This document shows positions 1 through 64,000 of a stretch of 64,000 bases of DNA, piece after piece; position 1 is the first letter of the stretch; each line of letters begins with the position of its first letter. Origin of the DNA: Anthoceros angustus (lineage: Eukaryota > Plantae > Anthocerotophyta); the NCBI GenBank assembly GCA_010909165.1, contig MU008155.1:2356001-2420000 (forward strand). The letters are read 5' to 3'. The translations under genes were made by a program, and so were the position numbers. The notes beneath the pieces were generated by a model. It did no database searches and was not told the origin of the DNA. It saw only the letters and a list, made by a program, of their open reading frames with translations.

Positions 1-467
1 ACAATTGAAGGCCTCGGAGGAGCCAATTCCGCACGCCGGGGATCAGAGGGCCAAGAAAATTGCAAACTTGGTAACTTCCGTAAGGCAATAAAGCGGATCA
101 CAGGCGCACTGACATGCATGGCGAGGAGCGGAAGAAAGCCGGACCGGGAACCCGCATCCGGACGCTGCAGCATCACGGTTGCAGTAAAAGCAAGAGCAGC
201 AAGGTGCAGTACCTTCCCAGGGCCAGGGGCGCAGCCAATTGCCAAGCCGGTGTGTGGAGGAAAGCAAGACCCGCCTCTTCGCTCCCGCCTTTCCTCGCTC
301 ACAGCGTACAGACCTGCGGCAGCGGCATCTGCGACTGGCACTGGCGGGGGCAAGTGTGGCAGATCCCGGCGCCCGGGACAGGCCGTGCTCCGGACGGCGA
401 GACCCAGACCCAGACCCAGACCCAGACCCAGTCCCAGTCCCCAGTCCCCCCGCGCTGGACTCCTCAT
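1..467 (-). CDS. Possible 5' part of a hypothetical protein, running off the left edge
   Basis: Minus-strand ATG at 467 (MRSPARGDWGLGLGLGLGLGLAVRS...) stays open to position 1. No recognisable domain, and the GC-rich context could give an open frame by chance. Confidence 0.2.
   Translation of the reverse strand, partial: MRSPARGDWGLGLGLGLGLGLGLAVRSTACPGRRDLPHLPPPVPVADAAAAGLYAVSEERRERRGGSCFPPHTGLAIGCAPGPGKVLHLAALAFTATVMLQRPDAGSRSGFLPLLAMHVSAPVIRFIALRKLPSLQFSWPSDPRRAELAPPRPSI
400..450. repeat. (CAGACC/CAGTCC)n hexamer microsatellite
   Basis: Directly visible: gacccagacccagacccagacccagacccagtcccagtcc. Confidence 0.9.
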
Positions 468-1932
468 TCCTTCAAAGTCGGGGAGATGGCATGCGCCACT
501 CCTGCGCACTTGGCACTGGGACTGAACATTCTTGGCTGCGCCGCAAATTGCTGCGCGCTTCGCGTTGCAGAGAGAAGAGAAAAGGGCGTAGACGGGCGGA
601 GAGGAGTTAACGGAAAGCCGGCTGCTAAACCAGGATTCACGCGCATTGGCCGCACAGATTGCGTGCTACCCGCACACTAATGATAGCGTATCGACTGCAA
701 AGCACCCGGCCTACCGGGTTCCACGGACCGGTAGGGAGCAGACGGTTGGTATGGCGCCCCCGTTCAGGTTCAGGATAGAAGCGTGCCTGAGAAGCCTGTA
801 GCAGGCCCGGACAATAATCCCATGAGCCTCACCACCGCTTCTCATTGGTTATTGCTCGCTCTACCACGATATCACACTCATCCCACGTCCACACATATCT
901 TTTCCTTTTGCCCAAAATACAATATCTCCCTTCTTATTTCCCCATTATTGCATCCTTTATTTATCCCAAAAACCACCATAACTTCTCCCTCCCCAAGCCT
1001 ACCCCATGAAATATGAATCCTTGGTCTCACCTACATCCCTACATCCCTACATCGGAACGGTTCGGGCTGGATGACTAAAACTTTTACTCCTTGCTGTGCC
1101 ATGATAATGTATATAACCCAAGCCCAATCTGTATTAGGGAGGCTCAAACATTAGGTTCGATGGTCAAACCGGAATCCCTTTTGACCCCTGAAATAGGCTC
1201 AATAAGTTGACGGCTTGGAGATGGGACCCGTTTAGGGTACCCTATTTGCCACAAACCGGGAAATGGTAAGAACCCGTTTATCAAAAATCTCATTGGAGGC
1301 GACGTAGCAATGTATGGCAGCCCTTATTCTCGGGCAAAGGTAAAGGTGGGGAGTTTTAGTGGGTGAGGGAGTTTTTCCCAAGTCCCACATAACCTGCGAT
1401 GGTATCTAGGCACGTACTCAAATGACCTCGGGAAGAGTATAGTCTCTTCCTGTTGGGATGATACGATGTGTAACATAGGGGAATCAGAACCCTTGCTGAA
1501 GATTTCTCCCCCGGGGTTGTTTTGATTTATTTTCAAAATACCAAATTAAAAAGAAATCAAAAATCTCATTTGTCACTTGAGTTAGGGTTTGTATGAGGGT
1601 TCTTCAGCGCTCGTCTTCCTCTACTTCACAAAATGCCTTTAGTAAGTCAGCGACATCAAGTGTTGGAGCCGGTGGTCCAAGTGGTAGATTTGAGTTTCTT
1701 GATGGAGGAGGACAACTCTCACTTGGAAGGTGCTAGTGGTGAGAAAGAAACCAGCAAGCTTTCACTTAAGAGCTTCGAATACGCGTATTTATTTGGTGAC
1801 GACCCATCATCGCTATAGTGGTTACAATTCTACTTGTGCCTTCAATAGGAGAGGTACTTGGCAGACAGGACTCGGGGGTAAAAAGTTCATAGTACGACTC
1901 ACTCATTAAGTTCACAGTATGACTCATATGAT

Positions 1933-2447
1933 ATGTGTCATAGATCATTTCGTCAAATGACTAGAATGGACAAGCAATCATTCTTCTCTTTGGTGGACAT
2001 GATTTCCTCTCATCAAGTGTTACAAAGTAATGCCTTTGTTGATCAGGCTCCTGTATGTCTACAATTGGCCCTATGTCTTGATAGGTTAGGGCATTTTGGC
2101 AATGGAATTTCCTTGCAACGGACCTTATAGCAGTGGGGGTGAGAATAGGTAGTGTAGTGAGCTATCCTCGAAGATGTCTTCTAGCTCTAGAAAATGTACT
2201 CTCTTCATACGTATAGTGGCCGAAACAAGGTGAGTGTGCCTTTTTGAATATGAGGTTTGCAGTTTTAGGCTTTCCAGGTTGCATCGGGCTCATCGATCGC
2301 ACATTGTTTCCCCTAGCACAGAAACCCAAGGCTCATGGTGAATGTTATTATGACAGGAAAGGCAGATACTGTATTAATGCTCAAGTTGTTTGCGATGACA
2401 AGCGTAGAATCTTCTACATGTCCGCAGGTCTGGCCTACAAGCTTTAG
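1933..2447 (+). pseudogene. Harbinger (DDE_Tnp_4/HARBI1-like) transposase remnant
   Basis: FRQMTRMDKQSFFSLV...QAPVCLQLALCLDRLGHFGNG and FPGCIGLIDRT...YYDRKGRYCINAQVVCDDKRRI. Several in-frame stops; the C-terminal half is missing. Confidence 0.8.
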
Positions 2448-2989
2448 CCTCACTTCATTGCCTATTTAGCTTATAGGTTTGTGCTCTCTAAAAACTTGAT
2501 ATCATGATTGCAGGAAATTTATGCAGCTATGTAGACATTACATGTCTTCGCCGCTCTAGGAGATACGCACTCAAATCAACAACAGAGCTAACTATTCACA
2601 TATTTGCTACTGGTTCCGGGTCTGTGCCCTTCTCTACAATTACATGATTTCCATACAAGATCTATGGTGTGAAGAACCCTTCTCCACAATTACATGATCA
2701 GTCCACACAAGATCTATGGTCTGAAGAAGATACGTTGGGGACAAGCATAGATGAAGACACTTACCCTAATGGGCATGAAGAAACGAATATACCTCTATAT
2801 CTCTTGCATTGGCTAGATAGGGATCTTGAGAAAAAAGAGAGATTGGCGCGGTGACAGAAAATTGTGTGGATTGTTCAAGAGAGATGGTTGTTGATGGGGC
2901 TTCAGCTGACATGAATTCAGTTTCTTTAAAAATATGTGCATGAACATCCTCTACTGCACGCTCGGTGGGTTCATTGCAAGGCACCTCAA

Positions 2990-3436
2990 ATTCATCTACA
3001 CCTAGGAGTCACTGAAAGGAATGTGGGAATCAGAGGATGGCATTCCAATTTCAAAACTGTCCAGTGGATTCATATTTGGCCTTTCATCAAAAATTGCATG
3101 CATCTGGTCAAAACACAGGCACATGCCCTCCAATTTCTCCTCGAGGGATAAACCTGCTCTGCACTCGTCTTCCATTAAACCCTGTCCTTTCTCCTTGAGG
3201 AAGTGAGTAGTCTTCTTGTACTTCTATGCGTAACGCTCCACCCTCTTTTGCAGCTTACATCCTTCAATATTAGTAAACCCGTACTCCCGCAGAGTAGCGG
3301 CCATGACTGCGTATGTATTCTTTTTAAACTGGTTCTTTCTTGCAATTTTCGTCCTTTTTGATGATTCGAATAAAGCTGCAAATTGATATGACTGTTCCAA
3401 ATAATCACAGATCATGGCATAATCTTCCCTTGTCAT
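2990..3436 (-). pseudogene. Harbinger partner ORF (Myb/SANT-like DNA-binding protein) remnant
   Basis: MTREDYAMICDYLE...KLQKRVERYA*KYKKTTHFLKEKGQGL...EKLEGMCLCFDQMHAIFDERPNMNP. One in-frame TAG at 3224-3226. Confidence 0.65.
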
Positions 3437-4117
3437 ATTAGTCCATAAGCCCGAGCCCCCTACCCCAACAAATAAACCTAGATGGCTGCTGCACAGCGGG
3501 CTAACCACAAAAGAGCCTCCCAGCGCCCCATCAAACTCGTCTGGCACCACCTCAAAAAACGGCGGGGACCTTGAACAACAAATCTTAGCATCATAGCTTA
3601 GCAAACCACAGTTCATCCGGTAAACTGGATGCCCAGTCAATGAACAACCAAGGATTCTTAACCGCTGATGTGTAATTTACAACACTTTTATAAATATAAA
3701 TAATATAGAAATAGAGGTCCAAAAACTGCATAAAGGGCCATGACCTCTAAAATTTTGGACATAAAAAAAATAAAAGATTTGGAAAATGGAAACGAGTGGG
3801 TTGGACAATTTAGGGTTGAACAATCAGTATTACCCATACTTTTTTAATTCTTAAATAAGATTGAACTAAAAAAAGGGAATACCCTATATTAAAATTTTAT
3901 TAAAAATATAAATAATGTTTATAAGTATTTTTATTTAAATAGAAGCGAGGATATTTTCTCACTCTCGAAGTTCTTTGGGATTTGAAGCTATATATGTAGC
4001 ACCAAGTGGAAGGATTAGATATATTTTGATTAGGAGAAGAGATATCCTTCACAATACTATATAGCATATCTTAGAATTTTCAAATCATTATCGCATTGGA
4101 AGATCTTCATTAGCAAA

Positions 4118-6011
4118 ATGACAGAATTATTTTTTGTATGTCTCACTAATATACTAGTATTTCTATTTCTATGCAACCATGTTTTGTCGCTCTCCAGCCA
4201 TCCACCACATGTGAGATCAAACCAGGTGATTTTTTTTTGATCATTTTATTTATATTTAATGAAATTTATTATAGGTTTACCTAGTGTACTTGTTAAATGC
4301 ATATCCAATGGAAGCTTATTTATTTAATTAAATTATTTCAGCTTTCCGATGGTTCTATAATTGACTGTGTGAAAGTTGAAGATCAACTTACCTTGCAACA
4401 TCCACACTTCAAAGATCATGTTATTGAGGTAATATATTGTTTTTAATATATTATATTTTTTAATAATAAAACTAGATGGTCAGTCTCGTCCATGTACGGT
4501 GCAGGAAGTTCCAAGATTTTTGCAGAATACACCTATTGAACAGGAGATAAACATTGCAAGACCGTCTCAACTATATCATATTGAAGTGGATGCTTGTCCC
4601 AAGGGCACAATACCGATACAACGACGGACAGAAGAGAGTATACAAATGGAGCAAGAGTTCTTTATTCGAAAGAAGATGCCAAGGTCTAGTTTCACCAATC
4701 AAGTGGAAAACGAAATACAATCCTTTCATGACGATGAAGTACGTGTTCTCACTTTCCCGCCCTACCTTTTGTTTTTATATTTGAATGTTTTTAACAATGT
4801 TCATGATATTTGAATTCCAGTATGCAGTGCTAGAGACCCAAAACATACAAGGAATCTTTGGTACGGCCGATGGAAGTAATAATGGGGGAAGTGCAACCAT
4901 CAGTCTATGGGAACCACAAGTTGGACCCACGGAGGCTTCCTATGCACAAATGTGGGTTTCTCGAGCTACTCCTATTTCTAGTGCACCTAATTCAGCTGAT
5001 AATGAAAATTCGGTTCAAGTTGGATGGACAGTAAGTTTTTGAATTGTGCATTTTAAACAAACATTTGTAGCATCCAAATATGATTGGTTGTTGTACATTT
5101 TTCTTGAGTCCAATCTTTGTATGTGAAAATTTAACATATTTAAAATTATGTTTGTGGATATATATTAGGTCAAACCAAGTATATACAACGATTCTAGTGC
5201 TCATCTATTTGCGGCTTGGAGGGTAAGATGAAATCTCTATGTTAGGAAGATAGTTGACTAAGATAAAGGAACATGTAGATGTCACCGGATTAATAGAATG
5301 TTCGTGACGCAGACAAACATTGAAGGGAAAATAAACGGATGCTTCAACTTGGATTGTCCCGGATTTGTTCAAATTGATTCAAGGTATGTCCTTGGAGGAG
5401 CCTTAGTGGATTTGCCAGGTTCTACCATGCGATATGATCTCATGAAGGTATGTTTTTCACAAAACTTACAACAAAAATCATTTTGTTAGGAGATATTTCT
5501 CACATCATTTTTGAGCTGAGACAAATAATAAAAGTGGATAAATATTTATACTTTTTTTCTTTTCCTTTTCTTGCAGCCAGGGATGTTCGACAGTATATGG
5601 TTGTTCATTGAAAACCAGCCCATTGGTTATTGGCCAAACTCCTTATTCACTACAGGTCTTTTGAAAGATATATATCCTAATACCGTTCGTTGGGGTGGAC
5701 ACACCCAGAAGAAGAACCCCTTGAACCATGTACAAATGGGTAATGGAAGATTTGGTTCACAAAATTGGGCAGTCGTAGCTCCTAATACGATCGATTGTGC
5801 AGCATATATGAGTGGCCTTTCATGGTTATTCAAGCGCGATGGAGTCGGGAGCTTCTACCAGGTTTCAGCAACGTCAACTCGGGTATTTCCCACAGTCTCC
5901 TCTAGTTGGGCATATGACGTGAGTTATGTGTATGTGGACGGAAGCCAAGTGGGAAACGCTAGCCAACCAATGGACGCGGCTTGGTTGTTTTTTGGCGGAC
6001 CGGGGACCTAG
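4118..6011 (+). CDS. Neprosin-family (DUF239 + activation peptide) secreted protein, about 7 exons
   Basis: Signal-peptide exon MTELFFVCLTNILVFLFL (4118-4225); SDGSIIDCVKVEDQLTLQHPHFKDH (4342-4428); CPKGTIPIQR; SYAQMW...SVQVGW; VKPSIYND; GCFNLDCPGFVQ; IGYWPNSLF; WGG..MGNGRF. GT-AG junctions are consistent. Confidence 0.9.
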
Positions 6012-7819
6012 AACTTGAAGAGCGACTGTAACAGCTTGGATTGGTTTAGCCAAGTCTGGCATTGCCGGAACTGGCAACTTGCGTGCAGCCTCTTGCGTTG
6101 TGTCATGGCGTAAAGTAGATGTGGCCTCCCATTGCCGGGTTGTGGGGGAGAATCGAGGTTCCGCAGGCTTCGTAGCTGGGGCCTGATTCATCGGCTGCTG
6201 TCCTGAAGGCGAGTACACGCAGAAAAAGTCAAGTGGTATGCTTTTGGACGCTCATCTCGGGGCACCTTGTTGTTCCACGCCAGGAGCTCCAGCAGGGGTC
6301 GCCTGCAAACGAAGCCTTTAGGGCTTGGCTCGGCTTGCCCCGTTTTGGGGTGCGTTGGTTTCTCTTGTGCGAGACCTAAGTGTGCGAGACCCTTGAAATC
6401 CCTTCTGCACTGTGGCTGTGCTGCCACTTTCGCAGAGATTGCACCCACCGTCACGCTCCAAGCAGCAAGCATCCAAAGCATTGTACCCGGAACTGTGGAC
6501 GGGTGTACCAACACATACATATGTACATGCAATACCTATAGTACGTGTGTGTGATGCGTAGGGTCAGTCGTGGTTGGCAGTAGTGGCCCATGGCACAGGC
6601 CATGGCGGGGACCCGCACATGGCTGCCGCCTATCACTCGTCGCCCTGGCCTGATGAGATTGACGACAGGCGACGAGGCTTTGCGTGCCCCCCGAGGTCGT
6701 GATTCTCACGTCACGCAGCGTACCTTATCTTGCACAGGCCCCACCGCCACGGCCAGGGGCTCAGGCTCAGGCTCAGGCTCAGGCGTTGGGGCCGGGGCCG
6801 GGGCCGGCCGGGCCAATCCCATGGCCTCCCGGATGGCTCCCGGATGACCGATCACGGACACTGAGCTGACTTGATGAGCGAAGCCTTCGAGACGGATCAC
6901 CCCGGGTGTCAGCCCCGCCCCGCCCCGCCCGGCCCTTTCTGGACTGCCCTCTTCAGCACCAGCAGCGCCATGTGGGAGAGGGCGCGTCAGAATATGCATC
7001 CGCTTTCGCAAGCTGCGAGGAACGGTGGAACCGCCTCGTCTTGCCCGCCCGTTCCGTTATCCAATAAATTTGCCCAGCTGGGAATTCACCTTCTGTCGAT
7101 CTCTGCTGCCCTGGCCCCGGCCCCGGCCCCGGCCCCGGCCCAGGTGCCTGATGCCGGCCTCCGCTTAGACATGGCTAAATACCGGACTGGCAGGACTGGA
7201 CTGGAGTGGGCAGTGAGAACAAGATGAGAGGAATACGGACTGGTCGCTGTTGCCCTATTTCGACTGCGTGCAGAGGGCTGTGGAACGGGATTGCTTTTCG
7301 GATGCGGGACTGGCATGGCTTGTCAGAGCTCGGCAGCCTGGAATAAAATCATGATCGGAAGTGAAGCCTGTCAGGCATGTCGTGCAACAGAGCTCTGAGA
7401 TGACAGAGCAGCGACCACCAATGGGCGCTCCCCACTCACCCGCTGCCAGTGCTCATCACGATTCGCGTTATCGGCTCTCGCCCGCTCGTCCTTTCCCCAA
7501 CCAAGTTACGAGACGGTGTGTCTTATTTGCAGCGCGAGTCGAGTCAAGCTGGGGTCCAGGATCGTCACGGAAACCACTCAGCTTGGGTTGTATCCACGGT
7601 TCGGGAGGGGAGAGTATGTTCCAGGCAAGCACCTTTTGCTCAACTCGTGATAGCCAGAATGTTTCATATCTTGCTCATATGCTTTTCCTTACCCTCGGAA
7701 GCTTTGTTTCAATCTCCCTGCTGTACTAACTGACAAATCACATGAATTTTCATGGACGAGAGAGCACTGGAACTCCCTTGAACAGGCAAAAGGTTACAAG
7801 ACATTTGATGAGACAGAAG

Positions 7820-8357
7820 GCAGTGGGTCATCACTTGGAAAAGAGTACCTGTGTCGTTCATTTGGCAGAACCCAATAAAAGGGATGAGTTCGTCCGAACT
7901 GCAGCTGATCAACCTGCCAACGTTCGTTAAGCCCACGATTGTTCTGAAAGATTACACCTCCATACGAGCTAGACTCCAATTTTCAACCACCTGCAACTAC
8001 GTTGTGGAGGTCCACCTCTCATCGGCTGAGCCATTTTCTGGCGTCCCTACAAAACAACCGGCAGTGTCTTGTTGCACAGTCCAGGTATCATTTCTGCTCG
8101 GTACTTTTCTAGTGAACATACACCCAGAATTTGCGTTTTAGTAGGTGAGCAAATTCGTAAAGATTACAAGACGTCAGCTTCCAAACTACTGGCGAATCTG
8201 GGCCTTCCGCAAGCGGGGTTCGATATCGGGTCGCCGGAATGGATGTCAGGCACCTAACCATCTACTCTATGGGGACAAGTGTGGCAAGCGATGTGTTTCC
8301 TCCATCCCACGCGCAATGTCGAAGCTCCCCCGTCCATCATTATTTGGCACTAACTAA
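7820..8357 (+). CDS. Unassigned spliced coding segment of a hypothetical protein; 5' exons probably within 7400-7800
   Basis: Protein-like exon WVITWKRVPVSFIWQNPIKGMSSSELQLINLPTFVKPTIVLKDYTSIRARLQFSTTCNYVVEVHLSSAEPF, followed by a cag|gtatca donor and a ttttagtag acceptor near 8143. Family not recognised. Confidence 0.4.
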
Positions 8358-8383
8358 CGCAAGATTGTAACAAGTCAAATTGA

Positions 8384-11145
8384 TTACAGAACTCCAAAAA
8401 ATGGATTGGTAAGCGCAGAGTTCAGCTCTGCGCCTGCTGTGTTCAGCAACGGCACATCTATCTTATCCTTGTGCAAGATCAAATATTCACCAGAGCTATC
8501 CTTATCAAACCCGCAGAGTTCCAAGAACTCCACACCTGTGGTCCCCACTCGCTCCTGCGAGAAAAGGGACAAACTGTTGGCAACCTGGCAGCTGATTAGA
8601 ACCACAACGCGTGACCTACTGAAAACTGATGCGGACCTGGAATGCAGGATTGGATACACGGACTTTGCGAAACTTCTCTTCTTCTGGAGCACGCACAACG
8701 TTCCCTACGTATGTGAGCAATGTTTGGAAAGTTCGTTTCACCTTGGCATCGTCATCCTGCATCGTGTCATGTTATACTCTTATACTTCCTGTCACCAGAA
8801 ACGACCCTAAAATGCTTGCAGGCTCTGCAACCACTTCAGGAACATGACAACACAATCCAAAGCAGTTATAAGTCCACCTTTACCTTCTGGGCTTGTTTTA
8901 AGGACCTCAAACAGTTGCGCATCTGCTCTGCTCTGGTTGCTGATTTTACAGTCACAGAGCTCTGCACTTTCAACTGCAGATGTTTAGTTTTCTGTGTTAG
9001 AGATTCACTACGCTACAAGGCCTGATTCATGTCACCGCTCAACTTCTTCACACAGCTGACCTTTTTCTTTTCTGGTTCTGCAGGAGCCGGGGCAGCATCT
9101 GCTGCTTTTGGTTCTTCTGGACCCAATCCCAATTTCCGTCGTCTCTCTGCCTGTTCAGTATCAAAGGGAAAACAAAAGTGTGGGGCCAATACATCACAAA
9201 AAAGGAGAGCCGGCAAGGAAATAGACTTTCAACCACCTACTTTATCTTCCTCAAGCTTTTGACGGATTTTCTCTCTAGCTCGCTTCTCCTCCTCTTTCTC
9301 CTGTTTCCGATACAATGCTAAGCTGCATGGGCATAGGACAGGATGACAAGGTAAACATCTCATCTTCAAATGCACACATGAACGTGTCTACAAAGGCGTA
9401 GTCAATTAGAAAATAGTGCCAACCGTTTTCTTTCATTGTCTTCCTCCATGCGCTTTGCTTGTAGCATCTCTCGACCAACACGAAGGCGCTCCTGCAGTAT
9501 AACGATCTGTTAAGAGCACATCACCTTTTGTGCACATTGAATGACAGATCAACTCTTGTCACCTAAGCTCTTACCTTTTCTCGTTCTCTCTCCAGCCTTC
9601 TCTCTTCCTCTTCCTTCTTCTTACGTGCACGCTCCCTGATTGCAAGAAACTGAAACTGAGTCAGCTTGGACTACGACCAGGGTGTTGCTCAGAGAAGCCA
9701 TTGAAACATCAACTGAAAAAGAAAAATTGGGAAAGCCTTCCGTATTTTTTGCCCTTTTACCCACCGCAGCTCTTGTGCTTTGATTCTAGCCTCCTCAGGA
9801 GTCAGAGATGAAGTTGCAACGGGCGCTTGACTTGCTGGAACCTACAAGCACCTCAAACAACAGCTGTGGAAGGGTCATGCAGATGCTTTCAACTGCGTAT
9901 CATCATAGGTGGAAGAAATGCATCATACTCATTGTATCTCACATACTACAACTCACACAATAACATTAGTGCTGCGAGGGTATTACTCAAAGAATTCAAG
10001 CAGTAAATAAAACTACCAAACCTACACAGTGGAATCATACCAGGGGCATCTCATCTATGTCCGCGTCTTCTTCATGATCAACAATCCAATTGACTGCAGC
10101 TTCAAGCCCCGAGGCACCTACCATCAACCAAAGCAGCAGCCAATCAGTCTTTGATACCCTACTGCCTTCACGGGCATCTTGTTAGCACAAAGGACCAAGG
10201 AATCAGCACAGAAATTCTTGGTACCGGAGAAGTAAATGGCTCGAGTTGCACGTGCAGTTGGAAAACCCATGCCTTCCATCTGCTCAAGCAACTCTTTGTT
10301 GACCTCAGGAATTATCATATCTGTTACCGCAACAAAGAACATTGAGTACACAGGCAAGAAAGAATTTCCCTTACCTGGCTCAACAAAGAGCTCAAAAGCA
10401 AGCAATACCTGGTTTATCCCCATCTGCAGAGCCAGTTCCACTTGCCGAAGAATTCAGTCCTAGCTGAGCAGATTCAAGGTCAATTGGCTTGGCTGACTCC
10501 GCAGTTTTGTCCGAGAAATTGGCATGCCCAGATCTCTTCGTGTGTAGTTCCCTCTCCTGATCACCATCAATGTTTCCACATTTCAGTATCCACATTTCAG
10601 TATCCTTTATGCAGCAGCTAGAGGAGCAGCACGAAGACCAGCCAAGATAACGTACGGTCTCTGTGCGGCAAGGCTTCCCACAATCAGTGCACACAAGGTT
10701 GAGGACCTGGAAAGGTGTAAACACAAACAGATAATTAGAACAGGTGTCAACACCATAGATGCAGCCCCTGTTGTTCTCCGCAAATGAAACAGCGATTGTC
10801 ATAAGCTGACGAGGCATCTACAACAGTGCGTCCCACAAACTGCCCATAACACATGCAAAAATTTCTCCTGACAGACATGAAGAGGCGCAGATCGGCCCCA
10901 TAAAGACTCTGTGAGCTAGTTCAGGGAGCTGGCTTGTCTCCCTCCCCATATCTCCCGGAATTCACAGTAGTCACATATAGACGAGATCCTTGTTAGCACT
11001 CAAGGGAAGGACAAGCGAGACGACAGACCGGCTGAGTCGACTCCTGAAAGTTGGAGTGTCCCGTGAGCTCCGCGTGCTCCTGGACTTCCTTCACATCTCG
11101 AAACTGCACCTTGCAATCACCACACTCTAGCGAGAGGCCTCCCAT
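8384..11145 (-). CDS. C2H2-Zn finger / UBA / coiled-coil / PUB domain protein (plant UBA/TS-N family), multi-exon
   Basis: [11 protein letters not shown]...[15 protein letters not shown]; [13 protein letters not shown]; LHTKRSGH; UBA segment [23 protein letters not shown]; AERRRKLGL; PUB end [10 protein letters not shown]...[19 protein letters not shown]. Confidence 0.92.
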
Positions 11146-11408
11146 GGTCACGCTGCTCCCAACAACCCACAGGGTAGCGCCTTGCACAAATTGCGCCCTG
11201 CCCGTGGCATCCAAGGTCTCACGACTGCATCACAGAAATTGTATCTTAGGGCTCAAGAACAGACCTAACCAGGCACAAAAAATAACATCACCACCGCGTA
11301 TATGCTCAGCTGCTGCCTTAATGCCACAGGATTCTAGAATGGCATGATGTCCTTTTGTTGAGCTCTGATGATGCTTGTGTGTTGTGCTCGTTCGCCTTCG
11401 GAAGTGCC

Positions 11409-13078
11409 ATGGCCATGTCAGTGCGATTTCCCGGGCCACCCAAAAGCGGCCTCCCCGGCTTGGCGAACATTCGCAGGCGGGGCAATGCTGTCACCATGTT
11501 CTGCTCCCAGCTCCGTCGCTGCTCCGGGTGGCTGGATGTTTCCAAGCCTGGTTTCTCCATCTCGGCCAGGCCAAGTGGCGGAACGGGGTTTCTGCTGGTT
11601 ACGAGTTGCTTGTCCGGGATAGCTCACGAAATTGCGGATGCAGGAGGAACACAAAGGTGCAATTCCTTGTTGGAGTCGCAAGAGGGAGAAGCAGGGGTGT
11701 GGAGTGTCATTATTCCGACGTTCGACAGGCTTCCGATTCTTACCAGGTGCTTGGAGGCATTGGAACGGCAGACGGGATATGAAGAGAACGGGATTAGGAG
11801 TTACGAAATTATTGTCGTGGACGACGGATCTTCTGACGGGACTGTTGATTTCCTCTTGTGCAAGGAGGTGGATGATTACAATGCTTCCATTCTACCACAG
11901 CCAAGCAAGCGTTACCCTCATGTCAAGGTTCTAAGACAACAGCATGCTGGTATGCTCTTGAAAATCAATTGTGAGATCCTTACTCCTCCCATTCGCAAAA
12001 CGTGGCTCAAGACTGTTGCAAACTGCAGGTGCGACGAAGGCAAGAAATCTTGGACTCCGTTTCGCTCGAGGTGCCACCGTCGTCTTCATAGACTCCGACC
12101 TGGTCGTCACAGAACGCTTCTTGGGATCCCATTCTGATGCTCTCAAGGAAGCGTTTGCCAGGTATGGTGATGATCGTGCTTTCACATACGGCCGCGTCGT
12201 CAACACTGCCAACTTCGATAATCCAACATCCGAGCCATTCAAGCTAACAGTATGTGCCGTTCATTTTCATCAGTCCTGACGGCCCTTGGCGAACCAAACT
12301 GACTGTGCCAGCCCTGGATCTTGATGCTGATGCAGGACATGTCTGCCGCCTTCTTCGCCACCGGCAACGTAGCAATTTCCCGCAGACGGCTGCACGACGC
12401 ATGGAAGCTGCTTGGTGCCTCCGCCGACGGGCCGTTCGATGCCGATTTCAGCGAGTACGGCTGGGAAGATCTGGAGCTTGGAGGTAACTCTCGCTCGCAA
12501 CACGATTTTCCTTCATAACTCCATCATGCATGGATGCATCTTGCTTACTTTCTTCGCATGTGCGCAACACCATCGCTGCGCTGCAGAACGGCTGCGCCAA
12601 GGAGGTGCAAGAATACAGCAGGCCCCCGATGCCGTGGGGTTCCACTGGCATCCCGCATTCACCTGCGAGCAAATCCCCAGGCTTGTGGATCAGGTCGGGG
12701 CAGCCGTTCGCCTCCCTTTGCAGCCTGTATCCCTCCTTGTGCACGGTGGTGGTAGTGTGTCATCTCACAAGCCGGGGCTGTGTGTGGCAGGAGCGGCAAA
12801 GAGGCCGGAATGGAGTGCGGTTCTACCGGAAGCACCCCAACCTGAACGTGCGGCTGATGATCCAGATGACCCCGTTCCACGAGTACCTGTGGTTCCTGCT
12901 CACCCTGGGTGGCCTGGTGAATGAGAGGACTTTAACTCCGCTGCTTGAGCAGCTTGTGGCGTCGGGGCGGCCTGGCCTGGCCGCCGCGCTCCTTTCCCCT
13001 GTTCTCAACTGGCACACAGTCCAGGCTGTTAAACTGGAAGTAAGGAAGCTCAAAGCAGACGGGCTCTGGATTAACTGA
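11409..13078 (+). CDS. Glycosyltransferase family 2, cyanobacterial type, with predicted plastid transit peptide; multi-exon
   Basis: SVIIPTFDRLPILTRCLEALERQ; YEIIVVDDGSSDGT; ARNLG; VFIDSDLVVTERFL; FTYGRVVNTANFDNPTSEPFKLT; FATGNVAI; YGWEDLELG; GFHWHP. N-terminus is Ser/Arg-rich; GT-AG introns present. Confidence 0.88.
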
Positions 13079-13346
13079 GCATCCCTTAGGAGCGACACGT
13101 GGCGGTGAGGCTGCGGGCGATGCCCAAACACCACACAGGAAAGCTTGCTGTGAATCTTGGGAATAAGTTCTGCCATGAGAAAATCCACGTGGCTGGAACC
13201 GGGCGGATAACAAAAGGGAGGCACAGATAGAAGAGCCGGTTCAGGGTGAGGTCAAGGCTGCACAGGAGCGACAGGATCTCGCATTTCCGACTCGTTCGTT
13301 GAAACAGAAGCAGACGAGAGGGAGAGGACGAGGCGGAGTGGCAGCC

Positions 13347-15210
<1,864 letters not shown>

Positions 15211-15559
15211 AAATATCGCACTCGCAACACCATCAAGTGCCATCGTGTGACTGAAACCTATGATTGAACCCTGCAAGCGTTGGGACTGGATTTGACACCA
15301 GGCCTCTGTGTACTGTAAAATTATGTGCGCCATTTAGCAAGCGATTAATTCTTGAGATAGTGGACCTATATCCTCGTGTGCTGTGTGAACCCGTACTAAC
15401 TGACTATGAGTAGACAATGAACAAAACATATTGGAACCCAATGTCCATCGCGAACAATATAATTTGTGATCAATAAAACACAGCAATTAAATCCCTGATA
15501 CAACGTGTGGAGAAAAGTTTTTACAGGGGTGAAAAAACGATGGGAAGAGCCTATCTAGG

Positions 15560-15996
15560 AGGGGACCGGGGGGTTGAGGTGGAGAGCAATTGTGCTCCCT
15601 ACGAGCCCATCCAGGAGGGGACAACCAGAGGGGACCAGGGGGTCGAGGTGGAGAGAGCAACTGTGCTCCCTACGAGCTCGGGACAACCAGAGGGGACCAG
15701 GGGGTCGAGGTGGAGAGCGCAACTGTGCTCCCTACGAGCCGGGGACAACCAGAGGGGACCAGGGGTTCGAGGTGGAGAGAGCAACTGTGCTCCCTACGAG
15801 CCGGGGACAACCAGAGGGGACCAGGGGGTCGAGGTGGAGAGAGCAACTGTGCTCCTACCTAATCCAGGTGGGGACAACCAGAGGGGACCAGGGGGTCGAG
15901 GTGGAGAGAGCAACTGTGCTCCCTACCTAATCCAGGTGGGGACAACCAGAGGGGACCAGGTGGTCGAGGTGGAGAGAGCAACGGTGCTCCCTATCT
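15560..15996. repeat. ~62-bp tandem repeat, about 7 copies
   Basis: Unit GGGGACAACCAGAGGGGACCAGGGGGTCGAGGTGGAGAGAGCAACTGTGCTCCCTACGAGCC, with starts at 15741 and 15803 among others. Two tail variants. Confidence 0.92.
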
Positions 15997-18690
15997 AAAG
16001 TCACCTACTGCACCCACAATGTCATACACATGAAGAATAGAATATACCGCCTGCAAACCACGGATGTAGAGAAAGATGCGTCACCTATTGTCGCCGCCTT
16101 GTGGAGGATCGCCGTTGAGAGCGCCCGTTGAAAGGCAATTGAAACCCGTTGTCGGAAGTATGCTACGAAGTACGAGAGGGACAGCCCCGCACCGTGTATG
16201 CACGCATGGTAAGCTTTGGCATAGGACTTGACAAATTTGTTGAAGTCCTCAGCCATTACCCCATGCGTTTCTAGTGCCCTTCCCAGAACAAGAGCGGAGC
16301 CGTGCTCTTGTGGACTTGGGGATGGAGGGGTCCTGGAGGACAGACTGGAAAGCCTGGCCGAGCTGCTTCTCGAGCAGGGATGCCTGCAACCCCCTGAAAC
16401 CATCAGTAATAAATATCGAGAAAGGAGGGAAGTCCTTCCGAGTATCCAATGATAACATGTCCCTAGCTTGCCTCAAGGACGTTTGGAGAGAGAAGTTCTC
16501 TCCTCCACACCTGATACGAGATCCTCTAGAAAGGGCCTGTCATGGAGAATGATGCGAGAAGCCAAAGCAGGGGCAGAGAGGGCCCAACTGCCCATGAAAG
16601 CTGCCGGGGAAGAGACCTCCAGTGAGAGCAAACCTGTGCCTCCAAATTGCACAGGTAGGGACACTTGCCAGCGGACCAGATCGCCCATAGGGCACTCAAA
16701 AGCCCCTGAGCCCTAGGATGTCCCCAAGAGTATCCATAATCTTCCTATCAAACCACCGTAGCCGGGACAAAAGGGTCGGGGACGGAGGCAGCGTACGGAT
16801 GAGGTAACCAGGGCGCCTAGCAAAACAAGAGGAAAGAATTCCAAAGCCCACCTGTGTATCCTCGAGCAAAGGGAGGTCCTCGACATGGGAGAGGTCCTCT
16901 GCGAGAGCCTGGTCCAGGAAGCTCCCAATGAAGTGAGGGGAACCGAAGGGGACCCCTAGAATCCGTAGTCCTAAGGTCGGAGCAATCTCCCCAGCAGGAA
17001 ACTGCAAAGTAGGTAGAATCCCCAACGGAGACCAGACGCAGCACTTGGACAACTTGACCTTCAAGGTCACCAAAGAAAGCTCATGAGAGAAGAGCTCAAA
17101 GGCCTCCTTGACTTTGTCCCAAGGCCCGAGGATGTGAGAATCGTCTGCCAGCGAAGGGAAGACATAGTAGCGCGCTGAGAAGGCGGCCCTGGATAGGGCC
17201 CTATAGTGAGCAATGGCGAAGAGAGCACCGCCCAGGGGGTCGCTTTGCCTGGTACCTATGGCCGATTCCAAGGTAGAGATAGCAAATCATGAAGAGACGT
17301 TCTTGTGCTGGTAGTAGAGGTTAGAGGACCTCCCGTAGAAGCACCGGACAAAAGGTATAAGGCTCCATAGGACGCCGCCAGCATCCCTAAGCTCCTCGAA
17401 GATGACGCTCCTAGAAATGGTATTGAAGGCGTTCTCGACATCAACCTGTAAGACCACCCACTCTGGGTGGGTATCAAGGCATGCCTTCACTCCAAGCACC
17501 ACGGACTCGGCCCCGGTGTGCAATGCCAAATTGAAGGGGTTGAGGTGTTCTTTGGAGAAGGCGGCAGGCAATAGTGCGGTGAGAAGCCACATGAAGGCTT
17601 CCCCGACCGCGAGTGGGCGCACACACAGCTGCAGCTTGTCCATAGCGACAAGCCTGATAGCTGCAAAAACATGGGAAATCCAGTGAGGCGTCTCACCACG
17701 AGCCACCGCAGCGGCTAGAGAAAAGAGCTCTGGGAAGCCACTAGATGGATCTTCAGGGAGAAAAAGGTCCCTAAGATGTTCAAACAGCATTCCTGACAAC
17801 CCGGCAGATGAAAGACGTGTAGTCGTAGAGAGTGCCAGAGCAAAGCTGCCCGATCCAGGGAAAAAGGATCCTCCGGGACATAGTTGGATATGTCCGCGGG
17901 ATAGCATCCTTGGGTGCTAGATGGAGGGCACGGAGGGCAACAATGGTCTCTTCAGAAACGGGGGCTAGATTGAGGGGTCGAAGAACCTTGGCAGCGCGAG
18001 CATATTCACCGCTCGCCAAGCAACACAGCAGCAGTTTGTTGCATTACCGGGTCTGTTCCAAGCTGCATGCGGATTCCGCCCGAGCCTTGGCGGTGAGCAT
18101 ATTCACCGCTCGGCCAAGCAACACAGCAGCAGTTTGTTGCATTACCGGGTCTGTTCAAGCTAACATGCGGATTCCGAGCCTTGGCAAGACGCAAAGCCTC
18201 CTCACGGAGGGATGCCTAGTCACCGGCCGGCGCGACGGCTAGCAACTTCCCGATGCCCAGAAGCCCCACCCCTAGTACACTAAAGACACCATCGAGGGAG
18301 AAGCAGGAGAAGGCACCAAGGTAACTCGTCAGGCACCAAGCTAACTCGTCCTGGGGATCGAACGCAAGGCGATCCAAGAGAAGACGGAACGCCAAACGGG
18401 CATCATTATGAAGGTGGCGGGGAAGCCTACGAAAAATGCGCGGGTATAGAAAGCGAATTTCAAACATCCCAAGGATGTGATCTAGCTGACCCCGCAGCCA
18501 ATCAATCCCAGGAAGAGAGAGGCACCCCAAGGAGGACGATACTGAACGCCGTAGCCTGCATTGCGGAACTGGTCGCAACGTGCACTTGGGCAGCCCAAGT
18601 GCTTCGTCGCAATGTTCCTGATACAACGTTTGCCAGCTATTTCGAGAAACCGCAATCTCACTTTCCTCTAACAAAAATTAGCATTGCACA
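15560..18690 (-). mobile_element. Decayed non-LTR retrotransposon, CRE/SLACS-like clade (RT plus remnant of the C-terminal restriction-like endonuclease region)
   Basis: VRPLAVGEAF; VVLQVDVENAFNTISR; GTRQSDPLGGALF; SLADDSHILGP; LKVKLSKCCVWSP; C-terminus FRQRVSIAFQRALSTAI. Broken by frameshifts and stops. Confidence 0.8.
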
Positions 18691-18780
18691 GTTTACGCAA
18701 GTGTATCTAAAGTTGAATACCTACGCTATGGTTGAAATGTAGCCGCTCATAATGAAAATATTGCAGCAGCTTCACCAGTA

Positions 18781-21322
18781 CTAATCTTCGTCCATGGCAA
18801 TGGGCACTTCAGGCAGGTTCCAAATGTCTTCCTCTGACCTCGCCATGATGGTTGCGACAGCAGCTAATCACAAAATGCAATTGAACCAACTTAGTCCATA
18901 GAACTGATTTGTCCTCCCTAGGGTTCTGTGACGTACAGAAAACTTAGCTCGAAAGGACGGGTAGGCACCTTGAGGCATGATTGTGTCCACCTGCTTCTGC
19001 CCTCGTGTTCTAGCATGCTGCAATTCTCGTTCTATTTCGGGAGTAACCTGCCTCGTCAAATAGCAAGACACAAGTTGATAACATACAATAAATATAGTAC
19101 AGATGGACAACACCTGTTGGTCGGAAAAGAAAGAAGGCAGGCAGCTACCTTGTAGTGACGTTGTCTTTGCAGAAGTCGTCGCAGTTCACCTCTGTCAGAT
19201 TCTCTCAGCTCGTGCTTGTATCTGAAACCAATCAATATCCAAGGTCAGCAATCTAACTCAAGCATAGCAGTCAGCAAGTGTGTTCTGTCTAGACAAACCC
19301 TATACAACTCTAGATGGCGTGCAATCACTGTTTATCCGACATAACGGATCTTTACAGTTCTTACCGCTGTACAAATGACAAGAGGCAAAGATGCCAAATA
19401 ACAGGTAGATCCCTCTCATCTTCCGAGAATCGGGCAAAATGGGCAACAAGAGAGTCCAGGACTTGATATGGCAGAGAATACTTCTTGTCAATGAGCAACT
19501 TCATAAAATAACTGGGAAAAAGGCAATACAACATTAGGAATAACTTAGGGAGGCCACATTGCAGAAATGAGTTAAAAAAGGAACTTATTATGAACACACC
19601 TATTTGTGCCATTGTAATCCATTTCAGCAATCTTCAGTAGAGCTACACTGTTCACCACAGCAGAAACAGGCTCAGGCTCATTGTCTCACGTACACACCGC
19701 ACAAAGGTAAGGAAAACGAAGGCATTTGACCAGCTCACCTGGAGTGAAGAGCGGGAATCGTCATTTTCTGTATCACACTTCCGATGATGACAGCTTCCCG
19801 TAACGTGCATGTGCCAGACTGCATATCACCGAAATCAAATCAGATCAGCAATGACACTCACAGGTTGTGAACATCTCTGTAGCTGAATCGTATGAATCAC
19901 TCACATGGCAAAGTGAAAAGATGATGCCTTGGAAGAAGGCTGCTGGTTTATACAGAGCCTTCTTGACAGCTTGGTAGAGAGCAAAATGCAGGCGCTTGTG
20001 TGTCCTGATGTCAGCCCGCAACCGGGGTAACAACACTAAATCATAGAAGACCTGAGCCATCTTGGGATTTAGGTTTGATGCAAATATTCTGGTGGCTTGA
20101 TACATGGCATGTGGCGACCACTTTTCAGGCTCTGTTACATACAACAACTCTTGCCAATTCTTGAGGTTCGGCAGAACCTTAAAAGCCTTGGGGACTTTGC
20201 CAGTGGTGAACCTGCTGAGGACCTTGCCCACGCTGCAAGCAGCAAAACAGGTAATCAGCAGCTCAGCACAGTATCATCTTAATTGATCCTCAAAACCGTA
20301 TGAATCACAAGTTAGCCACACATACCCCCTGTATACCTCCAGAATACTAGCATCAACCCCTGGAACAACTCTTTCACCACCTGCCATAAAAAGCCACCCA
20401 AGTTTTAGTACATAAGTTCAGCATGCCAACAACACGGAAAATACGCATGCCATATCCAGCTTCACTGCCTGTACCACCCAGTCCACAGGCTGAGAAACAC
20501 AGACCACGTACTTGCTTCATCACCAAGGCCAGCATCTTTCTCACGGATCCGTTCCATGATCATGTCTGACAGTGTGCGTTGAGGAGCAGCATCCTTGGAC
20601 ATGAACATGTCCAAAATGCGTTGTTCTTCTTCCGATACATTCTGTGATAAGAATGACAACAAGGAGATGGTCACCAGCTCTTCAGAAATAGACCGACCCC
20701 AACTCAACTTTGAGATCTCACTCTGCGTTCAGACCGCAGGACCTGCACCTACCTCAATTTCGTCATACTGGCTTTGAGTCTCAGAAAACGGCTCAGGTTC
20801 CTCATCACTGTCACTGTCAGAATCAAAAGGTTTCGCCGCCACCAGCACAGAAAACGTACGCCGTGCGGCAGCAACCCCAGTTTCCTCATCCCTGCGAAAC
20901 AGGAATCAGCATGAGGATGTACAGACAAGAACAATCCGAGCAGCTAGATTACAGGAGTCAACCAGAAACAAACAACCACCTTTCATTCTCCACCTCTTGT
21001 TGCTGCTTTCGAGCTTCCCGCAATATCTTATTCGTTATGCCAGTGTTCATATACTGCACAGAAATCAACATTCAACCAATGAGCTAAGCTGAGCTGAGCT
21101 GACTGAGCACTGCCAGTTTAGTCAACTAGCCATGCGATTCACCTCCTCCGCCTCCTGCAATTTCCGAGCTTTCCCCGTCCGATTCTTGAGTGGAATATCA
21201 CGATTGTCATCCAACTGCTCCGGCAAGCTGAGCTCGTGCTTCTCAGGCTTGTCCGTCTTATCCTTCCTCTTCTTCGGGCGCACCGGAGCCCTTGGCTTGA
21301 AGGGCTTCGCGGTGTCTGCCAT
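18781..21322 (-). CDS. BYSL: Bystin (Enp1), 40S ribosome biogenesis factor; multi-exon
   Basis: [53 protein letters not shown]; [22 protein letters not shown]; [20 protein letters not shown]; [15 protein letters not shown]; [10 protein letters not shown]. Confidence 0.95.
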
Positions 21323-21836
21323 GGCCGCCGCAAATCTGCCTACGAAAGACGAAAGTCGGAAAAGAGAGCAAAAGCAACCGACAGCTCTTCAAGCAGCGAC
21401 GAGGGCGCGCATTCCAGAAGACCTTAGGAGGCCGAAAAAACTTAGCTTGCTGTGCGAAGTATATATACCTACATAAACATATATAGACGGATATTACCAT
21501 TTTGTGAACTTTCCGATTACCAGTTTACAAGAGATCGCCCAGGCGGCTGCACGCTGGATATTCGATACCATTCCGTGCAATCTGCCTAGAAGTTCTAAAA
21601 TGTGTTGTATGCTGCACAGTTGGGTTCGCAGGTGCTCTAAGATGGGGTCCGCTGGCCTGACTTCAAGTTCTTTGGCAGATCATGATGTAACCAGAGATGG
21701 CAGCCTTGCAACGGACTCAGTCCATGCAAGTGTGATTCTGTTGGGATGGGGGACTGAGCTCTCCTCTTCTGGGGCTTGTTTGCCTCTCCGTTGTAGTGCA
21801 AATCCTCGATGATGTTTGCAAAGAGAGTAATTCTGG

Positions 21837-24800
21837 ATGGGGAGGGTGGGCTCCAGCAGCTCAGGGGGCCACCGTTTTCTGTGGATCATACAATTGGGTG
21901 GGAGAGTCGGCAACATGAGAACATCTGAGTTGTGGCATACAGAGTCCCGGAATCGACAATGGCTGAGAATCTGCCATAACTCATCGTGGGTGGATCGGCA
22001 GCTGGCTGCTCTTGATATGCCGATGGGTCGTCGTGGTCTGATGTGTAACCGGAGTCTGCAGGATGATCGTGATGCTAGCAGGGGTGTAGTGTACCGAAGT
22101 GGCGTGACGAATGAGACCATGAGGCAACTATGTGAGCAGGGGTGGCTTGATGAGGCTGTTGAGGCTTTGGGAGTTCTGGTGCAGACTTGCTGTCGTGTTT
22201 CTCAGCCTCTGTTCTATGTTGTGCTCAAGGAATGTGGGGCTCAGAGGGATCTGTTTCTGGGTCGCCGTGTACATGCTCTAATGGTGACAAAAGAGTATGA
22301 GTCGGACACGTTCTTGTGCAACCACATCCTGCGGATGTATGCCTCTCATGCCAGCTTACACGAGGCGATGGATGTGTTCAGGTTGGTGGTTAAGCCAGAT
22401 GCCTTCACGTGGTCTGCTATCATTTCTGCGCATGTGAAGTGCGGATATGATAAGGAAGCTGTGCAACTGTATTATGAGATGCGTAGCGCAGGTGTGAAGC
22501 CCGATGGCCATGTGTTTGTGGCAGCCCTTCAGGCTTGTGCAAAGGGAGAAGATTTGAAGAGTGGGCAGCAGGTGCATGCTGACGTATTGGCCAGTGGGGT
22601 TGAGCCTCATTTGTTTGTGTGGAATGGTTTGGTGGACATGTATGCCAAGTGTGGCAGCTTGGAAGACGCTCAAACAGTGTTTGACGGACTTGGTCGGAAA
22701 GATGTGGTTACGTGGAATGCCATGATAGCAGGGTATTCTCAGCGGGGGATGGTGCAGGAAGCCCTTCGTCTTTTCGATTGTATGGAAGTGGAAGGCATGG
22801 CTGCACCCAATTCTGTGACACTTGTGTGCCTCCTTCAAGTGTGTGCGACTGTAGGTAGTCAGGCTTTGGCAAAGGGAAAGCAGCTTCATGCTCAGATTGG
22901 AGAGCGCAGACTTGTGGTTGACGTTTATGTAGGGTGCAGCCTGGTGAACATGTATGCGAAATGTGGCAGCCTAGAGGATGCTAAGGTTGTCTTTGACGGA
23001 CTTGGACAAAAGAATGTGGCAACGTGGAATGCCATGATAGCAGGGTATTCTCAGCAGGGAATGGGCCAGGAGGCTCTTTGTCTCTACGAGGTTATGCAAG
23101 AAGAGGGTATCGTTGCACCTGATTCCGTGACATTTCTATGCCTCCTACAGGTCTGTGCAAATGTGGGCATCCTGGCTTTGAGGAAGGGGAGGGAGCTTCA
23201 TGCTAAAATTAGGGAGCAAAGACTTCAAGCTGATGTGTCGATAGCTAACAGTTTGGTGAACATGTATGCTAAGTGCGGCAGCTTGGACGATGCCCAGATA
23301 GTGTTTGACAGTCTTGGTCACAGGGGTGTTGTGACGTGGACAGCTCTGATAGCAGGATATTCCCAGCAGGGCATGGGTCAGGAAGCCCTTCGTCTTTACA
23401 GTGCTATGCAAGAAGAGGGCGTTGCTGTGCCTGATGCTGTGGCATTTGTGTCTCTCCTGCAGGCATGTGCCAGTGTGGGTGCCCCCGCTTTGGAGAAAGG
23501 GAAAGAGCTTCATGCACAGATTGAGGAACAGCAACTTTATGTTGATGACGTCATAGGTTGCAGTTTGGTAAACATGTACTCAAAGTGTGGCAGCCTAGAG
23601 GATGCTCAGAACGTGTTTGATGGGCTTGCTGAAAAAAATGTAGCGACATGGACCACCCTGATGGCAGGGTATGCGAAGTGTGGCAGCTTGGAAGATGCTG
23701 AAAGGATATTTTGTGGCCTTCCTCGTAAAGACTTGGTGGTGTGGAATGCCATGATTGCAGGATATTCTCAGCAGGGCATGGGTCAGGAGGCCCTTAAGCT
23801 TCACGGAGCTATGCAACAAGAAGGCACGGCTGCAGCGGATTCTGTGACATTTGTGTGCCTCCTCCAGGCTTGTGCAAGTTTGGGCACCCCAGCTTTGGAG
23901 ATGGGGAAACAAATTCATGCACAGATTGCAGAACGAGGGCTTCTAGCTGACGGGTTTGTAGGTAGCAGTTTGGTGAACATGTATGCCAATTGTGGCAGCC
24001 TAGAGGATGCACATGGCGTGTTTGACGGATTTTGTGAAAAAAATGTGGTGATGTGGAGTGCCATGATTGCAGGATATTCCCAGCAGGCCATGGGACTCGA
24101 AGCCCTGCAGCTTTACAGGGCTATGCAAAACGAAGGCATCGTTGTGCCCAATTGTGTGACATTTGTTTGCCTCCTGCAGGCATGTGCAAATGTAGCTGCT
24201 TTGCATCTGGGAAGGCAGCTACACGTACAGATTGAAGAAAAAGGTCTTCAAAGTGATATTGCTGTAGCCTGCAGTCTGATAAACATGTATGGGAAATGTG
24301 GGAGTATGGCTAATGCACAGGAAGTGTTTGAGGCGTTGCCTGAAAGAGATATGGTCACGTGGAATGCGCTAATTGCAGGCTACAGCCGTCAAGGAGAAAG
24401 TGAAGCCGTTTTTGGCTTGTTCGACAAAATGAGAAAGGTGGGCATACAGCCAGCCAGCATCACGTTCCTTAGCGTGCTGACAGTCTGCAGTCATTCAGGT
24501 CTAGTCAGCAGGGGGCGAGAGTACTTCGAGGCCATGACAAGATACTACAGCATCACCCCCACGGTCGAACACTACACATGCTTGGTGGACCTTCTGGGCC
24601 GTGCAGGTAGGCTGGATGAAGCATTGGATGTGGTAAGGACAATGACCGTACTGCCTGATGCTGCAGTTTGGCAGACACTATTGGGTGCTTGTCAAAAGTG
24701 GAGCAACGTGGACATTGGATGCCATGCTTTTAACGAAGCAGTGAAGCTAGACAGCAAAGATGCCTCTGCATATGTGCTGATGTCCAACATATACTCAGGT

Positions 24801-24977
24801 GCCCGGATGTGGGAGCAAGCACAGCTAATGCAGGCAAGGAGAGCAGCAATCGGGGCGTGGAAGCAACCAGGTCAGAGCTGGTGGACAGATATGGAAGGTC
24901 TTGTGCATAGTTTTCTGGTTCGGGACAGGAAGCATTCAGATTCATGGAATAGGGGAAGATCGCTCCTGCAAAGCTGA
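21837..24977 (+). CDS. PLS-class pentatricopeptide repeat protein with E domain, no DYW; intronless; putative organellar RNA-editing factor
   Basis: 1046-aa ORF with repeated CGSLEDA..VF / VVTWNAMIAGYSQQG / PDSVTF.CLLQ.CA motifs, HYTCLVDLLGRAG, E motifs, ending SWWTDMEGLVHSFLV. True start may be a downstream Met. Confidence 0.95.
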   Translation: MGRVGSSSSGGHRFLWIIQLGGRVGNMRTSELWHTESRNRQWLRICHNSSWVDRQLAALDMPMGRRGLMCNRSLQDDRDASRGVVYRSGVTNETMRQLCEQGWLDEAVEALGVLVQTCCRVSQPLFYVVLKECGAQRDLFLGRRVHALMVTKEYESDTFLCNHILRMYASHASLHEAMDVFRLVVKPDAFTWSAIISAHVKCGYDKEAVQLYYEMRSAGVKPDGHVFVAALQACAKGEDLKSGQQVHADVLASGVEPHLFVWNGLVDMYAKCGSLEDAQTVFDGLGRKDVVTWNAMIAGYSQRGMVQEALRLFDCMEVEGMAAPNSVTLVCLLQVCATVGSQALAKGKQLHAQIGERRLVVDVYVGCSLVNMYAKCGSLEDAKVVFDGLGQKNVATWNAMIAGYSQQGMGQEALCLYEVMQEEGIVAPDSVTFLCLLQVCANVGILALRKGRELHAKIREQRLQADVSIANSLVNMYAKCGSLDDAQIVFDSLGHRGVVTWTALIAGYSQQGMGQEALRLYSAMQEEGVAVPDAVAFVSLLQACASVGAPALEKGKELHAQIEEQQLYVDDVIGCSLVNMYSKCGSLEDAQNVFDGLAEKNVATWTTLMAGYAKCGSLEDAERIFCGLPRKDLVVWNAMIAGYSQQGMGQEALKLHGAMQQEGTAAADSVTFVCLLQACASLGTPALEMGKQIHAQIAERGLLADGFVGSSLVNMYANCGSLEDAHGVFDGFCEKNVVMWSAMIAGYSQQAMGLEALQLYRAMQNEGIVVPNCVTFVCLLQACANVAALHLGRQLHVQIEEKGLQSDIAVACSLINMYGKCGSMANAQEVFEALPERDMVTWNALIAGYSRQGESEAVFGLFDKMRKVGIQPASITFLSVLTVCSHSGLVSRGREYFEAMTRYYSITPTVEHYTCLVDLLGRAGRLDEALDVVRTMTVLPDAAVWQTLLGACQKWSNVDIGCHAFNEAVKLDSKDASAYVLMSNIYSGARMWEQAQLMQARRAAIGAWKQPGQSWWTDMEGLVHSFLVRDRKHSDSWNRGRSLLQS

Positions 24978-25220
24978 GAGATCACATGCCTTCGTGTATT
25001 GAAACAAATGGCCTGCAAAGGCCAGCAAGCGGGCCCTTCTTGGCCCGAGTGGTAGTTTACAGTTTCCAAGAATACTTGACCAATATTCTAGAAGTAAACT
25101 TCATCACGGAGGTGTATACCAAGCTGCAAAGTGGGTGGGTGTGGGTTCAACGATTTCAGTGGTTGGGTGACATCGCAACGCTCACCGTACCAGATGCAAT
25201 GAGTAATGATCAACCCATCA

Positions 25221-27286
25221 TCAATCGTCGGGTAGTAGATAATCCGCTATTTGAGACCTGCACACCACCTAAATGATCTGAGAAGATGCACCAACGCACC
25301 GTAATTAAACAATCGAAACATCATGTATGGTTACCTCATCCAGCTTTGGTGTGCGGGTGATAAACGGTCCTGTTGCCTGAGAGCGGGTGGAAGCAGATTG
25401 AACGTGGTGACAGGGTCATCTTCCGGGAGAAGCTGAAATTGGCAGCTTGGGCAACAACTACTCCTGAACTCAAGAGTAACCAAATCTTGACGTTGAAAAT
25501 TCGGCTTCTCGAAAAACACTTGTGTACCAGGGTCCTGGGACACTGAAGCGACTCTACCACCTGAGGGATCTCTGCAATCAAGGGGAGCAGAACACAGTGG
25601 GCAAAGAACACTGCTCTCTAGAACTTCGGGGACCTCATTGTCGGCACTCTCCTGTCTAGGAGAATGCCGCTTTCTTCCAGTCTGCTTCAAAGAATTGCTA
25701 CATATCCTATTAAAAGCAAATGGTTTGAGTTTGGTCGCAGTTCGAACAACGGTACGCTCCCTTGCAGGGTTGTCCGTCTACAAGCAATGAAGACAATACA
25801 GAAAACCCTTTCAGCGTTTGAGGCATCGGCATATCACAGTCCTTTGCATTTCCCGTCATTTAGTGATGAAGACACGACACGCCAGTGCAGTAATTCACAA
25901 GACAAGCGGGCATGTCACTTCACCTGAAGCATGGTGACAAAGGAGTGAGCCAAGCTATTGATGCTCTTCCTGTCCGTAAGGGTTGACAGCTTCCTAATAA
26001 AAACAGTCTTCAATCTGCAAAATTTCAACCAGCTACATTGCTCGATTATCTCACAACAATATCGTACTTGGAAGACGCAACAGTAGTCAATAATCTGAGA
26101 AGAAGGTGCCACAAGTGGGGACATGAAATGCAAGCCTACGACAAGATCACTTTCCCAGCGAAAAACGTCACATACTTGGCTAAGTGACAGTAGAGGGTGA
26201 GCTCCCGAGAAACACAATCGCGCAGCGGCAGAACAATAGGGACATGAAACCTAGCATCAGCATACTGAATATCCGCAGGTAACGAGAACCCTCGACCCTG
26301 CAGCAATGCATCCATCAGCACAACCTGGGTACTACACACATTCTGCAAGTCCACAGGACAGCATCAACCACACACCTTGGCAGTCGAGGCAATCACGTGC
26401 GCTGCAATTCTGGACGTGCACAACCCCAACAATATCTTCGTGTAACCGAGTGTGCGCGCAATCTGTATCAGCCATACCCAAACCGCAGTGCAGCCACTAA
26501 GTTCTCTTTCCCCTTGGCAGCCGCGAGTGCTATAAATGCAGCAAATGCGGATACCTTCTGCAAAACCAGGACCCGGAGATAGTCCTGCAAATCCTCCTTC
26601 CCAGTGACATCCTTCACACTCCCCAGCAATTCAAGCAGCAGCCGGTCCGAGCTCCTGACTTCCCCACCACAAACTCCAATCCTCTCGCATCCCTCTGCCC
26701 CTTCCATCACACTCCCCAACGGCTCAACATGGAGCGGCACGAGCTCCCTAGCACTGGCCACCGCTGCCCGAATCTCACCCACACACCGGGCAGCTTCAGC
26801 TGCCGAAACGCCCAACACCGCCGACTCGTCAACAAACCCAACCCCAACACCAAACACCAGCTCCACCTGCTCCTTACACGCCCCATCGCTCCGAACCTTA
26901 TCTCTGACCTCCAGCAGAAACTCCAACGCGGCCCTGCACACCCCCAAACGAACAACCATCACCCTCCACACGTCCCTTCCTCCCAACACCAAATCCCAAA
27001 CATCGCCCCACCCAAACCCTCACCTGGACGCCGGCCCTCCCGAAAACCCAACCAGCACCCTGTCCTCCGCAGTGACAAGCCCATTCCCGTTCACCGCGGT
27101 CTTGAACCTGGACAGCAAGCTGTGCCGCAAACAAGCAAAACACAAAGCCTCCGTCTGGTTAGCCACCGCCACGGCTCTCACCTCCTTGCACTTCACGCAC
27201 TCCCGCCCTGGTGCCCTCCGAACCCCATCCCCCACGTCACCCCCGCAGCTTCCACACCCATTCCGATCCCCCACCACCGACCCCAT
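25221..27286 (-). CDS. CTU2: Cytoplasmic tRNA 2-thiolation protein 2; multi-exon
   Basis: N-terminal CVKCK...CFAC; RFKTAV; DRVLVGFSGGPASR; VGFVDES; TGKEDLQDYLR; IVLPLRDC; SINSLAHSFVTMLQ; LCPLCSAPL; CCPSCQFQ; last exon SQIADYLLPDD*. Confidence 0.9.
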
Positions 27287-28032
27287 CCATGGCCCGCAAC
27301 CAGCTGCCCGCCCACCGACCCCTCACGTCGTCACGCTCCCAAACCCTAACCCTACCCTAATTCCGATCCCAGCACCCCACATGGCACGAGCCCAGGTTAG
27401 AAACCAGCCCCGAGATCCTTTCTTCCCGCAACGCTCGGCCCGCAATGTCACATGCCACAATTGCTCACTTTCCTGCTTGCTCTCGGACGAATCCGAACGT
27501 ACTGTAGAGTACAGCGCTTTCAAATCGGGAGCATGTGTTGCAGGCTTTTGTAACAGGGCCGAGCAGCCCAAGTTTGAATGTCCTCGGGGCCCGCCCGCGC
27601 CAGCGGCAGCGGCAGCGGCAGCGGCAGCGACACGGAAACGCGGCCTGGGGCCTAGGGCCTGGGGCCTGGGCTCTACCGTACGGATTTTTGAGTCGTGCGA
27701 GACGCAGGAGTTCCGTTGCCGAAGAGGAAGGAGGGGGGGAAGACGTGCTGCCCCTAGGCCCTCGGGCCTGCGGTCATCCAGATCCAGATTCACCCGCTCC
27801 CAGTCGTGAAACGTTTCATAATGCCGCTGCATGGCATGGGATGCTCTGGCGCCCGGGCCCACCGCGCCAATCATGCCGCAGTCGCACGCTGCTTTTCCGA
27901 ACCCTACTCGCCCAGCCGGCCCGACCGCTGCGTTGCGTTTCGACTTTTGGCAAATGCGCGGGAGACGCTTCGGAACGTAGGCCTGCCCTCCTTCCTTGTC
28001 GCCACGTTTTTTGTCGTCCCGCCAACGATGGA

Positions 28033-28070
28033 AGTCGCGAATTCGCGAATTCGCGAATTAATTCGCGACT
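28033..28070. promoter_or_regulatory. Palindromic TCGCGA cluster in the divergent intergenic region
   Basis: AGTCGCGAATTCGCGAATTCGCGAATTAATTCGCGACT contains four TCGCGA and a perfect 18-bp palindrome (28051-28068). Regulatory role is inferred. Confidence 0.35.
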
Positions 28071-30248
28071 CGCGCGCACATTGGTAATCCGTAAAGGCGA
28101 ATTCCAGGAACCTGAAGAAGGCGAAGAAAGGAAAGGAAAGGAAACGCAGGGCGGGACGCGGGCGAGGCCTGCTCTAACGGTCACCAAACGGGGGGCCCTC
28201 CGCCTCCGCCTCCGCCTCCGCCTGCCCCGCCGCGCCTATAAGACCCGCCTGCTTTCCCCTTGTCTGATTTTACGCACTGCGCCGGATGCCCGGTTGCCTG
28301 CGAGACGTCTCGTCCAATTCATTCCACCGCGGAGCGCAGCAGCAGGCAGGGCGAGCGGCGCTGCGCCTCATTCCCGTGCGCGCTGCTGCTGCGGGAGCGG
28401 GAGCGGGCCGCTGTGCCTGCAATTCGATCTCGGATTTCGAATGCGGCCATGGCCGGTGCGGCAGCGGCAGCGGCAGCGGCGTGGTCGGGGAGCGGCGGGA
28501 TCGTGGGATGCGCCGCCCCGGGGGAGCGCCAGGTGGTGGCTTGATGGAACGTCTCGAGGTGAGGAAGGACGAGTTGAAGCCGCTCTTTGTATTGTGTTTT
28601 GCATTTCAGGCAGGTTTTTGAAGGTCTTCCGAATTTGGAAGAGTCGGTTTCTTGTTGTTCTTGGCTTCGTCCTCCGTGTGCGTGCTTCTTGCGGCTGCCG
28701 GACTCGGTTCAGGTCTGGATTCGTGCCCCTGGAGGCCGGAATGATTGGGATTCTGGTCTTCCATTGTCCGCCTGTGGCTCTTGTCCAGCTCCGTCGGCAG
28801 GCTGCTTCGCTGCGGTTTTGTGTGACGGCTGGTGCTTGGAGTGGCGGGGTATGGCAGTTAGCAGTGCTGTAGGGATGGCTGCCTGCGCATTACGTTCCCC
28901 TGTCCTGAGCTTTCCTGCCCGGATGCGGGCGGGGGCTCTAGCTTGAATTGTTGGTAAGTTTTGCTGAGCTTGGTTGGATTGGTTTTAGGCGCCTTCGCTT
29001 GCCGCATGGAAGTGGAACTGTAGCTGCTGGTAGCCTCGCTTATTTCGCTAGGCAGGCTCAGGAAGTTTCTATGTATGGAGGAAGGGGATTCCAACCTGTT
29101 GCGTTTTTGTTGATCTGGCATGTCAGCACGCCTTCCTCGTTGAGGTACCCGCGTTTGAATGTATGCACCTGTGGTCAAGTCTATTTTGGGCAAGTGTTTG
29201 GACTCGGTGTCATATACTTGATGCCAACTTTGGGTCATCGATAATGGACCCTTTGAGGATGTAAATGCGATGCCCTGCTGAAACATCTTGCCTGCTGTTC
29301 CTTGTCACTGTTTTCACAGCATATGGTCCGGTCTGCGAAAAGGTTGCACCTGATGTCAAGCTTACCTTATGGCAATTTTCGTTGGTTGAAGGATGGAATG
29401 TAATGCCGAGAGGAACCAACTCTGTGAACAGAAGCACGTCGCGTTGGAAGGGAAGCAGGGGATAGTGGCTGGTGCATATTATCTCGCAATTGGCATCTTC
29501 TGAACTTATTTGGAATGCAACTTAGCTTGATCATTTGATGGAATGCTCCTAGCCGTGTCAACAAGGACTACCTCTTGGTGGGTGTAGACACTTTGTCCAC
29601 AAGCCTATTATAGCCTGTGGAAAGGATCAGGCATTAAGGTCGCTTAAGCACCAGTTGTGCTCGTCGGGAACACTGTAGGTTGTGGGTGGGAACCCATCGC
29701 TCCTGCCTCTTGTGCTCTATATTGGGGATGACAACTGCTGTGGAGCCAGTGGCTACTGAATTATCTGTGGGCACTTTCAGTAGTCAACGAGATGCCCTTA
29801 GTGGGCAGGCTCACACTTCTCACTCACTCTGGAATGATAACCTCTCAATACGTAATGGCAAGTCAACGTCCTTGTCGAGTTCAGAGGCAGGTGTGTCTTG
29901 ATTTTCAACTGTCTTCAACTGCATAACTGTGCTTTGTTATGTTGGAATGTGTCTTCAGCAGTGTCCCATGCTTTTCGTTGCAACATGTCGGACGCTTGAT
30001 AGCTTCGAAAGGCTGCATGTCTTATTTGAGCAAAGTTTGTCCTGTCGACTCTTTCTCCCTATGTCGTGGACTACGGGAATTGATTTAACGTCATGGCCTG
30101 TGCACCGCATCTGACTGAGTGATCCTTCGCTCACTCGTGCTCTGTGGCACTCATCCTTGCTTACTGTTTTGTCGCTTATCCAGTGAAGTTGGAGCCTGGA
30201 TTTGAACCAACTTCACAGTCGAAAGAGTCATTGATTTTACCTCACTGG

Positions 30249-32655
30249 ATGGACTCTTATCAAGTAAGTAATCTGATGTCTAGAGAATCTGCAGCCCTGT
30301 CATGTCAGTCTTGAAGCCTTTTGTCCTGTTAACAGCTCTTCTTGTCATCGCAGAATCCTAATCGATCGAAGGAGAAGGGAAGCAGGATTGAGTTTATTCC
30401 TGAGTTGGGACCTTCCACTCCTCTGCAGCCTACCCCAAAGCAGCCACAAAGTGTTGAAACACCGTTGGACAGCTCAGGTCCCTTGAGCGGCCCTACACCT
30501 CAAGGGAAAAGAACGCCGCTCCCTTTGGAGTTTGTTGAGGAACCCACAGGGTTGAAGCAGGTTCAGGTGCAGCAGCTTTCATGCAGCCCGTCAAAGCTTT
30601 TTCAGGCTCCGGAGGCTAGTCAAAAGGAAAATATGCTGGCATTCTCTTTGTGCAGTCATCAGACACCTCAAGTTGGAGCTCACCGGTTGCAACCTCAGAA
30701 GGGCCTTTCACCACAGCCCCGCCCTCGTGTGGGTCAGCCTCCATCAACTCGGGCACTGGCCACTCTAGCAGCACCGAAAATGACTATATCAGCGGAAGAT
30801 TTGCAGCTGCAGCAGCCCTTTAAAGGCTTGCTGCAGTCAGCCAACATTCAACCGTCGTTTCTCTACAGTGGACCTCAGGCCTATGCTGCAGAACCATCCA
30901 AGCGTCCTAAAGGTACTGGCATCATATCTTCAGCTACAGGGAATAGCCGTGTCCAGCTTGATCTATTTAAGTCTCCTACTCCAGCAGGACACGGGTATGA
31001 GGCCTCGGCTGCCGTTTCATTTGTGCCAGTACAGCAACAAGGAAGTTCCATTCCAAGAACTTCGGCTGTTGATGTTATGTCAGATGGTGGTTCCCGTGGA
31101 AGTGCTCGACACTTGCGTGAGGATCCTGCTGTCGAATCTGATAAGTGGCTGCGCAATAGAGTGCTATCGAACGCAACTGCTTCGACGTGGCAACATCTGT
31201 ACCATCCCCCTTCTTCACAGGCAGGGTTGAAGCAGCTAGAGCTTTGTACTCCTGGCCCGTCGTCGCAAATCTCCTTATCGCCAGGTATGGTGCCTGCTCC
31301 TCCGATCCCAGCGGAATGTGGATTATACATGCAACTGCTCACCGCATCGCCTGTCAAGGATTCAAGGCAGCCCAGGATGCTACACGACACGGATAGGGTA
31401 GAGTCAAGTAATCCATCCATGAAGAGGAAATTGGCAGGTCCAGGCAGAGACCCACGGAGTCAGCAATCCAACTGTCATGACTCGCCACATCCGCAGGAGC
31501 AGCACTTTCTAGGCAGAGTGGATGCTGGATTTGGAATTGCTGGAGACCTATCCCGGTATTCTAGTACTGTCGGTGGGGCTAACGAGAGGGACCAATACTG
31601 CGCATCTGCTGTTGCTACTTGCGCGGTTGACGCACAGTCACCATACTCCTCTCGCAAGCTTGATGCAGCGAGGGAGCATATTTTTTTCCCTGCTGGGAAA
31701 CTCACACAACTGGGCTCTCTCAAGGGTATGGAGGGCAATTTGAACAGACAACAGGACCATCTGCAGTTTGCCTCGCCCACGAGGGATTATGGTCAAAAGT
31801 CTGCCTCCGGGATGGAGCGTATTTCTTCAGAATGTGCAGCTGGTGCCAACGACACTTTGAACAACTGTCAGTTCAGCGCAAGACCTACGAGGGATCGAAA
31901 TTCAGACATACCTCTGAGGACTGGAAAGTGTTTTGCGGTTCCAGCACATTCTCCTATGCCAGTTCCAGACATCTCTTTTTCCGCAGGTGAACCGTCCTTG
32001 CCATTGGCCTTGAACTTTACTCCAAGTAGTTCCCAGAGCAGCAAGGTGGAAAGGAGGATGAGCTCTGTGAAACCCGACTTAGACTGGGGCAAGTCGCTTG
32101 CTCTGGCATCCAGTCCTGCGACCTTCAAGAAGAACCTGCAGGATCTCCCCTATCAAGAACGGTTTGCTGAACTCCAGAGGCATCTTAGAGAGTGTGATGA
32201 ATCAAGTCAGGAAAGCCTATTACAAGGTACGCATTATTTTTTTGCTCCACGGCTATGTTTGTCAGGGTTTCTGTTGTCGCTTGCAGGTTGTACCCCATGG
32301 TTTGACAAGCGTACTTGGTATGGCGGTGCAGTGTTTCGATCGATGTCAGCAGCTGGCAGAAGTGGTCACGCTCTACATCTGGAAACGAGGGCTCTTTTTT
32401 TAAGCCTTGAAGAAGGTATGCCTGTCTTCGTTGCCTCTGTGTCTCGAGAGAGGAAAAGCGGCTCTTCCTTCCTTACTTTAGTCCCGTTCACTATCTGAAG
32501 CACTCCTCTTTCATCCAGGCAAGGAAATGGATAAGATCAAGTCTATGGATCTCATGGGACTCCGAAGTGGATGCAACAGTAAGGACTCGGGCGATCTCGG
32601 TCGTACCCCTCTTGGTCCTCGATTGCCAGCCCCTGGAAACACCGCTGCAAGTTGA
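30249..32655 (+). CDS. Uncharacterised, largely disordered protein with a conserved-looking plant C-terminal helical domain; start uncertain
   Basis: Long exon (ORF 30342-), then YQERFAELQRHLRECDESSQESLLQ | RSMSAAGRSGHALHLETRALFLSLEE | KEMDKIKSMDLMG...TAAS* joined by GT-AG introns. Resembles the plant W/YxERFxxLQ...LRSLS...LSLEEG motif, recalled from memory. Confidence 0.7.
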
Positions 32656-33224
32656 ACCGCCGCTGCGGCATGCCGGAATCGCTAACCACCCATAGGTCTA
32701 GCAGGGTCCGGCTTTGCGGCCTATCGTTCTGAGCTTGCTTTGTAATTTACTATCCTCATGGAAGGAACTGCACCGAAGGTGTTGGGTTCCTAGCCACCCG
32801 GACTCGATGATGGCTGGATCACCTCGCTCCTCTCTGTTCTGGATCCTGCGAACCGTAGTGAAGCAGAAGCTTGTGAGTTCCCAGACCGAGCCCCAGCTTC
32901 TTGCAATTGGCGCTGGCCTAGAAGCTTTCGTCCTCATCACTGAGGTACATTCAGCCATGTTTACCGCCGGGCAGAACCCCATCTTTGATAGTCTTCAACC
33001 TCACCTCACCTTTCATGGAAGACGCAGTCATGCACCGGCAGAATAACAGCAAGTTTCCAGGAAGATGTCCGCTTTGGCGAGTGTAAATCTGGCGATCTTC
33101 GGCACAATCCTCGTCTTTGACAAATCCCTTATTTCTCACTGTCGTGGAAGAACTAAGTAAAACTCCCCGACCGTGGACAATGGACTCACTCATGTTAGAG
33201 AAACAAGACAACATGAAGTTCCCT

Positions 33225-34752
33225 CTATTCCCTGTAATCGTCGTTCCATCCTAACTCCTCTGGTTTCATCCGTTCGGACACAAGCTTGAGGCGGTTGTCG
33301 ATTGGCTCAGTCTCCGCCTGGGCCTTTTCCAGATTGCGCCTTCGGGTGTAAGATCCCAAACAACCATTCACTACTCGGGGAGCGACACCGTCACAGTACC
33401 GCTTTGTCAACTCCACAGCCTGCCATATCCACCTCATAGATGTTCAATACACCCGGCACTTCCCTTCTCAATAGGACCTCAACAGGAAGAAAAGGTCAGA
33501 ACGAGTACCTCGTTGACAACCACGCTTGGGCTTGTTGGGAAGACTTCCAGCTCTGCAAGGGCTAAATGCAGTATACAGATGGGCAGTGCAACGGACTTGT
33601 ACTCAGTCTGAAACATGAATAAGAACGACAGGAAAAGCGGAACGAACGTCACCGGCATGTCGTCGAAACACTGATGGGCTTGACCCAAGAGAGACCACAA
33701 AGGTGGAAATAAGGCGCTACCTTCCACATCACAGGAATAAGCTCGGATAATATGGACTCCCGTTGACGCCATTGGCTTGCTGCAGCTTCAATGAGTTGCT
33801 TAGCCAAACTGCCGGTGTTCCAATATCACGTCAGTTACCATTTAAATTACACACAAGCTGCAGGAGAAGCTCGGGACTGCCAGAAGAGAACTCTGATCAG
33901 AATTACCCGAGCACAAACTTGTTGTAAACAATTTGAACAGGGGCTGAAAGTACCTCAGCTTCTGCACGGGACAGAAATGGCAATCCGTGACAGAAGTTAG
34001 CGAGCAAATTATGAATTCAGCTCACTACCGCAACCCCAGATTTCAGCCTGTGTACTGCAATCGGACAGTTACCTCTATTCGATTCCTGCTCTTGCTCTTC
34101 TTCTAAAGCAGCAAAGGCCTCCTCATTGAGTGCAGGTTCATTATTCGCAAAATCTGCGGGGCTGTGGCTGAAAGTTTCCAGCAGACTCTTGTCAAAGGAG
34201 CCACGGACAGCTGCAGCTCCCAGAATCACACACCAATGTCAATCAGAAGAACACCGGCAAACCACAAACAAATGCCTGCTACCCACAGCACTGAAGGCCT
34301 AACTTGCAGCCACGATCCACAACAGCACGCACAATAGTTCTCACCTAGACGCTGATGCAGACGCTCGTCAAACACCTGCAACGGGTGATCGCCAGAAACC
34401 AACGCTGCATACAACACAGATCTGCAAAAGGGTTCATCTCACCTCACATCCAACATCCGCGCACAAACAGGATGCCAAAGAGGTGAAAGTCTCACAAGGC
34501 AAGCTCCCGAGCAGCTCGAGGACTGCGCAAATGGCCCTTCCTATCCAGCTTATCGGAGACAGGGATCTCTTTGGAAGGAGGCGGCGGTTTTAGATACAAC
34601 CGCTCCTTGGGAGGAGGCGGCGTTACGTAAAATCGTCGCTTCTCCTTCTTGCCGACACTGGAGCTCTTGTACTTGGTGCTAGGCCCAGCATCATTGACCA
34701 CCGCAGCCGCCGAAAGCCTGCCTGACGCCCATGGGGCTTTCAGGCATAGCAT
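33225..34752 (-). CDS. NusB-domain (antitermination) protein, probably plastid-targeted; multi-exon
   Basis: RSPRAARELAL; YAALVSGDHPLQVFDERL; CILHLALAELE...VVVNE | AVELTKRYCDGVAPRVVNGCLGSY. Confidence 0.85.
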
Positions 34753-35737
34753 CGTGTCAGCCTTCACAAACTGAGACCCTAAACCCTTAAATCCAGGACC
34801 CACCGGATTCCCCCTTGCCGCAACGGGGACGTGACGTTCATCACCGCCCGCCTCAGGCTACCGCTGCACCTCCACCATACGGGTTCGAGTTTGAGGGTTT
34901 TCTGTTCTCCCCAGCAGGATGGCACTACATATCGGTTTTATGTTTAGGATTAGAAGGCAAGGGGCGATAACTACTGTCATCAACCTGTCAAACCTTGTCA
35001 ATCCTGTATGACGAGCGGTGGATACTTGAAGTCGGGTAGGTTCTCCGTAAACTTCGTTGCCATGGCGAGCTTGCTTTCATAAGTCGTATTGTCTTCTTGT
35101 CTTATTGCTTTCTTGTTTACAAGCGAAGCAATACAGCGAGACTTCCGTATGTGAACATTTTTTTTTTTCAGTGAATTGGGAGACTTTATAGATAGAAGTC
35201 TCGCACTAGGATTTTGATATGGAGTACTTATAGACACTAACAACGGGCGGCAGGTCCGTAGAGCACTAACATTTGGCAGCCGACTAATATGAGGTTGGTA
35301 TCACGTGGCCCCATACGTGGCCCCATAGGACCATAAAGCTAGCGGCCGACAAACATGAGCTTGGTATCGGATAGCTCCATAGGGCCATGAAGCTGGGGGT
35401 TAGGCATGGGGTTAGCCATTAGGCATGTTAGGTATTTCAAAAGAAAATGGATTTATGACACTGGATCCTACACTTTAGATAAATGGACCTATATCTGAAT
35501 AGACTAACAATAGAATACGCTTAGGTTAATCGTGTGCTGGAACTTTGGATAACGTGCAGCCGTCAGTCAATTAAAGAGTTTATGATGTGTGAAAAATCGA
35601 GCAAGTTAGGAATTATAAAGCCTTGCTCAATATAGTAATGAAACAGGCCTGCAAGGACAGGACAGTTGTCCTTTCACCTCCAACATGTTTTCGCTTTCTC
35701 TTTAGCGGCATGCATTGCGCAGGCTAACAAGCAGTCT

Positions 35738-36002
35738 GAGAAGTCTGCTCATCTCCACTATTGTGTAATGTCTCATGTGAGAAGTCTGCTGATCTCCACT
35801 ATTGTGTAATGTCTCATGCCGTTGAGTGACTGACTTCCAACACCTGCCTATTGCCTTTCGTAACCACGCTTGAATTGGCGTGCCTTGCCTAGACCTGACC
35901 ATTGCTGCCGATACGAAATTGTGAGCCTGCCTATTGTTGCCACTCTTGAATTGGCGTCCTTTGCCTAAACCTGACCATTGCTGCTAATACGAAGCTGTGA
36001 GC
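35738..36002. repeat. Two short tandem duplications (41 bp x2 and ~83 bp x2)
   Basis: gagaagtctgct...tctcatg at 35738 and 35779; cctgcctatt...gtgagc at 35843 and 35926. Confidence 0.8.
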
Positions 36003-36683
36003 TTGTTTTCCTTCTTCAACTTTTCCTCCTCGTCAAACTCCTACTACCAAGCTCTCGTTATTGCAAACTCATTTGCTATCCTGACGTGCTGTACTTATGG
36101 TCAACCATCTACATGTAAACTAATACTTATAGATATAAACTAATATTTACATAAATAATGAATATTACTATTTTCATTTAGATATTATAAACTTAATCAG
36201 ATTGTACTATAATAAATACTAAAATATAATATAGTAACCCTTTACCTATTGAAAAACTTATTTAATAATCTATTAATAAATAAAATCTCAAACTCATCTA
36301 AATATGGGACATGGGGCATGGAACTCGTTTTTTCTATTTGGGCTATATATGTATGTGAGCCCCACCATCTATATTCAAACATGATATATCCAATCTCATT
36401 GTATGATAAAGAATACTATGGGACATAGTGCATGGAACCCATTTTTCCTATTTGGGCTATATATGTATGTGAGCCCCACTATATTCAAACATCATATATC
36501 CAATCTTGATGTATGCTAAAGAATATCATTATCACCCATTCTTTTGAATTTTATTAGAATGTTTAGTTTTCTCATCGGTTCTCTCTTGAGGTTATCATTA
36601 GTTTGATCTTGTAGAGTTACCTATCCATATTCCTTTGGGTTCTTTCTTTATTCTTATTTGCCTTTGGTCCTTTCTAGTCTATT

Positions 36684-38077
36684 ATGGCTAATGATGATGC
36701 TCCCGTTAGCGTTGTACCTTACACATGGGTGGACAGATTCCTAGAATCGGATGCCCACATTGGTTTCTACATTGAAGACGCAAGGAAGCATGAGGATGAG
36801 GCTGGTGACACTCCTTCCTTACCTTGGAACTTCCAAGCTAAAGACCCTTCCGGACCGCTTTCTAAGTATACCTTGCAGCTGGTAGATGTGGTCGATTTGA
36901 TCATGGAAGTCAAGCAAAGAAGACCTCAACCACAGCCTCCCACCATGGCTGATCTAGAAAGGATGATGACAGTGGTGGCGGGCACCACCATCCCTAAGGC
37001 GCAACAAAATAGCGCGAGCAATTTGGGAGTGAAGGCGTCGGATGCGGGCATGGTGATGGAGGAGGTCCGGACCACGAGGTATCACAGTGCATTGGCATTC
37101 TATTCACAAGTCGTATAATGTGTATTTGATGGCACGCTACGTGCCGACTCACGCTCATTGAAGAAGTTCCACGAGTTCATTTGGGGCGATTCGAAAGGAC
37201 ATAGATGCAGATTCGGGACTTGGTGCAAATCAAGTTGTTTTATGTGGCTTCAAGCGTCGAATCGAGTGAAGCTCAACTCAAAGATCCTGCATCCTTAGAG
37301 ACATATCTGATGCAGCAGCGGCCGGATTGGGTGGCCATCACAGTTGGCGAGTAATAGGGTTTGTGAGGATGGAAGTTCAACAAAGCGCAAATTCTTCTCC
37401 GTAGTGCATGCGGAGGCCTTCCACATGGTGTGTATATCGGAGAAGAAGAGATGAAACAAGCTGCCGGATGTGCCAAAAGATGCTCGTAGGAGACCACATA
37501 TGAGGCTTTCGTTTTTGAGAGCAGTCAAGGCCAAATAGGTCAGTCCGGCCAAGTTGTTGAGGTTGAGGGGCACACCATTCTAGCACCAAAACCTACAATT
37601 GTTGGTATAAAAAGAAGCTGGAAAAGCATACGTAAAGGCGATCATAATGGGGTCAGATGATACCAAGGAGCTCAATCATCCCTCACAGTTATTTGGTTGA
37701 GCTTGAGGCTTCACAGTTCCAGTTGGGTAGCTACACACATAGGCCTGAGAAGTGCGCTCGAGGCTGCAGGAAGAAATCCTTGGTTCATCCATCCATCCGG
37801 CTCCGAACCCACAAGAAAGTACTCTAGCGCCTTGAGCTCACAAGAAAGTATTTGAGCGCCTTCAAACTCACGGACCAATACTTTAGTGCCTTCCAACTCA
37901 CGGGATAATAGTCTAGCGCCTTCAAACTCACAGGACCCATACTCTCGCCTTCCAACTTACGAGGATAATACTCTAGCGCCTTCAAACTCATAGAAAAATA
38001 TTCTAGTGCCTTCCAACTCACGGATAATACTCTAGCGCCTTCAAACTCACAGAAAAATATATTTGGCTCCTTCTTAG
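36684..38077 (+). pseudogene. Unknown protein (MANDDAPVSVVPYTW...), frameshifted as assembled, with HAE/CxxC motif and C-terminal decapeptide repeats; copy 1
   Basis: Polypyrimidine tract and ttctag acceptor lie just before the ATG. The frames join when the three copies are compared. Ends in TAG at 38075-38077. Confidence 0.55.
37810..38074 (+). repeat. 30-bp coding-type tandem repeat, about 9 copies (also at ~59572-59833)
   Basis: Unit AATACTCTAGCGCCTTCAAACTCACGGGAT and variants, encoding (N/S)TLAPSNS(Q/R)(D/E/K). Confidence 0.85.
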
Positions 38078-38083
38078 ATCCAT

Positions 38084-38462
38084 TGTTAAATACTCTAACG
38101 CCTTGGACTCACACTAGGGAGTTCAACACGTCATGGCTCACTCACCGGGAGGTCACTATGTGAGAAACTTTGCCGAGCAATTGGAGCAACATAAGTCGCC
38201 AAGGAGTGTGGATCGCATTGGGAGAGGGAAAAGGGCATGAGGATCGGGAGAGAGAAGGGAAGGAAAGAGAGAGGTATGTAGAGAAGATATGGGTGAAAAA
38301 GGATAACATGAGAAAACAATATAAATATGGAAGATGAAGAGAAGGGAAAATGGGAAAATGGGAAGGAGAAACAAAAGAAATGAGAGGATATGGAGAAATA
38401 GTAAAGAATCTTCCTCTTGAGCGAGGAATGTTTTATTGAAAGGCAAAAAAATGGTATATATA
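38084..38462 (-). mobile_element. Ty1/copia LTR, downstream part, interrupted at its TATA box
   Basis: Matches 59843-60220. The minus strand ends ...TTTAACA and contains AATAAA. Confidence 0.7.
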
Positions 38463-39550
38463 TGTGGCGCGACTCGATGGCCGGTAGCGCGCACAATCCG
38501 TGTCGTTGTAGGAAGAGTCCGTTCCCAAGGGAATGGTCGTGCTTATACTGAGCTCTGACCCTATCGCTGAGCGGACTTCATCGAGGTTGGGTCGGCGGCT
38601 CCACAACCCCAAGTGTGTGCCCCTCCACAACTCGTCGGACGGTAGCGCGTGCCGGACCTTCCCACAAACCCACGGTTTCTCGATTACTACGGAGCAGGTT
38701 TGAGCGTTCGCCCGTGATCGTACTCTAGCGCGCTCCTCAACTCTGTCGGCCACAACTCCACCTCAACACACACGCCGTAACGACCCTTCTCCCTTATCCA
38801 TTCCGGCTAGTAGTCACAACACCAACACGCCGATGTATTCACCGGGCCGCCTTTGCCCCTTGCCTTCCGTTACTGCGGAGTAGCTGCGACTACAACCCCT
38901 GACCGTTCAATGACCTCAAGGATGGCTTCCGCCCGAGTCACCCCAAGCGCCTCCTAATCCCCTCCGGGCTTCACGTTCTGCGGAGAAGTGGCTTGACTGC
39001 ATCCCCTGACCTCCGTTCAGTGACCTCCAAGGATGGCTTCCGCCCGAGTCACCCCAAGCGCCTCCTAATCCCCCTCATGCTTCACGTTCTGCGGAGAAGT
39101 AGCTTGACTGCATCCCCCACTGACCTCCGTTCAGCCTCAAGGATGGCTTCCGCCAGTCGCCCCAGCGCCTCCTAATCCCCTCCCGGCGTTACGCGGAGTG
39201 GCCATGACTGCATCCCAGCCTCGTTCAGACCTCCAAGGATGGCTTCCCGCTTAGCGCCTCTAATCCCCTCCGGCACTTCACGTTAACCCATGACTGCATC
39301 CCCACGGCCTCCGTTCAGTGACCTCCAAGGTTAGTCTACACAGAAATCACCCATGAGCACCTCCCGAGCTCAGTCCAGGCCCAGTGCACCCATCAGCGTG
39401 TTGGCGGAGCTCGTCACGAGCTCTAAACACATCCCTCTACCACCAATTAATCACGCGGTGGCGAGGAACTCACTCCGCTCCTCGAGCACGGAAGGCAAAA
39501 CACACGGGCCTTGAAGATGGTACCGAATGATCTGCGTCTTGGGCCAGCCT

Positions 39551-39562
39551 TCCTATATACTC
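39551..39562 (-). promoter_or_regulatory. LTR TATA box (GTATATAGGA), repeated in most LTR copies
   Basis: Plus-strand cttcctatatactccc sits downstream (on the minus strand) of the 27-28-bp U3-like repeats. Confidence 0.6.
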
Positions 39563-40030
39563 CCATACCTAACCTAACCGCCTATGTATGTATCCTAACC
39601 ACATATGTACCCTAACCACAGGTCGTGGTAACCCGGGACAAGCTCATCAACTGCGCGGACTTCTTGCACCAGTGCCCCTTAAGCAGTAGATCCATGCCGG
39701 CGTGCCCACCAAACTAAACCACCGGCGGACCACTCGTCGGACGGGCGGACCACTCCATCGGACCTCTCGAGCGGACCACTCCATCGGACCTCGGCGGACC
39801 ACTCCGTCGGACCTCGCCGGATGACCACTCCGTCGGACCTCGCCGGACGGACCACTCAGGTCGGACCTCTCGGACGGACCACTCAAATCCTCCAGCGGAT
39901 AGGGTCTAGGATTGCACTCTAAGTGCAATCGGAATAGCCTTATTGGCTAACTCCTCCCTATCCCTCTTGCGATGTGACCCAAAAAAGCAAAACAAGCCGC
40001 CAAAATGCGGACATCGGTTGGCACTCCACA

Positions 40031-40044
40031 TACTCCCTTCTCAT
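40031..40044 (-). other. Polypurine tract of the chained LTR element (first instance)
   Basis: Minus-strand ATGAGAAGGGAGTA immediately precedes the LTR start TGTGGAGTGCC. Confidence 0.7.
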
Positions 40045-43000
40045 CTGTTGGCCTCGCCAACACCCGCAATACTCCGCTCTTTCAGTGGACTCTCCCTTCT
40101 CGGCTTTTACTACCTCCTCGGTGTCGGCCAAGTCCTAAGCAACATTGGGAACCTTTTTACCAAGATTCATCCTCCGTTGAGGATGAGTCGCCCTCCTCCT
40201 CAGGGTTGATGTCGTCCTCCCGGTGCCCGTGCCCATCTTCTTTCTCCCTTTGAGCATCTTTGGGCCTCCCGCTAGATTCGCACCCTCGGCGTCCGGTCCT
40301 GCATCCTCCCTACTCAGATACTCCACGCGCCCGACCATTACACCCATCCACAGCACCAATCGCGGCGTCCTACTCCTACCTACTAACTCGAGGTCCACAA
40401 CAATACCATTCCCGAGCAGCGCCAAAATGTGGCGCGACTTTTGATGGCCGGTAGGCGCGCACAATCCGTGTCGTTGTAGGAAGGTCCGTTCCCAAGGGAA
40501 TGGTCTCGTGCTTATTACTGAGCTCTGACTATCGCTGAGCGGACTTCATCGGTTGGGTCGGCGGCTCCACAACCCCAAGTGTGTGCCCTCCACAACTCGT
40601 CGGACGGTAGCGCGTGCCGGACCTTCCCACAAACCCGCGGTTCTCCGGTACTAGGAGCAGGTTTAGCAGCGCGTTCCTTGATCTCGTACTCTAAGCGCCC
40701 AGCGCTCCTCAACTCTGTCGGCCACAACTCCACCTCAACACACACGACGACCCTTCTCCCTTATCCATTCCGGCTAGTAGTCACAACACCAACACGCGAT
40801 GTATTCACAGGCCGCCTTTGCCTTGCTTCCGTTACGGAGTAGCTGCGACTACAACCCCGACCGTTCCGGTGACCTCAAGGATGGCTTCCGCCCGAGTCAC
40901 CCCAAGCGCCTCCTAATCCCCTCCGGTGCTTCACGTTGCGGAGAGTGGCTTCGACTGCATCCCCGACCTCCGTTCAGTGACCTCAAGGATGGCTTCCGAG
41001 TCACCCCAGCGCCTCCTAATCCCCTCATGCTTCACGTTACTGCGGAGAAGTGGCTTGACTGCATCCCCTCCGTTCCGGCCTCAAGGATGGCTTCCGCCCA
41101 GTAGTCACCGCCTCCTAATCCCCTCATGCTTCACGTTGCGGAGAGTGCACTGCCTACGACCTCAGTTCAGACCTCAAGGATGGCTTCCGCCCGGTGTCGC
41201 CCCAGCGCCTCCTAATCCCCTCAGTGCTTCACGTTGCGGAGAGTGGCCCACTGCATCCTGACCTCCGTTCAGCCTCAAGGATGGCTTCCGCCCGAGTCAC
41301 CCCAAGCGCCTCTAATCCCCTCACCTTCACGTTACCTGCATCCCCATCTGACCTCAGTTCAGCCTCCAAGGTTAGTCTGTAGAAATCACCCGCGAGCACC
41401 TCCTGCTCGGTCCAGGCCAGTGCACCCATCAGCGTGTTGGCGGAGCTCGTCACGAGCTCTAAACACATCCCTCTACCACCAATTAATCACACGGTGGCGA
41501 GAACTCACTCACTCCGCTCCTCGAGCACGGAAGGCAAACTGCAGGCCGAAGATGGTACCGGGAATAGTCTGCCGTCTTGGGCGCGGGCCTTCCTATATAC
41601 TCCCATACCTAACCTAACACATGTATGTATCCTAACTGCTATGTATGTACCTAACCACAGGTCGTGGTAAGCAGGGGCTCATCCATGCGGACTTCTTGCA
41701 CCAGTGCCCCTTAAGCAGTAGATCCATGCGGCGATGCCCAAACTAAACCACGGCGAGACCACTCCGTCGGACCTCGGACGGACCTCCGGACCTCGGACGG
41801 ACCACTCCATCGGACCTCGCCGGGCAGACCACTCGTCGGACCTCGCCGGATGACCACTCCGTCGGACCTCGCCGGACGGACCACTCCGTCGGACCCGGAC
41901 GGACCACTCGTCCTCCAGCGGACCAGGTCTAGGGATTGCACTCTAAGTGCAATCGGCGAAATGGCCTTATTGGCTAACTCCTCCCTATCCCTCTTAACGA
42001 TGTGACCAGCAAAACAAGCCAAAATGCGGACATCGGTTGGCACTCCACATACTCCTTCTCATACATTGGCGGCCTCGCCAACACCCAGGCAATACTCCGC
42101 TCTTTCAGTAGGACTCTCCCTTCTCGGCTTTTACTACCTCCTCGGTGTCGGCCAAGTCCGGCAACATTGGAACCTTTTTACCAAGATTCATCCTCAGATT
42201 GAGGATGAGTCGCCTCCTCCTCAGGGTTGATGTCGTCCTCCCGGTAGCGTGCCCATCTTCTTTCTCCCTTTGAGCATCTTTGGGCCTCCGCTAGATTCGC
42301 ACCCTCGGCGTCCGGTCCTGCATCCTCCCTATACTCCCATACTCCTGGCGCTGACCACACCCATCCACAACCCCAATCGCGGCCGTCCTACTCCTACCTA
42401 CTAACTCGGGCAGCGGTCCACAATACCATTCCCGGCAGCGCCAAAATGTGGCGACTTTTGATGGCGGTAGGTAGCGCCAATCCGTGTCGTTGTAGGAAGG
42501 AGTCCGTTCCCAAGGAATGGTCTCGTGCTTTGCTGCCTCTGACTATCGCTGAGCGGACTTCATCGAGTTGGGTCCGGCTCCACAACCCTGGTGTGCCCCT
42601 CCACAACTCGTCGGACCGGTGCCGGACCTTCCACAAACCACGGTTTCTCGATACTAGGAGCAGGTTTAACGCGTTCCTTGTCGATCCTCTCGTACTCTGG
42701 CGCCCAGCGCTCCTCAACTCTGTCCACAACTCCACCTCAACACACACGCGTAACGACCCTTCTCCCTTATCCATTCGGCTAGTAGTCACAACACCAACAC
42801 GCCGATGTATTCACACGGGCCGCCTTTGCCCCGGCTTCACGTTACTGAGATAGCTTTCTGACCTGACCCCGTTCGGTGACCTCCAAGGATGGCTTCCGCC
42901 CAGTCACCCCAGCGCCTCCTAATCCCCTCCGGGCACTTCACGTTCTGAGTCCCACGCTGCATCCCCACCTCGTTCCAGCCTCAAGGATGGCTTCCGCCCA

Positions 43001-46000
43001 GTCACCCCAAGCGCCTCCTAATCCCCTCCCGCTTCACGTTGGAGCCCTGGCTGCATCCCCACCTCCGTTCGGCCTCCAAGGATGGCTTCCGCCCGGTCGC
43101 CCCAGCGCCTCCTAATCCCCTCGGGCCTTCACGTTACTGCGGAGAGTGGCTTCCACTGACCTAGTTCCGGCCTCAGGATGGCTACAGACGGGTCTCGCCT
43201 CCTAATCCCCTCCGGGCCCGTTGCGGAGAAGTGGCTTCTGCATCCCCACCTCCGTTCAGCCTCAGGTTAGTCTCGCACCAGAAATCACCCCGAGCACCTC
43301 CCAGGTGGGTAGCAGTCTGCCAGCGTGTTGGCGGAGCTCGTCACGAGCTCTAAACACATCCCTCTACCACCAATTAATCCACACGGTGGCGAGAACTCAC
43401 TCGCTCCTCGAGCACGGAAGGCAGAGACCTGGCCAGATGGTAGCAGGAATACGCCGTCTTGGGCGCAGCCTTCCTATATACTCCCATACCTAACTAACCC
43501 CGCCTGTATGTATCCTAACCACCTATGTATGTACCTAACCACAGTCGTGGTAACGCGGGCGTAGCTCATCATCGGACTTCTTTTCCTTGCCCATAGCAGA
43601 TCCATGCAGGATACCCACCAAACTAAACCACCCGGCGAGACCACTCAATCGGACTTCGCCGGCGGACCTCGCCGGACCTCGAGCAGACCACTCCGCCGGA
43701 CCTCAGACCACTCAGGCCGGACCTCGCCCGGATGACCACTCCGTCGGACCTCGCCGGACGGACCACTCCGTCGGACCGCCGGACGGACCACTCCGTCCTC
43801 CAGCGGACCGAGGTCTAGGGATTGCACTCTAAGTGCAATCGGCCAATATTATTGGCTAACTCCTCCCTATCCCTCTTAGATGTGACCCAAAAAAAGCAAA
43901 ACAAGCCAAAATGCGGACATGGTTTGGCACTCCATACTCCCTTCTCATACATTGGCGGCCTGCGCCAACACCCAATACTCCGCTCTTTCAGTGGACTCTC
44001 CCTTCTCGACTTTTACTACTTCCTCGGTGTCGGCCAAGTCCGGCAACATTGGAACCTTTTTACCAAGATTCATCCTCAGATTGAGGATGAGTCGCCCTCC
44101 TCCGAGGTTGATGTCGTCCTCCAGCGCCGTGCCCATCTTCTTTCTCCCTTTGAGCATCTTGGGCCTCCCGCTAGATTCGCACCCTCGGCGTCCGGTCCTG
44201 CATCCTCCCTATACTATATACTCCACAAGCTGCGACCATTACACCCATCCACAACGCAATCGGCGTCCTCCCTACCTACTAACTCGGCGGATCCACAACA
44301 ATACCATTCCCGACAGCGCCAAAATGTGCGCGACTTTTCTTGATGGCCGGTAGCGCACAATCCGTGTCGTTGTAGGAAGGTCCGTTCCCAAGGGAATGGT
44401 CTCGTGCTTATACTGAGCTCTGACTATCGCACACGGACTTCATCATCGAGTTGGGTCGGCTCCACAACCCAAGTGTGTGCCCTCCACAACTCGTCGGACG
44501 GTAGCGTGGACCTTCCACAAACCCGCGGTTTCTCGATACTAGGAGCAGGTTTGCGTAGCGTTCCTTGATGATCGTACTCTAAGCGCCCAGCGCTCCTCAA
44601 CTCTGTCCACAACTCCACCTCAACACACGCGTAACACGACCCTTCTCCCTTATCCATTTCCGGCTAGTAGTCACAACACCAACGATGTATTCACACGGGC
44701 CGCCTTTGCTTCCGGGTGCCGTTACGGTAGCTTTGCGGCCTGCAACCCCTGCGTTCAGTGACCTCAAGGATGGCTTCCGTGAGTCACCCCAGCGCCTCCT
44801 AATCCCCTCGGGCTTCCGTTGGAGAAGTGGCTTCGACTGCATCCCCACGGCCTCCGTTCAGCTGACCTCAAGGATGGCTTCCGCCCGTGAGTCACCCCAG
44901 CGCCTCCTAATCCCCTCCCGGGCACTTCACGTTGGAGAAGTGGCTGCCTAATCTGACCTCCGTTCCGGCCTCAGGATGGCTTCCATGAGTCACCCCAGCG
45001 CCTCCTAATCCTCGGGCTTCCGTTGCGGAGGTGGCGACTGCATCCCCACGGCCTCCGTTCCGGCCTCAGGATGGCTTCAGTCGCCCCCAAGCGCCTCTAA
45101 TCCCCTCAGGCTGCTTCACGTTACTGCGGAGAGTGGCTTGCGGCTGCATCCCCACGGCCTCCGTTCAGCCTCAGGATGGCTTCCGTTGGAGAAGTGGCTT
45201 CCATGAGTCACCCCAGCGCCAAAATGCGGACGCCGGTTTGGCACTCCATCAAGCGTGTTGGCGGAGCTCGTCACGAGCTCTAAACACATCCCTCTACCAC
45301 CAATTAATCCTGCGGTGGCGAGAACTCACTCCGCTCCTCGAGCACGGAAGGCAAGCTGCAGGCGAGATGGTACCGAAGCCTGGTCTTGGGCCGAGCCCAC
45401 TATACCGTCCCTGCTCTATGTATCCTAACCCTGTATGTACCTAACCACAGTCGTGGTAACGCGGGCGTAGCTCATCATCGGACTTCTTTTCCTTGCCCAT
45501 AGCAGATCCATGCAGGCGTGCCCAAACTAAACCACGGAGACCACTCAATCGGACTTGCCCGGGGACCTCAGCCGGACCTCTCAGGGCAGACCACTCCGCC
45601 GGACCTCGCCAGACGGACCACTCCGTCGGACCTCGCCCGGATGACCACTCGTCGGACCTCGCCGGACGGACCACTCCGTCGGACCTCGCCGGACGGACCA
45701 CTCCGTCCTCCAGCGGACCGAGGTCTAGGGATTGCCTCTAAGTGCAATCGGCGGCCTTATTGGCTAACTCCTCCCTATCCCTCTTAACGATGCTGACCAA
45801 AAAAAGCAAAACAAGCCCGAGCGGACGCCGGTTTGGCACTCCACATACTCCCCTCATTGGCGGCCTCGCCAACACCCAGGCAATACTCCGCTCTTTCGGA
45901 CTCTCTCCCTTCTCGACTTTTACTACCTCCTCGGGGTGTATGAGTCCGGCAACATTGGGAACCTTTTTACCAAGATTCATCCTCCGTTGAGGATGAGTCG

Positions 46001-49000
46001 CCCTCCTCCTCAGGGTTGATGTCTTAGTCCTCCCGGCGCCCGTGCCCATCTTCTTTCTCCCTTTGAGCATCTTTGGGCCTCACTGGGTCGCACCCTCGGC
46101 GTCCGGTCCTGCATCCTCCCTATACAGCCTGACCATTACACCCATCGGCCGTCCTACTCCTACCTACTTTCGGTGATCCACAATACCATTCCCGACAGCG
46201 CCAAAATGTGCGCGACTTGATGGCCGGTAGGTAGCGCACAATCCGTGTCGTTGTAGGAAGAGTCCGTTCCCAAGGGAATGGTCTCGTGCTTCAATGCACG
46301 AGCTCTACTATCGCTGAGCGGACTTCATCGAGTTGGGTCGGCTCCACAACCCTAAGTGTGTGCCCTCCACAACTCGTCGGACCCGGTAGCGCGACCGGAC
46401 CTTCCACAAACCACGGTTTCTCGATACTAGGAGCAGGTTTAACGGCGCGTTCCTTGCGATCCTACTCTGGCGCCCGGCGCTCCTCAACTCTGTCCGTACC
46501 GCTCCACCTCAACACACGCGTAACGACCCTTCTCCCTTATCCATTTCCGGCTAGTAGTCACAACACCAACACGCCCGATGTATTCACACGGGCCGCCTTT
46601 GCTTCCGGGTACCTTGCGTTACTGCGGAGAAGTGGCTTGCGGCTGCATCCCCACGACCTCCGTTCAGTGACCTCCAAGGATGGCTTCCGAGTCACCCCAG
46701 CGCCTCTAATCCTCCTTGCTTCCGTTGCGGAGGCTTGTGACCTGCATCCCCTGACCTCCGTTCAAAGACCTCAGGATGGCTTCCGAGTCACCCCAAGCGC
46801 CTCCTAATCCCCTCCCGGCTTCACGTTGGAGAAGTGGCTTGCGGCTGCATCCCCACGACCGTTCGGCCTCAGGATGGCTTCCATGGTGGCCCAGCGCCTC
46901 TAATCCCCTCGGGCCTTCACGTTGCGGAGAAGTGGCCAGGCCCTCTCCACGACCTCCGTTCAGCGGCCTCAAGGATGGCCAGTCGCCCCCGCCTCCTAAT
47001 CCCCTCGGGCCTTCCGTTGGAGAAGTGGCTTCATGACTGCATCCCCACGACCTCCGTTCAGCCTCCAGTTAGTCTCGCACCAGAAATCACCCACCTCACA
47101 GGCTCAGTCAGCCCGGTCTGCACCCATCAGCGTGTTGGCGGGCTCGTCACGAGCTCTAAACACATCCCTCTACCACCAATTAATCCTGCGGTGGCGAGAA
47201 CTCACTCCGCTCCTCGAGCACGGAAGCGAAACGGGCCTTGAAGATGGTACGGGAATAGTCACCGTCTTGGGCCTCCTTCTACTCCCATACCTAACTAACC
47301 CGCCTATGTATCCTAACCACCTATGTATGTACCTAACCACAGGTAGTAATGTGCAGGACCTCAGGATGGCTTCCGCCGGACCACTCAATCGGACTTCTTG
47401 CACCAGGTACTTCCGTCAGACCATGCGGGCGATGCCCACCGCTAACCACGCCGGACCACTCAATCGGACTTGCGGGCAGACCACTCGTCGGACCTCGCGG
47501 GCAGACCACTCCGACCTCGCCCGGGCGGACCACTCAGGCCGGACCTCGCCGGATGACTCCGTCGGACCTGCCGGACGGACCACTCCGTCGGACCGCCGGA
47601 CCACTCGTCCTCAGCAGGCCCAGGTCTAAAGTACCTTTAAAATAAGTGCCGATTGGCTAACTCCTCCCTATCCCTCTTGATGTGACCAAAAGCAAAACAA
47701 GCCAAAATGCGGACATGGTTGGCACTCCACATACTCCCTTCTCATACATTGGCGGCCTCGCCCGAACAATACTCCGCTCTTTCAGTGGACTCTCCCTTCT
47801 CGACTTTTACTACCTCCTCGGTGTCGTAAGTCCGGCAACATTGGGAACCTTTTTACCAAGATTCATCCTCCGTTGAGGATGAGTCGCCCTCCTCCTCAGG
47901 GTTGATGTCGTCCTCCCAGTGCCCATCTTCTTTCTCCCTTTGAGCATCTTTGGGCCTCCCGCTAGATTCGCACCCTCGGCGTCCGGTCCTATGCATCCTC
48001 CCTATATACTCCACAAGCGCCCCGGCCATTACACCCATCCACAGCATGATCGGCCGTCCTACTCCTACCTACTAACTCGTGATCCACAACAATACCATTC
48101 CCGCAGCGCCAAAATGTGCGCGACTTTTCTTGATGGCGGTAGCGCGCACAATCCGTGTCGTTGTAGGAAGGAGTCCGTTCCCAAGGAATGGTCGTGCTTA
48201 TTGCACGAGCTCTGACCTATCGCTGAGCGGACTTCATCGGGTTGGGTCGGCTCCACAACCCAAGTGTGTGCCCTCCACAACTCGTCGGACGGTAGCGCGA
48301 CCGGACCTTCCACAAACCACTTGGTTTCTCCGGTACTAAGAGCAGGTTTAACGCGTTCCGATCGATCTCGTACTCTAAGCGGCTCCTCAACTCTGTCCCC
48401 GCAACTCCACCTCAACACACCTGCAGCGTAACCGACCCTTCTCCCTTATCCATTCCGGCTAGTAGTCACAACACCAACACGCCGATGTATTCACACCGGG
48501 CCGCCTTTGCCCCTTCAGCTTCACGTTGCGGAGTAGCTGCGACTGCATCCCCACGACCTCCGTTCAGGCCTCAGGATGGCCAGAGTCACCCCAAGCGCCT
48601 CCTAATCCCCTCAGGCTTCACGTTGCGGAGAAGTGGCTTCATGACACCATCCCCACGACCTCCGTTCAATGACCTCAAGGATGGCTTCCATAGAGTCACC
48701 CCAGCGCCTCCTAATCCCCTCCTTCACGTTACTGCAGTGGCTTCGCACTGCATCCCCGACCTCGTTCAGTGACCTCAAGGATGGCTTCCAGTCGCCCCAG
48801 CCTCCTAATCCCCTCCGGGCACTTCACGTTGCGGAGAAGTGGCTTCGCACTGCATCCCCGACCTCCGTTCAGCCTCAGGATGGCTTCCGTCGCCCCAGCG
48901 CCTCCTAATCCCCTCAGCTTCACGTTGCGGAGAAGTGGCTTGACTGCATCCCCTCAGTTCGGACCTCAAGGTTAGTCTACGAGAAATCACCCGCGAGCAC

Positions 49001-50041
49001 CTCCACGATCACGCACCCATCAGCGTGTTGGCGGAGCTCGTCACGAGCTCTAAACACATCCCTCTACCACCAATTAATCACACGGTGGCGAGAACTCACT
49101 CGCTCCTCGAGCACGGAAGGCAAACACCGCAGGCCTTGAAGATGGTACCGGAATAGTCTTGGGCGCGGGCCTTCCTATATACTCCCATACCTAACCTAAC
49201 CCGCCTATGTATGTATCCTAACCACTATGTATGTACCTAACCACAGGTCGTGTGTAACGGGCGTAGCTCATCACTGCCGGACTTCTTGCCATTGCTTCCC
49301 ATGCAGTAGATCCATGCAGGCGATGCCCGCAAACTAAACCACCCGGCGAGACCACTCGTCGGACCTTGCAGACGGACCACTCGCCGGACCTCTCAGGCGG
49401 ACCACTCCCCATCGGACCTCGCCGGGGCCAGACCACTCCGTCGGACCTCGCCGGACCACTCGTCCGGACCTCGCCGGACGGACCACTCCGTCGGACCTCG
49501 CCGGACGGACCACTCCGTCCTCCAGCGGACGGTCTAGGGATTGCACTCTAAGTGCAATCGGCCAATAGCCTTATTGGCTAACTCCTCCCTATCCCTCTTA
49601 ACGATGTGACCCAAAAAAGCAAAACAAGCCGCCAAAATGCGGACATCGGTTTGGCACTCCATACTCCTTCTCATACATTGGCGGCCTCGCCAACACCCAA
49701 TACTCCGCTCTTTCAGTCGGACTCTCCCTTCTCGGCTTTTACTACCTCCTCGGTGTCGGCAAGTCCGGCAACATTGGGAACCTTTTTACCAAGATTCATC
49801 CTCAGATTGAGGATGAGTCGCCCTCCTCCTCCGAGGTTGATGTCAGTCCTCCAGCGCCGTGCCATCTTCTTTCTCCCTTTGAGCATCTTTGGGCCTCCCG
49901 CTAGATTCGCACCCTCGGCGTCCAGGTCCTGTGCATCCTCCCTATACATATACTCCACAAGCTGCGACCATTACACCCATCCACAAGCATGATCGGCGTC
50001 CTACTCCTACCTACTAACTCGGCGGATCCACAACAATACCA

Positions 50042-50059
50042 TTCCCGGCAGCGGCGCCA
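50042..50059 (-). other. Primer-binding site, best-preserved copy; tRNA-Asp-like
   Basis: Minus-strand TGGCGCCGCTGCCGGGAA lies 3 nt after the LTR end. It matches the recalled plant tRNA-Asp 3' end at 16/18. Other copies read TGGCGCTG(C/T)CGGGAA. Confidence 0.6.
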
Positions 50060-53000
50060 AAATGTGGCGCGACTTTTCTTGATGGCGGTAGCGCGCACAA
50101 TCCGTGTCGTTGTAGGAAGGAGTCCGTTCCCAAGGAATGGTCTCGTGCTTAATGCACTGAGCTCTGACCTATCGCTGAGCGGACTTCATCGGGTTGGGTC
50201 GGCTCCACAACCCCAAGTGTGTGCCCCTCCACAACTCGTCGGACGGTAGCGCGACCGGACCTTCCACAAACCCGCGGTTTCTCCGATCTAGGAGCAGGTT
50301 TAGCGGCCGCGTTCCATCGATCTCGTACTCTAGCGCCCGGCGCTCCTCAACTCTGTCCGGCCACAACTCCACCTCAACACACCGTAACACGACCCTTCTC
50401 CCTTATCCATTCCGGCTAGTAGTCACAACACCAACACGCCGATGTATTCACCGGGCCGCCTTTGCCTTCCGTTCTGCGGAGTAGCTGCGACTGCAACCCC
50501 ACGACCTCCGTTCAATGACCTCCAAGGATGGCTTCCGAGTCACCCCAAGCGCCTCCTAATCCCCTCAGCTTCCGTTTGCGGAGAAGTGGCTTCCTGACAC
50601 ATCCCCACCTCCGTTCAGCCTCGGCCTCAAGGATGGCTTCCGCCCAGTCGCTAGCGCCTCCTAATCCCCTCCGGGCCCGTTCGGATGGCTTGACTGCATC
50701 CCCACCTCGTTCAGGCCTCAAGGATGGCTTCCGTTCAGCCTCGATGGCTTCCGAGTCACCCCAGCGCCTCTAATCCCCTCAGGCTTCCGTTCAGCCTCGA
50801 TGGCTTCCCGTGCTAGCGCCTCCTAATCCTCCGGGCCTTCACGTTGGAGAAGTGGCCCCTGCATCCCCACCTCCGTTCAGGCCTCAAGGTTAGTCTCGCA
50901 CAGAAATCTGACCTATCGCTGAGCGGACTTCTCATCGAGTTGGGTCGGCTCCACAACCCCAAGTGTGTGCCCCTCCACAACTCGTCGGACGGTAGCGTGG
51001 ACCTTCCACAAACCCGCGGTTTCTCCGATCTAGGAGCAGGTTTAGCGGCCGCGTTCCATCGATCTCGTACTCTAGCGCCCGGCGCTCCTCAACTCTGTCG
51101 GCCACAACTCCACCTCAACACACCGTAACACGACCCTTCTCCCTTATCCATTCCGGCTAGTAGTCACAACACCAACACGCCGATGTATTCACACGGGCCG
51201 CCTTTGCCCCTTGTGCTTCCGTTACTGCGGAGTAGCTGCGACTGCAACCCCGGCCCGTTCAGTGACCTCAAGGATGGCTTCCGCCCGAGTCACCCCAAGC
51301 GCCTCCTAATCCCCTCGGGCACTTCACGTTGGAGAAGTGGCCCTGCATCCCCGACCTCCGTTCCGGTGACCTCAAGGATGGCTTCCGCCCGTGAGTCACC
51401 CCAGCGCCTCCTAATCCCCTCAGCTTCACGTTGGAGAAGTGGCTGCATCCCCGACCTCCGTTCAGGCCTCAAGGATGGCTTCCACAGAGTCGCCCCAGCG
51501 CCTCTAATCCCCTCCCTTCGTTCGAGCCGACTGCATCCCCGACCTCCGTTCAGGCCTCAAGGATGGCTTAGCTCGCGCCTCCTAATCCCCTCAGGCTTCC
51601 GTTGCGGAGAAGTGGCTTGACTGCATCCCCGACCTCCGTTCAGTGACCTCAAGGTTAGTCTACAGAAATCACCCATGAGCACCTCGAGCTCGAGTCCGAC
51701 CCAGTGCACCCATCAAGCGTGTTGGCGGAGCTCGTCACGAGCTCTAAACACATCCCTCTACCACCAATTAATCACGCGGTGGCGGGAACTCACTCGCTCC
51801 TCGAGCAGGCGAAACTTGCAGGCCTTGAAGATGGTACAGGATAATCGTCTTGGGCCGAGGCCTTCCTATATACTCCCATACCTAACCTAACCCGCCTATG
51901 TATGTATCCTAACCACACTATGTACCTAACCACAGGTCGTAGTAGCATGGGCAGCTCATCAACGCGGACTTCTTGCACCCCTTCCACGCCAAGCAGTAGA
52001 TCCATGCAGGCGTGCCCAAACTAAACCACCCGGCGAGACCACTCGTCGGACCTCGCCGGACGGACCACTCAATCGGACCTCGCCGGGCGGACCACTCCAT
52101 CGGACCTCGCCGGGCGGACCACTCCGTCGGACCTCGCCCGGATGACCACTCAATCGGACCTCGCCGGACGGACCACTCGTCGGACCTCGCCGGACCACTC
52201 CGTCGGACCTCCGCGGGCCAGTCTAGGATTGCACTCTAAGTGCAATCGGCCAATAGCCTTATTGGCTAACTCCTCCCTATCCCTCTTAGATGTGACCCAA
52301 AAAAAGCAAAACAAGGCGAGTACGGACGCCAGTTTGGCACTCCACATACTCCCCTTCTCATCTGTTGGCGGCCTCGCCAACACCCCAGGCAATACTCCGC
52401 TCTTTCCGTCGGACTCTCCCCTTCTCATCTTTTACTACCTCCTCAGGTGTCAGCAAGTCCGGCAACATTGGGAACCTTTTTTTACCAAGATTCATCCTCC
52501 GTTGAGGATGAGTCGCCCTCCTCCTCCGAGGTTGATGTGCCGTCCTCCCCAGCGCCCGTGCCCATCTTCTTTCTCCCTTTGAGCATGCTGGGCCTCCCGC
52601 TAGATTCGCACCCTCGTCAGGTCTGCATCCTCCCTATATACTCCACAAGCGACCATTACACCCATCCACCGCAATGGCGGCCGTCCTACTCCTACCTACT
52701 AACTCAGGCGGTCCACAACAATACCATTCCCGGCAGCGCCAAAATGTGGCGCGACTTCTTGATGGCCGGTAGGCGCGCACAATCCGTGTCGTTGTAGGAA
52801 GAGTCCGTTCCCAAGGGAATGGTCTCGTGCTTAATGCACTGAGCTCTGACTCGCTGAGCGGACTTCATCGAGGTTGGGTCCGTGGCTCCACAACCTAAGT
52901 GTGTGCCCCTCCACAACTCGTCGGACGGTAGCGCGCCGGACCTTCCACAAACCACGGTTCTCCGGTACTACGGAGCAGGTTTAGCAGCGCGTTCCCGTCG

Positions 53001-56000
53001 ATCTCGTACTCTAGCGCCCGGCGCTCCTCAACTCTGTCGGCCACAACTCCACCTCAACACACACGCGTAACCGACCCTTCTCCCTTATCCATTCCGGCTA
53101 GTAGTCACAACACCAACACGCGATGTATTCACACGGGCCGCCTTTGCCGCTTCACGTTGCGGAGAAGTGGCTTCACTGCATCCCCGACCTCCGTTCGGCC
53201 TCAAGGATGGCTTCCGCCCGGTCAGCGCCTAATCCTCGGTGCTTCACGTTGCGGAGAAGTGGCCGCGGCTGCATCCCCAGCCTCGTTCAGTGACCTCAAG
53301 GATGGCTTCCGCCCTGAGTCACCCCAGCGCCTCCTAATCCCCCGGCTTCGCCACGGAGAAGTGGCTTCACTGCATCCCCGACCTCCGTTCCACCTCAAGG
53401 ATGGCTTCCGAGTCACCCCAGCGCCTCTAATCCCCTCAGGGCCTTCACGTTGGAGAAGTGGCTTCATGACTGCATCCCCACCTCCGTTCCGGCCTCCAAG
53501 GATGGCTTCCGCCCAGTGCCGCGCCTCCTAATCCCCTCAAGCTTCACGTTGCGGAGAAGTGGCTTCACTGCATCCACATCTGACCTCCGTTCCGGCCTCA
53601 AGGATGGCTTCCATGATGTCGCTAGCGCCTCTAATCCCCTCCACTTCACGTTGCGGAGTCATGACTGCATCCCCGACCTCCGTTCAGCCTCAAGGTTAGT
53701 CTACTTTTAGAAATCACCCATGAGCACCTCACGAGCTCGAGTCCGACCCAGTGCACCCATCAAGCGTGTTGGCGGAGCTCGTCACGAGCTCTAAACACAT
53801 CCCTCTACCACCAATTAATCCTGCGGTGGCGGGAACTCACTCGCTCCTCGAGCACGGAAGGCAAAACACCACAGGCCGAAGATGGTACGAGATAGTGCGT
53901 CTTGGGCCGGGCCTTCCTATATACTCCCATACCTAACCTAACCCGCCTATGTATGTATCCTAACCACACTATGTATGTACCCTAACTAACCACAGGTGTG
54001 GCCGGGACGTAGCTCATCAACTGCGCGGACTTCTTGCAGTTGCTTCCCCCAGCAGTAGATCCATGCCGAGCGTGCCACCAAACTAAACCACCGGCGAGAC
54101 CACTCCATCGGACTTGGGACGGACCACTCCGTCGGACCTCTCGGCAGACCACTCCATCGGACCTCGCCGGGCAGACCACTCCGTCGGACCTCGCCCGGAT
54201 GACCACTCGTCGGACCTCGCCGGACGGACCACTCGTCGGACCTCGCCGGACCACTCCGTCCTCCAGCGGATAGGGTCTAGGGATTGCACTCTAAGTGCAA
54301 TCGGCGAAATGGCCTTATTGGCTAACTCCTCCCTATCCCTCTTATGATGTGACCCAAAAAAGCAAAACAAGCCGCCAGAGTCGGACGCCAGTTTGGCACT
54401 CCACATACTCCCTTCTCATACATTGGCGGCCCTGCAACACCCCAGGCAATACTCGCTCTTTCCGTGGACTCTCCCTTCGGCTTTTACTACCTCCTCGGTG
54501 TCGGCCAAGTCCGGCAACATTGGGAACCTTTTTACCAAAGATTCATCCTCCGTTGAGGATGAGTCGCCCTCCTCCTCAGGGTTGATGTGCCTCCTCCCAG
54601 TGCCCATCTTCTTTCTCCCTTTGAGCATCTTTGGGCCTCCCGCTAGATTCGCACCCTCGGCGTCCGGTCCTGCATCCTCCCTATACATATACTCCTGGCG
54701 CGACCATTACACCCATCCACAGCACTTGCGGCGGCCGTCCTACTCCTACCTACTAACTCAGCGGTCCAACAATACCATTCCCAGGCGCCAAAATGTGGCG
54801 CGACTTTCTTTGATGGCCGGTAGGCGCGCACAATCCGTGTCGTTGTAGGAAGGAGTTCCCGAGGAATGGTCTCGTGCTTATTGCACGAGCTCTGACTATC
54901 GCTGAGCGGACTTCATCGAGGTTGGGTCGTGGCTCCACAACCCTAAGTGTGTGCCCCTCCCTCGTCGGACCTCGCCGGACCTCGCCGGACCTTCCACAAA
55001 CCACCGGATTTCTCGTACTGGAGAGGTTTAACGGCGCGTTCCGCGTCGATCTCGTACTCTAAGCGCCGCTCCTCAACTCTGTCGGCCACAACTCCACCTC
55101 AACACACGCAGTAACACGACCCTTCTCCCATCCATTTGACTAGTAGTCACAACACCAACACGCGATGTATTCACGGGCCGCCTTTTATGCTTCCGTTCTG
55201 CGGAGTAGCGACTGCAACCCTGACCCGTTCCGGCCTCAAGGATGGCTTCCGAGGTCACCCCAGCGCCTCCTAATCCCCTCAGCTTCACGTTCTGCGGAGA
55301 AGGAACCCGCTCCCCCGACCTCCGTTCCGGCCTCAAGGATGGCTTCAGTCCGCCTCCTAATCCTCAGGGCCTTCACGTTCTGCGGAGAAGTGGCTTGACT
55401 GCATCCCCACCTCCGTTCCGCCTCCAAGGATGGCTTCCATGATGGCCCAGCGCCTCTAATCCTCAGGGCCTTCACGTTCTGCGGAGAAGTGGCTTGACTG
55501 CATCCCCACCTCCGTTCCGGCCTCAAGGATGGCTTCATGACCCAGCGCCCCAGCGCCTCCTAATCCTCAGGGCCTTCACGTTCTGCGGAGAAGTGGCTTG
55601 ACTGCATCCGACCTCCGTTCCAGTGACCTCAAGGTTAGTCTACTTTTAGAAATCACTTGAGCACCTCGAGCTCGAGTCAGCCCGATGCACCCATCAGCGT
55701 GTTGGCGGGCTGGTCGCGAGCTCTAAACACATCCCTCTACCACCAATTAATCACTGCGGTGGCGGGAACTCACTCCGCTCCTCGAGCACAGGCAAAACAC
55801 CACAGGCGCGAAGATGGTACGGAATATGCGTCTTGGGCGCGAGCCTTCCTATACTCCCATACCTAACCTAACCGCCTATGTATGTATCCTAACCACACTG
55901 TATGTACCCTAACCTGGTCGTAATCACGGCGTAGCTCATCAACCGGCAGGACTTCTTGCACCACCCTTAAGCAGTAGATCCATGCCGCGTGCCACCAAAC

Positions 56001-56341
56001 TAAACCACCGGCGAGACCACTCGTCGGACCTCGCCGGACGGACCACTCCGTCGGACCTCGCCCGGACGGACCACTCCGTCGGACCTCGCCCGGACGGACC
56101 ACTCCGTCGGACCTCGCCCGGACGGACCACTCCGTCGGACCTCGCCGGACGGACCACTCCGTCGGACCTCGCCCGGACGGACCACTCCGTCCTCCAACGG
56201 ACCGAGGGTCTAGGGATTGCACTGTAAGTGCAATCTGGCCGGAAATGGCCTTATTGGCTAACTCCTCCCTATCCCTCTTAGATGTGACCCAAAAAAGCAA
56301 AACAAACAGCCAAATCGGACCGGTTGGCACTCCACAATATA

Positions 56342-56534
56342 CACGGCCGAGTGAGTTATGGCATCGAGTTGAGAATGCGAAACTTACTCAACTATATCAA
56401 ATGCTATTAAACATTGTTTCGTCTTACCTTGGAACTTCCAAGCTAAAGACCCTTCCGGACCGCTTTCTAAGTATACCTTGAACGTGCCTAAACCTCACTT
56501 TGATCAGCCGTCTAAGACCCCCATCTCCACAACA
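56342..56534 (-). mobile_element. Ty1/copia LTR, upstream part, with adjacent PPT
   Basis: Minus-strand AGGGGAG|TGTTGTGGAG (PPT 56535-56541). Matches 60221-60373. Confidence 0.7.
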
Positions 56535-56829
56535 CTCCCCTGTTCGATCCGAGTTCTTCGTTCTCGCCGCCATGGCGTCCATCGTGCATGCTTCTCTCGT
56601 GTTCCTCGGCATCCTCTCGACCATCTGGTGGCTTCTCAAGCTCGCGACTCACACGATCTCATGAGCCAAAATTGAAAGCCTCGAGCTGGAGTAGCGAGCC
56701 ACAGATCGAAAAGAGCGCGGTGTTCAACGCAAGAGCCGCTTGCGGTCGGCCCAAGATGCATGGCGGGCGTAAGTATAGAAAGGTTTAGAATTGCGAACTC
56801 CAACCTTTGCCTCCGGATGGCGGTGAGAA

Positions 56830-57700
56830 GAGCTTATGAAGAGTGGTGATCAAGGTGTCGGCAGTCAACGTCTTCCCTCAAGGTTGGCCAGGGAGCTCGA
56901 GCTCCATCACCCGGATAAGCTTCCTTGCTCGGTGGTCCTATACCTCTTACATGCTTCTCGTGGAGTACCTTGGGTGCCTTGGTGGCAGTCGATTTGTTAT
57001 CGCCAAGATCGACATCATGGCTTAAGCTCGCAACCACATGGGATGAAATGGTGTTGTATCTCCACATGTTTGGTCCTTGTGTGCGGTTGGGTTGTAGGTC
57101 ATGGCAATTGCATCGATGAGTGCATAGTAGTTTGGTTGGTTGATCCTGCTCCTCCGGATGTCGCCAGAATTGTCGAATCCAAGGAATCTCCTTTGCCGCT
57201 AGGAAGTTCTTTGCATACTCCGCCGGTGGAGGGCACAGCGCAAGCAATTGCATCCCGGAGACTAACCCGTTGTTGAGGATCATGCGATGGTCAGTAGACT
57301 TGCGTGCATCCGGATCTCACCGGATGCATTTGAGTAGGAGGTTAACTAGTACAAGCTTCTTTGGAAGTGGTGTTTTGTATACAAGTCCAAGGGATTTGCA
57401 GCCCTTCAAGTAGCGGAGGATGCGCTTGACGCTAGTCGGCTCTCCCATGGTTGGAGAGGTATCTTGATGCAATATTCACACCGTGACATGTCCGGCCCGG
57501 TCCACATTGCCAAATAGAGTAGGCTAGCCGCCAGCCTCATTGAGGGGCACTTGGGACATCTCATGAGCTTTTTACGGGTGGGGTCATCGGATAGCTTCTC
57601 GCCGGAAGCAATAGGAGTGGACGGGCTTGGCATCGCTTCAATCTCTCTCCGGGTCGACGCGGTGTCACACGGATGAACAGGCCGCAGAATTATGCATGAC
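56830..57700 (-). pseudogene. Ty1/copia pol remnant (RT C-terminus + RNase H), copy 1
   Basis: SLLYLAMW..PD; KRILRYL; AEY...AAKEI.WIRQ; EQDQPTKLLC; AIAMTYNP.AH..TKHVEIQ.HFI; KVLHEKHVRGIG. Many indels. Confidence 0.85.
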
Positions 57701-58479
57701 GCGAGGCGTCGGGTCCCTTGAGTGCCGACGGTGCAATGATTACCTACGTGATTGTAAGGTGGTGTTTAGTTGCTAGCTTGCACACTAATAGCAAGTTCTT
57801 GGTCATTGCAGTGCCGTGGAGGCCATGGTGGTGGCGACTCTCCATCTTCCCTTCCCTTCCCTATACGATGGCTTCACGATAAGCTCACATGCATAGAATA
57901 AATATTATTTTGATAAATTAAAATAATGTACAGATATAAACTAATATTTACATAAATAATGAATATTACTATTTTCATTTAGATATTATAAACTTAATCA
58001 GATTGTACTATAATAAATACTAAAATACAATATAGTAACCCTTTACCTATTGAAAACTTATTTAATAATCTATTAATAAATAAAATCTCAAACTCATCGA
58101 AATATGGGACATGGGGCATGGAACTCGTTTTTCTATTTGGGCTATATATGTATGTGAGCCCCACCATCTATATTCAAACATGATATATCCAATCTCATTG
58201 TATGATAAAGAATACTATGGGACATAGTGCATGGAACCCATTTTTCCTATTTGGGCTATATATGTGAGCCCCACTATATTCAAACATCATATATCCAATC
58301 TTGATGTATGCTAAAGAATATCATTATCACCCATTCTTTTGAATTTTATTAGAATGTTTAGTTTTCTCATCGGTTCTCTCTTGAGGTTATCATTAGTTTG
58401 ATCTTTGTAGAGTTACCTATCCATATTCCTTTGGGTTCTTTCTTTATTCTTATTTGCCTTTGGTCCTTTCTAGTCTATT

Positions 58480-59836
58480 ATGGCTAATGATGATGCTCCC
58501 GTTAGCGTTGTACCTTACACATGGGTGGGCAGTTCCTAGAATCGGATGCCCACATTGGTTTCTACATTGAAGACGCAAGGAAGCATGAGGATGAGGTGGT
58601 GACGCTCCTTCCTTACCTTGGAACTTCCAAGCTAAAGACCCTTCCGGACCGCTTTCTAAGTATACCTTGAAGTTGGTAGACGTGGTCGATTTGATCATGG
58701 AAGTCAAGCAAAGAAGACCTCAACCACGCCTCCCACCATGGTCGATCTAGAAAGGATGATGACGATGGTGGGCACCACCATCCCTAAGGCGCAACAAAAT
58801 AGCGCGACAGTGAAGAGGCGTCGGCTTTAAGCATGGTGATGGAGGAGGTCCGGACCACGGTATCACGGAGTGCATTGGCATTCTATTCACAAGTCGTATA
58901 ATGTGTATCCGATGGCACGCTACCGACTCACAACAAGAAGTTCCACCAGTTCATTTGGGGCGATTCGAAAAGGACATAGATGCACCGGTTAAGGACTTGG
59001 TGCAAATCAAGTTGTTTTATGTGGCTGGCGTCAATACAGTGAAGCTCAACTTCAAAGATCCCGCATCCTTAGAGACATATCTCAGGCACCTGCGACGGAT
59101 TGGGTGGCCATCACAGTTGGCGAGGAAGTAATAGGGTTTGTGAGGATGGAAGTTCAACAAAGCGCAAATTCTTCTCCGTAGTGCATGCGGAGGCCTTCCA
59201 CATGGTGTGTATATCGAGAAGAAGAGATGAAACAATGCATGTGCCAAAAGATGTAGGGAGACCACATATGAGGCTTTCGTTTTGAGACAGTCAAATAGGT
59301 ATGCAGTCCAAGTTGTTGAGGTTGAGGGGCACACCATTCTAGCACCAAAACCTACAATTGTTGGTATAAAAAGAGGAAAATTTGGAAAAGCATCGTAGTA
59401 AAGGCGATCATAATGGGGCATATGATACCAAGGAGCTCAATCATCCCCTCAGTTATTTGGTTGAGCTTGAGCTTCGTTCCAGTTGGGTAGCTACCTGCAT
59501 AGGTGAGAAGTGCCGCTCGGCTCTCAGCTGCGCAGAAGAAATCCTTGGTTCATCCATCCATCCTAATCCGAATACAAGAAAGTACTCTAGCGCCGAGCTC
59601 ACAAGAAAGTATTTGGCGCCTTCAAACTCACGGACCAATACTTTAGTGCCTTCCAACTCACAGGATAATAGTCTAGCGCCTTCAAACTCACGGGACCCAT
59701 ACTCTCGCCTTCCAACTTACGAGGATAATACTCTAGCGCCTTCAAACTCATAGAAAAATATTCTAGTGCCTTCCAACTCATGGATAATACTCTAGCGCCT
59801 TCAAACTCACGTAAAATATATTTGGCTCCTTCTTAG
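58480..59836 (+). pseudogene. Unknown MANDD... ORF, copy 2, frameshifted as assembled
   Basis: Near-identical to 36684-38077. Includes KDPASLETYLRHLRRIGWPSQ, KRKFFSVVHAEAFHMVC and NTLAPSNS repeats. Confidence 0.55.
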
Positions 59837-59842
59837 ATCCAT

Positions 59843-60373
59843 TGTTAAATACTCTAACGCCCGGACTCACACTAGGGAGTTCAACACGTCATGGCTCACT
59901 CACCTTTGGGAGGTCACTATGTGAGAAACTTTGCAGCAATTGGAGCAACATAAGTCGCCAAGGAGTGTGGATCGCATTGGGAGAGGGAAAAGGGCATGAG
60001 GATCGGAGACAGAAGGGAAGGAAAGAGAGAGGTATGTAGAGAAGATATGGGTGAAAAAGGATAACATGAGAAAACAATATAAATATGGAAGATGAAGAAG
60101 GGGAAAATGGGAAAATGGGAAGGAGAAACAAAAGAAATGAGAGGATATGGAGAAATAGTAAAGAATCTTCCTCTTGAGCGAGGAATGTTTTATTGAAAGG
60201 CAAAAAAAATGGTATATATACACGGCCGAGTGAGTTGTATGCGTCATCGTGATTGAGAATGCCGAAACTTACTCAACTATATCAAATGCTATTAAACATT
60301 GTTTTACGTCTTACCTTGCGAACGTGCCTAAACCTCACTTTGATCAACGTCTAAGACCCCCATCTCCACAACA
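59843..60373 (-). mobile_element. Uninterrupted Ty1/copia LTR (531 bp)
   Basis: Minus-strand TGTTG...TAACA with PPT AGGGGAG before it, TATATATA at 60213-60220 and AATAAA at 60189-60194. Confidence 0.75.
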
Positions 60374-61089
60374 CTCCCCTCGTTCGATCCGGTTCTTCGT
60401 TCTCGCCGCCATGACGTCCATCGTGCATGCTTCTCTGCACTGCCTCAAGCATCCTCTCGACCATCCGGTGGCTTCTCAAGCTCGCGACTCACACGATCTC
60501 GCTATGAGCCAAAATTGAAAGCCTCGAGCAAGCGGAGTAGCAGGCAGATCCAAAAAGGCGTGATGTTCGAACACGCAAGAGCCGCTCGGCCATAAGATGC
60601 ATGGCGGGCGTAAGTATAGAAAGGTTTAGAATTGCGAACTCCAACCTTTGCCTCCGGATGACGGTGAGAAGAGCTTATGAAGAGTGGTGATCAAGGTGTC
60701 TTGGCGAGTCAACGTCTTCCCTCAAGGTTCGCCGAGGGAGCTCGAGCTCCATCACCCGGATAAGCTTCCTTGCTCTTAGTCCTATACCTCTTACATGCTT
60801 CTCTGCACTGCCCTCGGCATCCTCTCGACCATCCGGTGGCTTCTCAAGCTCGCGACTCACACGATCTCATCTGCCATGAGCCAAAATTGAAAGCCTCGAG
60901 CAAGCTGGAGTAGCCGCACGATCCGAAAAGAGCGCAATGTTCAACACGCAAGAGCTTGCTAAGGCCGGCCCAGATGCATGGCGGGCGTAAGTATAGAAAG
61001 GTTTAGAATCACGAACTCCAACCTTTGCCTCCGGATGGCGGTGAGAAGAGCTTATGAAGAGTGGTGATCAGCTGCCAAGGTAAGTCAAC

Positions 61090-61990
61090 GCCTTCCCTCA
61101 AGGTTCGCCGAGGAGCTCGAGCTCCATCACCCGGATAAGCTTCCTTGCTCGAGTCCTATACCTCTTACATGCTCGTGGAGTACCTTGTGCCTTGGTGAGC
61201 AGTCGGTTGTTATCGCCAAGATGTCGACATCATGTGCCCAAGCTCGCTTATGAGCAACCACATGGGATGAAATGGTGTTGTATCTCCACATGTTTGGTCC
61301 TTGTGTGCGGTTGGGTTGTAGGTCATGGCAATTGCATGCGATGGTCGCATAGTAGTTTGGTTGGTTGATCCCGCTCCTCCGGATGTCGCTTCGGGGTGAA
61401 TCCAAGGAATCTCCTTTTGCCGCTAGGGAAGTTCGCATACTCCGCCCGGTGGAGGACAGGCACAGTCTGCAATTGCATCCCGGAGACTAACCCGTTGTTG
61501 AGGATCATGCGATGAGGCTGCAGTAGACTTGCGTGCATCCGGATCTCCCCCGACTGCATTTGAGTAGGAGGTTAACTAGTACAAGCTTCTTGGAAGTGGT
61601 GTTTTTGTATACAAGTCCAAGGATTTGCAGCCCTTCAAGTAGCGGAGGATGCGCTTGACGCTAGTCCGTGGGCTCTCCCATGGTTGGAGAGGTATCTTGA
61701 TGCAATATTCACCTGTGACATGTCGGCTGGTCCACATTGCCAAATAGAGTAGGCTAGCCGCCTCAGAGGGCACTTGGGACATCTCATGAGCTTCTTGAGT
61801 TGTGGGGCGATCGGATAGCTTCTGGAAGCAATAGGAGTGGAGACGGGCTTGGCATCGCTCGGCTTCAATCTCTCCGTGCGGTCGACGCGCGGTGTCCCCG
61901 ACGGATGAACAGGCGCGCGGCGGGTGTGCATGAACCGCACATCGAGAGTCGAAGGGGTCCCTTGAGTGCCGACGGTGCAATGATTACCTC
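61090..61990 (-). pseudogene. Ty1/copia pol remnant, copy 2
   Basis: DAKPVSTPIAS; EAHEMSQVP; SLLYLAMW; VKRILRYLKG; RNase H motifs as in copy 1. Confidence 0.85.
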
Positions 61991-63276
61991 GAAAGTGATT
62001 GTAAGGTGGTGTTTAGTTGCTAGCTTGCACACTAATAGCAAGTTCTTGGTCATTGCAGCACGTGGAGACGCCATTAATGGTGAGCGGCTCTCCATCTTCC
62101 CTTCCCTTCCCTATACGATGGCTTCACGATAAGCTCACATGCATAGAATAAATATTATTTTGATAAATTAAAATAATGTACAGATATAAACTAATATTTA
62201 CATAAATCATGAATATTACTATTTTCATTTAGATATTATAAACTTAATCAGATTGTACTATAATAAATACTAAAATACAATATAGTAACCCTTTACCTAT
62301 TGAAAAACTTATTTAATAATCTATTAATAAATAAAATCTCAAACTCATCGAAATATGGGACATGGGGCATGGAACTCGTTTTTCTATTTGGGCTATATAT
62401 GTATGTGAGCCCCACCATCTATATTCAAACATGATATATCCAATCTCATTGTATGATAAAGAATACTATGGGACATAGTGCATGAACCACATCGAGAGCG
62501 TCTCAAGGGGTCCCTTGAGTGCCGGTGCAATGATTACCTCGAAAGTGATTGTAAGGTGGTGTTTAGTTGCTAGCTTGCACACTAATAGCAAGTTCTTGGT
62601 CATTGCAGCACGTGGAGGCGCCATTAATGGTGAGCGCTCTTCCCTTCCCTTCCCTATACGATGGCTTCACGATAAGCTCACATGCATAGAATAAATATTA
62701 TTTTGATAAATTAAAATAATGTACAGATATAAACTAATATTTACATAAATCATGAATATTACTATTTTCATTTAGATATTATAAACTTAATCAGATTGTA
62801 CTATAATAAATACTAAAATACAATATAGTAACCCTTTACCTATTGAAAAACTTATTTAATAATCTATTAATAAATAAAATCTCAAACTCATCGAAATATG
62901 GGACATGGGGCATGGAACTCGTTTTTCTATTTGGGCTATATATGTATGTGAGCCCCACCATCTATATTCAAACATGATATATCCAATCTCATTGTATGAT
63001 AAAGAATACTATGGGACATAGTGCATGAACCCATTTTTCCTATTTGGGCTATATATGTATGTGAGCCCCACTATATTCAAACATCATATATCCAATCTTG
63101 ATGTATGCTAAAGAATATCATTATCACCCATTCTTTTGAATTTTATTAGAATGTTTAGTTTTCTCATCGGTTCTCTCTTGAGGTTATCATTAGTTTGATC
63201 TTTGTAGAGTTACCTATCCATATTCCTTTGGGTTCTTTCTTTATTCTTATTTGCCTTTGGTCCTTTCTAGTCTATT

Positions 63277-64000
63277 ATGGCTAATGATGATGCTCCGTTA
63301 GCGTTGTACCTTACACATGGGTGGACAGATTCCTAGAATCGGATGCCCACATTGGTTTCTACATTGAAGACGCAAGGAAGCATGAGGATGAGGCTGGTGA
63401 TGCTCCTTCCTTACCTTGGAACTTCCAAGCTAAAGACCCTTCCGGACCGCTTTCTAAGTATACCTTGAAGCTGGTAGACGTGGTCGATTTGATCATGGAA
63501 GTCAAGCAAAGAAGACCTCAACCACAGCCTCCCACCATGGCTGATCTAGAAAGGATGATGACGACTGTGGTGGCGGAAGCACCACCATCCCTAAGGCGCA
63601 ACAAAATAGCGAGCAATGGGAGTGAGGCGTCGCCACATGGTGATGGAGGAGGTCCGGACACGAGGTATCACGGAGTGCATTGGCATTCTATTCACAAGTC
63701 GATAATGTGTATCCGATGGCACGCTACGTGACTCACCTTCCAAGAAGTTCCACGAGTTCATTTGGGCGATTCGAAAAGGACATAGATGCAGCGGATTAAG
63801 GACTTGGTGCAAATCAAGTTGTTTTATGTGGCTTCAAGCGTCGAATACGAGTGAAGCTCAACTTCAAAGATCCCGCATCCTTAGAGACATATCTACGATT
63901 ACGCAGACGGATTGGGTGGCCATCACAGTTGGCGGAAGTAATAGGGTTTGTGAGGATGGAAGTTCAACAAAGCGCAAATTCTTCTCCGTAGTGCATGCGG
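63277..64000 (+). pseudogene. Unknown MANDD... ORF, copy 3, truncated by the window edge
   Basis: Same sequence; the window ends at ...GTA GTG CAT GCG G (VVHA). Confidence 0.55.

Follow-up and report, generated by a model that had tools for sequence, protein, structure and literature searches.

A nine-LTR chain of a non-coding retroelement within a single target-site duplication in Anthoceros angustus

In Anthoceros angustus, a retroelement forms a continuous chain of nine LTRs and eight internal parts that occupies a single insertion site. The window, by which we mean the whole stretch of 64,000 nucleotides that was analyzed (GenBank assembly GCA_010909165.1, contig MU008155.1, forward-strand positions 2,356,001 to 2,420,000), contains the chain at positions 38463-56336. 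Read directly from the sequence as assembled, these 17,874 bp have the layout LTR-(internal-LTR)x8. The element has TG..CA ends and PBS-like and PPT motifs and is rightly described as a non-autonomous, non-coding LTR retroelement. The chain most likely grew by unequal recombination between its LTRs.

Insertion site and host repeat

The outer ends of the chain, TGTGG at 38463-38467 and CCACA at 56332-56336, are evident by direct reading. Each is flanked by a copy of ATATA, a 5-bp TSD within the 4-6 bp expected for LTR retrotransposons, and this single TSD encloses the whole 17.9-kb chain. A self-BLAST comparison shows that the host DNA around the chain is a tandem repeat with a unit of ∼4.8 kb. 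The features of the insertion site are:

36122-38462, no strand: left part of host repeat copy 1, which aligns with 57922-60220 and 62715-64000
38458-38462, no strand: left TSD copy, 5 bp, ATATA (direct reading)
56337-56341, no strand: right TSD copy, 5 bp, ATATA (direct reading)
56337-57921, no strand: right part of host repeat copy 1, which aligns with copy 2 from 60221 onward
60211-60225, no strand: empty paralogous target site in the next host-repeat copy, uninterrupted (direct reading and self-BLAST)

Because 36122-38462 pairs with 57922-60220 and the sequence past 56336 pairs with that past 60220, the 17,874 bp break host repeat copy 1 exactly where the next copy is uninterrupted. The empty site reads GGTATATATACACGG and has a single copy of ATATA. 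The net gain at the insertion point relative to this paralog is 5 bp, an exact TSD length that depends on a faithful paralog because the target is a brief run of (TA)n. The two outer junctions are clean, in agreement with the host paralog. Within the chain we found no host sequence and no additional TSD; all of the internal junctions consist of element sequence only.

An earlier note on this DNA had described a 17.9-kb chain of nine LTRs within one 5-bp TSD, beginning with TGTGG, ending with CCACA and flanked by ATATA on each side, with an empty site visible at 60211-60225. Direct reading of the ends and flanks and the location of nine LTR right ends bear this description out, and for the empty site direct reading agrees with the self-BLAST of the host-repeat copies.

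Organization of the chain

The borders between LTRs and internal parts were placed by motif searches and alignments, and the comparisons among them are pairwise or column counts. The LTR right ends lie at 40030, 42049, 43936, 45845, 47731, 49663, 52346, 54405 and 56336. The parts of the chain are:

38463-40030, minus strand: LTR1, 1568 bp; TGTGG start on the plus strand, the chain's 3' LTR end in element orientation
40031-40427, minus strand: internal part 1, 397 bp; on the plus strand the PPT is at the left and the PBS-like motif at the right, both being minus-strand motifs
40428-42049, minus strand: LTR2, 1622 bp (motif searches, alignment)
42050-42446, minus strand: internal part 2, 397 bp (alignment, junction motifs)
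42447-43936, minus strand: LTR3, 1490 bp (motif search, alignment)
43937-44324, minus strand: internal part 3, 388 bp (alignment, junction motifs)
44325-45845, minus strand: LTR4, 1521 bp (motif search, alignment)
45846-46206, minus strand: internal part 4, 361 bp, the shortest (alignment, junction motifs)
46207-47731, minus strand: LTR5, 1525 bp, the most deviant unit (motif search, alignments)
47732-48114, minus strand: internal part 5, 383 bp (alignment, junction motifs)
48115-49663, minus strand: LTR6, 1549 bp (motif search, alignment)
49664-50062, minus strand: internal part 6, 399 bp; its PBS-like tract, TGGCGCCGCTGCC at 50047-50059 (minus), is the longest of the eight
50063-52346, minus strand: LTR7, composite, 2284 bp (alignments)
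52347-52744, minus strand: internal part 7, 398 bp (alignment, junction motifs)
52745-54405, minus strand: LTR8, 1661 bp (motif searches, alignment)
54406-54793, minus strand: internal part 8, 388 bp (alignment, junction motifs)
54794-56336, minus strand: LTR9, 1543 bp; CCACA end on the plus strand, the chain's 5' LTR end in element orientation

Apart from the composite LTR7 (2284 bp), the LTRs are 1490-1661 bp in length. The eight internal parts are mutually homologous and measure 361-399 bp. The array has a period of ∼1.95 kb, its last partial period is one LTR, and the LTR accounts for ∼80% of each unit. The inner LTR ends are the same as the outer ones, except that TGTGG is short of one G in LTR4, LTR5 and LTR6 and that CCACA has a C-to-T change in LTR3 and LTR6.

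In LTR7, 50063-50906 corresponds to LTR positions 1 to ∼844, and from 50907 the sequence restarts at position ∼92 and continues to the LTR end. The chain has ten LTR heads, with that of the tenth located within LTR7. The two LTR7 heads share only 84% identity, which is no more than they share with other LTRs, and a recent internal duplication is therefore unsupported as the source of the composite. A deletion may have fused two LTRs here, which cannot be proven at this level of noise. The LTRs also differ in their sub-repeats. A ∼100-bp sub-repeat is present in 1.8 to 5.6 copies, varying among LTRs, and the 28-bp sub-repeats of LTR9 (56015-56191) are 97% uniform, whereas the 27-28-bp sub-repeats elsewhere are 69-86% uniform, or 90% in the two-copy remnant of LTR3. 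The structural reading given in the earlier note holds, but it had overlooked that the element is on the minus strand, that LTR7 is composite and that identity among units is low.

Orientation and junction motifs

The element lies on the minus strand, where PBS-like and PPT motifs are found at all eight junctions, that is, at every unit border. Each minus-strand junction has the form CACA-TTT-TGGCGC… (PBS-like) on one side of the internal part and …ATGAGAAGGGAGTA-TGTGG (PPT) on the other. In a motif search, CACATTTTGGCGC occurs in eight exact copies, compared with zero expected by chance. The PPT, ATGAGAAGGGAG, is usually followed by TA (lost in internal parts 3 and 6) and adjoins TGTGG at eight of eight junctions with small variations; likewise, TGG stands 3 nt past the LTR end at every minus-strand junction. 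In LTR retrotransposons, a PBS opens with TGG at 0-5 nt beyond the 5' LTR and is complementary to the 3' end of a tRNA. The plus-strand orientation was ruled out, as it has no TGG near an LTR end and no purine tract ahead of the next LTR.

The 3-nt spacer between the LTR and the PBS-like tract is AT-rich (TTT). In ATHILA elements, a non-chromovirus lineage of Ty3/gypsy, an AT-rich 3-nt spacer likewise separates the LTR from a PBS that reads TGGCGCCGTTGCC (bioRxiv 10.64898/2026.03.20.713144). The copy at 50047-50059, one of eight, matches this published PBS at 12 of 13 positions, and the other seven copies are 1-3 nt shorter. A match to the ATHILA string with two mismatches somewhere in the window is within chance, so that the weight of the comparison comes from position only. 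Judged by its sequence, the PBS-like tract resembles the tRNA-Asp/Asn type of Athila-lineage Ty3/gypsy elements, and because of this resemblance the autonomous partner may have been Athila-like. The likeness to ATHILA extends to the order of LTR end, AT-rich 3-nt spacer and a PBS-like tract starting TGGCGCC..., and to the long LTRs. The termini are different, however, with TGTGG/CCACA here and a TATCA terminus in Brassicaceae, and the chain has no coding domains by which to place its lineage. No tRNA genes were found in the window.

These features bear on whether the chain is a retroelement structure at all. If it were merely a satellite or a segmental tandem duplication with a chance resemblance to a retroelement, the regular ∼1.95-kb period with internal sub-repeats would be accounted for, and the host DNA around the chain is also tandemly repeated. 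However, the limits of the array fall exactly on LTR ends with TG..CA, the terminal partial period is one LTR, PBS-like and PPT motifs recur at every junction, and the array has a 5-bp TSD and an empty site. A pile of nested insertions of one element would have left host DNA, an internal TSD or a split LTR between units, and there is none. We regard both of these explanations as scarcely credible.

Coding capacity and element class

The chain lacks coding capacity. It has twelve ORFs of at least 130 aa, and none of the ten that we tested reached the Pfam cut-off; one showed a weak match to DUF4381 (E 0.005) that is below this cut-off. The positions of the ORFs vary from unit to unit and are not conserved. 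A search of 36000-64000 with Rfam gave no family at the gathering score and hence no Cassandra-like RNA genes in the LTR. Within the window we found neither further copies of the family nor an autonomous partner. The exact products of the PPR ORF and of an ORF in LTR9 have no record in public assemblies, a result that is uninformative for independent confirmation. The PPR ORF, which lies nearby, is intact at 1046 aa, indicating that the neighboring unique sequence is accurate.

By extrapolation from the units, a single element would be ∼3.5 kb in length, with LTRs of ∼1.55 kb and an internal part of ∼0.4 kb. TRIMs and LARDs have no gag or pol, consist only of LTRs plus a PBS and a PPT, and are mobilized in trans. 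The element in the chain is like them in having only LTRs and PBS-like and PPT motifs. TRIMs have short LTRs and are limited to less than 1-1.5 kb for the whole element, and LARDs exceed 4 kb and have a long non-coding internal region. With an LTR that alone is ∼1.55 kb, the element lies outside the strict TRIM definition; at ∼3.5 kb overall and ∼0.4 kb inside, it also lies outside that of LARDs, and it reverses the proportion of LTR to internal part that is typical of a LARD. The measured lengths and the lack of a Pfam match above the cut-off thus agree with the earlier description of ∼1.55-kb LTRs with ∼0.4 kb inside and no gag/pol, and with its view that the element is neither a typical TRIM nor a LARD, since ∼3.5 kb falls between the two size limits. 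The chain itself corresponds to a tandem LTR-RT or TA copy: LTRs and internal parts alternate, an LTR stands at both ends, and neighbors share one LTR, with one irregular LTR (LTR7).

Divergence among units

As assembled, the LTRs are 76-88% identical to one another in pairwise comparisons and the internal parts 79-97%. For pairs of units, raw identity has a ceiling of about 88-90%. No pair is near-identical, and there is consequently no sign of recent stepwise duplication. The differences have an unusual composition. The LTR alignment contains 321 small indel blocks, with indels of 1-3 bp, and the private substitutions comprise 41 transitions versus 58 transversions, many of them C<->G. CpG is not depleted, with an observed/expected ratio of 0.93 in the chain versus 0.67 over the window's first 36 kb. 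Clean LTR columns are 5-14% diverged, as against 1.6-2.8% for the host paralogs. The host paralogs must predate the insertion and yet differ less, which in situ growth does not explain unless assembly error accounts for much of the difference.

Much of the difference among units therefore looks technical, or at least not clock-like. Because it is rich in indels, has transversions at least as numerous as transitions, is undepleted in CpG and is greater than that of the older host paralogs, the age of the chain cannot be read from LTR divergence, and we dropped dating by this means as unsafe. The duplication history is likewise unreadable, because the variants shared among units in 523 clean columns are few (23, compared with 51 private) and clustered. 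Relatedness among units is star-like with no robust sub-groups; sub-types suggested by a first alignment (internal parts 1, 5 and 8 versus 3, 6 and 7) were lost in a stricter, junction-spanning alignment. A polishing gradient from the array edges was also considered as proof of noise. The outcome was unclear: private differences occur in clumps and form no gradient, and many are in LTR9.

The number of units, and perhaps the chain itself, could be an over-expansion of one element or of a much shorter chain by a long-read assembler or gap filler. The technical appearance of the differences just described (indel blocks, transversions and retained CpG alike) is in keeping with this, as is the fact that LTR9, near the right edge, is alone in having 27-28-bp sub-repeats with 97% uniformity. 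However, over-expanded copies should share one consensus, whereas LTR length, sub-repeat count and LTR7 differ here, and a chain reported by even one noisy read across the array would be physically real. Moreover, the nearby unique sequence with its intact PPR ORF is accurate, and the clean outer junctions match the paralog. We consider it unlikely that the unit number, or the chain itself, is an assembly product.

Origin of the chain

The earlier note had proposed two possible origins, a concatemer integrated in one event or in situ expansion by unequal LTR recombination, and the same pair is debated in published work (PMC11899658, PMC7215508, PMC5932611). The sequence itself shows the single insertion site, the layout of the chain, the motifs at its junctions and the lack of coding capacity; the mechanism of growth, the partner lineage and the timing are inferred, as follows. 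The non-autonomous element would have integrated once, on the minus strand, into one copy of the ∼4.8-kb host repeat and duplicated the 5-bp ATATA, with gag and pol supplied by an Athila-like autonomous partner. Unequal homologous recombination between the long LTRs, through sister-chromatid or homologue exchange, would then have lengthened the single element, each exchange adding one internal-plus-LTR unit, up to nine LTRs and eight internal parts. Later out-of-register events would have changed how many ∼100-bp and ∼27-bp sub-repeats the LTRs contain, and a deletion or internal duplication may have produced the composite LTR7. With LTRs making up ∼80% of the unit, the target for unequal exchange is large. 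Shared-LTR tandems are generally attributed to inter-LTR recombination (PMC5932611), and a TSD kept in tandem copies has been read as a sign of intra-element recombination (PMC13570524). We give this account as a whole, one integration into the host repeat, mobilized by an Athila-like partner and followed by unequal recombination between LTRs, about an even chance of being correct.

The other origin is a ready-made multimer that integrated in one event, with all units arriving at once and small rearrangements following later. Such a multimer might have arisen as a multi-LTR cDNA through repeated switching of templates inside the particle, or have been copied from the read-through transcript of a 1-LTR circle or of a pre-existing array. 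Both routes are treated as open for other elements (PMC11899658, PMC7215508). The single TSD for 17.9 kb and the compact unit of 1.95 kb are consistent with this origin, and the star-like relatedness, in which neighbors are never near-identical and sub-groups are not robust, fits a one-step concatemer equally well. If the source was an older array, the multimer would have been heterogeneous on arrival, which would explain a divergence above that of the host paralogs. On the other hand, strand transfer would have many opportunities to shorten an 18-kb RNA or cDNA with nine R regions, we see no direct sign here of multimeric transcripts or circles, and the star-like pattern may be mere sequence noise. 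The composite LTR7 and the variable sub-repeat counts indicate that DNA-level rearrangement acts on the array under any origin. We consider integration of a multimer somewhat unlikely, and growth by unequal LTR recombination remains our preferred reading.

Relation to known tandem LTR elements

Single-TSD tandems are common in plants (PMC11899658), and the kind of structure described here is thus already known. According to the IDENTAM study of rice, Arabidopsis, almond and cotton, tandem LTR-RT structures of this type are common, and Athila is over-represented among them in three of these species (PMC11899658). Retrotransposon protein domains are conserved in all 28 curated rice tandems, and three LTRs are present at each of the two loci for which details are given (PMC11899658). 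The A. angustus chain resembles the IDENTAM tandems in its alternating LTRs and internal parts with LTRs at the ends, its one 5-bp TSD, the empty site in a comparison sequence and the same two candidate origins, and the enrichment of Athila there has a counterpart in the Athila-like PBS-like tract here. Unlike them, it is non-coding, has 9-10 LTRs and resides in a non-seed land plant, and its LTR identity as assembled is 76-88% compared with mostly >95%.

Closer in element type are the non-autonomous LTR elements of sugar beet, which form a size continuum with many families of 1.5-4 kb and with some in which long LTRs enclose a short internal region (PMC13570524). Ninety-seven tandem copies of 3 to 21 LTRs were reported, most with only 3 LTRs, and the TSD is kept in 73 of the 97; in the authors' view, the chains arose by unequal recombination within elements and mark a step on the way to satellite-like repeats (PMC13570524). 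Our element shares with these families the lack of coding sequence, the PPT, the multi-LTR chain and a size within the unnamed 1.5-4 kb class, and has a PBS-like tract where they have a PBS, but it belongs to another plant lineage and an unrelated family. Given these long-LTR families and 3-21-LTR chains, the earlier note's view of the large-LTR form as unfamiliar is unsupported. In arrays of the TRIM Cassandra, an LTR unit and an internal-domain spacer are repeated up to 12 times and the units are reported to be almost identical (PMC7215508). The use of the LTR as unit and the internal part as spacer, the non-autonomous nature and the two mechanisms proposed are the same as here. The LTRs of Cassandra, however, are very short and contain 5S RNA sequences with a pol III promoter, whereas those of the chain are ∼1.55 kb with no Rfam match, and the units of the chain are not almost identical, as assembled.

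Implications

The locus is unusually clean, as the two junctions, the one TSD and the empty site all lie within the window, and it could be used to test how LTR elements become tandem arrays, particularly if the number of units at this site varies among accessions. It carries observations published for angiosperms over to a land plant without seeds, and to an element that has no coding sequence and is 80% LTR in each unit. Inside tandem arrays of the assembly, individual bases may be unreliable, which would make LTR-divergence dating of such chains untrustworthy without reads. A broader idea, which we think unlikely, is that the genome tends to turn several unrelated LTR families into shared-LTR 'retro-satellites', at least partly through integration of multimers derived, for instance, from 1-LTR circles or read-through transcripts. 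The chain would then be one such single-event insertion of a ready-made multimer, and the locus would directly show a retroelement giving birth to a satellite in a land plant of an early-diverging lineage.

A single integration in a tandem host repeat

The chain of LTRs lies in host DNA that self-comparison of the window resolves into a ∼4.8-kb unit repeated in tandem at least three times. Direct reading of the sequence places the ends of the chain, the flanking target-site duplication (TSD) and an uninterrupted copy of the target as listed.

Features of the insertion site (forward-strand coordinates; host copies from self-comparison)
36122-38462 and 56337-57921: host copy 1, the copy with the insertion
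38458-38462: ATATA, left of the chain
38463-56336: the chain, LTR-(internal-LTR)x8, element orientation minus strand; begins TGTGG at 38463, ends CCACA at 56336
56337-56341: ATATA, right of the chain
57922-62714: host copy 2
60211-60225: GGTATATATACACGG, uninterrupted site in host copy 2
62715-64000 (window end): host copy 3

The left flank of the chain matches 57922-60220 and the right flank matches 60221 onward. Therefore, 17,874 bp have split host copy 1 while copy 2 is intact, and a net five bases were gained, a TSD length to be read with the caveat that the target, a short (TA)n run, can change length by itself. The chain thus occupies the site of a single integration, and copy 2 is an empty-site control equal to the best obtainable within a single window. 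The TGTGG and CCACA ends, the ATATA flanks and the empty site had all been claimed in an earlier note, and their coordinates hold on direct reading.

Divergence of the host repeat is patchy, with AT-rich parts nearly identical and GC-rich parts (e.g. 37022-37800) carrying 8-18 mismatches per 100 nt. The host unit contains internal tandem repeats of 106-114 bp and 30 bp, and four of its ORFs have no Pfam match. Host copy 2 has extra stretches of 342 and 543 bp relative to the right part of copy 1, and a ∼570-bp direct repeat (61926-62492 versus 62478-63034, 96.8% identity) lies at the border of copies 2 and 3. The last 600 nt left of the chain are nearly the same as the paralog; the first ∼100 nt to its right (56337-56440 versus 60221-60330) show several 1-4-nt gaps that could reflect either local sequence quality or real change.

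Anatomy of the chain

Probed with the first 2.6 kb of the array, the copies lie head to tail and recur every 1.88-2.05 kb, apart from one interval of 2.68 kb. Motif searches placed nine LTR right ends with their corresponding left ends, delimiting nine LTRs of 1490-1661 bp (except LTR7, counted from the left, at 2284 bp) and, between them, eight internal parts that each measure 361-399 bp, which bears out the earlier claim of a nine-LTR, eight-internal chain. The last period of the array is exactly one LTR, as predicted by LTR elements sharing LTRs and not by a plain satellite. Throughout the chain, the plus strand is rich in C (GC skew about -0.2 to -0.27).

Rearrangement at the DNA level followed integration. 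LTR7 (50063-52346) runs from LTR position 1 to ∼844 and then restarts at ∼92; its two heads are 84% identical and resemble each other no more than they resemble other LTRs. Either a ∼1.2-kb deletion fused adjacent LTRs, in which case the chain formerly comprised ten LTRs separated by nine internal parts, or LTR7 contains an old internal duplication. Each LTR also carries a ∼100-bp and a ∼27-bp sub-repeat array, whose copy numbers vary among LTRs (1.8 to 5.6 copies for the ∼100-bp array). LTR length, sub-repeat number and the composite LTR7 go beyond base-calling noise and mark the units as distinct copies. That the assembly over-expanded a shorter array is improbable, given LTRs that differ structurally from one another and junctions that are clean.

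Orientation, junction motifs and coding capacity

Each of the eight junctions, read on the minus strand, has …CACA, TTT, TGGCGC…, with a primer-binding-site-like (PBS) motif behind the LTR end, and all eight carry …ATGAGAAGGGAG(TA), a polypurine tract, adjoining TGTGG. The sequence CACATTTTGGCGC has eight exact matches versus none expected by chance. The plus-strand orientation was rejected, having no TGG near the LTR end and C-rich sequence before the next LTR. A satellite unrelated to retroelements, or a series of nested insertions, is contradicted by the chain ends, the TSD and these junction motifs, as well as by the absence of host DNA and internal TSDs from the chain, and we consider either highly improbable.

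The longest PBS copy, TGGCGCCGCTGCC (50047-50059, minus strand), has one mismatch in 13 positions with the ATHILA PBS TGGCGCCGTTGCC, a match that is within chance window-wide and takes its weight solely from its position at the junction; the remaining seven of the eight copies are shorter by 1-3 nt. In ATHILA elements, as in the chain, the PBS lies behind an AT-rich spacer, there of 3-6 nt, and it has been assigned to tRNA-Asp/Asn (bioRxiv 10.64898/2026.03.20.713144); it is the non-chromovirus lineages of Ty3/gypsy that use tRNA-Asp (PMC6317226). Together, the positional match and this primer usage point tentatively to an Athila-like autonomous partner. Six of nine LTRs have a TATATA motif that may mark the promoter; in minus orientation it lies ∼450-480 nt from the LTR start, on the downstream side of the 27-bp repeats.

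The chain has no coding capacity. Its 12 ORFs of at least 130 aa vary in position within the unit; a Pfam scan of 10 of the 12 gave no match at gathering score, and one chain ORF has a weak, sub-gathering match to DUF4381. No Rfam family was found in 36000-64000, which excludes a Cassandra-type 5S LTR, and the window contains neither tRNA genes nor further copies of the element family.

Elsewhere in the window, ORFs of 401, 445 and 718 aa (26604-28872 and 30342-32498, plus strand) have no Pfam match and may be accessory genes of transposons or else specific to the lineage; the first two lie inside GC-rich sequence at 27-29 kb (GC 0.61-0.63) and the 718-aa ORF in sequence of ordinary GC. A 260-aa ORF (11355-12137, plus strand) matches part of a glycosyltransferase family 2 domain (E 2.5e-11) and is probably a single exon of a larger gene.

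Divergence among units

As assembled, the LTRs are 76-88% and the internal parts 79-97% identical; columns without nearby gaps give differences of 5-14% among LTRs and 0-9% among internal parts. Host paralogs differ by 1.6-2.8%. The insertion is necessarily younger than the host duplication, or last conversion, that gave the empty site, yet judged by these divergences it appears older.

Several features suggest that something other than ordinary mutational decay underlies the unit differences. The LTR alignment contains 321 small indel blocks (≤3 bp), and private substitutions comprise 41 transitions versus 58 transversions (C<->G, 23/99). The chain keeps its CpG (observed/expected 0.93), unlike the first 36 kb of the window (0.67) and a strongly depleted nearby gene (0.47); the chain is either young or unmethylated, or its sequence is unreliable. 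Uniformity of the 27-28-bp sub-repeats is 97% in LTR9, near the right edge, and 69-86% in other LTRs (90% in the two-copy remnant of LTR3). That nearby gene, an intron-free PPR ORF with an E motif (21837-24977, plus strand), is intact over 1046 aa, indicating that unique sequence in the assembly is accurate. A large share of the differences can reasonably be put down to poor consensus or polishing inside repeats, though this is not proven: private differences are clumped, with no gradient from the array edges, and many small indels are common to two to four units. Few substitutions are shared, and these are clustered (23 shared versus 51 private in 523 clean columns); neither duplication history nor unit sub-types can be read from them, and the unit differences yield no age for the chain.

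Formation of the chain

We infer the route from one insertion to nine LTRs from three described routes: unequal homologous recombination, across sister chromatids or homologues, between LTRs belonging to one element, which is taken to be the general route (PMC5932611, PMC13570524); template switching in the particle, yielding concatenated cDNA (PMC7215508); and read-through transcription of 1-LTR circles (PMC11899658). We favour the first, with about even confidence: after a single integration, the chain would have grown in situ by unequal recombination between LTRs. We do so because 80% of the unit is LTR, the array rearranges and this route is the best documented. One-step integration of a ready-made multimer is a weaker candidate, though a real one; it fits the star-like relatedness of the units, and would fit the apparent excess of age if a heterogeneous multimer came from an older array.

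Relation to known elements

Tandem LTR retrotransposon structures with a single TSD are reported to be common in rice, Arabidopsis, almond and cotton and to be polymorphic there, with an enrichment of Athila in three of the four (PMC11899658). Arrays of Cassandra TRIMs reach 12 repeats (PMC7215508), and in sugar beet 97 tandem copies carry between 3 and 21 LTRs, 73 of these copies keeping the TSD (PMC13570524). The earlier note held that the element fits neither TRIM nor LARD and is an unrecognised form. On size the claim stands, as the element falls outside the strict definitions of both; its novelty does not. Non-autonomous LTR elements of sugar beet vary continuously in size and include members in the 1.5-4 kb range, for which there is no name, and families with long LTRs and short internal parts are frequent (PMC13570524). 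The size gap is a known artefact of terminology, and the chain thus belongs to an already known kind. What is somewhat unusual is the number of LTRs, nine to ten, for an element whose LTRs are 1.5 kb long, and its occurrence in a non-seed land plant.
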